From Nitrospirales bacterium (GTDB taxonomy: Bacteria; Nitrospirota; Nitrospiria; Nitrospirales; UBA8639), in NCBI GenBank assembly GCA_963422365.1, contig OY729426.1, forward strand, positions 1,056,001-1,120,000: a stretch of 64,000 bases of DNA, written 5' to 3'. Made by a program: the position numbers and the translations under genes. How positions within the stretch are numbered: the first letter of the stretch is position 1; each line of letters starts with the position of its first letter. The notes below the pieces were generated by a model. That model had not been told where the DNA came from, ran no database searches, and was given only the letters and a program-made list of their open reading frames with translations. This document shows positions 1 through 64,000 of this stretch, in pieces.

Positions 1-199
1 ATCTTAGGTAAGAAATAATTTTTCCTCGGCAGAGAAGAGATTTTGTAACGGCGAGATCGTGGGAGCATCCTGTCTTGAGCATATGTTGTCACGAGATGAC
101 GGTTTCTTGCTATCAGGAAAAATAATAAAAACCGTCTCGCCAACCTCCTCATGTTTTGCTTGTCTTACAACCCGTCAAGAGAGCGGGTAGCTCAGAATT

Positions 200-475
200 T
201 TAATAAAACGAAGCCCCCAACCCTTTCGTCCCCATTCCATCATGGGCCACGAGGCTGATTTCGTCTCCGTCGTGGACGTGGGTATCTTCGCTCGCCACTC
301 TTCGATTGACCGTTACCATCACCTTATGTTCTCGTAAGAGTCTTGTGACCTGTCGAAGTTTCCGCCCCTGCTGTTTAATAAGTTGTTTGACCGAAAGGGG
401 ATCTTCCAGTTCACAGGATAAATTTCGTTCGCCATCCGATGCTTCTAAATTTCCCATAAGGGTTATAGTGACCAT
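200..475 (-). CDS. MoaD/ThiS-like beta-grasp protein
   Basis: VMVTVN...VHDGDEISLV pattern; start placed at ATG 475; no terminal GG. Confidence 0.65.
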   Translation of the reverse strand: MVTITLMGNLEASDGERNLSCELEDPLSVKQLIKQQGRKLRQVTRLLREHKVMVTVNRRVASEDTHVHDGDEISLVAHDGMGTKGLGASFY

Positions 476-573
476 CAACAGCCTCTTTTCTTTCAACATG
501 ACCAAACGGTATAGCCAGAACGAACAGAGCCGCCTCTGTCATTCTGATCGAAGTGAACTGACTGGTGCAGGGA

Positions 574-1343
574 TCAGGGCAATGATACGCACGGGTGCGC
601 CGGTCCTCCCTGGATTTCAATCTTCAGCGCGTACACCATCGCTCCTCGTGGCGGAAGCTTTTCCAAAGAAGCCACGTTTTCTAGCGCATAACGATTGGCT
701 TTACTCAGCATCTGATGCGTGAGAAAATGCCTGGATTGCCCAGGGTCAATGTTGGCTGTGTCGAGTCCCACTCCCCGAATGTGCCGTTAGTGAATGAGAC
801 AGTCCATGGCCTCAGGAAAAAATCCTGGGAAATGGAAGGATAAGGAATCGGCGGGAGTGGGGCTTCCCACGTATTCGATTGTATTCGGCCACTTTTTGCC
901 ACGGCCGGTTCGGGGAAAAACCTAACGATTTGTGGGCTCGATGGCCCCATATGGAGCCTCCCACTGTTTGATGTCATTGACCGTGAGGGTATCGTCCTGA
1001 TTGTGCGCACAGGCCGATTGGCATCCATCACAATGGCTGAGCCCATAAGATGTTCAACGGGTATTTCGTCGAGGATTATTCCAGGCGATGCGAAGTGACT
1101 CGGTGCATCAAGGTGAGTCCCGCCGTGCTCCGATGCGGAAAACGTGCCGGAAGCATACCACCAATATCCACGTGAGGTCAGGCCCCGTGCGGTGTCATTA
1201 CGTGAAAAGTTCTTGTTATTGGGCCAACAAACAATGTGTTCGTCGAAGGTAGAGGTTAAGTCGAGAATCTGTGGAGGAGGAGTGGCGTGTCCCATCAATG
1301 GGAAAAGCATTGCCGACATGACAATGAGGCCCAGCCATTTCAT
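574..1343 (-). pseudogene. Cyclase / kynurenine formamidase-like family protein, frameshifted
   Basis: HGGTHLDAPSHF motif in ORF 705..1388; C-terminal GLDTANID...LENVASLEKLPPRG lies in another frame (574..771). Confidence 0.8.
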
Positions 1344-1517
1344 CCGGAACACTCGATGACAGCAACGCAGGGTTGATTTCATACGCAATCCTATCAGGAT
1401 TCAAATCCATCCGGCAATTTGGTGAAAGGTTGGTGGCGAGAATGAAGCTGTAAACCGTGCAGGTCAATCGGCGCATTGGCCAAAAGAGCAGAAATCAGTA
1501 TACTGAACCGATCGAAC

Positions 1518-1769
1518 ATGTGGCGCATCATTATCATTTTAATTCTTCTGATTGTTTTATTTTTGATGCTTCGAAAATCCTTTCGTGATTTTCGAAGCAA
1601 CCAATCCGCTGATTCCTCCTTGCCCTCCAAGGATATGATGGTTCAAGATCCTGTCTGCAAACTGTATATCACGGCGGGCTCTGCAGTGGTTGAAAAAATC
1701 GGAGGTCAGCGCTACCACTTTTGCAGCAGCGAGTGTGCCCATAAATTCAAAAGCTATATGTCCGGATAG
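1518..1769 (+). CDS. YHS-domain membrane protein
   Basis: N-terminal TM helix; MVQDPVCKLY...YHFCSSEC. Confidence 0.85.
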   Translation: MWRIIIILILLIVLFLMLRKSFRDFRSNQSADSSLPSKDMMVQDPVCKLYITAGSAVVEKIGGQRYHFCSSECAHKFKSYMSG

Positions 1770-1811
1770 GGCCGGAGAAGCAGGTCGAGAGCGCCGAGGG
1801 TGGGTAGGGTA

Positions 1812-2945
1812 TCAGGCAAGTGCCCCGCCGCAGGATGATCCGGCACCGGCCGTGCACCCATAACAATGTTGGCCGATGATAATCAAGCGCTGGCCCAAGG
1901 CCTCGAAATCAAATTCCGCTATCGTTTGTGGAAGGTTGCGGCTCACGGGCAAATCAAGCATCTGATTGAAATCGCAATCGTACAGCCGTCCATCCCATCC
2001 TACACTGAGTAAGCTTCGACACATCACGGTTTCGACCGAGTGCGGGTTGAAATTCTCGATGAGAAGGCTCATGTACGCTTCATACTTGCCTTGGGCGTAC
2101 AGATCGTTCAGAAAACGGTTAATGGGCATATTGGTGATGGCATACAGTTGATTGAACCTGATGCCGAAACGCGAGAGAAGCTCATCCTTATAGGCGGCCT
2201 CCAATTCCTGTTGGTTGGGAGGCAGGTCTGCTCCCAATGGGTTGTAGACGAGATTCAACACCAAACCCGTGCCTTCGTTTCCATATCCCCACGCATTCAA
2301 TTGCCGTAAGGCGGCGAGACTCCGTGCAAAGACCCCCTTGCCTCGTTGCTGATCCACGTTTTCCTCAAGATAGCAGGGTAAGGAGGCGATGATCTCTACT
2401 TGGTGATCAGCCAGAAATCGGGGAAGATGGGCTTTCCCTTTGACAAAAAAGACGGTCAAATTGCATCGGTCGAGAACCGTTCTCCCGAGGGCACGAGATT
2501 CTGAGACGAGATATTCAAAATACGGATTCATTTCCGGGGCCCCGCCGGTCATATCCACGGTGGTGATCTCAGGATGGCGTCGAAGAACCGTGAGAATGGT
2601 CTCCATCGTCTCACGGCTCATCATTTCTGTCCGGGAGGGTCCGGCGTCGACATGACAATGATGACAGGTTTGGTTACAGAGTTTCCCGACGTTCACTTGC
2701 AACGTGTGAATGGCCTTGGCACGTAGAGGGGGCACCTCATGTTCCGTGAGGGTTTGCGAAAAGAAACTGGGGAGCACAGGAATCGGTGTCATCCTTACCT
2801 GCGTCTCAGTGAATGAAAAGAGTTCCTCATGAGTCAACATTTGTAGCAAGGCCGGCGTCTGATGATCAAGTGGCTTCACGAACCCAGGGAAAATGGGGTA
2901 GTCTCGACCCCCTTGTATCTTGCAATACGGGAAGTCTTTTTTCAA
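1812..2945 (-). CDS. arsS: Radical SAM protein, ArsS/DUF3641 family (true start probably downstream of 2945)
   Basis: LQVNVGKLCNQTCHHCHVDAGP CxxxCxxC; C-terminal HCYGCTAGAGSSCGG. Confidence 0.85.
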   Translation of the reverse strand: MKKDFPYCKIQGGRDYPIFPGFVKPLDHQTPALLQMLTHEELFSFTETQVRMTPIPVLPSFFSQTLTEHEVPPLRAKAIHTLQVNVGKLCNQTCHHCHVDAGPSRTEMMSRETMETILTVLRRHPEITTVDMTGGAPEMNPYFEYLVSESRALGRTVLDRCNLTVFFVKGKAHLPRFLADHQVEIIASLPCYLEENVDQQRGKGVFARSLAALRQLNAWGYGNEGTGLVLNLVYNPLGADLPPNQQELEAAYKDELLSRFGIRFNQLYAITNMPINRFLNDLYAQGKYEAYMSLLIENFNPHSVETVMCRSLLSVGWDGRLYDCDFNQMLDLPVSRNLPQTIAEFDFEALGQRLIIIGQHCYGCTAGAGSSCGGALA

Positions 2946-3003
2946 AAGACACGGTGACCACCTCCATGACGAACAGGATGGCCAAGAGAGGCCGAACGTC
3001 TGA

Positions 3004-3762
3004 CTATTGTCGGAGGGTCAGTTCGCCGGCTGCCTCCTGGTCCACGAACCACGTCAGGGTCCCTGCCTGTGGCCGAATGATTTGAGCAGGGAGTACGTCG
3101 GGTTGAAAAGGCCCTTCAAGCACGGCATGGAGCGTTTTGGCTTTTGCATTGCCACAGATGAGAAACGTGACGTGTCGGGCATGATTGAGAAGAACCGGGG
3201 TGAAGGTGATCCGGGACGTCTGAAACGTTTCTACCCAAGGGGCGGCAACGAGCCGGCGCGTTTCATGAAGAGCCGGGGTGCCCGGGAACAGGGAAGCGGT
3301 ATGAGCGTCGGGTCCCATGCCCAACAGAATGAAATCGAAGCAAGGACTTTCTGGTTCGGAGACTTCGAATTGCTTGCGCAGCATGGCTTCATACTGGTCG
3401 GCAGCCGTGTGGACATCCGGGAGTTCGCTCGGCACACGATGAATTTGTGCCATGGAAATGGGCAGGTGGCTGAGGAGTGCTTCATGGGCCATTCGATAAT
3501 TACTGTCCGCATGATCCGGGGGGACGTGACGTTCATCTCCCCAAAAAAACCGGATTTTCGTCCAATCGAGTTGACTGTGGAAGGGTGGGGCGGCAAGCCT
3601 CGCATAGAGGCCTTGCGGGGTTGATCCTCCAGCAAGGGCGATGGTAAACGCGTTTCGTGCCGTGATGGCCTGACGCGCATGATGAACAAGGTGTTGTGCC
3701 GCGGCTTCCAGTAAAGATTGAGAAGTCGGGTAGATGTGGATGTTTCGTTCGGAAGCAGGCAT
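3004..3762 (-). CDS. pgl: 6-phosphogluconolactonase
   Basis: LAGGSTP, FWGDERHV, LLGMGPDAHTASLFP. Confidence 0.95.
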   Translation of the reverse strand: MPASERNIHIYPTSQSLLEAAAQHLVHHARQAITARNAFTIALAGGSTPQGLYARLAAPPFHSQLDWTKIRFFWGDERHVPPDHADSNYRMAHEALLSHLPISMAQIHRVPSELPDVHTAADQYEAMLRKQFEVSEPESPCFDFILLGMGPDAHTASLFPGTPALHETRRLVAAPWVETFQTSRITFTPVLLNHARHVTFLICGNAKAKTLHAVLEGPFQPDVLPAQIIRPQAGTLTWFVDQEAAGELTLRQ

Positions 3763-3799
3763 GCGAGAGCGTCAGGAAGGTGAAACAAGGGCAATGCGT

Positions 3800-4126
3800 T
3801 TAGCAGCCGGAATAGTCTGAATCTTCGAGTGTACCCTCCTTATTAAAGTCTAAACGAATTTGGCATTCAGCGGGGAGCGTCTCGAAAAGCGGGAGGGACG
3901 CTATGCCGCCGGTAAGGCGGAAATACACCCAGGTCTCTCCTCCAAAAAACTGCTTTGATTTGGCACTGGGCTTGCCCCAATTTTCTTCAAACCACGCTTG
4001 AGATTTCCCTCGGACCTCAGTGGGGATACGGGGGGCATCCTGATGAGGAGGAGCGCCACAGCTACCTAGAGTCAGACTGAGCGTACCGAGAACCAGAAAG
4101 CAAAGGAGCGACATCAGGGCCTTCAT
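3800..4126 (-). CDS. Hypothetical lipoprotein
   Basis: Signal peptide with LGSC lipobox after MKALMSLL. Confidence 0.6.
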   Translation of the reverse strand: MKALMSLLCFLVLGTLSLTLGSCGAPPHQDAPRIPTEVRGKSQAWFEENWGKPSAKSKQFFGGETWVYFRLTGGIASLPLFETLPAECQIRLDFNKEGTLEDSDYSGC

Positions 4127-4436
4127 AGTGTTTCGCCTGTGGGGTTGAGGGACATCTTGACTCAACTTCTCGTAAAAGAGGAGAAAGGCGCGTGCTGGAG
4201 GACCTTGATTTTTTGACTTCCCTGAAACGTCTGGCAAAATCGTAATCCCGTCGTGGTGTCTAGTCAAATGAAGAAATGGGGGGGGCTCTGAAAACATGTG
4301 GAGGTGTTTCGGATTGCCAACGTCAGACTGGCTCAATTAGAATGAGTAGCATCACGAATGATCATTGAGCAACGAGACAACATGAGATGATTGAGAAACC
4401 CTTCGTCTCCTAAAAATCTTGTGAGGGAGAAAATCG

Positions 4437-5099
4437 ATGAAAATCTACTTGGATACCGGCAGCGTCAAAGAAATTACCGAAGCCGCTCGCATGGGGATCG
4501 TGGATGGAGTCACCACAAACCCATCATTGGTCTCCAAAGAGGGGCGGGACTTGAAGGATGTAATTTTAGAAATTTGTCAGCTCGTCGATGGTCCGGTCAG
4601 CGCGGAGGTCGTGAGCCTTGAGGCCGAGGCCATGGTCAAGGAAGGTCGGGAGTTGGCCCGTATTCACCCAAATGTCGTGGTTAAGTGCCCGTTGATTCCA
4701 GAAGGACTCGCCGCAACCAAACGCTTGGCCAGCGAAGGCATTCGGGTGAATGTCACGTTGTGTTTTTCGCCGACTCAAGCCCTGCTGGCAGCCAAAGCCG
4801 GCGCGTGGTGCGTGTCGCCTTTTATCGGCCGTTTGGATGACGTAAGCAGTGACGGCATGGAACTCATCCGGCAAATCGTGACCATTTTTCACAATTACGA
4901 TTTTTCGACCTTGGTGCTTGTGGCAAGCGTGAGACATCCACAGCATGTGGTCGAAGCCGCTCTGGTAGGTGGTGACATTTGCACCATGCCCTATGGCGTC
5001 TTTCAACAATTGGTCACGCATCCGCTCACGGACATAGGACTCAACAAATTCTTAGCTGATTGGGAAGCCCAAAACGTGCTGAAAGGGGAACCCCGTTAG
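4437..5099 (+). CDS. tal: Transaldolase / fructose-6-phosphate aldolase family
   Basis: [29 protein letters not shown]. Confidence 0.93.
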
Positions 5100-5788
5100 T
5101 GTATGCCGTCCACCAGTTGACGCGCGCGCCGAAACACGCGGTGAAACATGGGACGAGTGAGTTTTCCGGTAAAGGTATTTTGTTGGCTGGGGTGGTAGGA
5201 GCCTAACAGGGTGACTCCCCAGGGTGCAGAATAGATGGTTCCGTGCCCGAACTTTGGGGTGGGCTTGCCGATGGCTTGGCCTAGCGATCTGGCGGCTGTC
5301 AAATATTCGTCGAAGGCGATTTTCCCCAAGGCGACGATCACGGTGATTCGTTTCAACAAACGGAGTTCTGCGAGGACATAAGGCCGACACGTTGCAAACT
5401 CTTCTTTCGATGGTTTGTTGTCCGGTGGAGCGCAGCGTACGGCCGCGGCGACGTAACAATCCGTCAACTGCAACCCATCGCTCCGATGGGTGGACTCGGC
5501 CTGATTGGCGAATCCAAATCGAAACAGTGCCTCATAGAGCCAATCGCCACTTCGGTCACCGGTAAACACGCGTCCGGTCCGATTCCCGCCATGAGCCGCC
5601 GGAGCCAATCCAATGACGTAGAGCCTGGCACGGGGATCTCCAAATCCGGGAACGGGCCGCCCCCAATACTCCCACTCCTGAAATCGTTTCAACTTCGTGG
5701 CAGCGATGTCTCGACGGTAGGAGGTCAATCGTGGACAATGTGTGCAATCAGCGATGGTCTGGTGTAAAACGTTGAGGCTGCGCATCAT
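5096..5788 (-). CDS. Uracil-DNA glycosylase family 5 (UdgB-like)
   Basis: Cxx[28 protein letters not shown]. Confidence 0.92.
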
Positions 5789-5867
5789 AGGAATCGTACC
5801 ATAACTCACGATCGGCTTTTAAAGGCTTTCGTGTTTGAGCGAGAGATTTGCCCCTTCGCATCAAGAC

Positions 5868-5917
5868 AGATTCTTTCCTTCGCTTCACGAAGGACAAGTG
5901 CTGTGCTCAGAATGACA
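5868..5917. repeat. Partial copy of the GATTCTT...CTCAGAATGAC interspersed repeat
   Basis: Shares CTCAGAATGAC and AGATTCTT with the elements at 15665 and 43967. Confidence 0.5.
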
Positions 5918-5939
5918 AGAGGGCGACCACTGAAAGATG

Positions 5940-6249
5940 AAGGATAGGCTCAGGGCTGGCAACGGGAATCCGGAACAACAAGTCGGCAAACACATGCCAA
6001 TCCATATTCGAAGGGGTTCATATTTTTGTGATCGGGTTCGGCCCCGATGGCCCCGATGGTCCCACGGAGGTGGCAGGGGCTCTCGTGGATGGGCAGAGCA
6101 TTAGCCGAGCCCAGAAAAAATGGATGAGCCACGAAGCGGCGCTTCGAGAGAAGAACCGCTATCGTTTTTTCATCGGGCGGGCGGACACATCGTCACCGGA
6201 CCGACCGGTACGAATGGTGAACGACTGGTATAGGATTCTGGCCTTGTAA
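5940..6249 (+). pseudogene. Glycerate 2-kinase (MOFRL domain) C-terminal remnant
   Basis: GPDGPDGPTEVAGALVDG...VND resembles MOFRL GTDGxDGPTDAAGA...TNVND; N-terminus absent. Confidence 0.65.
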
Positions 6250-6268
6250 ACAATTTTTGACTGAAAGG

Positions 6269-6652
6269 ATGAGGATGTACGAAGCGCAAAAAATGGTTCG
6301 GAAGTTTCATACGGAGTTTGACATCCTCACAGCGGAGAGCCCCAGTGTGCCGGATGAGAAGACTGTGGCCTTGCGCGTGCGGCTTATTCAAGAAGAGTTT
6401 GACGAGTTGAAAGAGGCCATGAAAGCAGAGAATCTTCCTTGCATTGCAAAAGAACTCGCCGATCTTCTCTATGTCGTGTATGGCACGGCAGTCTCCTATG
6501 GGATCGACATGGAGCCGGTGTTCCGGGAAGTTCAGCGTTCCAACATGAGCAAGGTAGGCGGGTATAAACGAGACGATGGCAAGTGGGTCAAACCACCAAC
6601 CTACTCGCCGGCCGAGATTGAGCCCATTCTCGAAAGGCAACAAGGAGGATGA
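6269..6652 (+). CDS. MazG-like / PRA-PH nucleoside triphosphate pyrophosphohydrolase
   Basis: LIQEEFDEL, KELADLLYVVYG, VQRSNMSK, DGKWVKP. Confidence 0.88.
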   Translation: MRMYEAQKMVRKFHTEFDILTAESPSVPDEKTVALRVRLIQEEFDELKEAMKAENLPCIAKELADLLYVVYGTAVSYGIDMEPVFREVQRSNMSKVGGYKRDDGKWVKPPTYSPAEIEPILERQQGG

Positions 6653-6671
6653 AGACAAGGGTGCGGCTCTC

Positions 6672-7238
6672 TCATCGTCTAGGTCCCAACGCCTTCCGAA
6701 GGGGACGGTGCGTGTTCTCGTGAGTCAGTAAGGCTTCTTTAATGGAGAGTCCTCCGCCATAGCCGACAAGGTTCCCATTGCTTCCGATGACTCGATGACA
6801 GGGGACAATGATCGAAACGGGATTCTGCCCGTTCGCCGCTCCGACGGCGCGAACGGCCTTGGGCTTCCCAATGGCTTGCGCAATCTGCCCGTATGACAGC
6901 GTTTGTCCATAAGGGATGGACAGAAGGGCTTGCCAGACTTTTTGTTGAAACGGAGTTCCCTTCGGGGCAAGTTTGATCGTGAAGGTCTTCCGCTTCCCGA
7001 AAAAGTATTCTTTGAGTTGCTGAATAGGTTGCTGAAATGGTGTTTCGGAATAGGTCCACTGAGGATCTGGTTTGGTCGGCTGTCGGCCATCCTGAAACGA
7101 GAGATGCGTCAACGCGTGCGCATTCCCAGCTAAGAGTAACCTGCCAACGGGGCTCTGCATGACACAATAGGAAATCGCATCGCGTCGAGCGTGGCTTTTT
7201 ACAGAGAAGGATTTTTGATGAGTGATGGCTGAAGGCAT
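6672..7238 (-). CDS. ogt: Methylated-DNA--protein-cysteine methyltransferase
   Basis: GTPFQQKVW, IPYG, RAVG, VPCHRVIG. Confidence 0.93.
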   Translation of the reverse strand: MPSAITHQKSFSVKSHARRDAISYCVMQSPVGRLLLAGNAHALTHLSFQDGRQPTKPDPQWTYSETPFQQPIQQLKEYFFGKRKTFTIKLAPKGTPFQQKVWQALLSIPYGQTLSYGQIAQAIGKPKAVRAVGAANGQNPVSIIVPCHRVIGSNGNLVGYGGGLSIKEALLTHENTHRPLRKALGPRR

Positions 7239-7281
7239 GCTCACCGCCCCGTTAGACAGATGCCATTGTAGCATAGGCACG

Positions 7282-7959
7282 TTAACTCACCAAATTGCCG
7301 ACCGGGGAATGGTGAGAGAAGAAAAATTGGATCTCATTGCTCGTGTTAAAGAAATTTGGAATGAGGAGAAGGAATTGTTCGGTCAATTCCGGATCAAATC
7401 GTAGGCGGGAGCCCCCCTTGAGGACTTGGATGGCTTTCTCAAAGGGTTGTCCTTCTCCGTGAGGATGAGGAAAAGTCAATTGATCAAACGTGTCGGCAAT
7501 ACTCAGGATTCGGGATCCAAGCGGAATTAATGTTCCTCGAAGTCCATACGGATATCCATAGCCGTCCCATCGTTCATGATGGTGAGCAATCAAGACAGAG
7601 GCGGTAGTGAGGCTGGGCCATTGTTGAAGCATGGCGGCACCAATCCGAGGGTGGCATTGATGTTTCAGATCTTCTTGCGGCGATAAATTGGTGCCGGTCC
7701 GAAGGTGAAGCGGGAGAGAGAATTTCCCGAGATCGTGTAACAGGGCGGCATAGTGAAGCTGGAGAAGTTCTTGGGCTGATAACTCGACCGCATGTCCAAG
7801 GGCCAAGGAGAATTGAGCAGTCCGTTCGCAATGGCCGACGATAAGCGGATCCTGACTTTCCATGAGTTGTAGAAATCCTCGAACCAGACAACACGGGTTT
7901 TCTTTATTGTCGATGGGGGGAGAAGGTTGTCGGAGCGTAAGGGTATAGGAACCGTTCAT
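7282..7959 (-). CDS. HD-GYP domain phosphodiesterase
   Basis: LLHDLGK, HHERWDGYGYP, IADTFD. Confidence 0.9.
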   Translation of the reverse strand: MNGSYTLTLRQPSPPIDNKENPCCLVRGFLQLMESQDPLIVGHCERTAQFSLALGHAVELSAQELLQLHYAALLHDLGKFSLPLHLRTGTNLSPQEDLKHQCHPRIGAAMLQQWPSLTTASVLIAHHHERWDGYGYPYGLRGTLIPLGSRILSIADTFDQLTFPHPHGEGQPFEKAIQVLKGGSRLRFDPELTEQFLLLIPNFFNTSNEIQFFFSHHSPVGNLVS

Positions 7960-8072
7960 CGATGGATTCTCCTTTCGATTGATTCTGTTGCTGATCCAGA
8001 CAACTTGCCGGTTTTCTCAAATAAAAAAGTCCGGAGCGTTTTTTGCGATGCAGCTTCCTCAGTCTTCCAGCT

Positions 8073-8113
8073 TCTTATATAGTAATGATTGTGATAATCA
8101 TTACTATATAAGA
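8073..8113. promoter_or_regulatory. Perfect 18-bp inverted repeat (5-nt spacer), Fur-box-like core
   Basis: TCTTATATAGTAATGATT-gtgat-AATCATTACTATATAAGA in the divergent intergenic region. Confidence 0.55.
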
Positions 8114-8129
8114 TCGGTTCTGTCAATGA

Positions 8130-9270
8130 GTCTGGCAGGAACATGGGAAGCGCTTTCTCTGTTGACCACGGTCGGATTGTCGAAACGGGATTTCAGGTGA
8201 ATGAGGTCTCTTATACCGAACAAGGCTTTTCGCGTTTTTGTTCGAGCCAATTGGTCGGAAAGGGTACGTTTAATTTTGTCGATACCATCTACGTTACTCA
8301 GGAAGAAATTTCAGATCCTCTGAACCATCCGTATGGAGGAACGGTCTGGTCTTGGATGTGGAACGCCAGACCCTCCACGCGGTACCAACGATGGGGCGCG
8401 TGGAGGGAGAAAATATGACCCCGCTGTTAAGTCCGCACGATTCGGTGGCCCTCTTAATCGGAGACGATACGGTCCTGCAAATCCACAAGGTTGAGGCTTT
8501 TGGACAACAAACCGACCTTCACCCTTCCCCGGACCATCTTGTCACGGTGCTCTTATGGTTGTCTGTCGGTAAAAAAGATGCCTCGATGTTTGAAAGTCCG
8601 AGGGGCGATTCCATTCAATGTCGAACCGGCAAACACGACGTTTTTGAAACGGAACGGATTACGTGTAGGCCAATTGTATGACTTTGTTACAGAGCATGAT
8701 GTGCGAACGGTTACGCAATGTACCGGAACGGGCTCCACCCTCACGGGCATTTGGGGAAAAACGAGGTCTTGGACAGAACGAAGGCCGGAGAAAAGGGGTA
8801 TGACCCATTTGGCTATAAAACGGGCTTGACGCTTCGTCGAGAGGCGAAAGCCGGTGGGGCCTTTCAATTTTCTCGACCGGAAGATGTGAGCACGCATCCC
8901 TCCATCGGCACACAAGCGGTCTTGGCCTCGACAGGGTAGGATGCGGTGTTTCCCGGTCATGATGCGTGGGGGACCATTGACCAAATTGATGTCGATATGA
9001 GGAAGATGAAGGCCACGCTCAAAATTTTATACGATGGCGATGATGCCGGCGGTGCGCAATTTTCACACCCGACATGGGTATTCGCAGCCCGGACAACCTG
9101 GGTTGGGCGGAGGATGGATTTATCGACATCCAAGAGGACAATACGAAAAAACAATCGCCGCTTTTGGGGAGTCATTCAGGGCAAGAGGCTTCTCTGTGGC
9201 GTTTGGATCCTCTCACCGGTGAGGTGCAACAGATTGCTCAGATCGATCCTTGTGTTGCCGAATTGGGTCG
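8130..9270 (+). pseudogene. PhoX-like (DUF839) alkaline phosphatase, multiply frameshifted
   Basis: Fragments FSRFCS, TQEE, MGRVEGEN, FSRPEDVSTHP, SPDNLGW...IQED spread over several frames with stops. Confidence 0.7.
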
Positions 9271-10728
9271 TGCAGCAGCCTCGGGGCGAGACCGTTATGG
9301 GGCGGGGTACGGGTGGTGCCGTGGCGGACGAGCCGTACCGCTGGATATGAGCAAAAACGGAACTGACTGTCGCGCTCCTGAAGATGAAAGTTCTGCGATC
9401 TGCGAATCTGTCTTCAGACAACCACCGTGTGGCTTGCGGGGCCCAATCATGCCCCGCGAACACGATCAACACGACGATGAGCGCAGAACGACGGTTGGTA
9501 GCAGCCATGGCGTCCCCCACGAAATTTCTTCTTGCGTGGGTGCTCATGGGTTTTCTTCTCGATGTCGATGTTTGAGAACAGGGCTGCTGTCTCTTTCTTC
9601 GACTGCTCAGGGTCGTCCTGCCCGGCACGCTCTACCCAAGGTTCCGGGGTGGGGCTGGTGACCATCAACACCCTGCGCCAACAGGCAGGGCCAAGCCCTC
9701 CCTGAGCCTCGTGGATGGCGCGCCACGCAAACTCGCATTCCGCCTGGAACTCGCCCGCGACGGCGAGGATGAGGAGACTCGGACGGAATAAGATGAAGGA
9801 AGGCGGCTTGAGGGCCAACACCCACCTGTTCGATGAAGATGTCGCCCTAGACATCGAGGAAAACGTCGATGCCGGCGTGGACCCACCCTGAAAGCCCTCG
9901 CCCCGGTGCCGTAGGGCCGTACTGGCGGCAAATCCTGGCCTTGCCAACGCTGGCCCAGGTTTGCCTGCCATTCACTCCGCGGCGAGTATCCAGACGCCGC
10001 CAGCGCGGTCGCCCAGGCCAGACTCTACGCCTTGCACCGCTGCCGCACATCACCCTGTCCGGTACCCCGGCCCTCGCGGCCAAAGCCCGGCTTACCCTCT
10101 CTGGCTTCCGCGACAGCATCAATGACCGGCCCCCTTGATAAGACCTGGGATGCCGACCGTTGATTATTCTTGATACGCGGACACTGGTCTGGGTGGATGA
10201 AGGGAATACGCGATGAGGACTAAAATCCAGAAAGCGTATTGACAACAATTGAGTCACAAAGAAGCTGCGTCTCATTAAGAAGCAATAAGCTTCTGGGAAA
10301 TTGCCAGATTGATACAGAAAAAACGGCTCTCCCTTTCAAAACCCGTATCACAATGGATGCAAGACCGGTTGCAACAGGGCCTGAATGAAATCGCTGTAAC
10401 CGGCGGGATTGGGAGCATCGCATTGGAACTGGCAGATTTTTCATGGTGATCCTGCCGACTGCTTGATTATGGCAACGGCCATTGCAAATTCAGCGACCTT
10501 GGTGACCGCCGACCCAACCATCTTGAAGTGGAAAGGCAATCTGCAACGCCACGATGCTGGCACATAATCTTTCAACCTCGGTGTGTATCAAACCTGATGC
10601 GGCACAGGTGACAACATCAAACGGCACCTGTGCTCCTCGAACAGGACCATCAGACGCCATAAGCTTGGCGTGATTCCTCGACCCATTTTGTCTTGACGAT
10701 GACGTCCGGTTGTAGGAGCCTAGACTGC

Positions 10729-10979
10729 ATGAACGCGCTTGCATTCGACACACACAAGGCAGTCAAGGCCCTCAAGGAAGCCGGGGCCGATGAACGTTTG
10801 GCCGAAGCCTAGTCGCGACAGTCGGCGACGCCATGGGTGAGAACGTGGCCACGAAGGCCGATACCGTCGCTGTACGATCCGATATCGCCGTATTGGAAAC
10901 TCAACTTTACCGCCATCTTTGGGGCATGGCCGTCGGCATTGTCGGTCTCACGGTCGCGTTTGTGAAACTGACCACGTGA
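10729..10979 (+). pseudogene. DUF1640/CCDC90-like small coiled-coil membrane protein, frameshifted
   Basis: MNALAFDTHKAVKALKEAG..stop, then ATKAD...LWGMAVGIVGLTV in a shifted frame; RBS AGGAG. Confidence 0.65.
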
Positions 10980-11302
10980 CCGAAACACGCCTTTTTGAGA
11001 ACGACCTTTTCCGTGAAGCCAACGACCGACTCTGACCTAAACGGAGAACCGAATCCCGCCTTTCTGTATAGCACCGAGTCTGTCCTGAAGAGCGACCGTG
11101 CCAAACACATCGCCAAACAGGTAAAGAAAAAGCAAAAAACCGCGGTCGTCTTCGCTGCCCACAAGTTCATGGGGCAGAAGGAATTGACACAGATGGGAAT
11201 CTGTATTCTACGGCTTGCCGTATGCTATCCTGGGGCAGCAGAATCAGGACAATACTCATGACAGGATACTACGAACTGCTCCAGCGAGACTCACACCAAC
11301 CC

Positions 11303-11368
11303 GTAGGTCTGATTAGCTGAAGGTGCAATCCGACATCCCTGCCCCTTGTCGGCTTACGCTACGCCGAC
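11303..11368. repeat. Degenerate GTAG-family REP-like element
   Basis: GTAGGTCTGATTAGC...AATCCGAC...TGTCGGCTTACGC pattern. Confidence 0.4.
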
Positions 11369-11669
11369 TGACAGGACTAAGCCATATCTCAGCCAGGAAC
11401 CGAAAATGGACAACGAGAAAAAACGGATCGTAATTTTCCAGCCAAGCAGGCAGCAGTCTAACCTCGAAGAGATAAAAAGGAAGGAATGGAAAGAAAAATT
11501 CAGTCCACCATCGCCCGTGTCTGGGATAATGACGAGAATGTTGATCCTGTCGCCAGCACCCATCATCCGTTGCGCATACGACGGTCGCGGGCGCCCTGTG
11601 CTTGACCGTGACGTTATTGGCTCTCTTCCATCGCCTGCGTGGGGTCGTCGGTCGTTCGTCACTGGAGCC

Positions 11670-11800
11670 CTGGCAGTGCCTCCACCGAACGCTTTGTCCA
11701 GGCGGATCGCATCTCGGGTGCAATTCCCGAATGCTCATTCACGATGTCCGAAAGTTGCTTGCGGCTTACCTCGAGATTCCGTGCGGCTACAATGGCAGGC
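11670..11800 (-). pseudogene. HigA-family HTH antitoxin fragment
   Basis: ARNLEVSRKQLSDIVNEHSGIAPEM then IRLDKAFG after a frameshift. Confidence 0.6.
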
Positions 11801-12079
11801 CTGATGCGATTGGAGAATGGGAGTCGTCTGGCATTCTTGATGTCACGCATCTATTCGATTCTTACGTTGGAGAACGAGTGCTGCTTGCCACGGTCCAAGC
11901 AACCACGATACACGATGGCCTGATCTCAAAGAGCCAGTTGGTCGAAGGCGGCCCATTCATCCTACTCAGGAAGCCCATGGCAGTATTTCCTGAACGGGCT
12001 GACAGGTGAAAGAGCAAGGGCGCGATGAGATCGCGCAGCGACAAATGAACTTGACGGTGTTTCCCGAACCGGTCGACAA

Positions 12080-13018
12080 GTGAGAGAGCGGATAGCCCAA
12101 TCGACCCAGGCTTCCTCCCTGACTGCCTCTCAATCTCTGGGAGTTGTAACTGGAGTGCTGTTCCTGTTCTGCTTTGTCGTGTGGCTGGAGCGCGCCTCTC
12201 CTGAAACAGACGATTCGGCTCTGCCTCAGGAGTTGGAGTATCATCTGGTGGCGATCGCCGAGTTATCTCAACCATCTCCGATGGTGCAGATTCCTGCAGG
12301 GTGGTTCCTCATGGGGACCGTGCGCAAAGACGATGATCCGTTTGGGTTGGCAACGCAGTACGATGACACGGAGTTTCCGCAACGACGGATTTGGCTGGAT
12401 GCGTATTCACTCGATCGCGATGAAGTGAGCATGGCGGAGTATGTGGCCTTTTTGCACCGACAAGGTCTTCCGGTTCCGCACAAACTTCGCCATCTGATTT
12501 GGCATCTGATTGATGTCCATGTTCTCCCTGATTATGTCATGGCACGGTGGCCGGCCTTGTATGTCTTGTGGGACGAAGCGGATCAGTTTTGTCGAACGTA
12601 CGACAAACGGTTACCCACCGAGGCCGAATGGGAGAAGGCCGCCCGTGGGACTGAAGGCCAAGTGTTTCCCTGGGGGAGCGAGCCGCCCAACCCGGATATC
12701 GCGGTGTTCGAGTTGTATCACGTGCATCAAATCCCATTAGTCGCGGCCGTGGATAGTTTTGAAGAAGGACGGAGCCCTTACGGGCTTCATCACATGGCTG
12801 GCAATGTGCGGGAATGGGTGCATGATTGGTTTGGTCCGGACTCCTATCCCCTGATGCCTGAACGGAATCCCCGGGGTCCTGAGGTCGGGCGGTATAAAAG
12901 CGTGCGTGGCGGATCGTGGCGAAGCCGGCCGCAGCTTCTGCGAACAGCCACCCGCAATGGGGCGATTCCTGCAACGCGTTCGCCCAATATCGGGTTTCGG
13001 TGTGCCCGATCCGAGTGA
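12080..13018 (+). CDS. Formylglycine-generating-enzyme (SUMF1/EgtB/PvdO) family protein
   Basis: FLMG, RLPTEAEWEKAARG, SPYGLHHMAGNVREW, RGGSW, IGFRCA. Confidence 0.92.
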   Translation: MRERIAQSTQASSLTASQSLGVVTGVLFLFCFVVWLERASPETDDSALPQELEYHLVAIAELSQPSPMVQIPAGWFLMGTVRKDDDPFGLATQYDDTEFPQRRIWLDAYSLDRDEVSMAEYVAFLHRQGLPVPHKLRHLIWHLIDVHVLPDYVMARWPALYVLWDEADQFCRTYDKRLPTEAEWEKAARGTEGQVFPWGSEPPNPDIAVFELYHVHQIPLVAAVDSFEEGRSPYGLHHMAGNVREWVHDWFGPDSYPLMPERNPRGPEVGRYKSVRGGSWRSRPQLLRTATRNGAIPATRSPNIGFRCARSE

Positions 13019-13027
13019 CGAACGACC

Positions 13028-13879
13028 TTATCGTGGAATCCGGACGATGAGATTATCGATAAATCGAATCGCCCCAATCCGGATTGCTCCGAGTAAGACG
13101 ACGGTTCCCCGAAGACGTGAAAGCGGTTCAAGCGTGCGAGCATCACAACACGCCAGGTAGTCGATGGTGAGCCGTTGCGTTGCGTCGAGGATCTTCGCCA
13201 TCTTTTTTTCGATCAAGTCTGAGCGGCGTACCCCCCCTGTGATCGCTTCCTTCCCGGCTGACAGGGCCTGATAGAAGGCCGGTGCCTGTTGGCGTTGCGA
13301 TTTCGTCAAGTAGTGATTTCGTGAACTGAGGGCAAACCCATCGGAGCCCCGAATGGTTGGGCACGGGATGACCCGCGTGTCTATGTCGAGGTCTTTCACC
13401 AATTGCCGGATCACGGAAAATTGTTGGTAGTCTTTTTGACCGAAGAAGGTGTGAGTCGGACGGACAAGGTTCAACAGCTTGGTCACAATCGTGGTCACGC
13501 CTTGAAAATGCGTAGGCCGACGTGAACCCTCCCATCGTTGGGAAAGCGCCTTGACGGTGACGGTCGTTTGAAAATTGTGTGGGTACAAGGTCTCCAATTT
13601 CGGAATAAAGACGAGATCGACGTTTTCATCACGACAGCGTGTGATATCTTGCGACAGGTCTCTCGGGTAGCGACGGTAATCCTCGGTCGGGCCGAACTGG
13701 AGCGGGTTCACAAAAATACTGACCACGACTGTCCGGCATGTTCGACGAGCGCGTTGTATTAATGACCGATGGCCGGCATGCAACGCGCCCATGGTCGGAA
13801 CCAACCCGATCGAGGCCCGGAGCACATCGTGTTGGCGTCGCCAGGTTCGAAGGGACTGGGTTGTGTGGATGATGCGCAT
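13028..13879 (-). CDS. panC: Pantoate--beta-alanine ligase
   Basis: VPTMGALHAGH, SIFVNPLQF, FGQKDYQQ, ALSSRN. Confidence 0.97.
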   Translation of the reverse strand: MRIIHTTQSLRTWRRQHDVLRASIGLVPTMGALHAGHRSLIQRARRTCRTVVVSIFVNPLQFGPTEDYRRYPRDLSQDITRCRDENVDLVFIPKLETLYPHNFQTTVTVKALSQRWEGSRRPTHFQGVTTIVTKLLNLVRPTHTFFGQKDYQQFSVIRQLVKDLDIDTRVIPCPTIRGSDGFALSSRNHYLTKSQRQQAPAFYQALSAGKEAITGGVRRSDLIEKKMAKILDATQRLTIDYLACCDARTLEPLSRLRGTVVLLGAIRIGAIRFIDNLIVRIPR

Positions 13880-14437
13880 TTAGTCGACGGGAGGCAGGGC
13901 ACACGATGGTCGGGAGGCGAAATGCGAACCGGGCGTGGCATCGAGCTTTCGCACGCCATGGGAATCCGTCAGTTGGTCGAGCAAGGATTGAACCGTTTGA
14001 TTGTGTCGAGGATGGATCCAGTCCGGATCGAGTTCAGCCATCGGCACTAAGACGAATCGCCGTTGATGGAGACGCGGATGAGGAATAGTGAGCAACGGGG
14101 TCTCGATGAGACGTTGTCCATAGAACAAAATATCCAAATCAATGGAGCGGGAGGCGTTTCGAAGCACAGGGTCACGGCCGAGGCCCCGTTCCGTTTCCTG
14201 GCAAATGGCCAACACGTGTTCAGGCCGGAGTTGTGTCTCCAGACGAACGACACCGTTATAAAACCACATGTCGTCGTGACCATGATCCATATTGATTGGT
14301 TCGGTCTCGTAATACGAAGAGAGGCCAGTCAGCGTGGAATGAGGGAGAAGCCCCATCAAGGCAACGGCGCGGTCACAAAAGTCTTGCCGGTTCCCCTGGT
14401 TCGATCCGAAGGCAAGAAAGACGGTTTCGGTGCTCAT
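13880..14437 (-). CDS. folK: 2-amino-4-hydroxy-6-hydroxymethyldihydropteridine diphosphokinase
   Basis: GSNQG, YETEP, RSIDLDILFY, IPHPRLHQRRFVL. Confidence 0.96.
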   Translation of the reverse strand: MSTETVFLAFGSNQGNRQDFCDRAVALMGLLPHSTLTGLSSYYETEPINMDHGHDDMWFYNGVVRLETQLRPEHVLAICQETERGLGRDPVLRNASRSIDLDILFYGQRLIETPLLTIPHPRLHQRRFVLVPMAELDPDWIHPRHNQTVQSLLDQLTDSHGVRKLDATPGSHFASRPSCALPPVD

Positions 14438-14461
14438 GATTCCCGTGAACGGCCTCTTTGG

Positions 14462-15637
14462 TCACCACCCGATTTGTTTGAGGCGATCGACGGCTTCGGC
14501 TAATCGCTCTTTCGTCGTGGTGATGGTCATGCGAACGTAGCCTTCGCCTGGAGCCCCGAACCCGTTTCCCGGCGTGGTTACAATCCCGGCCTTTTCTAAG
14601 AGATGGGCCGTAAAGGAAGCAGAGGTATATCCTTGGGGCACCTCAATCCAGACGTAGAACGTCGCCGAGGGCGTCTCAAACTGCAGCCCAAGATTTCTTA
14701 AGCCCGCGACCAACACGTCACGGCGTTCCTGGTAAATGGCCCGGAGCCTGGCGGTGAGTCGATCGTCGGACTCCAAGGCCGTTATCCCGGCTTCTTGAAT
14801 GGCTTGAAATTGTCCTGAATCCAAATTGCTTTTGATTTGGCTCAAGCCTGCAATCACTTCGGCACGGCCGACGGCAAACCCAAGCCGCCATCCCGTCATG
14901 TTAAACGTCTTGGACAATGAGTGAAATTCGATGCCCACATCCATGGCGCCTTCCGCTTCCAAGAAACTCGACGGGCGGTTGCCATCGTAGAAAATTTCAG
15001 AATACGCCGCGTCGTGGCACACGATCACGTGATGCGCTTTCGCAAAGGCAATCACGCGAGTGAAAAACGCCGTGTCCGCAATAACCGACGTTGGATTGTT
15101 CGGTGAATTCAAAAACATCAGCTTTGCTTTTTGGGCGACGTCCGGGGGAATGGCATTCAGATCAGGAAGGAACCCGTTACGTTTCAACAGGGGCATCGTA
15201 TAAGCGGTGCCGCCGGCAAAGCCGGCGGCCACCGGATACACGGGATACCCGGGGCTTGGGACGAGGACGACATCGCCCGGGTTAATAAAGGCCATGGGGA
15301 CGTGGCCGATGCCCTCCTTTGACCCGATTAAGGTGACCACCTCGGATTGGGGGTCGAGGGCCACATTGAATCGCCGCTTGTACCAGTCGGCGACGGCGCT
15401 GCGAAACGACAACATCCCGGTCGAGGAAGGATATTGATGATGTTGCGGATCGGTCACCGCCTCTTGCATTCGTTGCAGAATAGGACCGGGTGTGGGCACG
15501 TCAGGATCGCCGATGCCCAAGTTGATGATATCGATACCACGAGCCATGGCCCGTTGCTTCATCTCGTCAATGGCTGCAAAGAGATAAGGGGGTAACGTCT
15601 GAATGCGTTCAGCATAGGTGATGGGGAAAAGACTCAT
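14462..15637 (-). CDS. dapL: LL-diaminopimelate aminotransferase (class I PLP)
   Basis: LPPYLFA, LIGSKEGIGH, PNNPT, DAAYSE, SLSKTFNMTGWRLG. Confidence 0.85.
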   Translation of the reverse strand: MSLFPITYAERIQTLPPYLFAAIDEMKQRAMARGIDIINLGIGDPDVPTPGPILQRMQEAVTDPQHHQYPSSTGMLSFRSAVADWYKRRFNVALDPQSEVVTLIGSKEGIGHVPMAFINPGDVVLVPSPGYPVYPVAAGFAGGTAYTMPLLKRNGFLPDLNAIPPDVAQKAKLMFLNSPNNPTSVIADTAFFTRVIAFAKAHHVIVCHDAAYSEIFYDGNRPSSFLEAEGAMDVGIEFHSLSKTFNMTGWRLGFAVGRAEVIAGLSQIKSNLDSGQFQAIQEAGITALESDDRLTARLRAIYQERRDVLVAGLRNLGLQFETPSATFYVWIEVPQGYTSASFTAHLLEKAGIVTTPGNGFGAPGEGYVRMTITTTKERLAEAVDRLKQIGW

Positions 15638-15664
15638 TCCAGGTACTCCTTCTTCATCATGACC

Positions 15665-15865
15665 TAGAAGCTATCTCATAAATGGATGAGGGCATTTGCT
15701 GGCCACTCCCTTGATGTCATTCTGAGCCGTAAGTCTATGTCTTTGTCGTGGCGCCTCTCATGGTGCCTGTCTTGGCCGCATCAGATGCGGCCCTGCAGTT
15801 CGGGTTAGGGATGAGATTCTTCGTTGCAGGATCCTCAGAATGACATCATGATGAGATATCTTCCA
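15665..15865. mobile_element. MITE-like element, copy 1
   Basis: Starts TAGAAGCTATCTCATAAATGGATGA (identical to 43967); imperfect inverted end TGAGATATCTTCCA; internal GTCATTCTGAG/CTCAGAATGAC inverted repeat. Confidence 0.65.
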
Positions 15866-15972
15866 ATCAGTTTTGAGGATCTCTTCTCACGTTACTGTAC
15901 AGGAAGGGCGATAATCAAGAACGGCTCAAGAAGGTCGGCTGACGATGACGCGCAGATGTGTGCGCTGCTCGA

Positions 15973-16672
15973 CTAAACCAGCGCCCGTTCCCGTTTATGT
16001 TTTCGTTGAGGCCAGTCCGGCAGGCAGAGGTCCAACAGCTTGTAAACATCGGAATCGTGATGGCGGTGTGAAACGTGGCAAAGCTCGTGAACCACGACGT
16101 ATTCACTGCACGCTTTCGGTGCTTTGATTAAGTCCGCATTGAGCGTCAGCCGGCTGCTTCTTGACAAGCTTCCCCAACGCGCCTTCAACTTTCTTCTTTT
16201 CAGGACGGGCCTAGCAACGTCGTTTTTTTTGAACTTTTCCCAACACAAATGAAAAACGGCCTGGAAGCAGGTTGAGGCTTTTTAGAAATACCACTCTTCA
16301 AGCAGCGTTTGAATATGGGGGTTGGAGACTGAACATGGAAATATCCGCTCTTTAAAAAACCTGCTTGGTTTTGGACCTTCTGATTTTCAGCCGGTCTTTT
16401 CGTCCGAGATAAAGGTGGGATTCTCCACCCACGTGCCGGCGTGGCGGAGTTCTCGGCTCAAACTGTTCAAAGTAACGTATCTGGCGATGAATCCATCCGG
16501 CGCGTTTCCGCACTCTGCGGACAACCTCTTCGGAATCGCTTCTAAGCGGAGTTTTCACAACAACGGATTTGTCCGGGTGGACGGCAATCTCCAAGGTCTT
16601 TCTTTTGAGGTGGAGGACGTCAAAAACAATCTCCTCTCGTCCATACGCGATTGACTCCGCCCACCGGCTCAT
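15973..16672 (-). pseudogene. YgjP/SprT-like M48 metallopeptidase (type I RM associated), broken
   Basis: RKTLEIAVHPD...GESHLYLG in 16352..16672; RWGS...YVVVHELCH in 15973..16248. Confidence 0.8.
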
Positions 16673-19330
16673 CCGTGCCTCCTGTTGCGGGCCATCCTCA
16701 TTGTCCGTTCAATAATTTCATCCGGTTGCTCGTTCTTTAGTTCAACGCCTTCTTTAGTTTTCACTTCGTCATACAGATGGGCCTCAATGTCGTTGATGGC
16801 GCTGTTTCGCGTATCCGGGTCGTCACAGAAATGCACTTTGCCGTGGCGTTGCAAAATCTCATGGATGGCAAGAGCCGTATCCGCCGATCTGTCATCGCAC
16901 GTGTCGGCCCCGCAGCCGGACGTTTCAAAAACAGGTTTAATCACGCTGAAAAATGCGGCGGCATCCCTCTTAAGGCGCAGTTTCTCAGGTCTACCCTTAT
17001 TCCCGTGGCTGTCAAAGTCCCTTTGAATCTCGAAAACCCTGTTCAGGTATTCCAATCCGGAGAGACGCTCTGCTCTGAACTCATCAATGACCCGTTGGAT
17101 CAGGTTTGAAAATTTTTGGTAAAAAGCTGGGTCTTCCTCTATTTTTTCGCTGATGGTGCGCTTCATCCGGTGGGCGATTTCATCTGCCCGTGAAGCTTCG
17201 GTTTTGCTGCCGTACTCGACCTCCGCGCCGCTTTCGCCAGTCGGGAGGGCGTCGAAAATGTTCTCCGGCTTGTTTATCTGCGTAACCTTGTCGGCTTGAA
17301 TCTGGGTGTCCAGGAGCTTCTTGATTTTCGGCTCATGCTCTCCGTAATCGACTGCATCGGCGTAGCGCAGTTTCACCGAACGTCTCAGTTTTTCAAACCG
17401 TTTCAAATCCTTTTGTAATATCGTAGGGCCGTTCGTCCACGTCCGTCAAAAATCTGTGGGAGGGAAGGGCAACGGCAAGGGTTTTGGCATAGTCCGCAAG
17501 CACTCCATAAAATTTTTCTCTTCGTTCGTCATCGCTCAGAAGCCTCTCATACTCTTCCTCATCGACTTGGTTTTTGACCTCTCTGAAAACGTCCCCAAGG
17601 TGGGAATGTTTCTGCGGCAGTTTTTCAATCTGCTCATGGACGGAAACCAGCGTATGTTCCAAATCCTGCTCGTCAAATCCTTCCAGCGCGTCATACATCG
17701 TGAAAGCCGTGTTCAGTTCGCCCAGTATGCCCTCGTAGTCCACGATAGAGCCGAAGTTTTTGCCTTGATGCAGTCGGTTCACGCGCGCAATCGCCTGAAG
17801 CAGCTCGTGTTCACGCAGTGTTCTCCATAGAGAAAGAACGGTGTTGACCGGCGCGTCAAATCCGGTCAGAAGTTTGTCTGCCACGATTACGATCTCAGGC
17901 TCTTCGGCGTTCTTGAAACGCTTGATAATGTTTTCCGAGTAGTGGGCTTCCGAGCCGAAGCGTTTCATCATGCTGTCCCAGAAATTCCGAACCTCGGAGG
18001 TCGGTTCTTCGTCGATTTCTTCAAAGCCCTCCCGCCGATCGGGCGGGGAGATGACCACTTCGGAGGAAACGTCTTCTATCTCTTTCATAAACCGATGATA
18101 TTGAATGGCCGTGGCTTTGTCCGGCGCAACCAATTGCGCCTTGAAGCCTGTGCCCTTCCAGTTGGCGCGATAATGCTCGCTGACGTCGAAGGCGCGCATA
18201 TAGACGACCCGCTCCGTCTTGTTGTGGGTATTGGCGCTGGCATATTTTCTTTTCAAATCGGCTTTCTGTTTTTCGCTGAGATCGACGGGGTATCGTTCAA
18301 ACCACAGGTCTACGGCGTCTCGATCCTGCTCCATTTCCACGTGGCGCCCTTCGTAAAGGAGCGGCACAATCGTCCCGTCATCGAGGGCCTGCCGGACGGA
18401 ATAGGACGGATCAATCAACCCGCCGAATTTGACGAAGTTGTTTTTCTGCTCATTTGTCAGCGGGGGTCCCGTAAACCCAAGGTCGCAGGCCCTTGGCAGC
18501 ATCTGTCGCATCCTTGCCGCAAGCGTCCCGAACGGGGGTGCGATGGCTTTCATCAACCAGCACGAAGACGTCAGGATCGTCATCACGCATGTTTCCTGCG
18601 TTCAAAGCCTTGTCGAATTTATGCACCGACGTCGTCACAACGGGTGTTTTGGATCGGATCAGATCCATCAGCTCGCGTCCGGTTGCCGCATGCTCCGGCT
18701 CGATACCGCACTGCCGGAAGACTTTTTCAATCTGTCTGTCCAGATCTTTCCTGTCCGTCGCCATGATGATGCGCGGATTTTTTATTTTCTCATCCATGGC
18801 AAGTAGTCGCGTAAGCCAGACCATGGTCAGCGATTTTCCCGAACCCAGCGCATGCCAGATTATGCCGCCTGTGCGCCGTCCCTCATCGTCCAACTGCTTG
18901 ACGCGCTGCAAAGCGGAGCGCATGACAAAAAACTGCTCGTAGCGCACGATTTTCTTTTTGCCCGCGTCAACAAGCGTGAGAGTTCCATCAGCCTTTCCGG
19001 GCGGCAGAGGCTGTAGATGGCCCTGTTCTGCTGCGTTGCCGTGCCGAGGGTCAGCAGGCCATAAACCGCCTCGTTGGTTTTCAGCAGTCTGTCGTATCGG
19101 ACGTTTTTGATCTTCTGAACGGCGGACTGGATATTCTCCTCGCTGAACAGGTATTCCCCGCCTCTGTAGTGGATGCGATTGATTTTCTTGATCCGGCTAC
19201 GCAGGATATTTTCCAGCAAAATATTGCCGAGTTTTTTTCGCCTTGCTTGAAAAGCCTGTTTTGGCGTCAGGTATTCGTAGCCGAGGTTGATCAGTTCCTG
19301 GAGGGCGGGATTTAAGAGAGGTGTTTTTCG
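16669..19330 (-). pseudogene. hsdR: Type I restriction enzyme R subunit, fragmented
   Basis: GGIIWHALGSGKS, TDRKDLD, LVDESHR, KLLTGFDAP, LLQAIARVNR split across at least four ORFs with deletions. Confidence 0.9.
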
Positions 19331-19350
19331 TTGAAAGAAAAGCCGTGCAT

Positions 19351-20308
19351 TTATTTTATCCAACATTCAACGGGCGTTGACAGAAAGTGCTCAAGAGCAA
19401 TGCCGCTTGCGCCAACTATCAGGCTTGTGGGATGGAATGCTTTGGAGAAAGCGTCTAAGCCTGGAAACGAATCGGGAATTCCACCACTTTTTACTTCAAT
19501 GGCAGTAAGTTTCTTCCCTTTACGCAAGACCAAATCCATTTCACGGTTGTTGTCCCGCCAAGAGAAGAGTTCACATTCCCCGCCAACGGCTGAATTGAGC
19601 AAATGGGCTCCCACGGCAGATTCCGTCAGTCGTCCCAACAGTTGGGTATCTTCAAGCACCTCTTGCCAAGTCCTACTGAATTGAGCGGTTATCAGTGCCG
19701 TGTTGAAGACTTGAATTTTTTGAATTGAGCGTCCGCTTGCCGCCACACTGCCCACATATTTTTGCAGTCCGATATGAAGCGGGCGGCTCCTGGATAGGCA
19801 TCGTAGAAAAGATAGTGTTTCAAATTCCACCCGAAAGCCCGTTTCATTTCGGGGAAACTCCAGTGAGGCAGATGCAGGGTTTCAAAACGCCCTGAAAGAC
19901 TTTCCGCAAGCCCCCGCCCCATCAAGAGCGGCGCTGAACCGAGCAACACCACTTTCACCAACCTTTTCTTGCGGGCGTCTTCATCCCAAAGACCTTTTAC
20001 CGTTACGGATCATTGCGGAATCTTTTGAACTTCATCCAATATCAGCAGGGCGCCTTTCCCTTTTGACTTTCCGCCAGGTGTCTCGCCTCTTCCCATTGGG
20101 ATATGATCCGCCCCTCACCGGCGCGAAGGGTCGGCTCATCCGCACTTGCAAAATGATAGGGCAGGTTGTTCCGCTCCGCCACTTGCAAGGCAAGGGGTGG
20201 CTTGCCCACCTGCCTTGCTCCCGATATGGACTGAATAAACCGGCGAGGTTCCTTCAGCCGTTTCGCTAACTCCTTTGCCTGCGGTCTAATAAATTCTGTT
20301 CTTGTCAT
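19351..20308 (-). pseudogene. AAA_14 ATPase with DUF4143 / PD-(D/E)xK tail, fragmented
   Basis: GARQVGK, LLGSA..ESLSGRFE, EMDLV...AIEVKS in three frames. Confidence 0.85.
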
Positions 20309-20344
20309 TTTTCAAACAACTATTCTCTCGTTTGTAATAATTTT

Positions 20345-20394
20345 TTGTTCAACAGACTGAACATTTTTGTTCAATACATTGAACAAATGTTCAA
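20345..20394. promoter_or_regulatory. Iterated TGTTCAA/TGAACA inverted half-sites upstream of the AAA ATPase
   Basis: Five alternating half-sites with ~22-bp period. Confidence 0.5.
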
Positions 20395-20453
20395 CACCGC
20401 TCCCTACCTGTTTAGCGTGGGATTTTTGTGAAATGACCGTGCTTAATCGCGTC

Positions 20454-20846
20454 TCAAATCATTGGATTCAGCACTTGTAATCCCATTGCTTTGGCTCCAT
20501 CCAACATCCGTTTATCGTACGAAAACAAAAGAACATCCTGATTTTTGCCGGCCAGAAAATGCAGAGAAGCAAGGTGGATTACGTCAAGCGTACGGACGGA
20601 AACGGGAAACGGATCGAGTGCGCGAGTAAGAGCAACTGGCGACAACTCCAGTAAACTAATTCGACCGATCAATGTGCGCGCACGTTCACCATGAGATTCA
20701 GAAAGATTCCTACTGTACAGTCTATTCCAAACCTCGTACTCCAGTAATCGGCTAGACACCAGGGTTTCATCCCATACCCATGGATGGGGTTGCCGATCTT
20801 CACTTAACATCCGGGCCAATAGCACGGAGGTGTCAACATAAATCAT
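20454..20846 (-). CDS. vapC: PIN-domain toxin (VapC-like)
   Basis: IYVDTSVL, EYEV, RTLDVIHLAS, SYDKRM. Confidence 0.88.
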   Translation of the reverse strand: MIYVDTSVLLARMLSEDRQPHPWVWDETLVSSRLLEYEVWNRLYSRNLSESHGERARTLIGRISLLELSPVALTRALDPFPVSVRTLDVIHLASLHFLAGKNQDVLLFSYDKRMLDGAKAMGLQVLNPMI

Positions 20847-21136
20847 CGGTCTGAACGGGCGTCATCAAGATCCGAGAGCAATTCATCCAGCTTCATTACG
20901 CCTTTGGTTTCGGGGATAGGCGTGTCAGGCGAGACAGTCGGCGGCTGTAGCAAACCACTACGGACTAATTCTGCCAACATCGCATCGGCCAGTATGGGGC
21001 TCCGAAACTCCCTGGGCGCGGTAAGTTCCGCCACAATCCGGTCCCGATCCGTCACGAGGACTGTCTCCCCGGACGCGACCAAGCGGATGTACTCACTGAA
21101 CTTGTTCTTAAGAATTTTGATGCCGACAGATCTCAT
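20843..21136 (-). CDS. Phd/YefM-type antitoxin (VapB)
   Basis: VGIKILKNKFSEYIRLVASGETVLVTDR; 4-nt overlap with toxin. Confidence 0.88.
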   Translation of the reverse strand: MRSVGIKILKNKFSEYIRLVASGETVLVTDRDRIVAELTAPREFRSPILADAMLAELVRSGLLQPPTVSPDTPIPETKGVMKLDELLSDLDDARSDR

Positions 21137-21583
21137 GCTTGCATGGTAGCCCGTTGGAGCCACTTTGCCCCCCCCCTGTACGCACTCAACTTCAGAGAGC
21201 GGGGTGAGCTATCCCCACCTGCTGGAACCGAGGGAGACCATTTTGTTGGCGTCAACGAAATGGTCGAGAATCCTGTGTTCCGACACTTCGCACGCTACTT
21301 TAGCGCGGTTGATAACCTATAAAAGTTCCGCCAATCGGTATAGCTAAGCAGGCCCTGAAGGTCACGGGCAAGCCAGAACTCAACGCCGCTGTAGCCGTAT
21401 GAAAATAATTGTGGATCCGGACGAAAAGAATTGCGAGGGGTCTAGAAATTTCTCTTGGGTTTGGAGGGGCACTCGGTGGTGGGGAATGGGCGGGGCAGGG
21501 GGGGAGGGTAAGGTGAGGGCGCCGATACGGCTGCGGCGGGAGCCGGCGGCATCGAGCGGCGCCAGGCTGTGGGCCGGCTGCCC

Positions 21584-24530
21584 TCACGACAGGGCGCCGA
21601 TGCGGACGCGGAGGCGTCCGGCGGCGTCGTAGACGGAGAGGCGATTGTCGGAGATTTCGACGCGCTCGCCGGCGGCGGCGGAGCGGAAGGTGCCCACGGT
21701 GGCGGAGAGGGCCGAGAGGGTCTGCACGTTCATGGCGTTGGCCGTGACGCTGCCCGGCATCAGGAGCTGGCCGTCGAGGCGCTTCTCGACCGGTCGCCTC
21801 CCCCCTGCCGTCCACGGCCCGAGTCTCAATCCAAGTGAGGGCGGGATTGTAGAGGGTGACCGTGTCGGAGAGCACCGCCTCCTGCGCATTCGGCAGCGCT
21901 GCCATCGCCGCGTAGTAGACAAAGGCCGGGTACTCAACCGGCGTGGGCCATGACCCGCTCACCCGTCGCGTGGCGATCCAATGCTGCTTGGCCTGCTCCC
22001 AGTTCTCGGGGAGCCTGGAGCGAGACCAGCCGGCCTGACTCTTGGCCGGGTCGCCGGGCCCGCTGCGGGCCGTGGTCTGGTAGATGAAGCGTATCCCGTT
22101 GTACGTGCCGAGGATCGGCCGGTGCAGGTAGCAATCGCCACGCGGGCAAGAGGGGGGGCGCCCCGGGTCGCCCTGGGGGCCGGCCAGACTCAGGAGCCGC
22201 GGGGGCTGAAGGCGCGCCCCAGGCCCCGGATCGGCCGGTTCGGCTGGAGACCCACATCCAGCGAGCTGAGGCGGAGACGCTCTGGGGCTCGTCGTACCAC
22301 CCGGTGGGGATGTCGTCGTCCGTAGTGGCGGATCCCGTGGGGGTGGTAGGGGGGTGCCTGTTGCGGTGACGCGATAGATCCACTCGGCGCCCTCGCTGTC
22401 CTTCGGGAGCGGGGGCGGAGCGGGCAGTGTGACGGTGACGGTGGCCGGGGTCGAGGCCTGGCCGGCCACGGCCACGACCCCGACGGTCCAGGGGCCTGCG
22501 GTGAGGTCGGGGGTGGTCCAGGGTGAGGCGGTGACGAGGCCGGCGTGGAGCGGGGCGAGAGTGTCCCAGGCCAAGCCCTTTGCGCCGGCGCGGAGGGCAT
22601 ACCCCACGACCGTGGGGGTGGGGGAGGCGCCTCAGGTGACCTCACGAGTGCCGTCCGCTCGGGCTGTGACGCGCAGCCCGGTCACGGGCGGCGGGGCGGG
22701 GCTGCCCCCGACGGTATGGCTCTGCTACCAGGCCGGGGCGCCGGTGCCGAAGGGCGCCACTGCGATGGTGATCTGGGTTCCCGGAGGCGCTGCGATGATC
22801 CAGGCGAGCTGCGTCTCGGTGGGGCCGAGGGTCCCCACGTGAGCCCCGTCCACAGACACCAGGGCCCCATCCCAGGGCCCGGCCGTCTCGACCGAGAGGG
22901 TGAGTTGGGTGACCTCGCCACGGCAGGCGCGGACCGGCTGCTCGGTGATCTGTCCGGCGAGGACGCGCGGCAGGAGGCGCCGCGGGGGCGGCAGGGGCAC
23001 CGAGAGATCGCTGGTGGCCGCATCGTGATAGGCTTGGACCTCGTCGATGGCTTCGAGCCGCACGCGGCTCTCGGCGGTGGGTTCCAGGGCCACGATGCGC
23101 ACGGTGGCGGGCTGGTCTGCGGTCCGATAGAGGCGCCAGAGGACGTCGATGGCCGGGGCCATCTCGTCGGGGAGGCGTTGGGCCAGGCTGACCCGCGCCG
23201 AGCCCCTGTCAGCCCCGGTGAGCTGCGTGGTGTGGAGCGTCCCCTCGGGCAGGCGCAGGACGAGCCAGTCGCCGGTCACAGCGCCCGTGTCGTGCCCGAG
23301 GTCCACCAGGAAGGGGGAGACGATCTCCCTGCACCGCCAGGTCTGCCCTCCGTCGAGGAACGAGTGGGTCAGGTAGACCACGTCGCCGAGGGCGACGGTC
23401 AGCCCTTCGGGGCCGTTCTCCCACGTGATACGGCGGCGGTGGACGCGGGGGTGGTGACCCCGGGCATCAGACGGCGCACCTCCCCCCATTGCCAGTCGAG
23501 GGCGGGCTCGAGGTAGCGCACGACGATCTCCTCGGCGATCTGGCCGGAGGCGTAGTCGAGTGCCAGGCTGCCGGCGACGATATTGCCTGGGAAGAACAGC
23601 GCGGTGGGTGCACGGTCGGTGTCCTCCCACACCACGCAGAGCCGGCCCGAGGCCCAGGTGGGGGAGGCTCGGCCGCAGCGCACGATGCGCGCGAGGACCT
23701 CGGCGTGGCTGATAGGGCGATCCAGCACGAGATCGCAGCGTAGCGGGGGGATATGGGCGTCGCACCAGGCCCCCCAGGCTCTGATGGCCGGTTCGTCGAG
23801 CCGGCCACCAGGCGGCCGTGGATCTTGGTCCCGAGCGCATAGTCGACTTAGAAGCACGCGGGGTTGCTAGTCTCGCCAGTCTCCCAGCGAGCTGTCTCAG
23901 GATTAAAGCAGGAGACCCGTCTCCTGGCGAGGCCGGAGAGTCGCTCCAGGCGGCCGCTGAGTTGCCACGAGGCCCTGATGCGCACGGCCAGGCGCCGCTG
24001 GCCGGGATACGAGGCGGTATCCGGCTGATAGGTGCGGATGGCTATCCAGGTCACTCGATCTGAGATGCGGCGGTTGCCAGAGGGGGGGGTGAGGCGCCAG
24101 AGGCGCAGCACCCAGGTGCCCGCCCCGTCGATGGCGCGTTCGTCCGCCGGGAGGGGATAGGTATAGGTCCGGCGTACCGGCGTCAGGCGGTCGGCCTCGA
24201 GCCCTTTGAGGCCCCAGGCGGCTCCCGGGAGATAGATGGCGGCGATGAGGACGGCCACCTGGAGCGTGGTGCGCAGCGGGTCGCTGTCCTGGCCGTGCAC
24301 CGGGCCTCGGGCTGTGATGCGCTCCCCTCCCCGGAGGGCGGTCTGGGCCCAGGCGGCCGGCGGCACGTTGCGCCCGTTGAGCTGCACCACCCAGTCGGTC
24401 AGGGGCCCGTGGCAGGTGCGGGCGAGCACCTGGGCCAGGGGCTCCACGGGGGAGATCCCACCGGGCGCGTCTCACGCCCCTCCGCGGTCAGCGGATGCGG
24501 CCAGCGATCGAGGATGGAGAGGACGGGGTG
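21584..24530 (-). pseudogene. Phage tail tip / host-specificity (J-like) and fibre fragments
   Basis: LAVRIRASWQLSGRL, TSNPA, IRAWGAWCDAH, GRASPTW, ANAMNVQTLSALSA, VYDAAGRLRVRIG across several frames. Confidence 0.75.
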
Positions 24531-24960
24531 GGCAGCCATCGATAGATCCCGCACATCTCGAGGGTGGGGGGCAAGGCGACGACTCGGTGGAGGCACACCC
24601 CGAGGACTTGCTGGCAGTGGAGCACGGATGGCGTGCTGTGGGGGGCGCACCAGAGGCCGAGGTGCTGCCCGATCACGCCAGCCCGGCCCGGCCGCGCATG
24701 AGGACGGCGTCACCCTCGCGCAGCCTCTCGCGGCCCCACAGCGGTCTGGCGATGTCGCCGACCAGGGCGCGGGCCAGGTCGTCGCGGCTACGCACGGTGG
24801 TCGCGCGTGGCGGGCCGTCGGGCTGGCCGGGCAGCCGGAGGTGCAGTGCGAATTGCTCTCGGAGCACCGTGGCTGCAAAATCCGTGCAGTTGTGCGCCAC
24901 GGGCACCCACGGGCGACCCAGATACCGCTCACTCCAATGAGGCTGCCGGCGTTGCATCAA
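24488..24960 (-). pseudogene. NlpC/P60-like tail-associated peptidase, frameshifted
   Basis: HWSERYLGRPW..NC..F, GDAVLM, HLGLW..VLH, GIYRW. Confidence 0.7.
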
Positions 24961-25430
24961 AACAGCCCCGTGGCTGTCTGGGGGTCGAAGCGCAACCGGA
25001 CCGCGGGCTTGTCCATCTGGGGGTCGTAGCCCAGGCGGAGGGTGACGCGCGCGGCATCCACGTGCGCGCTCAGGACGTCCATCTGAAGAGACCAGTCCCA
25101 GGCGCCGGCGCCGGCCAGGCCCTGGGAGACCCTCACGGTGCCGCCGACGCCCACCTGGGTCTGCTCGATCGCGCTGGTGAGGAGGCGGCCCACATTGTCG
25201 AGGCTGATCTCCGCGTGCGCCGGCCGCCCCTCCGTCTCCGTGGCCAGGCGCACGCTGAAGCGCACGCCCACGTAGCGCACGCCGCGGACCACGTGATCCG
25301 CCACGTCGTCCACGAGGGAGATGGGGGTCTAGAGCGCCGGATGAGAGATCGTCAGCCCCGTGAGCACCACGGCGTCCGGGGCTGTGGCCCGGAGCGCCTG
25401 CTGATAGGGCGCCTTCGCGTCCCCGCCGGG
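24957..25430 (-). pseudogene. DUF1833-like minor tail protein (5' frameshift)
   Basis: AEISLDNVGRLL, RFDPQTATGLF; upstream LTISHPAL segment in another frame. Confidence 0.65.
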
Positions 25431-25434
25431 CGCG

Positions 25435-25788
25435 TCACGAGCGCCACCCCTCGAGATCGGCTGTCCAGTGCCGCTGCTGTGCGACGACGTGCGCGGTCCA
25501 CGCGATCCCGCCGAGTCCCTCGCGCACCCGGACCTGCCTCAGCGTCCCGCCATGATCGCGCCACGCGAACCACGTGTGTGCGTGCGACCTGGCCCAGGCC
25601 ATAAAGTCCGCGTACCGTCGGTCATCCGCCAAGTGCACGGTCACGCGCGTGACCGTCAGGGCCGCGGTGTGCCGGCGCACCTGCCGGATCATCCCGTCGT
25701 CACAGGTCGTGCGCTCCACATCGGGGTCTGGCCGGACGGTATAGCCATCCGCCACCACCTGCGCATACGTAGGCCACTCCGCCGCCAT
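25435..25788 (-). CDS. Phage minor/distal tail protein
   Basis: WP..., ERT..DDG..RQ, WFAWRD; directly follows the tape measure gene. Confidence 0.65.
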   Translation of the reverse strand: MAAEWPTYAQVVADGYTVRPDPDVERTTCDDGMIRQVRRHTAALTVTRVTVHLADDRRYADFMAWARSHAHTWFAWRDHGGTLRQVRVREGLGGIAWTAHVVAQQRHWTADLEGWRS

Positions 25789-25872
25789 CAGGCCCCTCCT
25801 TGGTTAGGACTCATCATAATTATTCCTTGCCCCTGCTCCCTTCCTCCTTTCCCCTTTTTCTTTTCCCCTTCC

Positions 25873-27855
25873 TCATCCCGCGGGCTGCCGGCGTCCGCGG
25901 GTGAGCGTCTCGATCGAGCGGGCGATCGGCCCGCGCGTCTGCAGATCCTCCAGCACCACCCCGATGATGACCCTGTCCCCGCGCAGCGTGGCCTCGGCGG
26001 TCGTGGCCCGCTGCGGCGTGCCGCGATTGTCGAGGCGCACCTCCACTCGCTGCAGGGCCCCTGGTCCCAGCGCCGCCATCTGCTCGGGGGTGAACACCCC
26101 CGAGCCCCGCCTGGCGATGATGGGCTGCGCCCACCACCCCGCCGCCGTGATACCGCGGGGCCCCCAGCCAGGCGCGTGGGAGATGCCGTGCCGTGTCAAG
26201 GCCAGGGCCCCGACGAGGCCACCCGTATGCGCTATGCCCGCGTCGAGCCCCAGGGCCTGCGCCAGCGGCCTCAGAACCGCTTGCCGGATCACCAACCGCG
26301 TCAGATCCGCAAGCATGGCGTCCACCATCCCCTGCCAGTTCGCCTTGCCGGTCGTGACAAACTCCGTGAGCGCTGATTCCATGCGGCCCAGAGAGAAAAA
26401 GATGGCCTGCTGGGCTGCCTGCGAGGCGTCTCCGGCGAACGTGGCGTATCGCTCGAACGCCCGCGGCTGGCCGCCCGTCTCGAGGTGCTGCCGCAGCCGA
26501 GTGAGGGCCTCGGTGAGTGCCCGTATCGCCTCCTGCTGGGCCCGGACCGCCGCGCCACCAGCCAGCCCGGCCGGGATCTCTCGTGCCCGTACCTCCTCCA
26601 ACGCGTACTCCACCTGCTCGATCTGCCGCTGCACGTCCGTCGCCGCGCCCAGGAGCATATCCGGCACCCGCCGCATCTGCTCGCGGATCTCCCCGATCAG
26701 CTTGTCGTCCAGGATGCCGCCGCCCGCCAGGATGTGGGCCCGCAAGGTCTCCGTGAGGGCGCGGGTGATTTGCTCGAGCGCCACGCGTTGCACTGCGCTC
26801 GTGTAGCCGCGGGCGCTGGTGGGTTTTGCGGCCTCGGCGCCGTAGCGTGATAGCAGCGCCCGCAGCTCACGGGCCGTGGCCCCCGCCGTGACAGGCGGCT
26901 CGGTCCCCGCCACCGTGTTGACGATCCTGGCGGCTAGCCCGGCCGCCTCGGACAGCCACCCCAGCAGGCCCGATTGGGCAATGGCGTGCTGCAGGTTCGC
27001 CACAGCCGTGTGCATCCGCTCGATGTTCGCGGCCGCGCTGCCCGTGGCCTCGGCTAACGAGGCACTGTAGGTCCGTCGGAGTTGCGCCGCCAGCTTGGGC
27101 AGAAAGTCCTCGGCCTGCAGTTGGCCCTGGGCCAACTGCTTATCCAGTTCTTCCGTGGTCAGGCCCATGGCCTGCGCCGCCTGCTGAAAGGCTCCCACGA
27201 GCCGCTCGCCCAACTGCCCCCGCAGCTCTTCCGCGGAGACCTTGCCCTTGCTGATAATTTGTTCAATGGCGGTGAAGGCCCCTGCCACCTGACTGCCCGA
27301 GAGCCCCAGCACGCGCCCTGCCTCGCTCACTGCCGAGAAGATCTCGCGCGTCTGGGCGCCCGCCAGCGCCGTGCCCTTGGCCGCGGCGGTGAGCTTCGAG
27401 AAGCCCTCCCCGGCCGTCAGGAGATTGAGCCCGAGGCGCTCCGCCTCGCCCCGCACAAACGCAAACGCCCGGGCGGCCCGCTCGGGGCCGACGGCGAAGG
27501 TGAGCCGTTGGTCGAGAGCTTGAAATTTCAGGCCGGACTCGACAATCCCGGAGGCAAACCCCGTGAGCCCTCGGAACACCGTCTGTGCCCCGAGCGTCAC
27601 AAGGTTGGCCGCCAGCCCCGCCACCGCGAAGTCCAGCTTTTTGAGGGCGCCCCCAGCTCGCCCAAAGAAGGGGCCGGCGTCACGGGCGGCCGTGCCGAGC
27701 GACCGGAGCCCCCTCGCGGCCGGGCCGCTCTGCCGTCTGATGGCGTCGGCGCCACCGGCCACCCCTCCGAGCTGCCCTTTGAGCCTCTTGAGCCGCTCGG
27801 GCGTCTGCCCGAGGTCGGCCTGGATCCGCAACGCGAGCCTGAGGTCTCTAGCCAT
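25873..27855 (-). CDS. Phage tail tape measure protein (C-terminus appears eroded)
   Basis: AIEQIISKGKVSAEELRGQLGERL tape-measure motif; FVTTGKANW lambda-type C-terminal motif. Confidence 0.9.
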   Translation of the reverse strand: MARDLRLALRIQADLGQTPERLKRLKGQLGGVAGGADAIRRQSGPAARGLRSLGTAARDAGPFFGRAGGALKKLDFAVAGLAANLVTLGAQTVFRGLTGFASGIVESGLKFQALDQRLTFAVGPERAARAFAFVRGEAERLGLNLLTAGEGFSKLTAAAKGTALAGAQTREIFSAVSEAGRVLGLSGSQVAGAFTAIEQIISKGKVSAEELRGQLGERLVGAFQQAAQAMGLTTEELDKQLAQGQLQAEDFLPKLAAQLRRTYSASLAEATGSAAANIERMHTAVANLQHAIAQSGLLGWLSEAAGLAARIVNTVAGTEPPVTAGATARELRALLSRYGAEAAKPTSARGYTSAVQRVALEQITRALTETLRAHILAGGGILDDKLIGEIREQMRRVPDMLLGAATDVQRQIEQVEYALEEVRAREIPAGLAGGAAVRAQQEAIRALTEALTRLRQHLETGGQPRAFERYATFAGDASQAAQQAIFFSLGRMESALTEFVTTGKANWQGMVDAMLADLTRLVIRQAVLRPLAQALGLDAGIAHTGGLVGALALTRHGISHAPGWGPRGITAAGWWAQPIIARRGSGVFTPEQMAALGPGALQRVEVRLDNRGTPQRATTAEATLRGDRVIIGVVLEDLQTRGPIARSIETLTRGRRQPAG

Positions 27856-28117
27856 GGCTCCGATCTCCTCCGAGGGCTTGATGCCCCCCCGCGGCCATGC
27901 CCAAGGCCTCAGCCGTTTTCTGTTTGCCTGGCGTAGTATTCAAAGTCGTTGGTGAGGGATCGGATGATTTCGGTTTTCATGTATTTGTTCCTGTTTTATA
28001 CGCATAAGACGCCGATAGGCACAGGTCAAGCCATTGCCAGGAGGTAGTGTGGGTTTTTTAGGTAGGGTTGGAATGAGAGCTACTGCGAGTGGAGGATCAG
28101 GATTTTAGTCGAAGTGG

Positions 28118-29815
28118 TCATTTAGCTTTATTTTGTTTTCTTAATGCTTCAAGAGCTTCTTTAATTCCTTTTTCTTTTTTGTCTTTCTTCCATTCATCCC
28201 AAAAATCAATAGTGGCGCTTTTGGGTTGAACTGCTGGCTCATCAATTTTCACTCTGCTTGGCAACAGGCAGGCATCACCTACAATTAAACTTTCCCCTAT
28301 ATCCAAAGCAGGCAATAAATCAGCAAAATTCCCTAAGTTATCTGGAAACAGTCTCCTGATAACATTCTGATCATCAGGGTTTGAGAGCCTCATTGATATA
28401 AAATTCCCACACTGACTTAAAACTGTCTTACTAACATCTGCTGGCCTTTGGCTAATTACAACCAAGGATACTCCATATTTTCTTCCTTCCTTTGCGACTC
28501 TCTGGAAACTATGGAGCCCCCTTTCCTCAATACTGGAGCTTGCGTTTGCAGGGATATATAAATGAGCCTCCTCACAAAATAAAGCGATAGGATGCCTTTT
28601 ATCTTCATCGGTCCATTGTTGCACGGAAAAAATTAACCTTGTTACCAACCCGGTTATCAATGGCAATATATCGGAGGGTACTTCTGAAAAATCGATTATT
28701 TTGTTTCCTTTTCGATTATTAAAATCCATTAACTTTTCGATCAAATTTTCAAGCCAGTTATACTCCTGCAAAGCTGAATTCTTATTAAAAAGAAAATTCA
28801 GCCTTTTATCGCTTTGCTTGCTTTTTAACCTCTGTATAAAACGGGTGAGTTTTCCATATAGAGGCCCTTGTTTTTCACTGCGAGACCCTGAAATCATTTC
28901 TTTGTCTTTTTCGTCGAGCTTTTTTAAGACTTCATCTATGGAATACGGAACAGGGCTATCAATCGTAAAATTATTAAGAATATTCTGTTTGTTGTTTCCT
29001 TCCAATTTCTTCTTTTTGTATTCAATAACCAAGTCAAATAAAGCTCTTGCCTGATTAGGAGCATTCTGGTCGCTTCTGTCCAGCATCATTGCTTCTATTT
29101 CTTCATACGATAAAAGCCAGTAAGGCAAATATACAATTTTTTCATCGTCTATATTGTCTACAGGTCCCGCCACTCTCAATAAAGTTGTATTGCCTAATGC
29201 CTTGAGCGGCTTATATTCTCCGTGAATATCAAATATGATACTGTTTACAGATTCTAACTGAGAAGATTTCTCTAGAATTTTAGCAACAGTCCAGGATTTT
29301 CCAGAGCCTGTACTTCCGACGATAACAGCATGTCTTTGGAAAAATTTGTTGCCATCCAAATATGCCTGAGCATCATCTGATATAACGTATTTGCCAAGAT
29401 TTAATGATTTCTCTTCCTCTTGTTCCTCAACGGACAGGGACCGCATAAAGTTGAAAAGCTCATCGCCCTCTAGCAGAAAGCAATCCGCATCAAGACTTGG
29501 TACTGTCTCTAAGGTTCGCTTGAAAACATTGGATTTTGTGCCGTATTTATCCAGCAATGTTCCGACTAAGCAGACTTTTACTACATTCTCAACAACAATC
29601 TCTTCGGGGTTATCAGGTTCTGCCTTATCAGAAAATTTGCGCATGATTTTTATGACCAAACCGATGATGGATTTGCCCGTTTTCGTCGATCGGATACGGA
29701 GTAAATTATTAACTTGAATGCTGTTAAGCATTTGCTCTTCAATGACTTTGATAACAATGTTTCCCGTATCAACACTTTCTACGTTTCCTAATGGTTTTTG
29801 TTTTGATTCACTCAT
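28118..29815 (-). CDS. herA: HerA/DUF87 ATPase of a Sir2-HerA antiphage system
   Basis: HAVIVGSTGSGKS, FDIHGEY, CEEAH, KEGRKYG, SQRP. Confidence 0.9.
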   Translation of the reverse strand: MSESKQKPLGNVESVDTGNIVIKVIEEQMLNSIQVNNLLRIRSTKTGKSIIGLVIKIMRKFSDKAEPDNPEEIVVENVVKVCLVGTLLDKYGTKSNVFKRTLETVPSLDADCFLLEGDELFNFMRSLSVEEQEEEKSLNLGKYVISDDAQAYLDGNKFFQRHAVIVGSTGSGKSWTVAKILEKSSQLESVNSIIFDIHGEYKPLKALGNTTLLRVAGPVDNIDDEKIVYLPYWLLSYEEIEAMMLDRSDQNAPNQARALFDLVIEYKKKKLEGNNKQNILNNFTIDSPVPYSIDEVLKKLDEKDKEMISGSRSEKQGPLYGKLTRFIQRLKSKQSDKRLNFLFNKNSALQEYNWLENLIEKLMDFNNRKGNKIIDFSEVPSDILPLITGLVTRLIFSVQQWTDEDKRHPIALFCEEAHLYIPANASSSIEERGLHSFQRVAKEGRKYGVSLVVISQRPADVSKTVLSQCGNFISMRLSNPDDQNVIRRLFPDNLGNFADLLPALDIGESLIVGDACLLPSRVKIDEPAVQPKSATIDFWDEWKKDKKEKGIKEALEALRKQNKAK

Positions 29816-30777
29816 AGCGTCTCCATAAACTTATCGAGTTGCCAGTAGTTTCCTTCTAATGAAACAGTTCGTTCACCAGCGCCATTTCCTTTTTTGACTG
29901 TGACTTTCGTTTCGCTTGCATTCTCTTCAAATAAACAATATTTGCCAGCCCTATTCAGCTTTTCCGTACAAGAATCTGTTGCCTTTTTTGTGATAATCAC
30001 AATAGGAACCCCTTCTTTGATTGCGTTATCAATCTTGGGTGTCAAATGTTTGTCATTAAAACCGAAGCCAACAACTAAAAAACTGCGTGCTTTCTCAATA
30101 GCGTTGTCCGATTTTCCAATAAGGGTTCTGTATGGCTCTTGGAATGCCTCATCACATTTATTGCGAGCAGGTAACACCATGCCATATTTGAGTGCGTTGA
30201 AATCGTGCTCACACGGTAAATAAAATAGGTCGTTGTTTTCATCAAAAAACCAGTTTAGTGAACCATGAACTTTTATTAAATTTATTATTTTTTGTTCTCC
30301 AAAAGCCTTTGGAGAAAATCTTGACAATGATCTTCCGGTGAATCCATCTGTGAAATTGTCATTGGATTGCGACAGTGCGTATTCCAAAACACGATCATAA
30401 TTAGTCGTCACGATGTCAATTTTACATGGATGAGGGTCGTAAAACTTCTTTATCATTTTGGTTATGGCCTCAAAATAATTTGTATCTTGTATGGATTCCT
30501 TTAGGCAGGCCATATCCCTTTTAAGAACTTTCTCTCTTGTAATCTTTCTGATTTCATCAGTCTTTGTTTGATCTTGAATTTTCCCCAACTCCATTTCTAA
30601 GTCAGAGTCTTCGTTAAGGCTATCCAGGACGGGTTTAAGCTCTTCTTTTAACTCATCCATACTTGGAAGCCCATATGGGATGGTTGCCCCTGAACCCCAA
30701 ATAATTACAGGAGGATTGCTTAGAAAATTTTGGACGAGTTTAGACACATCGTCTTTCTCTTCATCGCTATTACTCAT
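29812..30777 (-). CDS. SIR2-like (SIR2_2) NADase of a Sir2-HerA system
   Basis: WGSGATIPYGLPSM, TTNYDRVLE, KVHGSLNW, GFGFNDKH; 4-nt overlap with herA. Confidence 0.9.
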   Translation of the reverse strand: MSNSDEEKDDVSKLVQNFLSNPPVIIWGSGATIPYGLPSMDELKEELKPVLDSLNEDSDLEMELGKIQDQTKTDEIRKITREKVLKRDMACLKESIQDTNYFEAITKMIKKFYDPHPCKIDIVTTNYDRVLEYALSQSNDNFTDGFTGRSLSRFSPKAFGEQKIINLIKVHGSLNWFFDENNDLFYLPCEHDFNALKYGMVLPARNKCDEAFQEPYRTLIGKSDNAIEKARSFLVVGFGFNDKHLTPKIDNAIKEGVPIVIITKKATDSCTEKLNRAGKYCLFEENASETKVTVKKGNGAGERTVSLEGNYWQLDKFMETL

Positions 30778-31850
30778 GGTTTCTCCATTCTCCAGTCAGC
30801 AGTTTCTGCATCAATCCGCGTTTTTGGGTGCGGTATTGTTCAGCAAGTTGCTGAAGGAGAGTGCCTTCGCGTTTGGCGGTGTTGAGTGTATTGGCAATTT
30901 TCTTCTGTTTCTCCAAGGAAGATAGTGGGATTGGTCTTGTTCCTAAATCTCCAAAGCTTACAGTTTCCAGCACACTGCCTTGTGCGCTATTTTTTTATAA
31001 GATGAAATCCAATGCAAGAAATAATCGCTGTTAATCTTGGTTTCGTTTAACTTGAAAACAATATACATTGGACTAAGTGTGCCAATCGTCCAGACGTGCA
31101 ATGGAACCAACATTGATACGTGAAGGGGTATAAGCATACTCGCCATGCTTGACGATTTTATAGTTGGATAAATTTGCGCTGGCTATGCGGCGTTCAATCT
31201 GATCTTCTGGCAGAATAAACCCGCTATGGTTTGTGACGCTCAGCATACGCTCCATAGCATTATCGTGGTTTCGCGTTGAGACTTCGATAGCGAAGTCTGA
31301 TGTCTGTCTTTCGTGATGGCTCGTTTTGTTTATCAGCGATGTCACAAACCATCCAAATTGTTTCTTCTTGGCGGCGATGAGACGTTCGGTTTTCTCAATC
31401 GCCATGTCCCATTCATTCAATGGTTCAGGCTTTTTTTGTTGGACAGAAAACGCCGGATAACTGACTTTGACGTTGCTTAGAATTGCGGGGTTGAGAGAGG
31501 GCATGGTTCTGCCAACTGCTCTGCTTCTCATGTGGTGTTTGAATTTTTCCGTGCTGAAAAAGTATCTCAGGTATCGGCTATCAATGATCTTATGTGATTC
31601 AGATCTCACTCTGAATAATCGACCGGAAACCAGCCCTCCTCTTTTTGGGAGACCGGACTGTTTCTATCTACTGATCCCACCCGGCTAAAGAGAATATCTC
31701 CTTCTTGGACAAGACATTGAGAGAGTCGCTTTTTGTCGTAGTCAGAAACCAAGGGCAAGTTCTCCTGAGCCAATCCGCGTTCGCCTAGATGCTCAACCGT
31801 TACTATTGGCGTGCCAGCTGACTTGACCTAATCGTGCTTGTGGAGTTGTG
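30770..31850 (-). pseudogene. hsdS: Type I RM specificity subunit, fragmented
   Basis: KRGLMQKLLTGEW, EKQKKIA, PSRINVGSI, LSPMYIVF in separate frames. Confidence 0.85.
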
Positions 31851-31927
31851 CTCCGAAAGGCCCGGTCTTTACAGAAGCAATCTCTCTCAATCTCACCCTG
31901 TGCCAGCCCTTCGGCAATGCTTCATAT

Positions 31928-32990
31928 TTAAAGGTTTTTCGACTCATCGCTGTTTCCCAACCCTGCTTTTTTATCCAACACTCTCGCTAGGGCCTCAATC
32001 TCTTTCAGGTCTTCGGCATCAGTTTGCAGCGCTTCATCCTTGAGGCGGTGGGCGGCACATTCTTGGTAACGGCTCTCTGCCAATTTTTTGGCAACTTCCG
32101 CTTCCACTTTTCCTGCATGAGTCAGCAGATCATGTTCGTTGAATTGTAAAAAGACATCCAGCTTGTCTGCCACTGTTTCATATTCATGGTTCGGTGTCTG
32201 TTTGCTTGATCTTCGGCGTAATCCAAATACATTGTTACGATGCGGTTCAGTCCACTGATCTCTTTTTCTTCAAGATAGTTTTTAGCAATGGATCCGTCAC
32301 CTTTTCGCACTTTTGCACCTTGCCAGGAAGTCAGACCCATATTCGGTTTTTGAGAGTCGCTTCTGTCCGTGCTTAACTCGGCGGCGGTTTTGCCCGTTAC
32401 CGACCAGAGCATGTTGTTTTGCACTTTTTTGAAAAAGACGTGGGCTTCGTCGGATTTTTTGTCGTAGTCTATGGCCGTGGCGTAAATATCCCGCACTGTT
32501 TGGTAGAAACGTTTTTCCGACGACCTGATGTCGCGGATACGTTCCAGCATTTCATCAAAATGGTCAGGGACGGATGAGCTTTTGTCAGGCGGGTTTTTCA
32601 GCCGCTCATCGTCCATAATGAAGCCTTTGATGATGTATTCCCTGAGCCGTTGTGTCGCCCAGATGCGGAAGCGGGTAGCAATGATGCTTTTTACGCGGTA
32701 GCCGACGGAGATGACCATATCCAGATTGTAGTAATCCAGTTCGTGCCTTACTTCCCGATTTCCTTCCAGGCAAACTGTCAAAAATTTCTTGACAGTTGAA
32801 TTCAACAACAATTCCCTTTCTGCATCAATGTTTTGAATATGAAAGCGTATGTTCTGCTTACTGATCTGAAACAATTCCGCCATCATCTGTTGAGTCACCC
32901 AGAGTGACTCATCCTCAAGACGAACTTCCAGCTTTATTTTTCCATTTTCAGTCTGATAAAAAAATTGTCGCCTGATGCCATGCCGTGCTC
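31928..32990 (-). pseudogene. RhuM-family protein, frameshifted
   Basis: YNLDMVISVGYRVKS, FRIWAT, ERIRDIRSSEKRFY; C-terminal LDVFLQFNE in another frame. Confidence 0.85.
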
Positions 32991-33002
32991 TTGTTTTGTA
33001 GC

Positions 33003-33600
33003 TTATTCATCCTTCTTCTGCAGCAGTAACAGAATTAACCCAATGATCTTTTCCTTATCTTTCGCGTGACTCTCCGCCACCAATAACGTCAAAACCGTCA
33101 GGGCCTCTGGAGTGAGACTGTCCTGCAGAAGCCCTGCTTTACGTAAAAACCAGATAACGCAAACGCCCTGCTTCGTTTGTTGCCGTCCACGAAGGGATGA
33201 TTGTTCACCATGAAATAAAGAAGGTGTGAGGCTTTTTCTTCAACCGTTGGATACAGGTCTTGACCACCAAAGGATTGAAACACGTTGCCGACAATCCCGT
33301 GTACGGCATCTTTGTTTTTTTCCTGACCGAAAAGATCCGTTGCTTGTTTTCGTACGAGCAGTTCCTGCTTTAGCTCGTGCAGTGCCTGTGTCAGTTCATC
33401 AGCCGTAAAAGTCGCGTCTTTTTTCGTTGCTCAGTTTTTAGGGAAGTTTTGGGTGTCATAGGCATCCAGGGAAAATCAGGTGTTCGCAAAAGCCTCTACA
33501 AGTTCCAGAACGTCCTGTGTCTGGATTTGTATTATCTCTAGGCAATAGTGTTTTGAGACCGCCAACCCCCTGTAAGAATGTCTCGTAATTTTCGGTCGTT
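33003..33600 (-). pseudogene. Fic/Doc-domain protein remnant
   Basis: QSFGGQDLYPTVEEKASHLLYF..HPFVDGNKRS. Confidence 0.75.
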
Positions 33601-33854
33601 TTATTTCTTCGCTTTCTCTTCATGACTTTTTCTCCAATGTAACTCTCTTTCAGCAGTTCTCCGGCCTTTATCGCTTCTGAAAAAATCACATTTTTGACAC
33701 ATATGGCACCATATCTTCTCAAAAAATATATTTATTGAGAAGATAACGGCAGAAATGAGCCTCTTTAAGGACTTTTGGGGGAAAAATTTCAGCCCAGCAT
33801 GTTCTCTGCCGAAAAGGCAAAGAGAGGGCCGAATCGTCAAGGTTGGTCTCTTGG

Positions 33855-34532
33855 CTATTCTGCGAGGTGGGCGATTAGTCGGTTGGCGAGCCGATGGGAT
33901 TCAGGAAAAATTTTCTCCGCTGATTCCAGTAAGGCCTCTGTTGTGGTTTGTGCTCGTTCCACGTCGGTGGAACATTCGCGGCAGAGGGCTTTGACTCCTT
34001 CGGTTTCCAATTCCAGATGAAATAAGAGCCCGTAGGCGCGTTCCCCATACCGGAAGGCTTGAATGGGATAGAACTCGGATGAGGCGAGCCAGAGCGCCCC
34101 TGGCGGCAGCGTGAACCCCTCGCCATGCCACTGAAAGACAGTAACGTGGCGAGGAAACGTTCCAAAAACAGCATCCGTCTCTTCTTCGACGGTGCATACG
34201 ATCGGGGTAGGTCCGATTTCCAGTCGAGGGCCGGGACTGACCTGGCCTCCCAAGACCTTTGCCATGAATTGAGAGCCCAGGCATACGCCTACAGCCGGAA
34301 TTCCTGCCTCGATCGTGTGTCGAATAAACTTTTGTTCTTTCTCAATCCAAGGATCAGAATCATTCACGGACATGGGGCCTCCCATGACCAGTAGGAGATC
34401 CGGAGGCGTGGGCGGAAGCTCTTGTTGAGGGACAAGCAGCGTTTTGAGCTGATAATGACGTTCCTCTAACGCCTGTCGAAACACGCCGGGACCTTCAAAG
34501 GGAACGTGTTGGAGGCAGAGGGCCTGCTTCAT
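33855..34532 (-). CDS. Type 1 glutamine amidotransferase (GMP synthase-like)
   Basis: QHVPFEGPG, MGGPMS, GVCLGSQ, QWHGE, FHLE. Confidence 0.92.
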   Translation of the reverse strand: MKQALCLQHVPFEGPGVFRQALEERHYQLKTLLVPQQELPPTPPDLLLVMGGPMSVNDSDPWIEKEQKFIRHTIEAGIPAVGVCLGSQFMAKVLGGQVSPGPRLEIGPTPIVCTVEEETDAVFGTFPRHVTVFQWHGEGFTLPPGALWLASSEFYPIQAFRYGERAYGLLFHLELETEGVKALCRECSTDVERAQTTTEALLESAEKIFPESHRLANRLIAHLAE

Positions 34533-34570
34533 GGTGACGACGGAGTAAGGAAAGAATGAGAACGTCGCGA

Positions 34571-35239
34571 TTACGAACGGGGGCAGCCGTTTTTGGCATT
34601 CACGCATTCCACCAAATACCAATACTGGAAGGGATCCATTTTTTCCTGTTTCATCACCTGAAGGGGCGTGCCTTCAAGTACATGATGTAAGGATAAATCC
34701 GTGCGGAAGCCTATCCGTTGGCATATGGGGGAAATCAGTTTCTCTACCGCGGCGATTAGTTTATTTCCGTTGCTGAAGTGGTTCAACATGACAATGCAAC
34801 CGCCAGGGCGGCAGACACGAATCATCTCCGACACGACTTTCCGATAATCCGGGACAGCGGTGACCACGTAGGCAGCCATGACCAAGTCGAAGGTATTGTC
34901 TTGAAAAGACATGTGTCCCGCATCCATGCGCTGCAGCGTGACGTGATCGAGCCCATGCTTGGCAATGCGCTCCTCGGCCTTTTTCAGCATGCCTTCCGAG
35001 AGGTCGATCCCCACAATTTGACAGTGGATCGGATACAAGGGCAATGCCATGCCCGTGCCCACGCCGACTTCCAGTACGTGATCATTGGGAGAGACGTGGA
35101 GGCCTTTGACGGCCGATTCCCGTGATTGATCAAAGGCCTTCCCGAAGGTTTGGTCATAGACCGACGAGTAATTCGTATAGACCCGTTCCAGGCTTTCAAG
35201 ATTCATAGCCTGTTCTTGTTGGTTCATTCTATTTTCCAC
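34571..35239 (-). CDS. Class I SAM methyltransferase (phospholipid N-methyltransferase-like)
   Basis: VLEVGVGTG, GIDLSEGML, RVCRPGG, LNHF. Confidence 0.85.
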   Translation of the reverse strand: MENRMNQQEQAMNLESLERVYTNYSSVYDQTFGKAFDQSRESAVKGLHVSPNDHVLEVGVGTGMALPLYPIHCQIVGIDLSEGMLKKAEERIAKHGLDHVTLQRMDAGHMSFQDNTFDLVMAAYVVTAVPDYRKVVSEMIRVCRPGGCIVMLNHFSNGNKLIAAVEKLISPICQRIGFRTDLSLHHVLEGTPLQVMKQEKMDPFQYWYLVECVNAKNGCPRS

Positions 35240-35583
35240 ACAAGACCTCTGCTTATTTGAGGGATCAGTCAGTGACAGCTACAATAACTCTCATTCAGGA
35301 GGTATGATCAGGGCGCGATCCCGTTCTGCTCAATAACCGTCGGAAGGCCCACTTGGAACGGGCATGATAAGAAAAAGACCTTAACACTACGTCACAGGAT
35401 GAGTCAACCATTTGCTTTCCCCATCCTTTCTCATCCGTCCCGATCGGTGTGACAACTGGAGGGCTGATAAGCGTTGAAAAGAGGCAAGGTGGTTTCTTGC
35501 AATTTAGCAGGGTGTTGGTGAGCCGGTTCCTTGTTGATCCCTTCATAATCCATATCCATTTCTCAACGAAAAGGAGAGACGGC

Positions 35584-36246
35584 ATGCGTTCATATGGACG
35601 ATACAATCACCAGAAAAAAGGACTCGGGTTCATGCTGCTGTGCTTGTTGGGAGGAATGGGTTCGCCGGCGTTTGCGATTGACGTCCAGTTAACCCTGGAG
35701 CAAGCCAGGCAGATCATGGACTCAGCCCGAGAGCCCATGGAGCAGGCTGCTTCCAATGATGAAATGTTTGGCATCATCAAAGCGGCGGATAAAAACTCCC
35801 GCATTGGGGACGATCCTGCCACCAAACCTTGTGGCAGTAGCGTGATTTTACGAACGAAAACCTATTGGTTCGAATATTTTGGACGCGAAGAAGGCCGACG
35901 GTCCAAGGTTGCTCAACAACAAGTCCGGATGCCTGAAGCCAACATCCAGGAAATTCTGAATATGCCGAATCTTGAAATGGAGATCGGGCTATGCGGGCCG
36001 GAAGAGTTTTTTGCTGAAGGGGCGGACGTGGCACTGCAACAAGGGGCGACGAACGTGATGGCCGTGGATAAAGGCAAGCCCAGCCGTGGCCGGAAAATTC
36101 CTGGATCCGAGATGGAGTATGTGTCTCGGTTTTCCGCCCGATTTGCCTATCGGGATTTTGACCCGCAGGCTGTGACGAATATTGTCGTCTTTTTCCCGGA
36201 CGGGCAATTGATTAGTATTGAGGCAGACTTTTCCAAGATAAAGTAA
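35584..36246 (+). CDS. Hypothetical exported protein
   Basis: RBS AGGAG; signal peptide ending AFA. Confidence 0.65.
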   Translation: MRSYGRYNHQKKGLGFMLLCLLGGMGSPAFAIDVQLTLEQARQIMDSAREPMEQAASNDEMFGIIKAADKNSRIGDDPATKPCGSSVILRTKTYWFEYFGREEGRRSKVAQQQVRMPEANIQEILNMPNLEMEIGLCGPEEFFAEGADVALQQGATNVMAVDKGKPSRGRKIPGSEMEYVSRFSARFAYRDFDPQAVTNIVVFFPDGQLISIEADFSKIK

Positions 36247-36311
36247 GTGTGCCGGGCAGAAAGCTCGGGCCTATCGGACAGCCCTCCCCGCACGACCATC
36301 ATTGTCGAATG

Positions 36312-38057
36312 TTAGGATTCAGGGGAGTCCGTTTCCAATTCCACCATCCGCAGTGTATACAGATGGCGGTACAGGCCGTCCTGTTGCATCAGTGCCGTAT
36401 GCGTGCCTTCTTCGACTATTCTGCCCTTGTTGAGAACAAAAATCCGGTTGGCTTCCTGAATGGTCGTGAAGCGGTGGGCAATGACCACGGTCGTCCGTCC
36501 TGCCATGAGTCGTTGTAACGCGTGCTGGACCAACATCTCGGATTCGGAATCCAGCGCCGAGGTCGCTTCATCCAAAATTAAAAGCCGAGGATTTTTGAGG
36601 ATGGCGCGGGCAATCGCAATGCGTTGCCGTTGCCCCCCCGAAAGATTGACGCCTTTTTCGCCGACCAATGTGGCGTACCCATCAGGCAGAACCGAAATAA
36701 AATCGTGGGCGTGAGCGGCCCGACTCGCTGCAACAAGGTCTTTTTCTGACGCGTCTTCTCGTCCATATCGAATATTTTCCAGGATTGTGTCGCCGAATAA
36801 GATGGTTTCTTGGGGCACGATAGCCACTTGTCGATACAGGCTGGTCAAATGCACGTGCCGAAGATCTTGATCGTCGATCGTGATGCACCCTTCGACAGGA
36901 TCATAAAACCGGTGTAACAGATTCGCGATTGTACTTTTCCCCGACCCCGTGGGACCGACTAACGCCACGATTTCCCCTGGATGCACGTCAAAGGAGAGAT
37001 CGGTGAGCACCGGGTGACGCGGATCATACGCAAAACTCACGTGTGAAAAGTTGATATGGCCTTGAATGTCTCGCAACGCTCTGGCTTGTGGGGCATCAGT
37101 CACCTCTGGCGTGGTGTCGAGTAACTCAAAGACGCGTTGCAGGGCACCCTGTCCCTCCTTCATTTTTGAAAAGATTCGTGCCGCTGATCCAAAAGGGCCG
37201 ATTAAAATTCCCGCAAACAACACGAAGGCTAAGAGGTCCCCAGGCGTCATGGCCCCATCGATGACTTGTGTGCCGCCGTACCAAAGGACCGCCCCGGCCA
37301 TCATAAACGTCAAGAGGGTGATGATGGGGATAAACACGGAGAGGATTTTGGCCCGGGAGAGCGTCCTGGCACCCAACGCGTGTACCGCTGTGCCGAATCG
37401 TCCTTCCTCTCGGGTCGTCTGGACAAAGGATTTCACAACTCGAATCCCCGAGATCACTTCTTCAATGAGCGTAGAAAGAGAGGCGGTGTGATCTTGTATC
37501 TGCGTAGAGAGGGACTTCAATCGCTGTCCAAACAGACGGGCCACGAAGACCAAGAGCGGAAGCAACAAGACAATAAGCAGACAGAGTTTCCAATTCATGA
37601 ATAACAAAAACCCGATTCCGCCGATCAGCGTCACCAGTTGTTTGGCGGAATCGATGGGGGTTTCGGTCACGAGGTTCTGAATCACCCCCACGTCGTTCAT
37701 GAGCCGCGAAAGAATTTCCCCCGTTCGTCGTTTTGCAAAAAAACTGAGGGACAGGGTGTGCAAATGACGAAACAGGTGTGTGCGAAAATCGGCGATGATC
37801 AGTTGAGAGAGACGGGTGGTCAGATAAGTCTGCCCCATGGTCAAGACACTTTGGATGATGGCGATTACCAGAAAAAGCAGAATCGTTTGCGTCATGCGTT
37901 CAACATGACGTTGAACCGTGATGAGGTCCCATAATGTGCCTCCGAGTTTCAGCAACGTCAGGTTGAGGGCTGCCACGCCCATGATCAAGGCTCCGGCCAA
38001 TATCATTTGAGAAAGATAGGGACGAAGAAACGGGAACAGGCGAGAGTATTGACTCAT
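36312..38057 (-). CDS. ABC transporter permease/ATPase (MsbA-like)
   Basis: TM domain plus GPTGSGKS, LSGGQRQR, LILDEATS. Confidence 0.92.
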   Translation of the reverse strand: MSQYSRLFPFLRPYLSQMILAGALIMGVAALNLTLLKLGGTLWDLITVQRHVERMTQTILLFLVIAIIQSVLTMGQTYLTTRLSQLIIADFRTHLFRHLHTLSLSFFAKRRTGEILSRLMNDVGVIQNLVTETPIDSAKQLVTLIGGIGFLLFMNWKLCLLIVLLLPLLVFVARLFGQRLKSLSTQIQDHTASLSTLIEEVISGIRVVKSFVQTTREEGRFGTAVHALGARTLSRAKILSVFIPIITLLTFMMAGAVLWYGGTQVIDGAMTPGDLLAFVLFAGILIGPFGSAARIFSKMKEGQGALQRVFELLDTTPEVTDAPQARALRDIQGHINFSHVSFAYDPRHPVLTDLSFDVHPGEIVALVGPTGSGKSTIANLLHRFYDPVEGCITIDDQDLRHVHLTSLYRQVAIVPQETILFGDTILENIRYGREDASEKDLVAASRAAHAHDFISVLPDGYATLVGEKGVNLSGGQRQRIAIARAILKNPRLLILDEATSALDSESEMLVQHALQRLMAGRTTVVIAHRFTTIQEANRIFVLNKGRIVEEGTHTALMQQDGLYRHLYTLRMVELETDSPES

Positions 38058-38411
38058 GGCAAGGGACGTTCGTTAGGCGTCGGTCGGCAGAATGGAGAAA
38101 CACATGCCATGAGGCATGTCCCTCGTATCAGGGTACGGGGCAGGCTCTGCCTCCGGGCAGGGCTGGGGCCGAGACCATCCATCTTTTCGTAGTAGGAGCA
38201 TCTCATGCGGTCTGACAGAAGGTGCCACATGAGCCTGCCCTTGACCTTGATCGGGGGATGGCGCGGTTACACGGGATTACAAAAGGGCCGCGACACGGTT
38301 CTACATCAATGGAATCAACAAATTCCCGACTCCCCATGCAGCCCCGCTCACCCGAATTGTGGTTCGTGTTCCCAGGAGCATCTTCCACACCTAGTGATGG
38401 AATGGTAAATC

Positions 38412-38507
38412 TTAGTTCCGTCGACGAGCAAATTTCATGCGTCGGCGAAGTTTTTTATGCTTATGCTTCCGCATTTTTTTTTGTCGTTTTTTGACTACAC
38501 TCGCCAT
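38412..38507 (-). CDS. Small basic AURKAIP1/COX24 (bS22-like, DUF1713) protein
   Basis: MASVVKKRQKKMRKHKHKKLRRRMKFARRRN with RBS AAGGAG; below the ORF-track length cut-off. Confidence 0.85.
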   Translation of the reverse strand: MASVVKKRQKKMRKHKHKKLRRRMKFARRRN

Positions 38508-38753
38508 TCACACTCCTTTTTTTCCTCACGGGGAAGGTGGTTGCGCTTCTGGGGTCTTACTGAAAGCAAAGAGAGATGTGCTCCAAGGTGCGGAGTGGTT
38601 TCACAGGTAACATAGCGTTTCAGGAAGTGTCAAGAAAGGAACGGGGTCTGTCTCCATGAGTCGTCAGGTTGCCTTGGAAGTAGCAGGATCCTCCATGGGA
38701 GTCAGGGCACGTTCCCTCTCCCGTTGTACGGACGGAACAGGTAACACAGGTTT

Positions 38754-39543
38754 GTCTTAATCCCTTCTTCATCAGGTCTTCACTTCAGACCTTGCGCCCC
38801 CGCCCTACGGGCGGGGGGGCGATAAATGCTGATTAATATTCCGCCTCACGCGCGGCGATCATCTCGCGGGCCTCATCCCATTTGGGTTGCCGGCGCGTGG
38901 CGGCACCCACGCGTTGGATGATGGCCTCGGCATTGCGTTTGCGTTCCAGAGTCCCCCGGCCGCCGCCGGCGATCTCAAGCGCAAACTCGCTGAGCGAGCG
39001 CCCCATCCGAGCGCTATGGCACCCCACGCAGGCGGTGACCAGATTGCTCGGATGAGTATTGCCGTCACCGCCGGTCACATCGTCGATGAGCAGGCCGGCA
39101 CACTCCTCATCCTCGATCACCTGCCCGCAGTATACGCAGGCCAGGTGATCCCGCAGGTAGATGCTAGTTATGGTGGTTATATCCATTGTTTCCCCCTTGC
39201 GCCCCCCGCCCTACGGTCTTAATCCCTTCTTCATCAGGTCTTCACTTCAGACGAAGAATAAAAATCGGGAACGGGCTCTCATCGACCGTCTTAATCCCTT
39301 CTTCATCAGGTCTTCACTTCAGACCCGGATCGGCCGTTTAATGATTAGCATAAAATTAAGAAGGTCTTAATCCCTTCTTCATCAGGTCTTCACTTCAGAC
39401 TCCGCCGAGAATCAGAGAGGGACGTGCACGGGATCGTCTTAATCCCTTCTTCATCAGGTCTTCACTTCAGACAATGGAGATTAAAACTTATGTGAGTACC
39501 GGGAGAGTCTTAATCCCTTCTTCATCAGGTCTTCACTTCAGAC
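38754..39543 (-). CRISPR. CRISPR array: 6 identical 37-nt repeats, spacers of 425, 35, 39, 35 and 34 nt
   Basis: GTCTTAATCCCTTCTTCATCAGGTCTTCACTTCAGAC at 38754, 39216, 39288, 39364, 39436, 39507; the minus strand ends ATTAAGAC (type III handle), so the leader is on the right next to cas2. Confidence 0.97.
38833..39186 (-). CDS. HNH-fold zinc-binding protein embedded between two CRISPR repeats
   Basis: RDHLACVYCG...IDDVTGG...NLVTACVGCH; RBS AAGGGGG 5 nt before the ATG. Confidence 0.8.
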   Translation of the reverse strand: MDITTITSIYLRDHLACVYCGQVIEDEECAGLLIDDVTGGDGNTHPSNLVTACVGCHSARMGRSLSEFALEIAGGGRGTLERKRNAEAIIQRVGAATRRQPKWDEAREMIAAREAEY

Positions 39544-39719
39544 TCCTTTCTCGAAAAAACCCTTTTCTTAGAATGGCTTGCAAAGGGGGTTGCAGGAAAT
39601 GTCCCAGGCTGCAAGAGGAACGTCACTATCATAACGCCGTGCATGGGGGACTCGATCAAACGAAGAAAAACGAAGTATACGATTTTTTTAATCAATCGTC
39701 AGCCTCATCCCCTAGGGAT
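39544..39719 (-). promoter_or_regulatory. CRISPR leader
   Basis: Non-coding, A/T-tract-containing region between cas2 and the first repeat. Confidence 0.7.
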
Positions 39720-40043
39720 TCACGGTCGGTCGGGGGGATCTTGGATCAGTGCCAATCGACTCTGTCCGTTTTCGATCAGTAACGTGTTTGTGGCAAAAAA
39801 CTGTTGTCCCAATAGGGTCACGTCACCGGTGGCGGGCAACGGGTACGCCCGAACGTCATCGTGTTTTGGATCAATCATTGCCTCAAGCTCAGACAGGATG
39901 TGATTGAGTCGGGAGTGACTCAGCGGCGCGGCGAAGACGGAATACTGTACCCGACAAGCGTGCTGACACAGATATCTGGCGACCCGTCCCAGGCGCTTGG
40001 GGTCTGCAATATCGTACGCAACAAGATACAATCGCTGACTCAT
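39720..40043 (-). CDS. cas2: Cas2
   Basis: YLVAYDIADPKRL, RVQYSVF, DDVRAY. Confidence 0.93.
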   Translation of the reverse strand: MSQRLYLVAYDIADPKRLGRVARYLCQHACRVQYSVFAAPLSHSRLNHILSELEAMIDPKHDDVRAYPLPATGDVTLLGQQFFATNTLLIENGQSRLALIQDPPDRP

Positions 40044-40804
40044 ACGAAATCCACCAAAAAGCCTTGCAGACGGCTGGTCAGCCTGCGCGCAATTCGCGCC
40101 AACCGGTGACTGTGTTGCTCAAATAATGCCACAACGTCACGATCATTGATACGCTGGTGTGCCGGCCGCCGGCTTAACCATTCACTCAGGGGCAGTTGCA
40201 AGGACAGGGATAATAAATCAGCAGAATCAAGGGGTATGTTCAGCCGTTGCTCAAGATAGAGACTGCGTTCGGCACTCAGCCCTGCTTGCTGTAAGACCTC
40301 GTTGGCGAGATTGCTGCACAACCCATGCAAGCGTCGTTGCAGATCACTTCGCTGGCGCGTGTCAACGAATTGTTCCATATGGCGATCCAGCCTGGCACGG
40401 ATTTGCTTGAGCGAGAACTGGTCCGATTGCACGTTCAATGTGCGGCACAGTGCTCGTCGAGCACGGCTGGCAGCCGCAGCGACCCAGATCTGATAACGGT
40501 CAGGCCAGTCGGGGCGGTCCAGGAGATCACGCAGGTGGGTAAACAAGTCATCGTTCGCTCGGCTACGACCAAACACATGCGCCCTGATTGCGCCGTCATG
40601 CCGTAAGAAGGTGACGGTAATGCCACGCTCTGCGCAAGCAAGCAGAGTGGATGTCGCGCATTCCGGTGACCCGGAAATGACAAGACGGGACATACGGCGC
40701 AAGGGGACAAGCACGGCAGCCTGCCCTGATGCCGCGATACTCAAGGATGGGCCATCTAGGTTGATCTGCATCCCTTTCCGACCATGAATGTAACAGGGCT
40801 TCAT
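40040..40804 (-). CDS. Degenerate Cas1-like protein (N-terminal beta domain kept, catalytic motifs absent)
   Basis: DGPSLSI..VPLRRMSRLVISG..LLACAERGITVTFL resembles the adjacent Cas1 N-terminus; no EG/H/DxxE motifs. Confidence 0.7.
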   Translation of the reverse strand: MKPCYIHGRKGMQINLDGPSLSIAASGQAAVLVPLRRMSRLVISGSPECATSTLLACAERGITVTFLRHDGAIRAHVFGRSRANDDLFTHLRDLLDRPDWPDRYQIWVAAAASRARRALCRTLNVQSDQFSLKQIRARLDRHMEQFVDTRQRSDLQRRLHGLCSNLANEVLQQAGLSAERSLYLEQRLNIPLDSADLLSLSLQLPLSEWLSRRPAHQRINDRDVVALFEQHSHRLARIARRLTSRLQGFLVDFV

Positions 40805-41766
40805 GCGTCATCTGCCTCGGGTAACTCAGGGGCAGCATCCAGCAGGGCCCGTGCGATCTGATAGCTGCGAAGACGCAGATACCGTCGCCATGGCCCGGCA
40901 CATGCGTCATACTGTTCAAAAAACGTCCGGCGGCCGTTTTTGTTGAGCAGGCAGCTTTGTCCTTCGCGGCTGAAGTGGCCCGTGCTCAACAGACGTTGGC
41001 GAAATACATGCCAGACCCAGCGGTCGACCCGCGGCCGCAATGGTTCAATCACGTCACAGGCCAAAGATTGGCGGCCATACGCAGGCTCATGGTAAAACCC
41101 CAGCAGCGGATCGAGTCCTGCTCCATGACAGGCACGTACCGCTTCATGGTGTAGCAGGGTATACACCAGCGACAGGCAGGCGTTCACCGGGTCGCGCGGG
41201 GGACGACGATTCCGCCCGGTGAAGTCCAGACTGCCGGCAAACAGGTGCTGAAACCCGGCAAAGTACATGGCCGCTGCCGACCCCTCCAGACCACGCAACA
41301 CGTCCATGCTCACGGCCTTGTGCACGGAGGGCACGAGAGAAGCCAGCCCTGTTGTCGCGGTACTGAGCGGGTGACGAAGATCGAGTCGGCGTAACAGCGC
41401 GGACTGTAATAGTTTGTGCTGCGCGGTGATTTTCGCCTGCACCAGTTGCCGGCTCCAGTTCAGGCGTCGTTCGGTATCATGCCAGAGCTGATACTGGGCA
41501 AGCCGGCGTCGTGCATCATTATGACCCGGACACAAGAGTTGCAGACGTCGCTGACCTGCGCGCCCGTGCATGATGGTGACGCCTATGCCGCGCTGCCCCA
41601 GTGTTCCCAGCAGACGGCTGTCCAACGTCACCTGACTGTGGATGACGACCCGATCCAGCATTGTGAGCGGCACACTCTGTGGTCCTGCATCGGGTCGCCG
41701 GACCAGCAGTCGTTTCCCGTCCAGTTCGAGTTGCAAGTCTTTGCGATCAATGCATAACGTCAGCAT
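40801..41766 (-). CDS. cas1: Cas1 integrase
   Basis: LRGLEGSAA, RNRRPPRDPVNACLS, GFYH, SLACDVIEPLRP. Confidence 0.97.
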   Translation of the reverse strand: MLTLCIDRKDLQLELDGKRLLVRRPDAGPQSVPLTMLDRVVIHSQVTLDSRLLGTLGQRGIGVTIMHGRAGQRRLQLLCPGHNDARRRLAQYQLWHDTERRLNWSRQLVQAKITAQHKLLQSALLRRLDLRHPLSTATTGLASLVPSVHKAVSMDVLRGLEGSAAAMYFAGFQHLFAGSLDFTGRNRRPPRDPVNACLSLVYTLLHHEAVRACHGAGLDPLLGFYHEPAYGRQSLACDVIEPLRPRVDRWVWHVFRQRLLSTGHFSREGQSCLLNKNGRRTFFEQYDACAGPWRRYLRLRSYQIARALLDAAPELPEADDA

Positions 41767-41771
41767 CGCGT

Positions 41772-42053
41772 TCAGCCGATGTAACAGTAGGATTGATCTT
41801 CGGGTGCGACACCCTTGCCCAAGGTCTTGATGTCATCCGCAGAGGCCAGCGGCAGGAGCAGAAACCGATCCTCATCCGGATCGATGATCCTCCCGATGGT
41901 CTCGACCAACTCCCGCCGCTCGGTGCCGGTCAGAAAACACTCGAAGACGGATTTCTGGCGGCCACAGGCAAACCCTTTCAATACATACAGGGCAGCCCGC
42001 AGGCGGCTGGTGTTGCTGATGTCATAGGCGGCAAGATAGAGTCGGCGTTTCAT
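41772..42053 (-). CDS. cas2: Cas2
   Basis: YLAAYDIS, QKSVFEC, EDRF. Confidence 0.93.
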   Translation of the reverse strand: MKRRLYLAAYDISNTSRLRAALYVLKGFACGRQKSVFECFLTGTERRELVETIGRIIDPDEDRFLLLPLASADDIKTLGKGVAPEDQSYCYIG

Positions 42054-42092
42054 GCCGACAAGTTAAACATATGGAAGCGCACTTTGCCGGAT

Positions 42093-42138
42093 TGGCAAGC
42101 TTGTCGTGGCTGGACAGTTGCTTTGAAGACTCTATAAT
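42093..42138 (+). promoter_or_regulatory. Palindromic box plus sigma70-like promoter for the CARF-RelE gene
   Basis: TGGCAAGCTTGTCG 42093-42106; TGGACA 42111-42116; TATAAT 42133-42138. Confidence 0.65.
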
Positions 42139-42175
42139 GAAAGCAGCATCTCACATTGAACGTGGAGGAAGTCAT

Positions 42176-43291
42176 ATGAAACCTAAGTTTGTGCTGTCAC
42201 TTTGCGGGACCAGTCTGCTCACGAATGGCGCAACAGGCTATGAACGGGCTCTTATCACTCGTCACGCCAACGTCAAAGACGAACAAGATATCAAGCATGA
42301 GGAACGCGAAAGCCTGCGAGCCAGGATTGACCACGTATACTCAACATTACAAGAAGCCGCTGAACACCAAATCACAGACATGTCGGCAGAGCTGAATGCG
42401 CTGTACAAACTGTATGACGGCCAACTCGGTCAGGCTGTCAACGACCAGCATTGGCTGCTGTGTACTGATACGTGGCTGGGGAAACAAACAGGGAAACTGA
42501 TACAAGAACAACTGGAACGTCGTGGGATTTCCTCCGTGCAAATTTGTCAGCCAACGGATCTGCGTACAGAGGAACTTCTCACCTTTCAAAGCGCGTTGTC
42601 AGATCTGGTGAAATGGTGTGACGAAACGATAGAACCCTGTCGGTCTAGCTGCCATATCGTTTTCAATCTCACGGGTGGCTTTAAAAGCATTCAGGGGTTT
42701 CTGCAAACGCTGGCGATGTTTTATGCTGATGAAGCCATCTACGTCTTTGAATCCGGCACGGAATTATTACGGATACCCAGATTGCCGATCAGGCTGGACA
42801 CGGACGACGTGGTACGTCAACACCTTCATGTCTTCAGGCGTTTGGCCAAGGGTCTCGGTCTTGATGAACAGTGCCAGCTTGATGATATTGATGCTATTCC
42901 AGAGACGTTATTGCTTCGCCTTGATAACGATGTCGATTTGTCGCTTTGGGGAGATTTGGTCTGGAAGCAGACGTATAAAGATGTTTATGGTGAAAAACTC
43001 TGGCCTTCTCCAAGCAAAAAAATCATCTACGGCGAAAAATTTGAGGCAAGTGTTGCATCACTTCCACCTGACCGGATCGGGCAGGTCAACAGTCGTCTGG
43101 ATCAGCTTGCCGTCCATCTTGAACGTGGAGGGCACAATTTGTCTTCCCTGGATTTCAAACCGCTGAAGGGCAGGATTAAAAACTATACTCATGAGCTTGA
43201 CGCCTGGGCCGACCAAGACGCCAAAAGGATGTATGGACGCCTTGAAAATGGTGTTTTTACAGTCGAGGTCCTTGATGAGGCTTTGCATTAA
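42176..43291 (+). CDS. APE2256-family CARF protein with C-terminal RelE-like domain (Cami1-like effector)
   Basis: CGTSLLTN, SAELNAL, TDTWLG, FNLTGGFKS, YVFES; RelE-like tail LDFKPLKG..HELDAW..AKRMYG; RBS GGAGG. Confidence 0.82.
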   Translation: MKPKFVLSLCGTSLLTNGATGYERALITRHANVKDEQDIKHEERESLRARIDHVYSTLQEAAEHQITDMSAELNALYKLYDGQLGQAVNDQHWLLCTDTWLGKQTGKLIQEQLERRGISSVQICQPTDLRTEELLTFQSALSDLVKWCDETIEPCRSSCHIVFNLTGGFKSIQGFLQTLAMFYADEAIYVFESGTELLRIPRLPIRLDTDDVVRQHLHVFRRLAKGLGLDEQCQLDDIDAIPETLLLRLDNDVDLSLWGDLVWKQTYKDVYGEKLWPSPSKKIIYGEKFEASVASLPPDRIGQVNSRLDQLAVHLERGGHNLSSLDFKPLKGRIKNYTHELDAWADQDAKRMYGRLENGVFTVEVLDEALH

Positions 43292-43416
43292 GTTTATGAA
43301 GCCAGAAAAAACATATCTGCTATTCGTGAGAGGGGAGGATCGGGATTATCCCGTTATACCGGGCTTGAACCGGTATCCCGTTACGAGTATCACGCGCGAA
43401 AGCCTGAGCGAGAGCC

Positions 43417-43725
43417 TTACGCCGAGTCTTTCTTGACGACTTTCGTGATCGTGTATTCTTCCAGTCGCGCACCGAATCTCCGCATGTCTTCCGTGCTTAA
43501 CTCCATGCCACGGTGAGTGGCAGGTATATCCATGGATAAGTGAAAATACCGTCCGCCGCGCTCGCACACGGCTGCTGCTACGTGAACGGGCAGTGTGCCA
43601 AGGACCTTATCACCGGGAACAATCGTTGAAAGATCGAGATGCTCGACCATCGCGTCGACTGAAAACCCTTCCTGTTCAGTCCAGGCTTTGGCGCCGGTGT
43701 GACGAGTGATGAAAATCGTGCCCAT
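43417..43725 (-). CDS. csx16: Csx16 (VVA1548 family), putative ring nuclease
   Basis: FITRHTGA..W, HLD, GDKVLGTLPVHVAA, RGMELS. Confidence 0.9.
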   Translation of the reverse strand: MGTIFITRHTGAKAWTEQEGFSVDAMVEHLDLSTIVPGDKVLGTLPVHVAAAVCERGGRYFHLSMDIPATHRGMELSTEDMRRFGARLEEYTITKVVKKDSA

Positions 43726-43961
43726 ATCAGTCGTCCATCAATGGGACATCTTCTCCAGGATCGGCAAAGGTGTGGGGCATTGGCAACATTACTTGCACTC
43801 TTGATGGAAGTCGTTTGTATAAACACCATTCAGGCATATGATGCCGGGCGATCTGCTTCTTCAATGACTCAGCGGGGATGCTCAGATTTGATGGCTTCAA
43901 TCGGGTTCCAGTTCACTGCTTTGGTCTCCCTAATCACCCATAACTGATTTTTGCTCAGCCC

Positions 43962-44110
43962 ATGATTAGAAGCTATCTCATAAATGGATGAAGGCATTTT
44001 TCTGACCGCCCGACCTTGCTGTCATCCTGAAGTGCAGGCGCTGCTTTTTCAGTGAGCGATTCTTCGTCGCCCGCTCCTCAGAATGACATATTGAGACAGC
44101 TTCTAATCAT
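43962..44110. mobile_element. MITE-like element, copy 2
   Basis: 19-bp terminal inverted repeat with one mismatch (ATGATTAGAAGCTATCTCA / TGAGACAGCTTCTAATCAT); internal GTCATCCTGA/CTCAGAATGAC. Confidence 0.7.
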
Positions 44111-44179
44111 CACGGGCGCCTCTATAGGCCATAGAGAGTTTTTCCTATCACTCGGCAAAACAGTGGAGGTACGTTGCCT

Positions 44180-44353
44180 CTATTTTGTTTGCCAGGCTCA
44201 TTCCGTACAATACTCAAATCGTTGAATCATCCCCTCTTTCGCTCATTGATCTTATGGACGATCCCGACTCCTTTCCGCCGCTTCTTGGAGCAGAAAGTAC
44301 GCTCTCTTAAAATTATCAAATCGATATTGCCAGCGTTGCTTTTCTTCCGTCAT
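44180..44353 (-). pseudogene. HI0074-family HEPN (nucleotidyltransferase substrate-binding) remnant
   Basis: MTEEKQRWQYRFDNFKRAY..stop..EGMIQRFEYCTE stop AW. Confidence 0.7.
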
Positions 44354-44372
44354 CCAGCCGCCTCAATTCCTT

Positions 44373-45152
44373 TCATTGCAAAACGCATTCTTTCAATTTT
44401 TGGATGCTTGCTTTGCGCTCTTTGCCCTTTTTTCCTTTCAACATTCCTAAATGACGATAGATACTCTCCGCCAAATTACAGAGTTCAATTCTGGCTTCTT
44501 TGGGCCAGTTGGCTGCACTGGTTATCAGTGCAGCCAAACGACCCGGAACACGGCCTTGCTTCGTGAGCGCGTTATTGGCTTGATCTTGATCAAACCATAT
44601 TTTTAACTCTTCAATAGCGCGTTCTTCCTCGGTCATGGCGGCGAGCCGCTGTTGCTTTTCCCGTTCTGCCTGCTGTTCAGCTAATTTCGCCTGCTTTTGT
44701 GCTTCTTCTTGTTGCTTGCGCTGGGTTAGTTTCTCCTGCAAGGCTGTGATGCGACGCCACTGTGTTTCCAACCATTGTGGCTTTGAATGACCAATCTGTT
44801 CGATTAAATTCTCCAGTACGACAGGCGGTTTGTCCGGCGGGTCAATTTCAATCAACAACCAGCCGAACGGCACCATTTCCGATCGTGAATCTTGTGCGTC
44901 GGCGGCCAGCCATAAGGTACGAGGTTTCGGCTCATCTACGGACTTTTTATTGCCGACCATTATCTTAATGCTTCTGACACCATTTAAAGTAACCGCCTCA
45001 GCGCCACTATGCCGCCCCACACGCAATAACATCATTGCTTTGTTTGATTCCAGTAGTGGTGTGATGCTGGCCAGCAATCTGTGGATGCGCTGTTCCCAGT
45101 CAGGCTCGACATAACGTCTTTGTCCGATGATTGTTATTTCCTGCTCCAGCAA
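44373..45152 (-). pseudogene. C-terminal half of a second Csm5-type RAMP with coiled-coil tail
   Basis: LLRVGRHSGAEAVT, PRTLWLAA, PFGWL; lacks the N-terminal LTPVHxG motif and a clear start. Confidence 0.7.
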
Positions 45153-45305
45153 GGCTTTTTAATATATGTAGTTATATGTAGTCTATTTCAATCTGATCAT
45201 CAACCTTGACGAAACAACCATGTTTCCAACCTGAGACATTTCTCACATATCACATGCTGTCGTTGGTGCCGTTGAAAATTTACACCAAACTTAATCCGGC
45301 GTGCA

Positions 45306-46739
45306 TCAATTTTCTCCTTTATAAATTTGCAAGGCCTTTTTAATCGACTTGCCTGGTGGTGGGTTATCCCACCACCCCTTTTCCTGCCAGCGTGCCTGAA
45401 TGTCTGCTAACGCAGTCTGTTTTAGGTCACCGTCTTCAATTGCTTGCCAGGATTTTGCTAGTGGTTGGCCACGCAGGGCTTCATCAGCTGAAGCATGGTG
45501 CTGTTCTTGAATGGCCGCAATTTGTTCTTCCACCCATGGGCTGCGCACGACGTCTGTCGAACTGGTTTTTTGACTTGCGGCACGTATTTCTGTCTCATCC
45601 GACCAGGGTGACAATCTTATCCAGCCCAGTGGTAAACGGGGATTGCCTTGTACGGCTAATCTCCTGGTTTTTGGAAAATTTTCAGATTTTCCGAGACGAT
45701 AAAGTCCACGCATTTTTTCCTGCGTTTCTGCATCTTGCCAACCGCCCGTCATTCCCCGCCAACCACTGCCCCAAGCCAATCTTAGATAAGCGGCATTCTC
45801 TGTTTGTTGAATGGTTTCCCGTAATGTTTCGCATTGTTCGACGATTGTTTGCTGCTTGTAACGCTGAAAAAATTTTATTTCCTGTTCGAGGATATGTCGT
45901 GCGTGACCGTTGAGCTTTGCACAGAGTCCGGCAAAATCTGCCGGTAATAACTCAAGACTGTGCTGAGGCGCGTACCAACGATTTGGGTCTTTCAGCAGGA
46001 ATCGATCCCACTGCAGTGACATCGCTGCGATTGCGGTAGGTGCTAGAGTCTCGGCGTAAATACCGGTTGCGTCCTGCCACCTGTTCTCGTTTTTCCTGTT
46101 AGACATATTGCGCCATTTCGCGAACTGTCTGTCATTGGATCTGGTGATATTTAGCCAACGAACGTCGGCAAGACACAGATCACTGGTTTGGAAGTTAGCA
46201 TCACCTACGTGCAGAGCACGCAGCAGATCTTTGTTTGGATCAGAACCAAAGACATATTTTGTGATAGCAGTTGCTGCCATCTTAGGAGAACAGGTAGGCT
46301 TCTTCTGCGTATTATCCCACCGTGGAAGACGGCTTGCTATCCCACTCGGTCTGCTGTGCAGCCATGCGGCTAACAGTGCGGTGCGGATAGCGCCTTTTAT
46401 TGAACTGCCCGGCAGGTAGGGATGCAACATGGCATCTTTGATAAACTCCCTGAATTTCTCCGGCAGGGCCATTTTCCCCTGCAAATAGGGAAGTGGGTAG
46501 CCGTAGTATGTGCCTGCAAGCCTGACAGAATCACTCAGTTTGGGATTTGCTTGCAGTAGAGTATCAAGTGCTGTATGACCCGATGCAATGGCATTAAAAG
46601 TTCGGTTCTGATCGACAACAAAAACCTGTCCTCGTTGCTCCACGTAATCAAGTTCACGATATAATTCTTCCCCTGAGCCAACGTGTACCGGTGTCAATAT
46701 TTCAACGGCAAGTTGAATCGTTTCCGTTTGTCCTTTCAT
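45306..46739 (-). CDS. csm5: Csm5
   Basis: LTPVHVGSG, YLPGSSIKGAIRTA, LRLAWGSGW, FPKTRR, PLGW. Confidence 0.93.
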   Translation of the reverse strand: MKGQTETIQLAVEILTPVHVGSGEELYRELDYVEQRGQVFVVDQNRTFNAIASGHTALDTLLQANPKLSDSVRLAGTYYGYPLPYLQGKMALPEKFREFIKDAMLHPYLPGSSIKGAIRTALLAAWLHSRPSGIASRLPRWDNTQKKPTCSPKMAATAITKYVFGSDPNKDLLRALHVGDANFQTSDLCLADVRWLNITRSNDRQFAKWRNMSNRKNENRWQDATGIYAETLAPTAIAAMSLQWDRFLLKDPNRWYAPQHSLELLPADFAGLCAKLNGHARHILEQEIKFFQRYKQQTIVEQCETLRETIQQTENAAYLRLAWGSGWRGMTGGWQDAETQEKMRGLYRLGKSENFPKTRRLAVQGNPRLPLGWIRLSPWSDETEIRAASQKTSSTDVVRSPWVEEQIAAIQEQHHASADEALRGQPLAKSWQAIEDGDLKQTALADIQARWQEKGWWDNPPPGKSIKKALQIYKGEN

Positions 46740-47728
46740 GAAACAACTCCCGTTCCTATGAAAAAGCCTCTGCCGTCCCGATAGATAGGATGAGGGGATG
46801 CTTTCCCTTCCGGCGTATTGGTAGGTGTAACCTCAACCACCCGGCCGGTGAGGGACCGACGGAACTGACTGCCTTCGGTAAACATGCGCAATCTCAAACG
46901 TCGCAAACCATGATGTGCAATCCATCCTCCTCGACTCATCAGGTTGTAGCTCGATCCTTCAAGCCAAGTCCCTGAAAAATCTGTTGGGGCAGGGCTGACG
47001 AGTGATAACGCAGTAAAAATGCCGTTATCAGTGGTCTTCAACTCAGGAAAATTGTCTGCTTTTTGCCATTCGAAAAAGCCGTTGCCATTGCTTCGGTCTG
47101 CGCCGATGCCACTGTCCCCCAATAAACTGAGCGCAGCCTCGAATCCTTTTCTATCATTATCGTTGCCAAAATGTGCCAGGAAGTATAAGCCCGATTCCGA
47201 GTGGAAGTGTACGCGCCCGAAGTTGAATAATTGCCCCTCCAGCGGGGCACCACTGGCGCGGTCAGTCGCTAGCCTTGGGCGTTCCTCCTGCGCCCATAGC
47301 GTTAATTTTTCTACCTGTTTGCAGATCGCCTTGGGCAAGGCCAGTGTCGATTGAACAATATCGATAGCATCAAGGTTTAGCTGCCAGCCATTTGTCGCGG
47401 TATCGTGCCACAATTCTGGCGCTATCCATTGAATCTTTTTAAGCTTCTTATAGCTGCGCAGGTCTTTATCGGGTAAGTCCGGTGCAGTGCTTCCAATAGG
47501 GCGAGGCAAAAAGTAAGTGTTCTGAAAATAGGGGAATGCCGAACTGAGTAGGAACGGTGGTGCCGCAGCCCGTTCAGTCGCAACATTCGGTTCCAACAGC
47601 GCCCACGCTGATAAAATCGCGGCGCTCAACGTATCCGAGTGAATAAATATCTCGGATTCATCATAGAAATTGTTGCCGCGATTATCGACGTGAAAAGGCG
47701 CTGTAAACTTGAGTTTGTAGCAGTCCAT
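46736..47728 (-). CDS. csm4: Csm4
   Basis: IHSDTLSAA, LSSAFPY, GIGADRSNGNG, MFTEGS. Confidence 0.95.
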   Translation of the reverse strand: MDCYKLKFTAPFHVDNRGNNFYDESEIFIHSDTLSAAILSAWALLEPNVATERAAAPPFLLSSAFPYFQNTYFLPRPIGSTAPDLPDKDLRSYKKLKKIQWIAPELWHDTATNGWQLNLDAIDIVQSTLALPKAICKQVEKLTLWAQEERPRLATDRASGAPLEGQLFNFGRVHFHSESGLYFLAHFGNDNDRKGFEAALSLLGDSGIGADRSNGNGFFEWQKADNFPELKTTDNGIFTALSLVSPAPTDFSGTWLEGSSYNLMSRGGWIAHHGLRRLRLRMFTEGSQFRRSLTGRVVEVTPTNTPEGKASPHPIYRDGRGFFIGTGVVS

Positions 47729-47739
47729 AACAGTTTATT

Positions 47740-48522
47740 TCAGGCAACAGCTTCGGCTTCTGTAGCAGACGGCTTGAATTCATCTGGTATCTTGTAATCC
47801 GACAAATCCGCTTCCTTGTTGCCTGATTTGTATTGTTCCGCAGTCCGTTGGGTCAGTGAAGTCCTAGAAAATTTGACCTGCCCATAACCGCGCGAACCGT
47901 TACCACCGAGTGTATCCGCTTGAACCAGACGCAATCCTTCAAATAGCAGGTTGAGGAAATGCTTCTGATCATCGTCTTCAAGCAAAGTAAGAATGAATTC
48001 GAAATCAAATTCCGCTCCCGCGGGCACACGTTCGATCTGGCGTGGATTTGCGGCGGAGGTAATGCGATCAATCCAGACCTCGGTTTTGACTTCGGTCATC
48101 GGCATATCGGCATTGGGCGCTGAAAGAAGCTTAACTCGACTCGCTTTTGTCAACAGCGCATCACGAACAATCAAACGTGTTGGTTCTATTGAGTCTTCAG
48201 CCGCAACGCCAAATAGTTTGCCTAGCGACGTATCCGACTTCTTCCCCGCCAAGGCTTCCTTCTTCTCACGTATAGAGAAGCCCCCTTCGACGTTCTGGTT
48301 ATTTTCCTCATTTCCCCGAACCCGTTCGAGTAATGCCCTCATTTTGCCCCGTAATGACGAGCCTGGAATATACGGATCATTGGTTAGCGGGTTCCGCACA
48401 ACGACTGAATCGGCGCCACCGATAGCCATGCCGACGGAATTACCTCCGATATGCAACCCGGTTAAAGCTGTCAAATGACCTCGAACAAAAATTTTACTGC
48501 TTACTTTTTTGATGTCAGTCAT
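47740..48522 (-). CDS. csm3: Csm3
   Basis: TGLHIGG, IGGAD, PYIPGSSLRGKMR, PRQIERVPAG, LGGNGSRGYG. Confidence 0.96.
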   Translation of the reverse strand: MTDIKKVSSKIFVRGHLTALTGLHIGGNSVGMAIGGADSVVVRNPLTNDPYIPGSSLRGKMRALLERVRGNEENNQNVEGGFSIREKKEALAGKKSDTSLGKLFGVAAEDSIEPTRLIVRDALLTKASRVKLLSAPNADMPMTEVKTEVWIDRITSAANPRQIERVPAGAEFDFEFILTLLEDDDQKHFLNLLFEGLRLVQADTLGGNGSRGYGQVKFSRTSLTQRTAEQYKSGNKEADLSDYKIPDEFKPSATEAEAVA

Positions 48523-48524
48523 GG

Positions 48525-48926
48525 CTATTTTCCTCCTGCTGCTTTATGGTAAGCGACTATTGCTTCAAAAAATTGGCAAAATCGCTGAAACGATGCTTCA
48601 TCATTGACAGCGTCAATCGCACTATCCATCACCTTTTTCAGCTCTTTCAAACCGTCACCATGCCGGCCTGCTGCATAAGCCAACCTGGTTTTGAGAAGAA
48701 GCACTTCGCGCCGTGTGCGACTTTGCCAGCCAGACATCTCCAGCTTTTTCATATTACCGTATGCATTGCGAATTTGGCTGGTAGTAACTTTTTTAGTTTG
48801 CAGAATTTCTCCAAACCTTTCTGCAAATTGAACCATTTGTTTAGCAGTATCGTCTTGAGCAATGTAGCTTTTAATCTCTTCAGGTGTTGGCATTGGGGTT
48901 TCACCGCTTGATCTATTTGTTGGCAT
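48525..48926 (-). CDS. csm2: Csm2
   Basis: TTSQIRN, RLAYAAGR, FFEAIVAYHK. Confidence 0.95.
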   Translation of the reverse strand: MPTNRSSGETPMPTPEEIKSYIAQDDTAKQMVQFAERFGEILQTKKVTTSQIRNAYGNMKKLEMSGWQSRTRREVLLLKTRLAYAAGRHGDGLKELKKVMDSAIDAVNDEASFQRFCQFFEAIVAYHKAAGGK

Positions 48927-51498
48927 CAGCAGATCTCCTCGTTAAAAATTCGGCCCACCGGGTGGGCAGTTCCAACCATTCAATCGCTGGTCGGATTGAT
49001 TCAGTCCGGCTTTCAGTAATAGTTGCGATCAAATTGTTCAAATCTTCCTCAATAGCAGGGGTGCGACGTGCCACGCGTTTCAGGTTGTAAACCAGACGCC
49101 AGCGCCATTGTTGCCAATGTAACAGTTCACGTATTTCATCTTTCTGTAATTGTCGTTTATCACTGAGCCGTCGGAACTCTTCAACTGCAAGCACGACCGA
49201 GCGTAATCTGTCGAGTATTGCCCGATTCCCGGTTTTTTCAATAATGGTTTCGATTTGCTTTTTTAACGTCAGAGCACGAGGATATTCTTCCCAGCCGATA
49301 GTTATGCCAAGCAGCGAGACAGCATCTTTTTCACGCTTGTTACGTTTCAGTACTTTTGCGCTTGACTCAGCTTCACTAGCCAAATCGGCGGCCCGTGATA
49401 TAGGGTATTTGCCGTCAACCATGATAAGGCCACCAGAAAGTGTAAACACAGGATTGCCTGCGCAATAGCGTTGAAATTCTTGCCGAATTTTATCAGCGAC
49501 ATCCGGCAGCTCATCCCAGGAACCGATGATAAACACATCGTCGCCCCCTGAATAAATAACTTGGCTACGCTTATAAGTTTTGAGCAGCTCCATAAGGTGA
49601 CCGGCAAAAAACAGGTGTAGCTGACGGGATAGAGTAGCCACCCTGGATAATGATCCCATTTCTTCTTCTGTGCCTGTTGCGCTTGGGAATTTGAGTCCAC
49701 GAATGAATATCTCACCCAAGTTATCGACATCCAGACGTAATACACCCATACGTCGAATACCCTTAGCGTTTTTATCAAAATCATCAAATTCCCATGGGGC
49801 TGCTTCTTCTTTGTCGCGGTCCCACCTACCAAGTAACCGAAAACCACTCGCATAACCATGCTGGTTGAATTTCGGATCAGTAATTTGATTGATACGTTCA
49901 TAATAGCTGGCAGCCAGCGAGCGTAACTCACTGAATTCAGGTAAACCATTTTGTTTTGAAACATGAATATGCCAATCCGTACCAGGTAAAGAAATACAAG
50001 CTAATTCCTTTTCCTTGATACTGTCCAAGTCACTTTTCCAAACCCAGAAAAAGGCTTCTGCGTCAGTCAGGCTTTGCCCCAACTTTTGTAAATTATTACA
50101 TTGCTTACAGATTGCTCCATCATCCGTCTGGCTGATTTCGGCATCTTTATCATCCCGGCTACAAACCCTGCACGCGGAGCCGGGAGCAAGTTCTTGCGGC
50201 GTAAAAAAACTATGGTCTTTTTCCAGTAATGGGCGGAAACGCTGCTGCCGGTCACGCATCAGGTTATCATTCGCAGCTTTCCAGCGTTTGCCCATGTTGC
50301 CACTGGCGAAATCTCCACCACATACCGGTGCGATACCGGTGCCGAGAAAAATGTCTCCTTGAAATTCTTTAATCAGAGCCTCATTTATTGCCGCCATCTC
50401 GTCTTTCAATGATTGCTCCAGACAGTCAGGTATGAGCAGGTAAAATTTGCCGCCAGAAGAATAAATGCGGGCAGTGGGGTAGAGTTTAAGTTTCCGTAAT
50501 AAATGTTCCGCAACACCGTCACATAACAGTTGTATATAAAGTGATCGTCCACGTAGACCCTTGGCAGCACCTTTACGGGTAATCTTGTAGATGAAATTCT
50601 GGATACCGGAAAAATCACCACAGACCAGACGCCATTTGTGGGTGGTTTTATCATTAAATGTATCAGGCTGATCAAGTGTGTCATGATGCTGATGATGTAG
50701 AAATAAACCTTCTGCAATAGCTGCCGTAACACGCAAATGGTCATATAACGATATGTCCGGGTGGATGACGTTCGTTGCCGCTGGAACGGTAGTCAAGAAA
50801 CGTTCCATCTGTGCCAGTAGCGTCATCATGAATGAACGCAAAGCGGCCGTTGTGAGTCGGTCATATTCGGGCACCTTTTCCATTGCATTCAGCAAACCAT
50901 CAGCCAGTTTCTGATAATCGTCCGATAAGTCCGTTGGACTGATCCAGACTGGATTTTCTCCAGCCTCTATCTTGGTCATAGGCGGATCAAATGCAGTTGT
51001 CGGCAATGAAAATATATCCCGGCCAGTTGTTAAGGGGTTAAGGCCTGCCCGAAACTCGGTAGGTTTGGAAACACCATCTAAATTGATGCGTTCAAGCATG
51101 GGTTCCAGAAGAGTACGGCGATGAATATTTCGTTGATAAAAATTTCCCTGTTCACGTTCGGCACTGGCGAAATGATCAGCTGCCTGAATAAGACGTTCCA
51201 TGTCCGTAGAGGCCACATGATGATGTGCGGCCATATTGATCCAGTTGGCTGCTGCTTGCGGATCATGTTGTTCTGATGGCTGTAAAATGGGAACGATACG
51301 ACAGAGCTCTTCACAAAAACGACGGGTATGTAATACGTGCAGGTGACTCCAGTAGCCACCACTCCGATGCCAGGGACAGTCCTGTTGCCTTTGGTCCTCA
51401 TTAGCACGATATTCACCAAGCCGATTTGCTCGCTCGAAAAATTTGCCTATGTCGTGCAATAAAGCGCCAAATACAATGTGGTCATGCGGTTCCATCAT
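48913..51498 (-). CDS. cas10: Cas10/Csm1 with HD nuclease and active cyclase motif
   Basis: ALLHDIGK, ISLYDHLR, GDFSGIQNFIY, LRGRS, DVDNLG, YSGGDD; start at ATG 51498 behind an AGAAGG RBS. Confidence 0.97.
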   Translation of the reverse strand: MMEPHDHIVFGALLHDIGKFFERANRLGEYRANEDQRQQDCPWHRSGGYWSHLHVLHTRRFCEELCRIVPILQPSEQHDPQAAANWINMAAHHHVASTDMERLIQAADHFASAEREQGNFYQRNIHRRTLLEPMLERINLDGVSKPTEFRAGLNPLTTGRDIFSLPTTAFDPPMTKIEAGENPVWISPTDLSDDYQKLADGLLNAMEKVPEYDRLTTAALRSFMMTLLAQMERFLTTVPAATNVIHPDISLYDHLRVTAAIAEGLFLHHQHHDTLDQPDTFNDKTTHKWRLVCGDFSGIQNFIYKITRKGAAKGLRGRSLYIQLLCDGVAEHLLRKLKLYPTARIYSSGGKFYLLIPDCLEQSLKDEMAAINEALIKEFQGDIFLGTGIAPVCGGDFASGNMGKRWKAANDNLMRDRQQRFRPLLEKDHSFFTPQELAPGSACRVCSRDDKDAEISQTDDGAICKQCNNLQKLGQSLTDAEAFFWVWKSDLDSIKEKELACISLPGTDWHIHVSKQNGLPEFSELRSLAASYYERINQITDPKFNQHGYASGFRLLGRWDRDKEEAAPWEFDDFDKNAKGIRRMGVLRLDVDNLGEIFIRGLKFPSATGTEEEMGSLSRVATLSRQLHLFFAGHLMELLKTYKRSQVIYSGGDDVFIIGSWDELPDVADKIRQEFQRYCAGNPVFTLSGGLIMVDGKYPISRAADLASEAESSAKVLKRNKREKDAVSLLGITIGWEEYPRALTLKKQIETIIEKTGNRAILDRLRSVVLAVEEFRRLSDKRQLQKDEIRELLHWQQWRWRLVYNLKRVARRTPAIEEDLNNLIATITESRTESIRPAIEWLELPTRWAEFLTRRSADANK

Positions 51499-51531
51499 TA
51501 GCGTAATAACCTTCTCTTGATCATCGTCTTG

Positions 51532-51579
51532 AGTGTAATCGATTTCCAGATGCAATTGTTCGACGGCAAGCTTGCCGTC
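51532..51579 (-). promoter_or_regulatory. Palindromic box plus -10 element upstream of cas10
   Basis: Perfect GACGGCAAGCTTGCCGTC 51562-51579; TACACT (minus strand) 51537-51532. Confidence 0.65.
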
Positions 51580-51583
51580 TCCG

Positions 51584-52867
51584 TCATGTTTCCAGAAACC
51601 GTACCTGTTCTTTTTTCAGCGTTAACCCTTTCAACCGGCACCGCGACTCTGGAATCACGCCGATAGGACTGATCAGATAAGGGGTGGCCGGTTCCTTGCC
51701 CAGGCTTCTTTTAAGAAGCCCATTGATTTTGCTCGTTTTCTGATCCATAAAATCCTGGTCCATGCCACGTCTTAAACTGTCACGTGCATTCTCATAATCT
51801 GCGCTGTACTCACCGACAATGTGGACATATTCTTCGAGGTATTCTTCGCTGACGTTTTCCTGGGTCCAGTGTATGCCCGGAGTGCCTGCCAGTAGACGAC
51901 GGGCAAACCAGGCGTAAAAGGCGAAAAGACTGGGAGTAAGGGGCACAGGGTGGTCGCCGCAGTGAATGGTCTTGTTGTTGCTGTCGAGGATCAGTTTCGG
52001 CGGATTAACGTTGCGTTGTGTTCGGGAGACGGTTTCCGAATAACTCATGCTTTCGCCCAGTATGCTGCTATCCAGGTGCCCGCGCAGTCGCACAAAGGGG
52101 ATGTCTGCCAGCGTGATCTCGGCGTCACGGGTATGGATGGGGCGTTTGTTGTGGTCTCGCAGGACTTTCGGTTTGGGGGGCGGGTAGTAAAATTGTGGGT
52201 GTGACTCAAACGGTGGTGAGACCAGTACGTGGGACAGGCGATCCTGCTCGCGCCCGAACAGACTCATGGCGTAGCCCAGGTAGAACCCCATGGTCTTGCG
52301 GCCACCGGCGATAGAGGCGTGGATGATGGTCTGTGGATCAGCAGTCAGGCGTCGCACGATAGCGGTGATGGTATCGGCAGCGGTTTCATTGTCGGCAAGA
52401 CTGCGAATGTCGTCCAGTGGTTTCTTGTCATCCGCAGGGATCTGATGGATGGTCTCTCCGTCGAATCGGATGCCACCTGGATCGATGTCAAGATCAGCGC
52501 AGAGCCGATAAAAATGCTGTTCTTCGGGGTCGCTTTCGAGGAGCGTCAGGCGTACCCTGTCGGCTCCTTCGGCGGTGGTGATGATATGAATGGCCGTCGG
52601 GATGAATGGATCGTCTCGCGTGGCCAGTGCATAGAAGGTTTCGGTAATCACCTGTGGTGATAAACCGGCGGCACACAGCAAGATGCGTTGTGAGCAACCG
52701 ATGGGTGAGCGTGCCGCGTTTGTCACTGGATACGCCTGTCTCGGATTTGATCCAGAATATCTTTCGGTACAAGGCTGGATACGGGATGACGGCTTTTCAG
52801 TGCAGGCCTCGTTCCGGTGTCGGTGGATTGCATGACGGTTTCCATGAACGATGGTCGTTCTAGGCAA
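51584..52867 (-). CDS. NE0113-family CARF protein (Csm6/Csx14-type, putative ring nuclease) with winged-helix-like C-terminus; real start probably near 52726
   Basis: GLSPQVITET, IHIITT, DDIRS, HASIAGGRKTMG, DRLSHVLV, IPFVRLR. Confidence 0.88.
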   Translation of the reverse strand: MPRTTIVHGNRHAIHRHRNEACTEKPSSRIQPCTERYSGSNPRQAYPVTNAARSPIGCSQRILLCAAGLSPQVITETFYALATRDDPFIPTAIHIITTAEGADRVRLTLLESDPEEQHFYRLCADLDIDPGGIRFDGETIHQIPADDKKPLDDIRSLADNETAADTITAIVRRLTADPQTIIHASIAGGRKTMGFYLGYAMSLFGREQDRLSHVLVSPPFESHPQFYYPPPKPKVLRDHNKRPIHTRDAEITLADIPFVRLRGHLDSSILGESMSYSETVSRTQRNVNPPKLILDSNNKTIHCGDHPVPLTPSLFAFYAWFARRLLAGTPGIHWTQENVSEEYLEEYVHIVGEYSADYENARDSLRRGMDQDFMDQKTSKINGLLKRSLGKEPATPYLISPIGVIPESRCRLKGLTLKKEQVRFLET

Positions 52868-52873
52868 GCCCTG

Positions 52874-53854
52874 TTAATCGACGCTGATGATTGCATACTT
52901 GCCCAGCCCCATGCTGGTGTTTTTGCCCGCGTGAGTCCATTGGCCGAGCCAGATGTAGTGCCAGAAAGGCACGAGTGCGTTGCTTCCGGAACAGCCGCCG
53001 GCGCTGACCTCGAACGTCACCGTGCCCAACAGTCCGCCAAGCTGCATCAGGCTGTCCTGACGGCTGGAATAGCGGGTCCAGTCATGCCAGCGCAGTTCAT
53101 GACGTGCCACGGGTATCGCTTCAGCTGCCCGGGTCAGCGCGGCAAAGTCGGTTTCCAGCGGCGTGTCGGTGTGAAACGCGGTGAGCAGGGAGAGACGCCG
53201 CAATAACGTCGAAAAGAGGGTCTTGAACGTCAACCCGTTCGGCGTGATAAGGTGATCGCGGGCTTTCACGCGCAAGGGCGTGAGGAACTCGATTTTCAAT
53301 TGAGCCGGACAATCCGGCGGATTGCGACACTCCGGAGGTTGCGGCTGGAGATTTCCTCCTGGCCGGTAGATTGACAACCATGCATCCTGCACGTGCTGTT
53401 GAACCTCAAGTAACGTGAGTGTTCCGCGTTGTTTGCCAATACCTCGTTGGGCGGCTTGGTCAAGCGCGTGAATGATATAGGGCAGATGACGATTCCCACG
53501 TCCGAACAGCGTCATCTCCAAGCTGTGCTCGGTCTCCGCCGCCAGGGGACCGTGCATCGTGTCGCCCGGATTCAGGACGAACGGGTGTGGCGCGGCGTTG
53601 TATTTGCGCAGTTTGCCGACGCCTGGATCCGGCGGTGTCTCAAAAATATAGGGGTAGATACAACTGCGATACAACAGGCAGGGTTCACAGTGCGGTTCGC
53701 GGGTCACGCAGACCAGTCTTTTGAGGCTGTTGCCGAAGGCGCCGCGCCAAGCGGAACCGGAATAGTCCGGCAGGCGCATGGAGCCGGCTGTTCGAAACCT
53801 GAACCGATAGTGCGCCAAGGGTAATGATGGTTCGCTGAATGATGCTGTATTCAT
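52874..53854 (-). CDS. cas6: Cas6 crRNA processing endoribonuclease
   Basis: YSGSAWRGAFG, Cys cluster, PHPFV, WTRYSSRQ, HAGKNTSMGLG G-loop. Confidence 0.95.
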   Translation of the reverse strand: MNTASFSEPSLPLAHYRFRFRTAGSMRLPDYSGSAWRGAFGNSLKRLVCVTREPHCEPCLLYRSCIYPYIFETPPDPGVGKLRKYNAAPHPFVLNPGDTMHGPLAAETEHSLEMTLFGRGNRHLPYIIHALDQAAQRGIGKQRGTLTLLEVQQHVQDAWLSIYRPGGNLQPQPPECRNPPDCPAQLKIEFLTPLRVKARDHLITPNGLTFKTLFSTLLRRLSLLTAFHTDTPLETDFAALTRAAEAIPVARHELRWHDWTRYSSRQDSLMQLGGLLGTVTFEVSAGGCSGSNALVPFWHYIWLGQWTHAGKNTSMGLGKYAIISVD

Positions 53855-53973
53855 AGAAGTTTCCCGTTTGTTGCAACAACGTAACGGGTTACCCAAAGTT
53901 GTTCAACGCGAAAATTCTATATGTTACGATAGGTTATGGAGATAATGTGTTGAACCCCTTGCTTCAGGCGTTT

Positions 53974-54021
53974 ATTGTAGAATGAAACGCTGCTGCGGAA
54001 ACGGGTGGCAAGCTTGCCGTG
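53974..54021 (-). promoter_or_regulatory. Palindromic box plus -10 element upstream of cas6
   Basis: TGGCAAGCTTGCCG 54006-54019; TACAAT (minus strand) 53979-53974. Confidence 0.65.
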
Positions 54022-54191
54022 ACGCAGGTTACTCGTTATCTGTGAGCCCCTTCCTAAGGATCGGTGCGTATCAATTGGGTATAAATAACGTAGGGCCAAC
54101 CCTGGATGACAACATTCCAGAACCTATGCCGGAACGTCTCTTCCTGTTGCCTCATTTTGTGGTTTCATCGTGCTTTCGCTATAATGGGCTC

Positions 54192-54665
54192 ATGTCTCGA
54201 TCCCACTCCGGTTTTTCTTCTTTCGCCTGGGCCTTGTTTTTGAGCCTCGTCGTGTTGATGGCGGGGTGTGAGTCCAAACAAGGCCCGAAGTATCCCGAAG
54301 ACCACGAACGATTTGGGCGCGTTGTGGAGGCGGTGGATGCTTTACGCTCAGCATATGAAAAGCAAAATCTCGACGCGATCAGAAAATTAATGTTGCCGTC
54401 AAAAGGATTTCAGCGGCTCCAACGTGAGATGCAACAGGACTTTGCCACGTCTTCTGCGATTGCCTTAACCATGACGATTGAGCGAATGTACGTTCAAGGG
54501 GAACAAGCAAGGGTCAACATTCGATGGGAGGGAGAATGGCAACCATCATCCGAAGACAAGGTGGTAACGGATCGCGGACACGGCATCTTGATCTGGAGCG
54601 GCACGCAGGTCATTTTGTTGGCAGGAGTGGAAGGGGATCTGCCGTTTGGGATGGCCAGCCGTTAA
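54192..54665 (+). CDS. Hypothetical lipoprotein (NTF2-like)
   Basis: MAGC lipobox after a hydrophobic signal. Confidence 0.65.
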   Translation: MSRSHSGFSSFAWALFLSLVVLMAGCESKQGPKYPEDHERFGRVVEAVDALRSAYEKQNLDAIRKLMLPSKGFQRLQREMQQDFATSSAIALTMTIERMYVQGEQARVNIRWEGEWQPSSEDKVVTDRGHGILIWSGTQVILLAGVEGDLPFGMASR

Positions 54666-54761
54666 CCCCTGTCGCCTATTCTGATGAGGCCGTAGCGCCT
54701 GGGCCATTTTGATGGTGCCGGTTTTGCTGGATGGCCTCAAAACCCATAGATTGTTCTGCTC

Positions 54762-56384
54762 ATGAAAACAGTCGCGACGAAGTATCGTTGGGGGCCGGAA
54801 GCTGATTTTCTCGTCATTGGAAGCGGTATCGCCGGGTTGCGTGCCGCGATTGAGTTATGTCGCCATGGACGAGTGCTGATTGTGACAAAAGGCAGCCGCT
54901 TGGAAAGTAACTCGATGTACGCACAGGGCGGAGTCGCCGTCGCCCTGAATGCTGAAGATGACGTGAACCTGCATTTCTCCGATACGATTCGGGCCGGGCA
55001 CCAGCTCGGTCGAGAAGCTGCGGCTCGGGTCCTGGTGGAGGAAGGGCCGACTCGTATCCAGGAATTAATCACCTGGGGTACGCAGTTTGATAAGGTCGGT
55101 GGGAAGTTTGCCTTTGCCAAAGAAGGGGCTCACAGCCGAAACCGAGTGCTGCGGGCTCGGGGCGATGCGACGGGCAATGAAATGATTCGGGTCTTGCTGG
55201 GACGGGCCAGACAACATCCGGACATTCAATGGCTTGATCGTCATTTTACCAAGGATCTGTTGGTCGTGGATGGCCGGTGTTCCGGCGTGGTTGTGGTGAA
55301 TGAAGCCACGGGGGACGTGGTACTCCTTCCGGCGGTGGCGGTGATCCTGACCACTGGAGGTGCAGGCCAAATTTATGCAAGGACCACCAATATGGGAAAT
55401 GCCACGGGCGATGGAATAGCGATGGCCTATCGGGCGGGGGTCATTTTGGAAGACATGGAATTCGTTCAATTTCATCCCACGGCGTTGTACCTTCCCTCCA
55501 CCCCGCCGTTTCTGCTGTCCGAAGCCATGCGGGGTGAAGGAGGTGTGCTACGAAATCGAAAGGGGGAGGTGTTTCTGTCACGGTATCATCCCGCGGCGGA
55601 AATGGCCCCACGCGATATCGTCGCGCGGGCGATTTGGTCGGAAATGGCCTCTTCTCGGTCGCGCCACGTGTATTTGGATGTCACCCATTTGGAGAAAGGC
55701 TTCATCAAAAAACGGTTTCCCACGATTTATCGGACCTGCTTGCGTTTTGACATCGATATCACGGAGGAATGGATTCCCGTTGCTCCAAGTGCCCATTATT
55801 TCATGGGAGGCCTGAAAGCAGGGATTGATGGAGAGACGTCCTTGCCCGGCCTGTTTGCTGCCGGCGAAGTGGCCTGCAACGGGGTCCATGGGGCGAATCG
55901 TTTGGCAAGTAATTCATTGTTAGAAGGGCTGGTATTCGGATACCGTGCCGCCAAGTCAGCGTCGTCCCTTCCTGTTGGTCTCAAGCGGGCTCGTCTGAAA
56001 CATCTCCTTCCCGGTTTCGTGGCGGAACCAATCGGGACGTTGGAAGATAGCGAAAAACTGAGAAACTCCTTACGGCGTCTCATGTGGAACAAGGTCGGGT
56101 TAGTCAGGACCGGCGATTCCTTGATCCAGGCTCTTGCGCAGATCTCTCGTTGGGACCCGCAGATTCAGGCTTCGCTGCAAACACGACCGGACCTCGAAGT
56201 CAAAAATATGATTCAAGTTGCGCGGTGTCTGACCGAAGCCGCTTTGTGGAGGGAAAACAGCCTGGGGACCCATTACCGGGAAGATTTTCCGAGTTGCCAA
56301 GGTTCGGGGTGGAAAACGCACAGTCAGGTTTGGCTGGCAGAGTCTGTCAGTTCTTCTCCCACAACCCGGCATCGTGCCGGGTAA
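54762..56384 (+). CDS. nadB: L-aspartate oxidase
   Basis: IGSGIAG, YAQGGVA, EGAHSRNRV, QFHPT, SEAMRGEG, HGANRLASNSLLE. Confidence 0.97.
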   Translation: MKTVATKYRWGPEADFLVIGSGIAGLRAAIELCRHGRVLIVTKGSRLESNSMYAQGGVAVALNAEDDVNLHFSDTIRAGHQLGREAAARVLVEEGPTRIQELITWGTQFDKVGGKFAFAKEGAHSRNRVLRARGDATGNEMIRVLLGRARQHPDIQWLDRHFTKDLLVVDGRCSGVVVVNEATGDVVLLPAVAVILTTGGAGQIYARTTNMGNATGDGIAMAYRAGVILEDMEFVQFHPTALYLPSTPPFLLSEAMRGEGGVLRNRKGEVFLSRYHPAAEMAPRDIVARAIWSEMASSRSRHVYLDVTHLEKGFIKKRFPTIYRTCLRFDIDITEEWIPVAPSAHYFMGGLKAGIDGETSLPGLFAAGEVACNGVHGANRLASNSLLEGLVFGYRAAKSASSLPVGLKRARLKHLLPGFVAEPIGTLEDSEKLRNSLRRLMWNKVGLVRTGDSLIQALAQISRWDPQIQASLQTRPDLEVKNMIQVARCLTEAALWRENSLGTHYREDFPSCQGSGWKTHSQVWLAESVSSSPTTRHRAG

Positions 56385-56437
56385 CCGTTCGACCCCTTTT
56401 TGATTTTTTCCCCGATTACAACCGTCGGGGACAGACC

Positions 56438-57292
56438 TTATCGACTCTGTTCTCTTAGCAGGCGGTTGTACTGGATTTGAAGCATGTCTACCCAAGAGTG
56501 AGCCGCTTGTTTCGGAAAGGGACGTCCGTCAATTTTTTCAACCGGCAGAATGCCGATCCCGCTACTGGTGACAAAACATTCATCCGCGTCATCCAGGAAT
56601 TCAGGGGTGTAGCGGCCTTCTTGGGGGTGAAGGCCCAGGGGAGGGGCGACTTCGAGCACGACCCCTCGAGTGATGCCGGGTAACGCGCCACATGCCAGCG
56701 AAGGGGTATGCAGCGTCTTGTTCCTAATAAAAAAAATGTTGCTCATGGAGCATTCGGCCAGATGCCCATCGACGGTCAACAGCAACCCTTCAAAGGCGCC
56801 CCGTGTTGCAGCCTCTTGTTTCGCTAACAGATTGTTCACATAGTTCAGGGTTTTGGCTTGAGTTGGATACGAAAGCGGTGACGGCTTGCGAATCGTGGTG
56901 ATGGTGATCGGTACTCCGTTGCGCCGCTGGGATGGTGTCACGTGCGGGAGGGACCGTGGAAACAACACGATTGTCGGGTCAGCGCAAGCATCTGGAGGTG
57001 CGGGTCCCTGGCCTCGGGAGAGCGTCAGGCGAATCGCCGCATGGTCTAACTGATTTTTGTCAATGACCGTCTGAAAGACTTTGGCCCAATTTCTTTCAGG
57101 TGACGGCACGGTAAGGTGAATCTGCTGGCAGGAGTGGGTGAGCCGTGCAAGATGACGCTCTAGCCACACTGGGTGGTGGTCATAGATTCGGACGGTTTCA
57201 AATACGCCCTCTCCATACAAAAATCCACGATCAAAGACAGAAATGCTTGCCTGTTCTTCATGCACGATCCGGTTATTCAGATAAATCCACAT
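56438..57292 (-). CDS. Class IV aminotransferase (aminodeoxychorismate lyase / IlvE-like)
   Basis: DRGFLYGEGVFET, HLARL, KTLNY, LPGITR. Confidence 0.9.
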   Translation of the reverse strand: MWIYLNNRIVHEEQASISVFDRGFLYGEGVFETVRIYDHHPVWLERHLARLTHSCQQIHLTVPSPERNWAKVFQTVIDKNQLDHAAIRLTLSRGQGPAPPDACADPTIVLFPRSLPHVTPSQRRNGVPITITTIRKPSPLSYPTQAKTLNYVNNLLAKQEAATRGAFEGLLLTVDGHLAECSMSNIFFIRNKTLHTPSLACGALPGITRGVVLEVAPPLGLHPQEGRYTPEFLDDADECFVTSSGIGILPVEKIDGRPFPKQAAHSWVDMLQIQYNRLLREQSR

Positions 57293-57317
57293 GGAAGGAT
57301 GAGTTAAACGTGATGTC

Positions 57318-58805
57318 TTATTGCAAAGCTTCAAACAGAGCTTGGGCTTTATAGAGGGTTTCCTGGTACTCACGATGGGGATTGGAATCTGCGACGATTC
57401 CGGCACCTACTTGGAGGTAGGCCTGTTGCTGCGTCAACACCATGGTGCGAATAAGAATGTTGAAGTCCACATCGCCGGTCCAGCTGATGTACCCCAAGGA
57501 CCCGGTATAGGGCCCGCGACGAACGGGTTCCAGTTCTTCAATGATCTCCATACAGCGGATCTTCGGTACTCCGGTGATCGTGCCTCCGGGGAAAACGGAT
57601 CGGACGAGGTCTAGCATGCGACAAGCCGGATTCAGCGTTCCCCGGACCTCGGATACCAAGTGCGCCACGTGCGAATACGGTTCAATCGTCATGAACTCCT
57701 CAACGTGAACCGACCCATATTCGCAGACTCGACCTAGATCGTTGCGGGCCAGATCAACCAGCATGACGTGTTCGGCTCGTTCTTTCGCATCGATCCGAAG
57801 GTTGTCCATAAATTCATGATCTTCAACGACTGTGCGGCCTCGGGGTCGAGTGCCGGCCATAGGACGCGCGGTTACCTGGTTGCCGGTGACTTGGACGAGT
57901 CGTTCAGGCGACGAGGAGACCAACGCAAGCTTTTCGGTCACGAATAACCCGGAAAACGGCGAGGGATTCACCATGCGCAGACGGTGGTACAAGTTGTGGC
58001 CGGCTGTTTGCAGCGAATGGTCCTCTGCCGGATTACATTCGACGGAAAAGCGTTGGGCGAGATTGGCTTGATAAATGTCGCCGGCTCGAATGAACGTTTG
58101 GCACCGTTGCACTTGCTCGATGTACTCCCGTTCGGAATGTGTGCCCTCCATGGTTGAGGCAATGAGTGGAGACCCTGATGGGCCGGTCTTCACGAATGGG
58201 GAGCACAAGAGGCTGTCCAGTTCGGCGATCCGAGCGGTTCCTTCACGATGCAATGCATCATGGGATTCTGAACGCAGCCGCTCGGGGGCCGGGGTAAAAA
58301 CAATATGAAGAGATTGGGTGTGGTGATCAATCACGACCACCAGATCGAAAAACAGAAACTCCAAATCGGGCAGTGGGAGGTCATGGCGAGCAAGCGAAGG
58401 GAGCACTTCGTAGTGCCGAACGGTATCATAACTCACGTACCCAATGGCTCCACCGATAAAAGGAGGCAGGGAGGTGGAACGAGGAACAAGGGAAGGACCC
58501 AGAAACCTGAATAATGCTGGAAGCGGATCCTCTTGATGCTGCGTCTTTCCCTGTACCGTTTCGAGGGTATAGTGTCTCAAGCCTCCAGAAAAAATAAGGT
58601 ACGGGTTGCCGGCCAAAAATGAATATCGGGCTAGCCTGGAAGGCTGTTTCCCACTTTCCAGAAGGACGGAAGGTCGGTGAGGGGTTGCGATCCGTCGGTA
58701 GACGTCCCAGGGACTTTCTTCAAGAAAGGGCTTTGTCCGGATCAGCGGAAATTGCCCTGTGTCAGGACGATTCGAAGCATGTGAGGAAAGAACGGGTTGG
58801 CTCAT
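57318..58805 (-). CDS. pabB: Chorismate-binding enzyme (PabB / anthranilate synthase component I family)
   Basis: LLESG, GDIYQAN, SSSPERL, PMAGTRPR, EHVMLVDLARNDLG, FPGGTITGVPK. Confidence 0.8.
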   Translation of the reverse strand: MSQPVLSSHASNRPDTGQFPLIRTKPFLEESPWDVYRRIATPHRPSVLLESGKQPSRLARYSFLAGNPYLIFSGGLRHYTLETVQGKTQHQEDPLPALFRFLGPSLVPRSTSLPPFIGGAIGYVSYDTVRHYEVLPSLARHDLPLPDLEFLFFDLVVVIDHHTQSLHIVFTPAPERLRSESHDALHREGTARIAELDSLLCSPFVKTGPSGSPLIASTMEGTHSEREYIEQVQRCQTFIRAGDIYQANLAQRFSVECNPAEDHSLQTAGHNLYHRLRMVNPSPFSGLFVTEKLALVSSSPERLVQVTGNQVTARPMAGTRPRGRTVVEDHEFMDNLRIDAKERAEHVMLVDLARNDLGRVCEYGSVHVEEFMTIEPYSHVAHLVSEVRGTLNPACRMLDLVRSVFPGGTITGVPKIRCMEIIEELEPVRRGPYTGSLGYISWTGDVDFNILIRTMVLTQQQAYLQVGAGIVADSNPHREYQETLYKAQALFEALQ

Positions 58806-58979
58806 GGTTTCAGAACGATCTCGGATGGTTGTTTGTGTATCATAACGGGAGTCGGTAGGGAGAGAAAGGCCCCTCCTTGAGAAATTTACAGGAAAACGGG
58901 GGTCATTTCCGATCCGTTGCTTGACAGTAGAATCAACATTTTGTTTGAATAAAACCCTCGCATTCGAGAGGTCAGGCCT

Positions 58980-59201
58980 ATTCCTTCGTCACCAAATCCA
59001 TTGTACTTGGGGTTAGGGCAAGCCGTGCGGGTGGGCACGAATTTACTTGCGACCCTGATGGTGGGCGGAGGATTGGGTTGGAGCATGGATTTCTACCTGT
59101 TTCCGACTGAACCCTGGTGTTTGGTGGGAGGCCTGATCCTCGGACTGGTTGCCGGTATTCGAAACGCCTACCGTAGTGCCCAACGCTGGGATCAATCGTA
59201 G
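58980..59201 (+). CDS. AtpZ/AtpI family protein
   Basis: Two TM helices, GLGW..D...PW; first gene of the F0 operon; start possibly ATT 58980 or TTG 59001. Confidence 0.8.
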   Translation: MPSSPNPLYLGLGQAVRVGTNLLATLMVGGGLGWSMDFYLFPTEPWCLVGGLILGLVAGIRNAYRSAQRWDQS

Positions 59202-59232
59202 CGTTTCCTTATGACACGAAAACGAGGTTTCT

Positions 59233-59985
59233 TTGGAAAATCCACTGCATCCCTTTGAGCTTCATACGATGGTCCCCTTGTCCCTTTTCGGCCTCGATAT
59301 TTCAATCAACAAGGCTGTCATCGTCATGTTTTTGGTTGTGGGACTGGTCATCCTGTTGATGACGAAAGCCTGCCCGCGACATGGTGTATCGGGGGCGCGT
59401 TCGGCAGGATCCCTTGTCCCTACGAAGTTGCAAAGTCTGGCCGAAATACTGGTGGAGTTTATTCGCGGCATGATTCACGAGACCATGGGACCGGAAGGGA
59501 TGCGGTTTGTCCCGTTCATCGCGAGTCTCTTTTTGTTTATTTTAGGGTGCAATCTCTTGGGACTCATTCCCGGAGCCTATACGGTCACCAGTCAACTCGT
59601 TGTGACCGGCGTCTTTGCCTTGGGCGTGTATGCCCTCAGTATTATCGTCGGGCTGAAATTACACGGGGCCAAGTTTCTGGGCATTCTCGTGCCGCCGGGG
59701 ACGCCCGGTTGGTTGGTGCCGCTCATGATCCCCATTGAACTGATTAGTCAATTAGCTCGTCCTATTTCGTTGGCGGTTCGATTGTTTGCCAATATGACCG
59801 CCGGGCACGTCATTCTCGGGGTCCTCTTTGGATTGACGATGAGTGGTGGGCTGTTGATTGGGTGGCTGCCTTTTTCCTTTACCGTGGCGTTGTACGGATT
59901 GGAATTAGGGATTGCCTGTATTCAAGCCTACATCTTTACGATCTTGACGTGTGTGTATATGGGGGACGCGTTCCATCCTCATTAG
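59233..59985 (+). CDS. atpB: ATP synthase F0 subunit a
   Basis: NLLGLIP, RPISLAVRLFANMTAGH, IQAYIF. Confidence 0.97.
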   Translation: MENPLHPFELHTMVPLSLFGLDISINKAVIVMFLVVGLVILLMTKACPRHGVSGARSAGSLVPTKLQSLAEILVEFIRGMIHETMGPEGMRFVPFIASLFLFILGCNLLGLIPGAYTVTSQLVVTGVFALGVYALSIIVGLKLHGAKFLGILVPPGTPGWLVPLMIPIELISQLARPISLAVRLFANMTAGHVILGVLFGLTMSGGLLIGWLPFSFTVALYGLELGIACIQAYIFTILTCVYMGDAFHPH

Positions 59986-60085
59986 GTTCTGGTAAACGTC
60001 TGTCAAGGGAGTGCTCGTTGTTGCCGATGGTTACGGCAGAGAGTTTAGACCTTATTCACGATTTCACCAGGGAGAACACAACACA

Positions 60086-60316
60086 ATGGATTCTGCAGCG
60101 TCAGCATTATTGGGAATGGGGCTCGCAGCCGCAGGCTTTGCCGGCGCGGGTGTAGGCATCGGGTATATCTTCGGAAAAATGATCGAGGCGGTGGCCCGTC
60201 AACCAGAGGCGGAGGCACGGGTGGGCAAGTATATGTGGATCGGCTTTGCGTTAGTCGAAGCGATCGCGCTCTATGGGTTGGTGATCGCCTTTATCATTAT
60301 GGGCTTGAGAAAATAG
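60086..60316 (+). CDS. atpE: ATP synthase F0 subunit c
   Basis: GAGVGIG, ARQPE, ALVEA. Confidence 0.97.
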   Translation: MDSAASALLGMGLAAAGFAGAGVGIGYIFGKMIEAVARQPEAEARVGKYMWIGFALVEAIALYGLVIAFIIMGLRK

Positions 60317-60328
60317 GACCTGAACGTC

Positions 60329-60856
60329 ATGCCTCAATTCGACAGCCAGTTTTTTTCGTCCCTGATTTTTTGGGAACTCATCTCGTTTGGTATCCTTGCC
60401 TGGATTCTGTACAAATTCGCGTTTCCGCCGATTGTAGAAGCCCTGGAAACCCGTGAACGAAAAATCCGTGAGAGCATTGAACAGGCCGAGCACCATCGAC
60501 TAGCCGCCGAAGAGCGCTTACAAGCCTACGAAGCCAAGCTGAGCGGGGCTGCCCAAGAAGCTGAGGCGGTTATAGCGGAAGCGAAAGCCCAGGCTCAACG
60601 ATTGCTGGAGGAAAACGAGCAGCGGCTGCGAACCGATTCCGAGCGTATCAGGGCCGAGACTGCACGGGAAATCGAGCGGGAGCGACGAAAAACCCTCCAA
60701 GATATTCGAAGCGAGGCTGCGGATTTGGCCTTGATGGTGGCGGAAAAAGTCCTGGTGCGAAGTCTCTCGGATGATGATCATCGTCGTCTGGCCCAGGAAG
60801 CGTTGCACGCGATTGCCGCTGACGAATCTCAAGAGTCACCCTCAATAGTTGGTTAA
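60329..60856 (+). CDS. atpF: ATP synthase F0 subunit b
   Basis: N-terminal TM helix then long coiled coil; follows atpE. Confidence 0.95.
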   Translation: MPQFDSQFFSSLIFWELISFGILAWILYKFAFPPIVEALETRERKIRESIEQAEHHRLAAEERLQAYEAKLSGAAQEAEAVIAEAKAQAQRLLEENEQRLRTDSERIRAETAREIERERRKTLQDIRSEAADLALMVAEKVLVRSLSDDDHRRLAQEALHAIAADESQESPSIVG

Positions 60857-60929
60857 AAGATTCCTCGCTTTGGTTGCCCCACTGCCTTGACTAACTCAGC
60901 AGCGTGGGACACGGAGATAGGAGCCACCC

Positions 60930-61195
60930 TTGTCTAACAATGACAAAGGATATTTGCAGATTGTGCTCGAACCCATCCGAGTATCCGCTGCGTACAAACC
61001 GAAATTCGGTCAAGGGAGCAGAGGCGGTGGTTTGTCGCCGGAGAAATTCCGAAATCTTTATCAGAACGACCCTTTCTATTGCTGGTTTGGCCTTGATACT
61101 ACGCTGATGTACACTGCCCATAAGGCATCCGGCGGCATGACGAGTGTCTAGAGACAGATTGGAATCGGCTGTGAGAAGCTATTCCGTACCATCTT
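60930..61195 (+). pseudogene. Probable type II restriction endonuclease N-terminal remnant
   Basis: YKPKFGQG..DPFY.W..AHKASGGMTSV stop RQIGIGCE; abuts a methyltransferase. Confidence 0.5.
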
Positions 61196-62230
61196 GCAGG
61201 ACTTACCTTGGCCTTTCTGCGGAACTGGGATAACGGCTCTTTGTGCGGCTTACCACGGCTACAATGCGGTAACGACGGACATCAATACTTTTTTGGTTTG
61301 GTTCAGTTGTACCAAGATCGACTGTTATTCTTCACGGTTGATTGCTGATCTGAGGCCAGCTGGCCCTACGCTATGCGACGATATTCGTTATGAAAGAGTG
61401 CCCAAAGTACCGGCCCCGCCTATGCACAACCTCGAGCGATGGTGGAGCCCCGTCGATTGCGATTTTCTTGGTGCATTCAAGGGAGCGATAGATGCCGGAT
61501 TTGCCAAGAACGATAAGCGACATTCTTGTCTGTTGGTTGCGTTTTGTCGGACGCTGCTTGATCTTTCCAATGCCGCTTTTCATCACCAGCCAATGTCTTT
61601 CAAATCAAATTTCCAACCTACTGCTGATTTCGATACTGACTTAGAAAGAGTATTTCTTCGCTATCTAGGCATCGTTCTTGACGGGGCCGAACACAACCCG
61701 ACGGGTCAGGTAAAGGCGCACGTGCTGATGCCCGTCGGCTGTTCAAGGAAGACACGGGGTTGGTTGATTGCGTCATTACCTCTCCGCCGTACGTGAACCG
61801 AATGTCATACGTTCGCGAGCTTCGCCCCTCCATATACTGGCTTGGCTACATCATGCATGGCCGTGATGCAGGCGAAATGAACTGGGAAGCGATTGGCGGA
61901 ACGTGGGGCGTTGCGACCAGCAGATTGAATGAGCGGCGGCTCCCGTCAGACGGCTTCACATCGAAGCTCCTGCAACAAACCGTAGAAATCATCGGAGATG
62001 ATGAGAATAAGAATGGTCAACTTTTGGGAAACTACGTGTTGAAATATTTCGATGATATGTGGAGCCATTTTCAATCTCTCATCGGTGGACTCAATGATGG
62101 AGCCAGGCTTCACTCTATCGTCGGCAACTCAACGTTCTATAACGTTCTCGTTCCCGTTGAGCAGGTGTACGCGGAGATGTTGTCCCAACTCGGCTTTTCT
62201 AACGTGGTATGTGTCCCCGTTTCGGGTATA
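61194..62230 (+). pseudogene. N4-cytosine/N6-adenine DNA methyltransferase, frameshifted and truncated
   Basis: PFCGTG (motif I) and ITSPPY (motif IV) in different frames. Confidence 0.8.
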
Positions 62231-62332
62231 CCTTGGGAACAGGAACGCGTCTGCAATGATGGTGCGGCATCGCAGGTTGAACGCTTCGCCGTGTCGGCAT
62301 CCTCGGTCGCAAATTTGAGCAAGACGGCGCTT

Positions 62333-63196
62333 TCACCTCTCGCTGAGACCAGGGGTGAGAAATTCAGGTTGCCGCACGCCTCCGCCCAGCCGATAGCCTT
62401 CCAAGTCTAACGTGACGAATTGAAACCCGAGTGTTTTCAATCCTTGGGTCATGCGGTGACGTCGAACGGGCTCAAGAAAATCGGAGAGTTCTTTCGGGTC
62501 CACCTCGATGCGCGCGATGCCTTCATGATCGCGGACGCGAACAAGCCTGAATCCTTCCTCCCGCAACAAGCGCTCGGCTTGTCCCACGCGCTGTAACTTT
62601 TGTTCGGTAATCCTTGTGCCTCGAGGAATACGAGAGGACAGACAGGCAGCTGCGGGCTTGTCCCAGTTGGATAAGCCCAAGGTTTTGGCCAGGGTGCGAA
62701 TGTCAGCCTTACGAAACCCAGTTTCCACCAACGGGCTGCGAACGCCAAACTGTTGGGCCGCCTGCATCCCCGGTCGATCATCGCCCAAGTCGTCGACGTG
62801 AGTACCATCGACAATCGTGGAAATTCCCGTTTTTTGTTTGATGGGAGCAAAAAGCTGATACAGATCGCTTTTGCAGTGATAGCATCGCATCGAGTCGTTG
62901 CGAACAAAATCCTCGATGTTCAGTTGATTCGTTGAGGCTACGATCAACCGTGCCCCAATATCTTCACTCAGTTGCCGAACGGTCTCCAACTCCTCGTGCG
63001 GCAAGGTGGGCGAAGCGGCGGTGACGGCGGTAGCCCGGGGACCTAAGACGTCCGAGGCTATTTTGAGGACGAGGGTGCTATCGACTCCTCCGGAAAATGC
63101 GACCAGCGCGCCCTCCAGCCCTTGAAACAAGTGAAGAAGGTTCGCCGCTTTGCTCTGAAGGCCTTTGGGAAGGGGAGGCAGTCGCAATGCTTGCAT
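62333..63196 (-). CDS. larE: ATP-dependent sacrificial sulfur transferase LarE family
   Basis: AFSGGVDS, RCYHCK, DDRPG, KPAAACLSSRIP, RVRDH. Confidence 0.9.
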   Translation of the reverse strand: MQALRLPPLPKGLQSKAANLLHLFQGLEGALVAFSGGVDSTLVLKIASDVLGPRATAVTAASPTLPHEELETVRQLSEDIGARLIVASTNQLNIEDFVRNDSMRCYHCKSDLYQLFAPIKQKTGISTIVDGTHVDDLGDDRPGMQAAQQFGVRSPLVETGFRKADIRTLAKTLGLSNWDKPAAACLSSRIPRGTRITEQKLQRVGQAERLLREEGFRLVRVRDHEGIARIEVDPKELSDFLEPVRRHRMTQGLKTLGFQFVTLDLEGYRLGGGVRQPEFLTPGLSER

Positions 63197-63225
63197 CAGG
63201 TTCCTTGGATGAGTGTGGGAGCAGT

Positions 63226-64000
63226 TCACGCGGACAGTTTTCCAAGTTGCCCGCATGCCCCCCATACATCACGCCCACGATTTTGTCGAATGAAGACATC
63301 ATACCCCTTTTGCCGGAGGATCGTCTGGAATGTCGCAATGACGGTGTCCGTCGGTCGACGGAATGGGCTATTCGGAAATTCATTGAACGGAATGAGATTG
63401 ATTTTACAACGAATACCTTGAAGCAGTCGGCTCAGGCGGATGGCGTCGTCTGCCGAATCGTTTTCCTCTCTTAATAACACATACTCAAACGTTAAGTGAC
63501 GGTTCGCCGGTACCGGGTAGGCCCGGCACGCCGCGAGTAGGTCGGGTAAGGGGCACAGACGATTCATCATCGGCATGAGCCGGTCTCGCTGCTCAGAAGT
63601 CGAGGCGTTTAATGAAATCGCCACGTTCACCCCGAGCGTGGCTACGGCGTGAAGTCGTTGAGAAAATCCTGCCGTCGAAATCGTCATGCGTCTTTTGGGA
63701 AAGCCCATCCCCCACTTGGTATTGGTCAACCGCATGAGGGCATCCGAGACTTCATCAAAATTGGCTAGAGGTTCGCCCATGCCCATGAACACCAGAGACG
63801 TGATGCGGTGTCCGGGTCGGAGCAGATCCTGGGCCGTCAAAATTTGATCAACAATTTCATGCGCCTTCAAATTTCGCTTGAGTCCCATTTGTCCTGTAAC
63901 GCAAAAGCGACAGTCCAAGGTGCACCCAACTTGGGTTGAAATACATTGGGTCAACCGCTCCCCATCCGGGATGAGAACACTTTCAATGGTCAGGCCGTCT
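63226..64000 (-). CDS. rlmN: Dual-specificity RNA methyltransferase RlmN (5' end outside window)
   Basis: CISTQVGCTLDCRFC, FMGMGEP, FEYVL, NLIPFN, ACGQL. Confidence 0.95.
   Translation of the reverse strand, partial: DGLTIESVLIPDGERLTQCISTQVGCTLDCRFCVTGQMGLKRNLKAHEIVDQILTAQDLLRPGHRITSLVFMGMGEPLANFDEVSDALMRLTNTKWGMGFPKRRMTISTAGFSQRLHAVATLGVNVAISLNASTSEQRDRLMPMMNRLCPLPDLLAACRAYPVPANRHLTFEYVLLREENDSADDAIRLSRLLQGIRCKINLIPFNEFPNSPFRRPTDTVIATFQTILRQKGYDVFIRQNRGRDVWGACGQLGKLSA

Follow-up and report, generated by a model that had tools for sequence, protein, structure and literature searches.

A gene-sized unit at the trailer end of a type III-A CRISPR array, and long trailer units in the host genus

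Here we describe a CRISPR array in which a 425-nt, gene-bearing insert stands where a spacer would be expected. The array lies in a 64,000-nt stretch of DNA from a Nitrospirales bacterium (hereafter the window; the host genome is termed G000) and comprises six repeats (Table 1). No second array in G000 uses this 37-nt repeat. The neighbours of the array are cas genes and an ABC transporter; cas10/csm1, csm2–5, cas6, cas1 and cas2 all adjoin it, which places it in type III-A. To the right of 39543 lie an AT-rich leader, whose single sigma-70-like match does not exceed chance (1.2 expected), and cas2.

Table 1. Positions of the array, its oversized unit and the adjoining cas genes in the window
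Feature	Position	Strand	Remarks
CRISPR array repeats	38754, 39216, 39288, 39364, 39436, 39507	-	six, 37 nt each, identical; intervening units 425, 35, 39, 35 and 34 nt
Trailer (last) CRISPR repeat	38754..38790	-	perfect, 37 nt
Oversized unit	38791..39215	-	425 nt, GC 64%
Terminal direct repeat, 3' copy	38791..38809	-	19 nt; right arm of hairpin plus 4 nt; self-match 95% over 21 columns
GC-rich hairpin	38794-38820	-	-24.6 kcal/mol, z -3.75, without U-tail
117-aa ORF	39186-38833	-	small phage-type HNH family
RBS-like AAGGGGG	39192..39198	-	5 nt ahead of ATG; read from sequence
Terminal direct repeat, 5' copy	39196..39215	-	20 nt; starts 1 nt before the position of the hairpin loop in the other copy
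Ordinary part of array	39216..39543	-	five perfect repeats and four spacers (35, 39, 35, 34 nt)
Leader	39544..39719	-	one sigma-70-like match at 39702-39674
Adaptation module: cas2, shortened cas1-like (254 aa), cas1 (321 aa), cas2	39720..42053	-	
Type III-A effectors: csm5, csm4, csm3, csm2, cas10/csm1, NE0113-family gene, cas6	45306..53896	-	cas6 at 52874-53896

The adaptation module includes a shortened cas1-like gene (40040-40804) beside the full cas1, and only its first part is Cas1-like. Congeners also carry a second, shortened cas1-like gene (L198:996-1700, L199 and L203), and its product could be a dedicated non-catalytic subunit. An APE2256-family CARF gene (42071-43291) lies on the strand opposite to the cas operon; we take its C-terminal part to be RelE-like. 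Elsewhere in the window, a low-GC island (39-46%; 28118-33000), whose genes presumably include an ATPase, a SIR2-like ORF and broken ORFs of restriction type, is possibly a defence cluster, and dispersed small repeats (15665-15851, 43967-44094 and 38107-38270) have copies elsewhere in G000 and in congeners. Two further arrays in G000 use other repeats (G000:C1 771168-773006 and 875183-882373, with 26 and 100 repeats), and no long unit is present among their 124 units. A lone 5-mismatch copy of the repeat of the 26-repeat array is found at G000:C1 694718, and two spacers of the 100-repeat array, possibly duplicates, give the same match.

The first-pass annotation of this DNA had pointed out two perfect repeats flanking 425 nt, against 34-39 nt for ordinary spacers, and within that insert a complete ORF with an RBS and two CxxC pairs, followed by a strong hairpin; all of this holds in the sequence. 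It had also placed the insert at the trailer (oldest) end, sense to the pre-crRNA, and three features agree: the leader is on the cas2 side, the repeat terminates in ATTAAGAC on the minus strand, and the degenerate repeats of congener arrays lie on the side away from cas2. Thus, the insert is the trailer unit and is sense to the pre-crRNA. The DNA beyond the trailer repeat is orthologous to that beyond the last, degenerate repeat of the congener G005. The GC content of the insert is 64%, versus 53% for the genome. The four ordinary spacers have no match in their own genome or in the retrieved related loci.

The two ends of the insert carry the same 19/20 nt, with a one-base difference within a run, a feature absent from the first-pass annotation. 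The insert accordingly reads as a putative single 405-nt hairpin–RBS–gene unit plus ~20 nt, running from one hairpin loop to a point 3-4 nt beyond the following hairpin. G000 contains no copy of the terminal 20-mer within 3 mismatches, and the 20-mer was rejected as an element repeated in the host; the hairpin was rejected as an intrinsic terminator, having no U-tail and not being called by terminator prediction. A scan against Rfam gave 0 matches. Pairing between the 3' end of the insert and the last repeat is predicted (38754-38835; -38.5 kcal/mol, z -5.3) and could hinder Cas6 cutting at that repeat.

The encoded protein belongs to a family with 356 relatives at E <= 0.001 (best 45% identical) and the motif W-I-R...R-L-A-I-Y-L-R-D...D-H...N-L-V-T-x-C-x-x-C-N; its best profile match is phrog_16726. 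Identity to the best full-length relatives is 38-50%, with both CxxC pairs (residues 17-20 and 53-56), D35 and N48 kept. The Pfam HNH score (18.4) falls under the cut-off of 21.4. A structure model (pLDDT 92.7) has Cas9 HNH domains as its nearest structures (Foldseek probability 1.00; the best E value, 2.5e-3, does not reach 0.001). The HNH fold proposed earlier is supported by both the family and the model, in which the protein is predicted to adopt a beta-beta-alpha-metal fold with zinc-binding CxxC pairs. The family is viral: at least 80 of its loci, the best ones retained, lie in viral contigs, where relatives often have small genes as neighbours, along with promoter, hairpin and RBS motifs that recur. 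By a simple rule applied with no null, 12 of the 33 viral loci examined have a repeated motif that ends at RBS+ATG in both copies.

The array copy has lost residues that its family keeps. D35-D36 stands where relatives carry D-H: among 143 aligned relatives (6 of 150 proteins, longer than 260 aa, were excluded), position 36, the catalytic histidine, is His in 142 and Asp in none. Position 57 is changed from Asn to His (Asn in 141 and His in none of the 143), and Ile occupies an Arg position kept in 137. The earlier suspicion of a dead nuclease is thereby strengthened, and the array copy, without the catalytic His of an active HNH nuclease, is most likely nuclease-dead. The perfect flanking repeats argue for a catalytic loss that predates capture. 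The N-terminus is replaced relative to the family. Immediately before the conserved core, a different frame contains a trace of the usual N-terminus (G-K-Q-W-I, two stops, L-A); a pattern of this kind arose in 22 of 20000 shuffles, but it had been chosen after being seen. The present start of the ORF may or may not have originated in a frameshift.

A first concern is that an assembler passed through phage DNA common to two ordinary spacers, an alternative the first-pass annotation had named. One contig spans 38761-39245 in each of three runs (X1, X4 and X2; 483-485 nt) with no differing letters and no gaps. These are assembled contigs, not reads, and cover 29-30 nt of each repeat, which falls one below the bridging threshold; all three runs come from one study, and the source sample is possibly among them. 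The depth of the insert contig was 192 in X1 (flanks 301/271, next spacer 189), 6.7 in X4 (flanks 7.2/6.3) and 119.4 in X2 (flanks 115.2/115.2), that is, 0.6-1.0 times the flank depth. An assembly path that crossed phage DNA would be expected to branch at both ends, ~35 nt into the insert; the insert contigs contain no joint and, among those listed, no loose end falls within the insert, which argues against a mis-join. Two other studies contain internal pieces of the insert only (X5, 38943-39118; X6, 38991-39141), and a sample of 1 in 100 reads from the raw-read run X12 placed 0 reads on the insert. In favour of the artefact are the contig-level nature of the junction coverage, with no read bridging repeat to repeat, and the short reach into each repeat. 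Against it also stand the long units with decayed repeats that recur in congeners. An assembly artefact is already mostly refuted, and we regard it as very improbable.

The larger result is the recurrence of such units, a single HNH insert on its own being a curiosity. A 25-nt core of the repeat used as query returned 90 loci, and 1304 distinct units were counted in 79 of them. Just four have a period of at least 200 nt; three of these are last in their array, one is a lone pair and none is internal. The repeat is present in 8 of 38 host-genus genomes, 6 of which have regular units. A gapless scan past the array ends gave 7 of 41 arrays on the trailer side versus 0 of 46 on the leader side, missing G005 and L139; it was replaced by a gapped rescan, in which a further repeat was sought 150-1400 nt past each end. 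On the trailer side, a further repeat was found in 9 of 41 arrays, comprising 6 of 6 in the host genus and 3 of 35 others, as against a single leader-side hit in 46, of borderline score (17); the congeners are kin, five of them at a shared site, such that these counts are not independent and Fisher tests overstate the difference. Real hits scored 20-36, compared with a maximum of 12 in 87 trials of a reversed-repeat control. In the six genus arrays, the further repeat lies 0.2-1.1 kb past the old end. Gene capture, put forward in the first-pass annotation, gains support here, as every testable genus array has a long trailer unit, and the gene-sized units beside the same repeat that it had suggested seeking in related genomes are found in congeners G048, G039, G005, G038 and G044.

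The cargo differs from genome to genome. Full-length repeats flank unrelated cargo in G000 (425 nt), G048 (1007 nt) and G039 (1073 nt), the latter two as given by their assemblies. The G048 piece (66% GC) contains small ORFs, the last of which runs into the repeat without a stop of its own, as would be expected of an arbitrarily cut fragment. Past it come a perfect repeat, a CARF (APE2256) gene (L198:4103-5215) that starts with an ATG 2 nt past that repeat and is present in 1 of 38 genomes, and then decayed repeats with RmuC and other genes. G039 carries an orphan 204-aa ORF bounded by repeats with intact cores. In G005, the ~650 nt between decayed repeats carry a frameshifted phage gene (phrog_4786), the two parts of which lie in different frames; G038 has a thermonuclease (SNase) gene as cargo; and in G044 a 235-nt non-coding piece is the first long unit, followed by RmuC and thermonuclease genes. 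Neither the G048 nor the G039 insert has terminal direct repeats, so the 20-nt repeat is a property of the G000 source and not of the mechanism.

Several smaller features accompany these regions. Many small palindromic repeats are mixed with decayed CRISPR repeats in the trailer regions L198:8000-9900, L201:4230-4560 and L202, and a palindrome makes up one ordinary-length unit of G038. Single repeats occur in G032 and G033, at the same two sites in the chromosome (L205 on G032:C118, L204 on G032:C38, and L206 on G033). The repeat of L205 is followed by a nucleotidyltransferase-type toxin–antitoxin-like pair and that of L204 by a SLATT-like gene, and no cas gene is among the nearby listed ORFs of L206.

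Genes bounded by repeats are sense to the crRNA in 10 of 11 cases, the exception being a likely gene of 163 aa in G048; this tally omits L102 as ambiguous and leaves palindrome-rich non-coding units uncounted, and the sign test covered an earlier tally of 9 of 9. Immunity does not explain the bias, because guiding would require an antisense insert; selection for expression may lie behind it, or a bias in capture. An ATG lies 0-2 nt past the repeat in three cargo genes (L100, L171 and the G048 CARF gene), compared with 48 of 1276 ordinary spacers. The repeat contains GAAGGGA 7 nt from its own end, which could serve as the ribosome site of the G048 CARF gene, and a Cas6 cut would remove this site. 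The dN/dS ratio is 0.22 for the RmuC pair (G048/G044) and 0.20 for the SNase pair (G038/G044), with 0.14-0.17 for a neighbouring control ABC gene; the RmuC and thermonuclease cargo genes are under purifying selection.

These properties speak for a working shelf of gene cassettes at the trailer, on which long pieces would be captured, read from the leader, freed by Cas6 and retained for the use of their products, with the repeat able to act as ribosome site. Cas6 cuts within repeats and leaves an 8-nt 5' handle, and the first-pass annotation had accordingly proposed an expression platform in which the handle, RBS, ORF and hairpin would leave the array as an mRNA-like unit. However, a co-oriented RBS, ORF and hairpin is also how a unit of a phage early cassette looks, and so need not reflect adaptation to Cas6 release; judged from the sequence, such a platform is unlikely. 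None of the listed runs that contain the insert is recorded as RNA; X11, an RNA run by guess, covers 38352-38612 and stops short of the insert, which bears on expression neither way. We likewise consider it doubtful that the genus array as a whole is an integron-like shelf on which an unusual module of cas1 and the short cas1 captures gene-sized DNA, the leader transcribes it and the repeat lends a ribosome site that a Cas6 cut can remove, the useful genes (CARF, RmuC and thermonuclease) being kept and toxic ones such as the HNH gene disarmed. The HNH cargo has lost family-invariant residues, one likely G048 gene is antisense, the G048 piece ends within a gene and the phage gene of G005 is broken. 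Moreover, no perfect-repeat cargo is common to different species, and the conserved genes lie among decayed repeats and small palindromic repeats, where they may have arrived by other routes. The working shelf is therefore, in our estimate, an improbable account of the locus.

No source of the insert was recovered. The viral and metagenome contigs searched contain no near-identical source of its protein and no source of its hairpin motif, and a word-indexed protein search at near and longer lengths found none. The G048 insert ORF was not found in viral contigs, the sole match of the G039 ORF is itself, and spacers compared with the inserts and with HNH-family phages gave no source match. The exact 37-nt repeat has no match in genome contigs, and its core has one carrier among viral contigs.

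Recombination guided by spacers is a second route for phage DNA to enter an array: with two neighbouring spacers from the same phage, the intervening phage DNA would have replaced the middle repeat. Spacer–phage recombination was reportedly seen in staphylococci by Varble in 2019. For the present insert, both spacers would have been taken at hairpin hot spots 0.4 kb apart, and its two ends do lie in copies of the hairpin motif, a type of site sampled by type III-A adaptation (accessible part of PMC8860593); the scenario is also named for SiL-E1, an insert discussed below (accessible part of PMC3718332). Several species would each need two adjacent spacers that are collinear, on the same strand and non-protective (sense). 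When 122 spacers of the other G000 arrays and 1300 of related arrays were compared with the three inserts, no match exceeded 16 nt. One crossover would leave a complete spacer of 34-39 nt in two copies, whereas the G000 insert has just 19-20 nt duplicated and those of G048 and G039 have no duplication. We consider this route possible but unlikely. Still less probable is that a prophage or other element entered at a repeat, duplicating it, and has since been reduced to a remnant. Phages are known to integrate into CRISPR repeats (accessible part of bioRxiv 2020.10.09.333658), but the three perfect-repeat inserts contain no integrase remnant, the G000 insert is one continuous ORF and the repeat core occurs on just one viral contig. 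Single-crossover integration of a 405-nt circle was rejected, since it would require a 20-nt spacer, as was RNA-derived capture by an RT–Cas1, there being no PF00078 match in G000 (98.6% complete).

The reading we favour, at a probability of roughly 0.5, takes the insert as a genuine CRISPR unit of excess length: an HNH gene of phage type that, with its ribosome site, was likely cut from an early cassette and likely pasted into the array by Cas1–Cas2. Because the insert reads as one 405-nt unit plus ~20 nt, its source would be a phage early-gene cassette with repeated hairpin and RBS motifs, cut at two neighbouring hairpin copies. Cas1–Cas2 would be the integrase in a rare oversized capture, which would account for the two whole, perfect repeats. 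Whole repeats, unrelated cargo, a cut in mid-gene and no need for terminal homology are together best fitted by Cas1–Cas2 capture. Type III-A adaptation prefers hairpin-forming DNA (accessible part of PMC8860593) and early phage genes (accessible part of PMC13575424), preferences that fit both the insert ends and the cargo. In type III systems spacer lengths cluster around 36 bp, and slippage lets arrays lose and gain units (both from the accessible part of PMC9048733). The ordinary spacers, at 34-39 nt, indicate that the length ruler mostly works.

After such a capture, a ratchet may follow. Slippage from repeat to repeat would remove long units less often than 70-nt units, such that older short spacers would drop out and long units would collect at the terminal repeat and age there, the younger ones keeping perfect repeats and the older ones having decayed repeats. 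Read-through from the leader would transcribe long units; toxic cargo would then decay, and useful cargo could be kept. The array HNH copy is most likely inert cargo. Some observations weigh against capture. With no source sequence in the contigs searched, the cut points and the cassette are inferred; the open-licence literature yielded no experiment on Cas1–Cas2 integration of 0.4-1 kb in vivo; and although the perfect repeats suggest that the event was recent, the insert has no ordinary spacer on its distal side. A neutral ratchet alone does not predict 10 of 11 sense genes, nor does it give a reason for the abundance in the genus versus none in the 124 units of the other G000 arrays.

CRISPR arrays are usually taken as barriers to foreign genes, and spacers as fixed in length. 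Here, a genus has units of 0.2-1 kb in every testable array of one repeat family, with fresh, decayed and conserved ones at one site, which suggests that immune memory sometimes takes in whole genes that are then likely stuck, decayed or occasionally kept. Should Cas1–Cas2 be responsible, it would be a natural integrase for gene-sized cargo, and immune memory a route of gene gain.

Three known systems offer a comparison. SiL-E1 is a pseudo-spacer in CRISPR_2 of Sulfolobus islandicus LAL14/1, whose origin, faulty Cas processing or recombination with spacers, was left open in the accessible part of its report (Jaubert 2013, PMC3718332). The 425-nt unit is a pseudo-spacer of this kind, gene-bearing foreign DNA between identical repeats being common to both; as the same part of that report has it, however, SiL-E1 is ~2 kb long with five ORFs, is plasmid-derived with a traced source, occurs in one strain and is followed by further units (PMC3718332). 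By contrast, the present unit is phage-type, lies at the trailer end of a bacterial type III-A array, recurs genus-wide with a sense bias and has an inferred source. The question raised by SiL-E1, faulty Cas1–Cas2 processing versus recombination, becomes testable with a named cas1–cas2 module. SiL-E1 is the sole precedent we found, the open-licence literature searched giving no account of a lineage-wide, sense-biased series of long units, and nothing on long spacers appears in the accessible part of PMC8860600. The unit resembles canonical type III-A acquisition in its whole repeat on each side, hairpin ends, cargo like that of phage early regions and an orientation of which either is allowed (accessible parts of PMC8860593, PMC8860600 and PMC13575424). 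As with a canonical spacer, two full repeats flank it. It departs in length, at 425 versus ~36 nt where 1300 of 1304 related units have a period below 200 nt, and it could not guide against its own mRNA. Integron gene-cassette arrays consist of single, mostly co-oriented genes between recombination sites, downstream of one promoter. Inspection by eye, with no attC model, revealed neither attC nor IntI, and no tyrosine recombinase was seen beside the array. The long units thus resemble integron cassettes in outline, as mostly co-oriented single genes between repeated sites, but their sites are CRISPR repeats rather than attC, and their cargo is sometimes cut mid-gene.

Follow-up and report, generated by a model that had tools for sequence, protein, structure and literature searches.

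A palindromic box that recurs upstream of cas genes in a type III-A CRISPR locus of a Nitrospirales bacterium is rather probably the operator of NE0113, a protein predicted to be a cyclic oligoadenylate (cOA)-responsive activator of the cas6, cas10, cas2 and cami1 promoters. In the window (the whole 64,000-nt stretch of DNA that was analysed), the sequence GGCAAGCTTGYC occurs at 42094–42105, 51565–51576 and 54007–54018. The same three positions, with no fourth copy, had been reported in an earlier note on this DNA; the chance mean for the window is 0.01, and none of 100 shuffles reached the count. A scan of the 2,495,695-base genome showed that the exact box is not common genome-wide, since these three cas-locus sites are its only copies. 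Eleven other places in the genome are one mismatch from the perfect 12-mer, and nine lower-scoring box-plus-(-10) sites lie beyond the cas locus, a count that disregards intergenic position.

Box 1 (TGGCAAGCTTGTCG, 42093–42106) is located between the divergent cas2 and cami1 genes and likely serves both directions. On the cami1 side, the -10 hexamer TATAAT (42133–42138, plus strand) stands 33 nt from the box centre, with a predicted transcription start at about 42145 (+). On the cas2 side, the hexamer TAACTT (42060–42065, minus strand) is found 34 nt from the centre and 6 nt upstream of the cas2 ATG; the predicted layout is leaderless, with a start at 42053 (-). This second -10 hexamer was absent from the earlier note. 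Box 2 lies just 3' of the NE0113 stop codon and upstream of cas10, inside a palindrome that is perfect over 18 nt (51562–51579), as had been claimed; its centre is 33 nt from TACACT (51532–51537, minus strand), the -10 hexamer of the cas10-csm operon, for which a start near 51525 (-) is predicted. Box 3 (54006–54019) precedes cas6 and the NE0113 gene and is 33 nt from TACAAT (53974–53979, minus strand), the cas6-NE0113 unit having a predicted start near 53967 (-); it likely provides autoregulation of NE0113. Thus, measurement reproduced the 33-nt distance previously noticed for all three hexamers TATAAT, TACACT and TACAAT, together with the poor -35 positions of cas10 (AACAAT) and cas6 (GTTTCC). 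The cami1 promoter has a fair -35 element (TGGACA, 16-nt spacer).

The genes around the boxes were assigned mainly by profile matches. All but one lie on the minus strand: cas6 (52874–53854, PF10040), cas10/csm1 with an HD motif and a GGDD cyclase motif (48913–51498), csm2, csm3, csm4 and csm5 of type III-A (45306–48926), csx16 (43417–43725) and an adaptation block of cas2, cas1, a second Cas1-like gene and cas2 (39720–42053). A repeat search placed a CRISPR array of six 37-nt repeats at 38754–39543 (minus strand), whose leader contains no box. The exception is cami1 (42176–43291, plus strand), encoding a CARF7-RelE (Cami1-type) effector (PADLOC CARF7--CARF_RelE, E 1.9e-125). The context is that of a cOA signal: Cas10 keeps GGDD, and the locus contains cA4-type partners, Cami1 being reported as activated by cA4 (PMC11229360) and the csx16 family being described as cA4 ring nucleases (PMC12409355).

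Both motif and spacing recur in homologous type III loci. With at most one mismatch, the box was found at 140 sites in 64 of the 80 loci of NE0113 homologues, and 59 control palindromes gave a mean of 4.4 and a maximum of 19 in the same loci. When offsets of 10–59 nt after the box were scanned, TAnnnT occurred at 33 nt in 47 sites, at 32 in 6 and at 34 in 11, with at most seven per offset elsewhere; the -10 peak at 33 nt is strand-specific, and an ATG peak lies 45–46 nt from the box. The combination recurs across phyla, in both III-A and III-B loci, upstream of cas6, cas10, csm/cmr, cas1/cas2 and effector genes, and not upstream of CRISPR arrays (0 of 351 sites). Cultured carriers include Nitrosomonas, Thiocapsa, Thioalkalivibrio and Comamonas nitrativorans. 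A leaderless-type layout is present in 14 of 21 box-led cas2 genes outside the window.

The arrangement is partly kept in congeners. From the box 1 centre to the cas2 ATG there are 46 nt, both here and in all three congeners examined. On the cami1 side a -10 hexamer at 32–34 nt was found in none of the three, and therefore effector control by box 1 is particular to this genome. G023 and G032 retain box 2, at 33 and 32 nt respectively, and box 3 is retained at 33 nt in these two and in G027. It should be mentioned that G023 carries a duplication of the box together with the 3' end of the NE0113 gene, the copies flanking inserted genes. The proposal of the earlier note, one regulon driven by a dimeric activator for which no binder was named, agrees with these comparisons, as cas6, cas10, csm/cmr, cas1/cas2 and effector genes are box-led across phyla with no conserved -35.

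The G023 duplication and the ability of box 2, which follows a stop codon, to form a 7-bp stem would suit a palindrome acting as an RNA hairpin, terminator or recombination/repeat element instead of a promoter site. We regard this as scarcely credible: the boxes lie upstream of predicted starts, and neither the strand-specific peak at 33 nt nor the ATG peak would be expected of such an element. In addition, viral contigs, in which no NE0113 homologue was found, have no peak at 33 nt with the same pattern (61, 38 and 21 sites at 32, 33 and 34 nt), and their 120 box matches were rejected as chance-like, having no cas neighbour.

The candidate binder is encoded between boxes 2 and 3 (51584–52726, minus strand, 380 aa). 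It belongs to the family NE0113/TIGR02584/PF09623 (CARF5), scoring 244.2 bits against TIGR02584 (curated cut-off 80.65), 156.5 bits against PF09623 (curated cut-off 23) and E 1.1e-125 against PADLOC CARF5--CARF. A CARF domain (residues ~13–237) with conserved pocket motifs GLSPQ and GGRK is followed by an OmpR/PhoB-type winged helix (~243–378). The N-terminal domain has CARF structural matches, the Crn1 ring nucleases Sso2081 and Sis0455 among them; the similarity to Crn1 is one of CARF fold only. The whole C-terminal 145 aa are modelled as one winged-helix domain (pLDDT 95.3), and its best 22 structural matches are all of the OmpR/PhoB type, led by BaeR (Z 8.8, moderately above the stated background of the tool; rmsd 3.2, 100 aligned). 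Among the 50 structural matches listed, MarR-like and Csa3 chains are absent, though unlisted families are possible. Likewise, 24 of 24 profile matches of the winged helix belong to the OmpR/PhoB family (best RstA, E 3.4e-4). A Foldseek search with the C-terminal domain had no match with an E of 0.001 or lower, and the leads of an ESM Atlas search with the C-terminal part were all below 0.9. Pfam Trans_reg_C matched none of 72 family members, so the winged helix is a divergent form of the OmpR/PhoB fold. No HEPN family match was obtained for the protein, and the model has no HEPN-like nuclease tail. Direct regulation of transcription by NE0113 was predicted in one sentence of a 2014 paper (PMC4012209). 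In our literature searches the box did not come up in any paper, nor was an operator, a regulon or an OmpR-type fold found described for the family. The CARF5 classification reportedly comes from Makarova et al. 2020, where the winged helix may be described, in the text or in the supplements.

NE0113 is likely the protein that binds the box, as co-occurrence indicates. In genomes selected for cas10, the box plus -10 was present in 77 of 93 with a clade-1 homologue (16 lacked the box), in 3 of 24 without a detected NE0113 gene and in 0 of 28 with a distant clade; permuted matrices matched 0–2 genomes per group, and many of these assemblies are fragmented. One of the three gene-negative genomes with the box, G885, has four sites, and a fourth genome, G385, has a loose match to the distant clade. 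Among the 40 commonest protein clusters NE0113 is the best tracker of the box (phi 0.46, next 0.24), occurring in 54 of 75 box-positive and 5 of 25 box-negative loci of at least 15 kb. None of 15 genomes lacking a strong cas10 match had the gene.

The distant clade (clade 2) has a tandem box of its own, GMAAYRTTKC-N-GMAAYRTT. In 80 held-out metagenome loci, the clade-1 box was found in 30 of 35 clade-1 and 1 of 45 clade-2 loci, and the clade-2 box in 34 of 45 clade-2 and 0 of 35 clade-1 loci. The -10 offset of the clade-2 box peaks at the same distance (25 sites at 33 nt, 10 at 34). Inside one phylum the clade-1 box accompanies 3 of 3 clade-1 homologues, 0 of 28 clade-2 homologues and 0 of 11 gene-less genomes. 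The clade-2 box had no match in 6 of 21 clade-2 tree rows, and when six loci without the 19-mer (L212–L214, L235, L237, L245) were screened for palindromes, the screen by itself brought up no common element. Visual inspection of L213 and L214 showed a GC-richer form of the tandem 3' of the gene. The tree records the split between the clades as one change, and loci move as whole units; co-variation with the box could thus arise for any gene they contain. Residue-to-base co-variation inside clade 1 is suggestive but, being confounded by kinship and duplicate rows, carries no weight here.

Such co-inheritance, and the three box-bearing genomes without a detected gene, would also be expected if the box were bound by a global regulator of the host or by a different Cas protein and NE0113 were a co-passenger. 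Against this, the exact box is restricted to the cas locus in this genome, its type tracks the protein clade inside one phylum, it is common to III-A and III-B loci, and no other common cluster is as good a tracker of it. A WYL regulator was rejected as binder, the only WYL match of the genome lying beyond the window, some 65 kb away from box 3; LexA, sigma54 and DriD sites did not fit the box in a by-eye comparison of motifs. We therefore consider a different binder very improbable, and that the box is the operator of the locus's own NE0113 protein highly probable.

As regards the sign of control, clade-1 box promoters have the class II-type feature of a fixed site distance next to a degenerate -35. 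A -35 match of at least 5/6 occurs in 3 of 327 clade-1 sites (shuffles 2.5) and an extended -10 (TG) in 35 of 327, and a constant box distance combined with the lack of a -35 suggests activation through contact with polymerase. At clade-2 promoters the -35 is fair (T78 T78 G68 A57 %), which makes activator dependence less clear there. These usable elements, that of the cami1 promoter and the report that Csa3b represses some cas genes (PMC8844856) would be compatible with NE0113 as a repressor that sits upstream of the -35 position until cOA releases it. This appears improbable, as the box overlaps neither -35 nor -10, steric repression would have no need of a spacing constant to 1 nt across phyla, and clade-1 promoters, lacking both -35 and extended -10, would be weak even if unrepressed. 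With good confidence, we thus take NE0113 for an activator rather than a repressor.

It can be hypothesized that NE0113, presumed from known CARF behaviour to act as a dimer, would be held together by its CARF domains and set two winged helices on a site of 14 bp whose centre, near -45.5, lies immediately upstream of the -35 position. The bound dimer would recruit sigma70 polymerase, in a class II-like manner, to promoters without a good -35. Upon infection, cA4 made by Cas10 might enter the CARF pocket and strengthen activation, which is the weakest step. The resulting positive feedback would act on crRNA processing, interference, adaptation, NE0113 itself and some effectors, and would be ended by Csx16 and possibly also by ring-nuclease activity of the CARF domain. 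We lean slightly towards NE0113 being switched on by cOA. It is rather unlikely that NE0113 binds the box and activates with cOA not serving as the on-switch, either constitutively, with a CARF domain that only dimerises or that degrades cA4, or under negative feedback in which cA4 turns it off. In favour of this reading, Csm complexes must be present before infection, which calls for basal activation, the family is named "ring nuclease Csm6" in NCBIfam, and the CARF matches include Crn1 proteins. GxSPQ and GGRK are kept in the pockets of both clades, which fits a retained ligand role of either sign.

The proposed cOA-switched activator can be compared with three known systems. OmpR/PhoB activators (PhoB, BaeR, CadC/ToxR, PmrA) share its DNA-binding fold, and pho boxes have an 11-bp period, as does the clade-2 site. 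Unlike OmpR/PhoB response regulators, NE0113 has a CARF input and no phosphorylated receiver domain, and its clade-1 site, an inverted repeat with its centre near -45.5, does not cover the -35 but lies upstream of it. Activators of this family, such as PmrA (PMC10570014), act at promoters whose -35 is poor or replaced, like the box promoters. Csa3a/CAPPa of Sulfolobales, as far as it is covered in PMC8699464 and PMC8844856, likewise combines CARF with a winged helix, a palindrome that co-occurs with the protein and is found only at CRISPR promoters, at a constant distance from core elements, and activation of adaptation genes. However, Csa3 has a MarR-like helix, archaeal type I-A loci, TATA/BRE promoters and the motif TCCC-N8-GGGA, whereas NE0113 has CARF5, an OmpR/PhoB-type domain and bacterial type III loci, with a box upstream of the sigma70 -10 of interference, processing and adaptation genes but not of arrays. 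Csa3a binding in vitro is reported to be non-specific and unchanged by cA4 (PMC8699464, PMC8844856), so the CARF-winged helix layout is no guarantee of ligand-switched binding. CalpL-CalpT-CalpS likewise links cA4 to transcription in bacterial type III CRISPR, through an ECF sigma factor freed by proteolysis, and is described as rare (CalpL in 17 of 1113 loci; PMC11229360). NE0113 would in contrast be a one-component system, its gene being present in 56/65, 34/38 and 36/51 cas10-bearing genomes of three samples.

The proposal bears on the switching-on of type III systems and on a possible feedback of cyclic oligoadenylates on cas transcription and spacer acquisition. The NE0113 family is common in bacteria and combines a sharply defined putative operator and a constant promoter geometry with two natural classes of specificity, which makes binding, activation and control by the ligand directly testable. 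If the proposal is true, the widely used annotation of NE0113 as a ring nuclease would be corrected, type III loci placed under foreign promoters would miss a regulatory layer, and a promoter that answers to cA4 through a single protein would make a useful component for sensors. More tentatively, and somewhat short of even confidence, the alarm signal may exert positive feedback on interference, processing and spacer acquisition, and the clade-specific operators may allow the regulon to be predicted from nothing but sequence.

The palindrome GGCAAGCTTGYC lies in the window at 42094 (box 1, between cas2 and the divergent CARF7-RelE gene cami1, 42176-43291 on the plus strand), 51565 (box 2, before cas10) and 54007 (box 3, before cas6), and shuffled sequence gave a mean of 0.01 copies. 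These are the same three positions that the earlier note had reported from the sequence. A scan of the 2.5-Mb single-contig genome for the exact motif returned just the three copies of this locus, about 0.2-0.3 being expected per 12-mer under a fifth-order Markov model. The distance of 33 nt claimed between box centre and the hexamers TATAAT, TACACT and TACAAT, one per box, proved correct when re-measured. The -35 positions read AACAAT (cas10), GTTTCC (cas6) and TGGACA with a 16-nt spacer (cami1). In the second direction of box 1, TAACTT is found 34 nt off centre and 6 nt 5' of the cas2 ATG.

On the minus strand the locus comprises, in this order, cas6, an NE0113-family gene (51584-52726), cas10, csm2-5 and csx16; the divergent cami1 follows csx16, and after it come cas2, cas1, a second Cas1-like gene, cas2 and a six-repeat array. 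The window's Cas10 contains both HD and GGDD motifs. Since Cami1-type effectors are activated by cA4 (available part of PMC11229360) and Csx16 is a degrader of cA4 (available part of PMC12409355), the signal of this type III locus is likely to be cA4.

Several neighbouring features were also recorded. The second Cas1-like gene (40040-40804, minus strand, 254 aa), between cas1 and cas2, is short and has no counterpart in the congeners G023 and G032; 13 other loci have a similar cluster. At 44106-44353 (minus strand) lie the remains of a broken HI0074-type HEPN gene, which is intact in G023, together with a nucleotidyltransferase partner. The frame at 44373-45152 (minus strand, 259 aa) has no family matches; proteins of about 550 aa from other cas10 loci resemble it in their C-terminal half (35-37%), and a 283-aa frame of genome G026 resembles it at 58%. 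The last 'spacer' of the array (38791-39215) is 425 nt long, is single-copy in the genome, is flanked by a near-identical 20-nt GC-rich direct repeat and contains a complete 117-aa frame (38833-39186, minus strand) that shows weak similarity to the HNH portion of IscB (E 7.7e-4); no match was found in the phage collection and viral contigs searched. About 8 kb from the array, a SIR2-HerA defence pair (28118-30777, minus strand; PADLOC E 1.5e-112 and 5e-229) adjoins a RhuM gene. The sole WYL match of the genome is located outside the window, in the C-terminal part of a 461-aa protein (L007:559-1944) that by eye resembles an AbiEii-type nucleotidyltransferase.

The candidate binder of the box is the 380-aa NE0113 protein, which scored above the cut-off for TIGR02584 (labelled 'ring nuclease Csm6') and PF09623 and matched PADLOC CARF5--CARF; at least 5546 relatives were present among 8000 candidates scored. 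Its model (pLDDT 91.3) shows an N-terminal CARF fold with best matches to Cad1, Csm6 and Crn1 ring nucleases. The C-terminal 145 residues were modelled from 72 homologues (pLDDT 95.3), and the top 22 structural matches were all OmpR/PhoB-type DNA-binding domains (BaeR, Z 8.8, rmsd 3.2, 100 aligned; GlnR, 8.8; CadC, 8.7), as were 24 of 24 PDB profile matches (best E 3.4e-4). Because Foldseek pointed to this family again without significance and Pfam gave no match to this part, the predicted OmpR/PhoB-type assignment rests on the agreement of weak-to-moderate signals.

To compare loci, we scanned the best 80 genome loci of the NE0113 protein, which by record title belong to Gamma-, Beta- and Alphaproteobacteria, Nitrospirales, Acidobacteria, Bacteroidia and others. 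Allowing one mismatch, 140 box sites were found in 64 of the 80 loci, whereas the mean for 59 control palindromes of like composition was 4.4 and the maximum 19. On the locus strand, TAnnnT lay 33 nt downstream of 47 sites, 32 nt downstream of six and 34 nt downstream of 11, with no more than seven at any other offset, and ATG codons peak at 45-46 nt, the mark of leaderless starts. Taken more widely, the consensus reads YSRCAAGCTTGYSR. Three loci closely related to one another (L051, L159 and L161) carry a form of the box in which the second core position has changed from A to G, together with a common helix, YFSSTKSKL, possibly a specificity variant.

As a protein-blind control we sampled cas10 loci in three taxa: the order with Thiocapsa (80 stretches, 65 genomes), the family with Zoogloea (38 genomes) and the window's phylum (42 of its 51 other genomes; left out were G032 and eight others, four of these eight without an NE0113 gene). 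Partial and broken matches counted, the gene was present in 56/65, 34/38 and 36/51 genomes, and in none of 15 without a strong cas10 match. Using a matrix derived from the 80 loci of the protein scanned above, which share a few genomes with the test sets, the box plus a -10 was detected in 77 of 93 genomes with a protein of the window's clade (clade 1; 44/56, 30/34, 3/3), in three of 24 without the gene (2/9, 1/4, 0/11; G885, G201 and G119) and in none of 28 with a distant clade; three permuted matrices matched 0-2 genomes per group. These counts include related genomes, which are not independent, and many of the assemblies are in fragments. In 100 loci of at least 15 kb, NE0113 tracked the box best of the 40 commonest protein clusters (phi 0.46; next 0.24). 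Judged by these sequences, the box is not simply a marker of cyclase-active systems, because all 25 loci from NE0113-negative genomes keep a GGDD-bearing Cas10.

The distant homologues of the window's phylum (clade 2) differ in the recognition helix, and four cysteines of their winged helix are invariant (C275, C283, C286 and C289 in alignment A3), likely a zinc site; this four-cysteine winged helix marks the clade with a tandem box. The first box was not found in their loci. Instead, AAATATTTC-N-GAAATATTT, with up to three mismatches, occurred in 16 of 28 distant-clade loci, two of 11 gene-negative loci and none of 201 clade-1 loci (eight shuffled palindromes, 0-2 loci). It consists of two GMAAYRTTKC units 11 bp apart, which share the frame GMAA-NN-TTKC with the first-box core GCAAGCTTGC, and the downstream unit is centred 33-34 nt from the -10, as in the first box. 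A quick midpoint-rooted tree (63 rows: the window's protein and 62 out of 168; the careful search was incomplete) split into two clades (SH-aLRT 99): the first box accompanied 41/42 rows of clade 1 vs 0/21 of clade 2, and the tandem box 0/42 vs 15/21. Among 80 hold-out metagenome loci, sorted to clade by profile score with near-duplicates kept in, 45 clade-2 loci had the tandem box in 34 cases and the first box in one, and 35 clade-1 loci had the first box in 30 and the tandem box in none; tandem-box offsets to the -10 were 33 nt in 25 cases and 34 nt in 10, with at most five elsewhere. The clade split is a single evolutionary contrast, in which the geometry was kept while protein helix and DNA word both changed, which is what one would expect of a factor with its site.

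In closer relatives, the strict box-plus-(-10) pattern was found in three of 101 genomes, the window's and the congeners G023 and G032, in both at the same cas locus. The cas6 arm has 33-nt spacing in G023, G032 and a third congener, G027; the cas10 arm has 33 nt in G023 and 32 nt in G032. The cas2 ATG is 46 nt from the box centre in all four genomes, and the cas2-side -10 is degenerate in G032 and G027. A cami1-side -10 at 32-34 nt was absent from all three congeners, and the start of cami1 is some 400 nt distant in G023 and G032. The earlier note had placed processing, interference, effector and probably adaptation modules in one regulon: the processing, interference and adaptation arms are kept in the congeners, the effector (cami1) arm is not. 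Since the cas6, cas10 and cas2 arms persist and the cami1-side -10 does so in none of the three, the predicted conserved outputs are adaptation, interference and processing, and control of cami1 would be local. A duplication in G023, of the box together with the NE0113 gene's 3' end, brackets inserted small genes (L008:13673-14488) and gives two boxes before cas10; the spot beside the box seems prone to insertions.

Taking the longest frame downstream of each of 351 site-strands, we found NE0113 itself 73 times (inflated, as the 80 loci were centred on it), RAMP family 33, Cmr4/Csm3-type 32, cas10 29, cas6 23, cas2 23, cas1 15, csm2 12, Card1 seven, cmr3 seven, csx16 five, TIGR02221 Csx1-type four, Cas8b-like four and no frame 24 times. 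Fourteen of 21 cas2 cases looked leaderless, 20 of 331 boxes had a -10 on both sides, and none of the 351 site-strands led into a CRISPR array. Four times the box leads into a Cas8b-like gene of type I-B (L094:15136-16917 plus three genes like it) and another four times into RhuM/Fic genes, a hint that other defence genes may be controlled as well.

Placing the -10 at -12 to -7 puts the centre of the site near -45.5 and its end about 3 bp upstream of the -35 position. Of 327 distinct clade-1 sites, three matched TTGACA at five or more of six positions (shuffles, 2.5) and 39 at four (shuffles, 22), and 35 had an extended -10. Activators that contact polymerase give spacing fixed to 1 nt without a -35; PmrA is an OmpR/PhoB example (available part of PMC10570014). 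On these two grounds the box-bound factor would contact polymerase at promoters lacking a -35, a reading that is weaker for clade 2 because its promoters keep TTGA. That the factor would act as a dimer is assumed from CARF proteins in general. Its predicted switching on by cA4 is the least secure step since, despite the conserved ligand-pocket motifs of the NE0113 protein, archaeal Csa3a bound DNA non-specifically and without an effect of cA4 (available parts of PMC8699464 and PMC8844856).

Our search of the mainly openly available literature found no paper on the box or on the NE0113 family as an activator. In their available parts, PMC4012209 has a single sentence predicting a role of NE0113 in the regulation of transcription, PMC12409355 limits ring-nuclease calls to a maximum of 250 aa, PMC11229360 sets predicted transcription factors aside, and PMC9704534 states that, up to 2022, no non-nuclease CARF effector other than Csa3 had been characterised. 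The window's factor and box would work like the Csa3a/CAPPa pair, but the NE0113 protein is outside that family. The box is real and conserved, and it is most likely the operator through which a putative CARF-OmpR-type activator controls type III CRISPR loci of bacteria.
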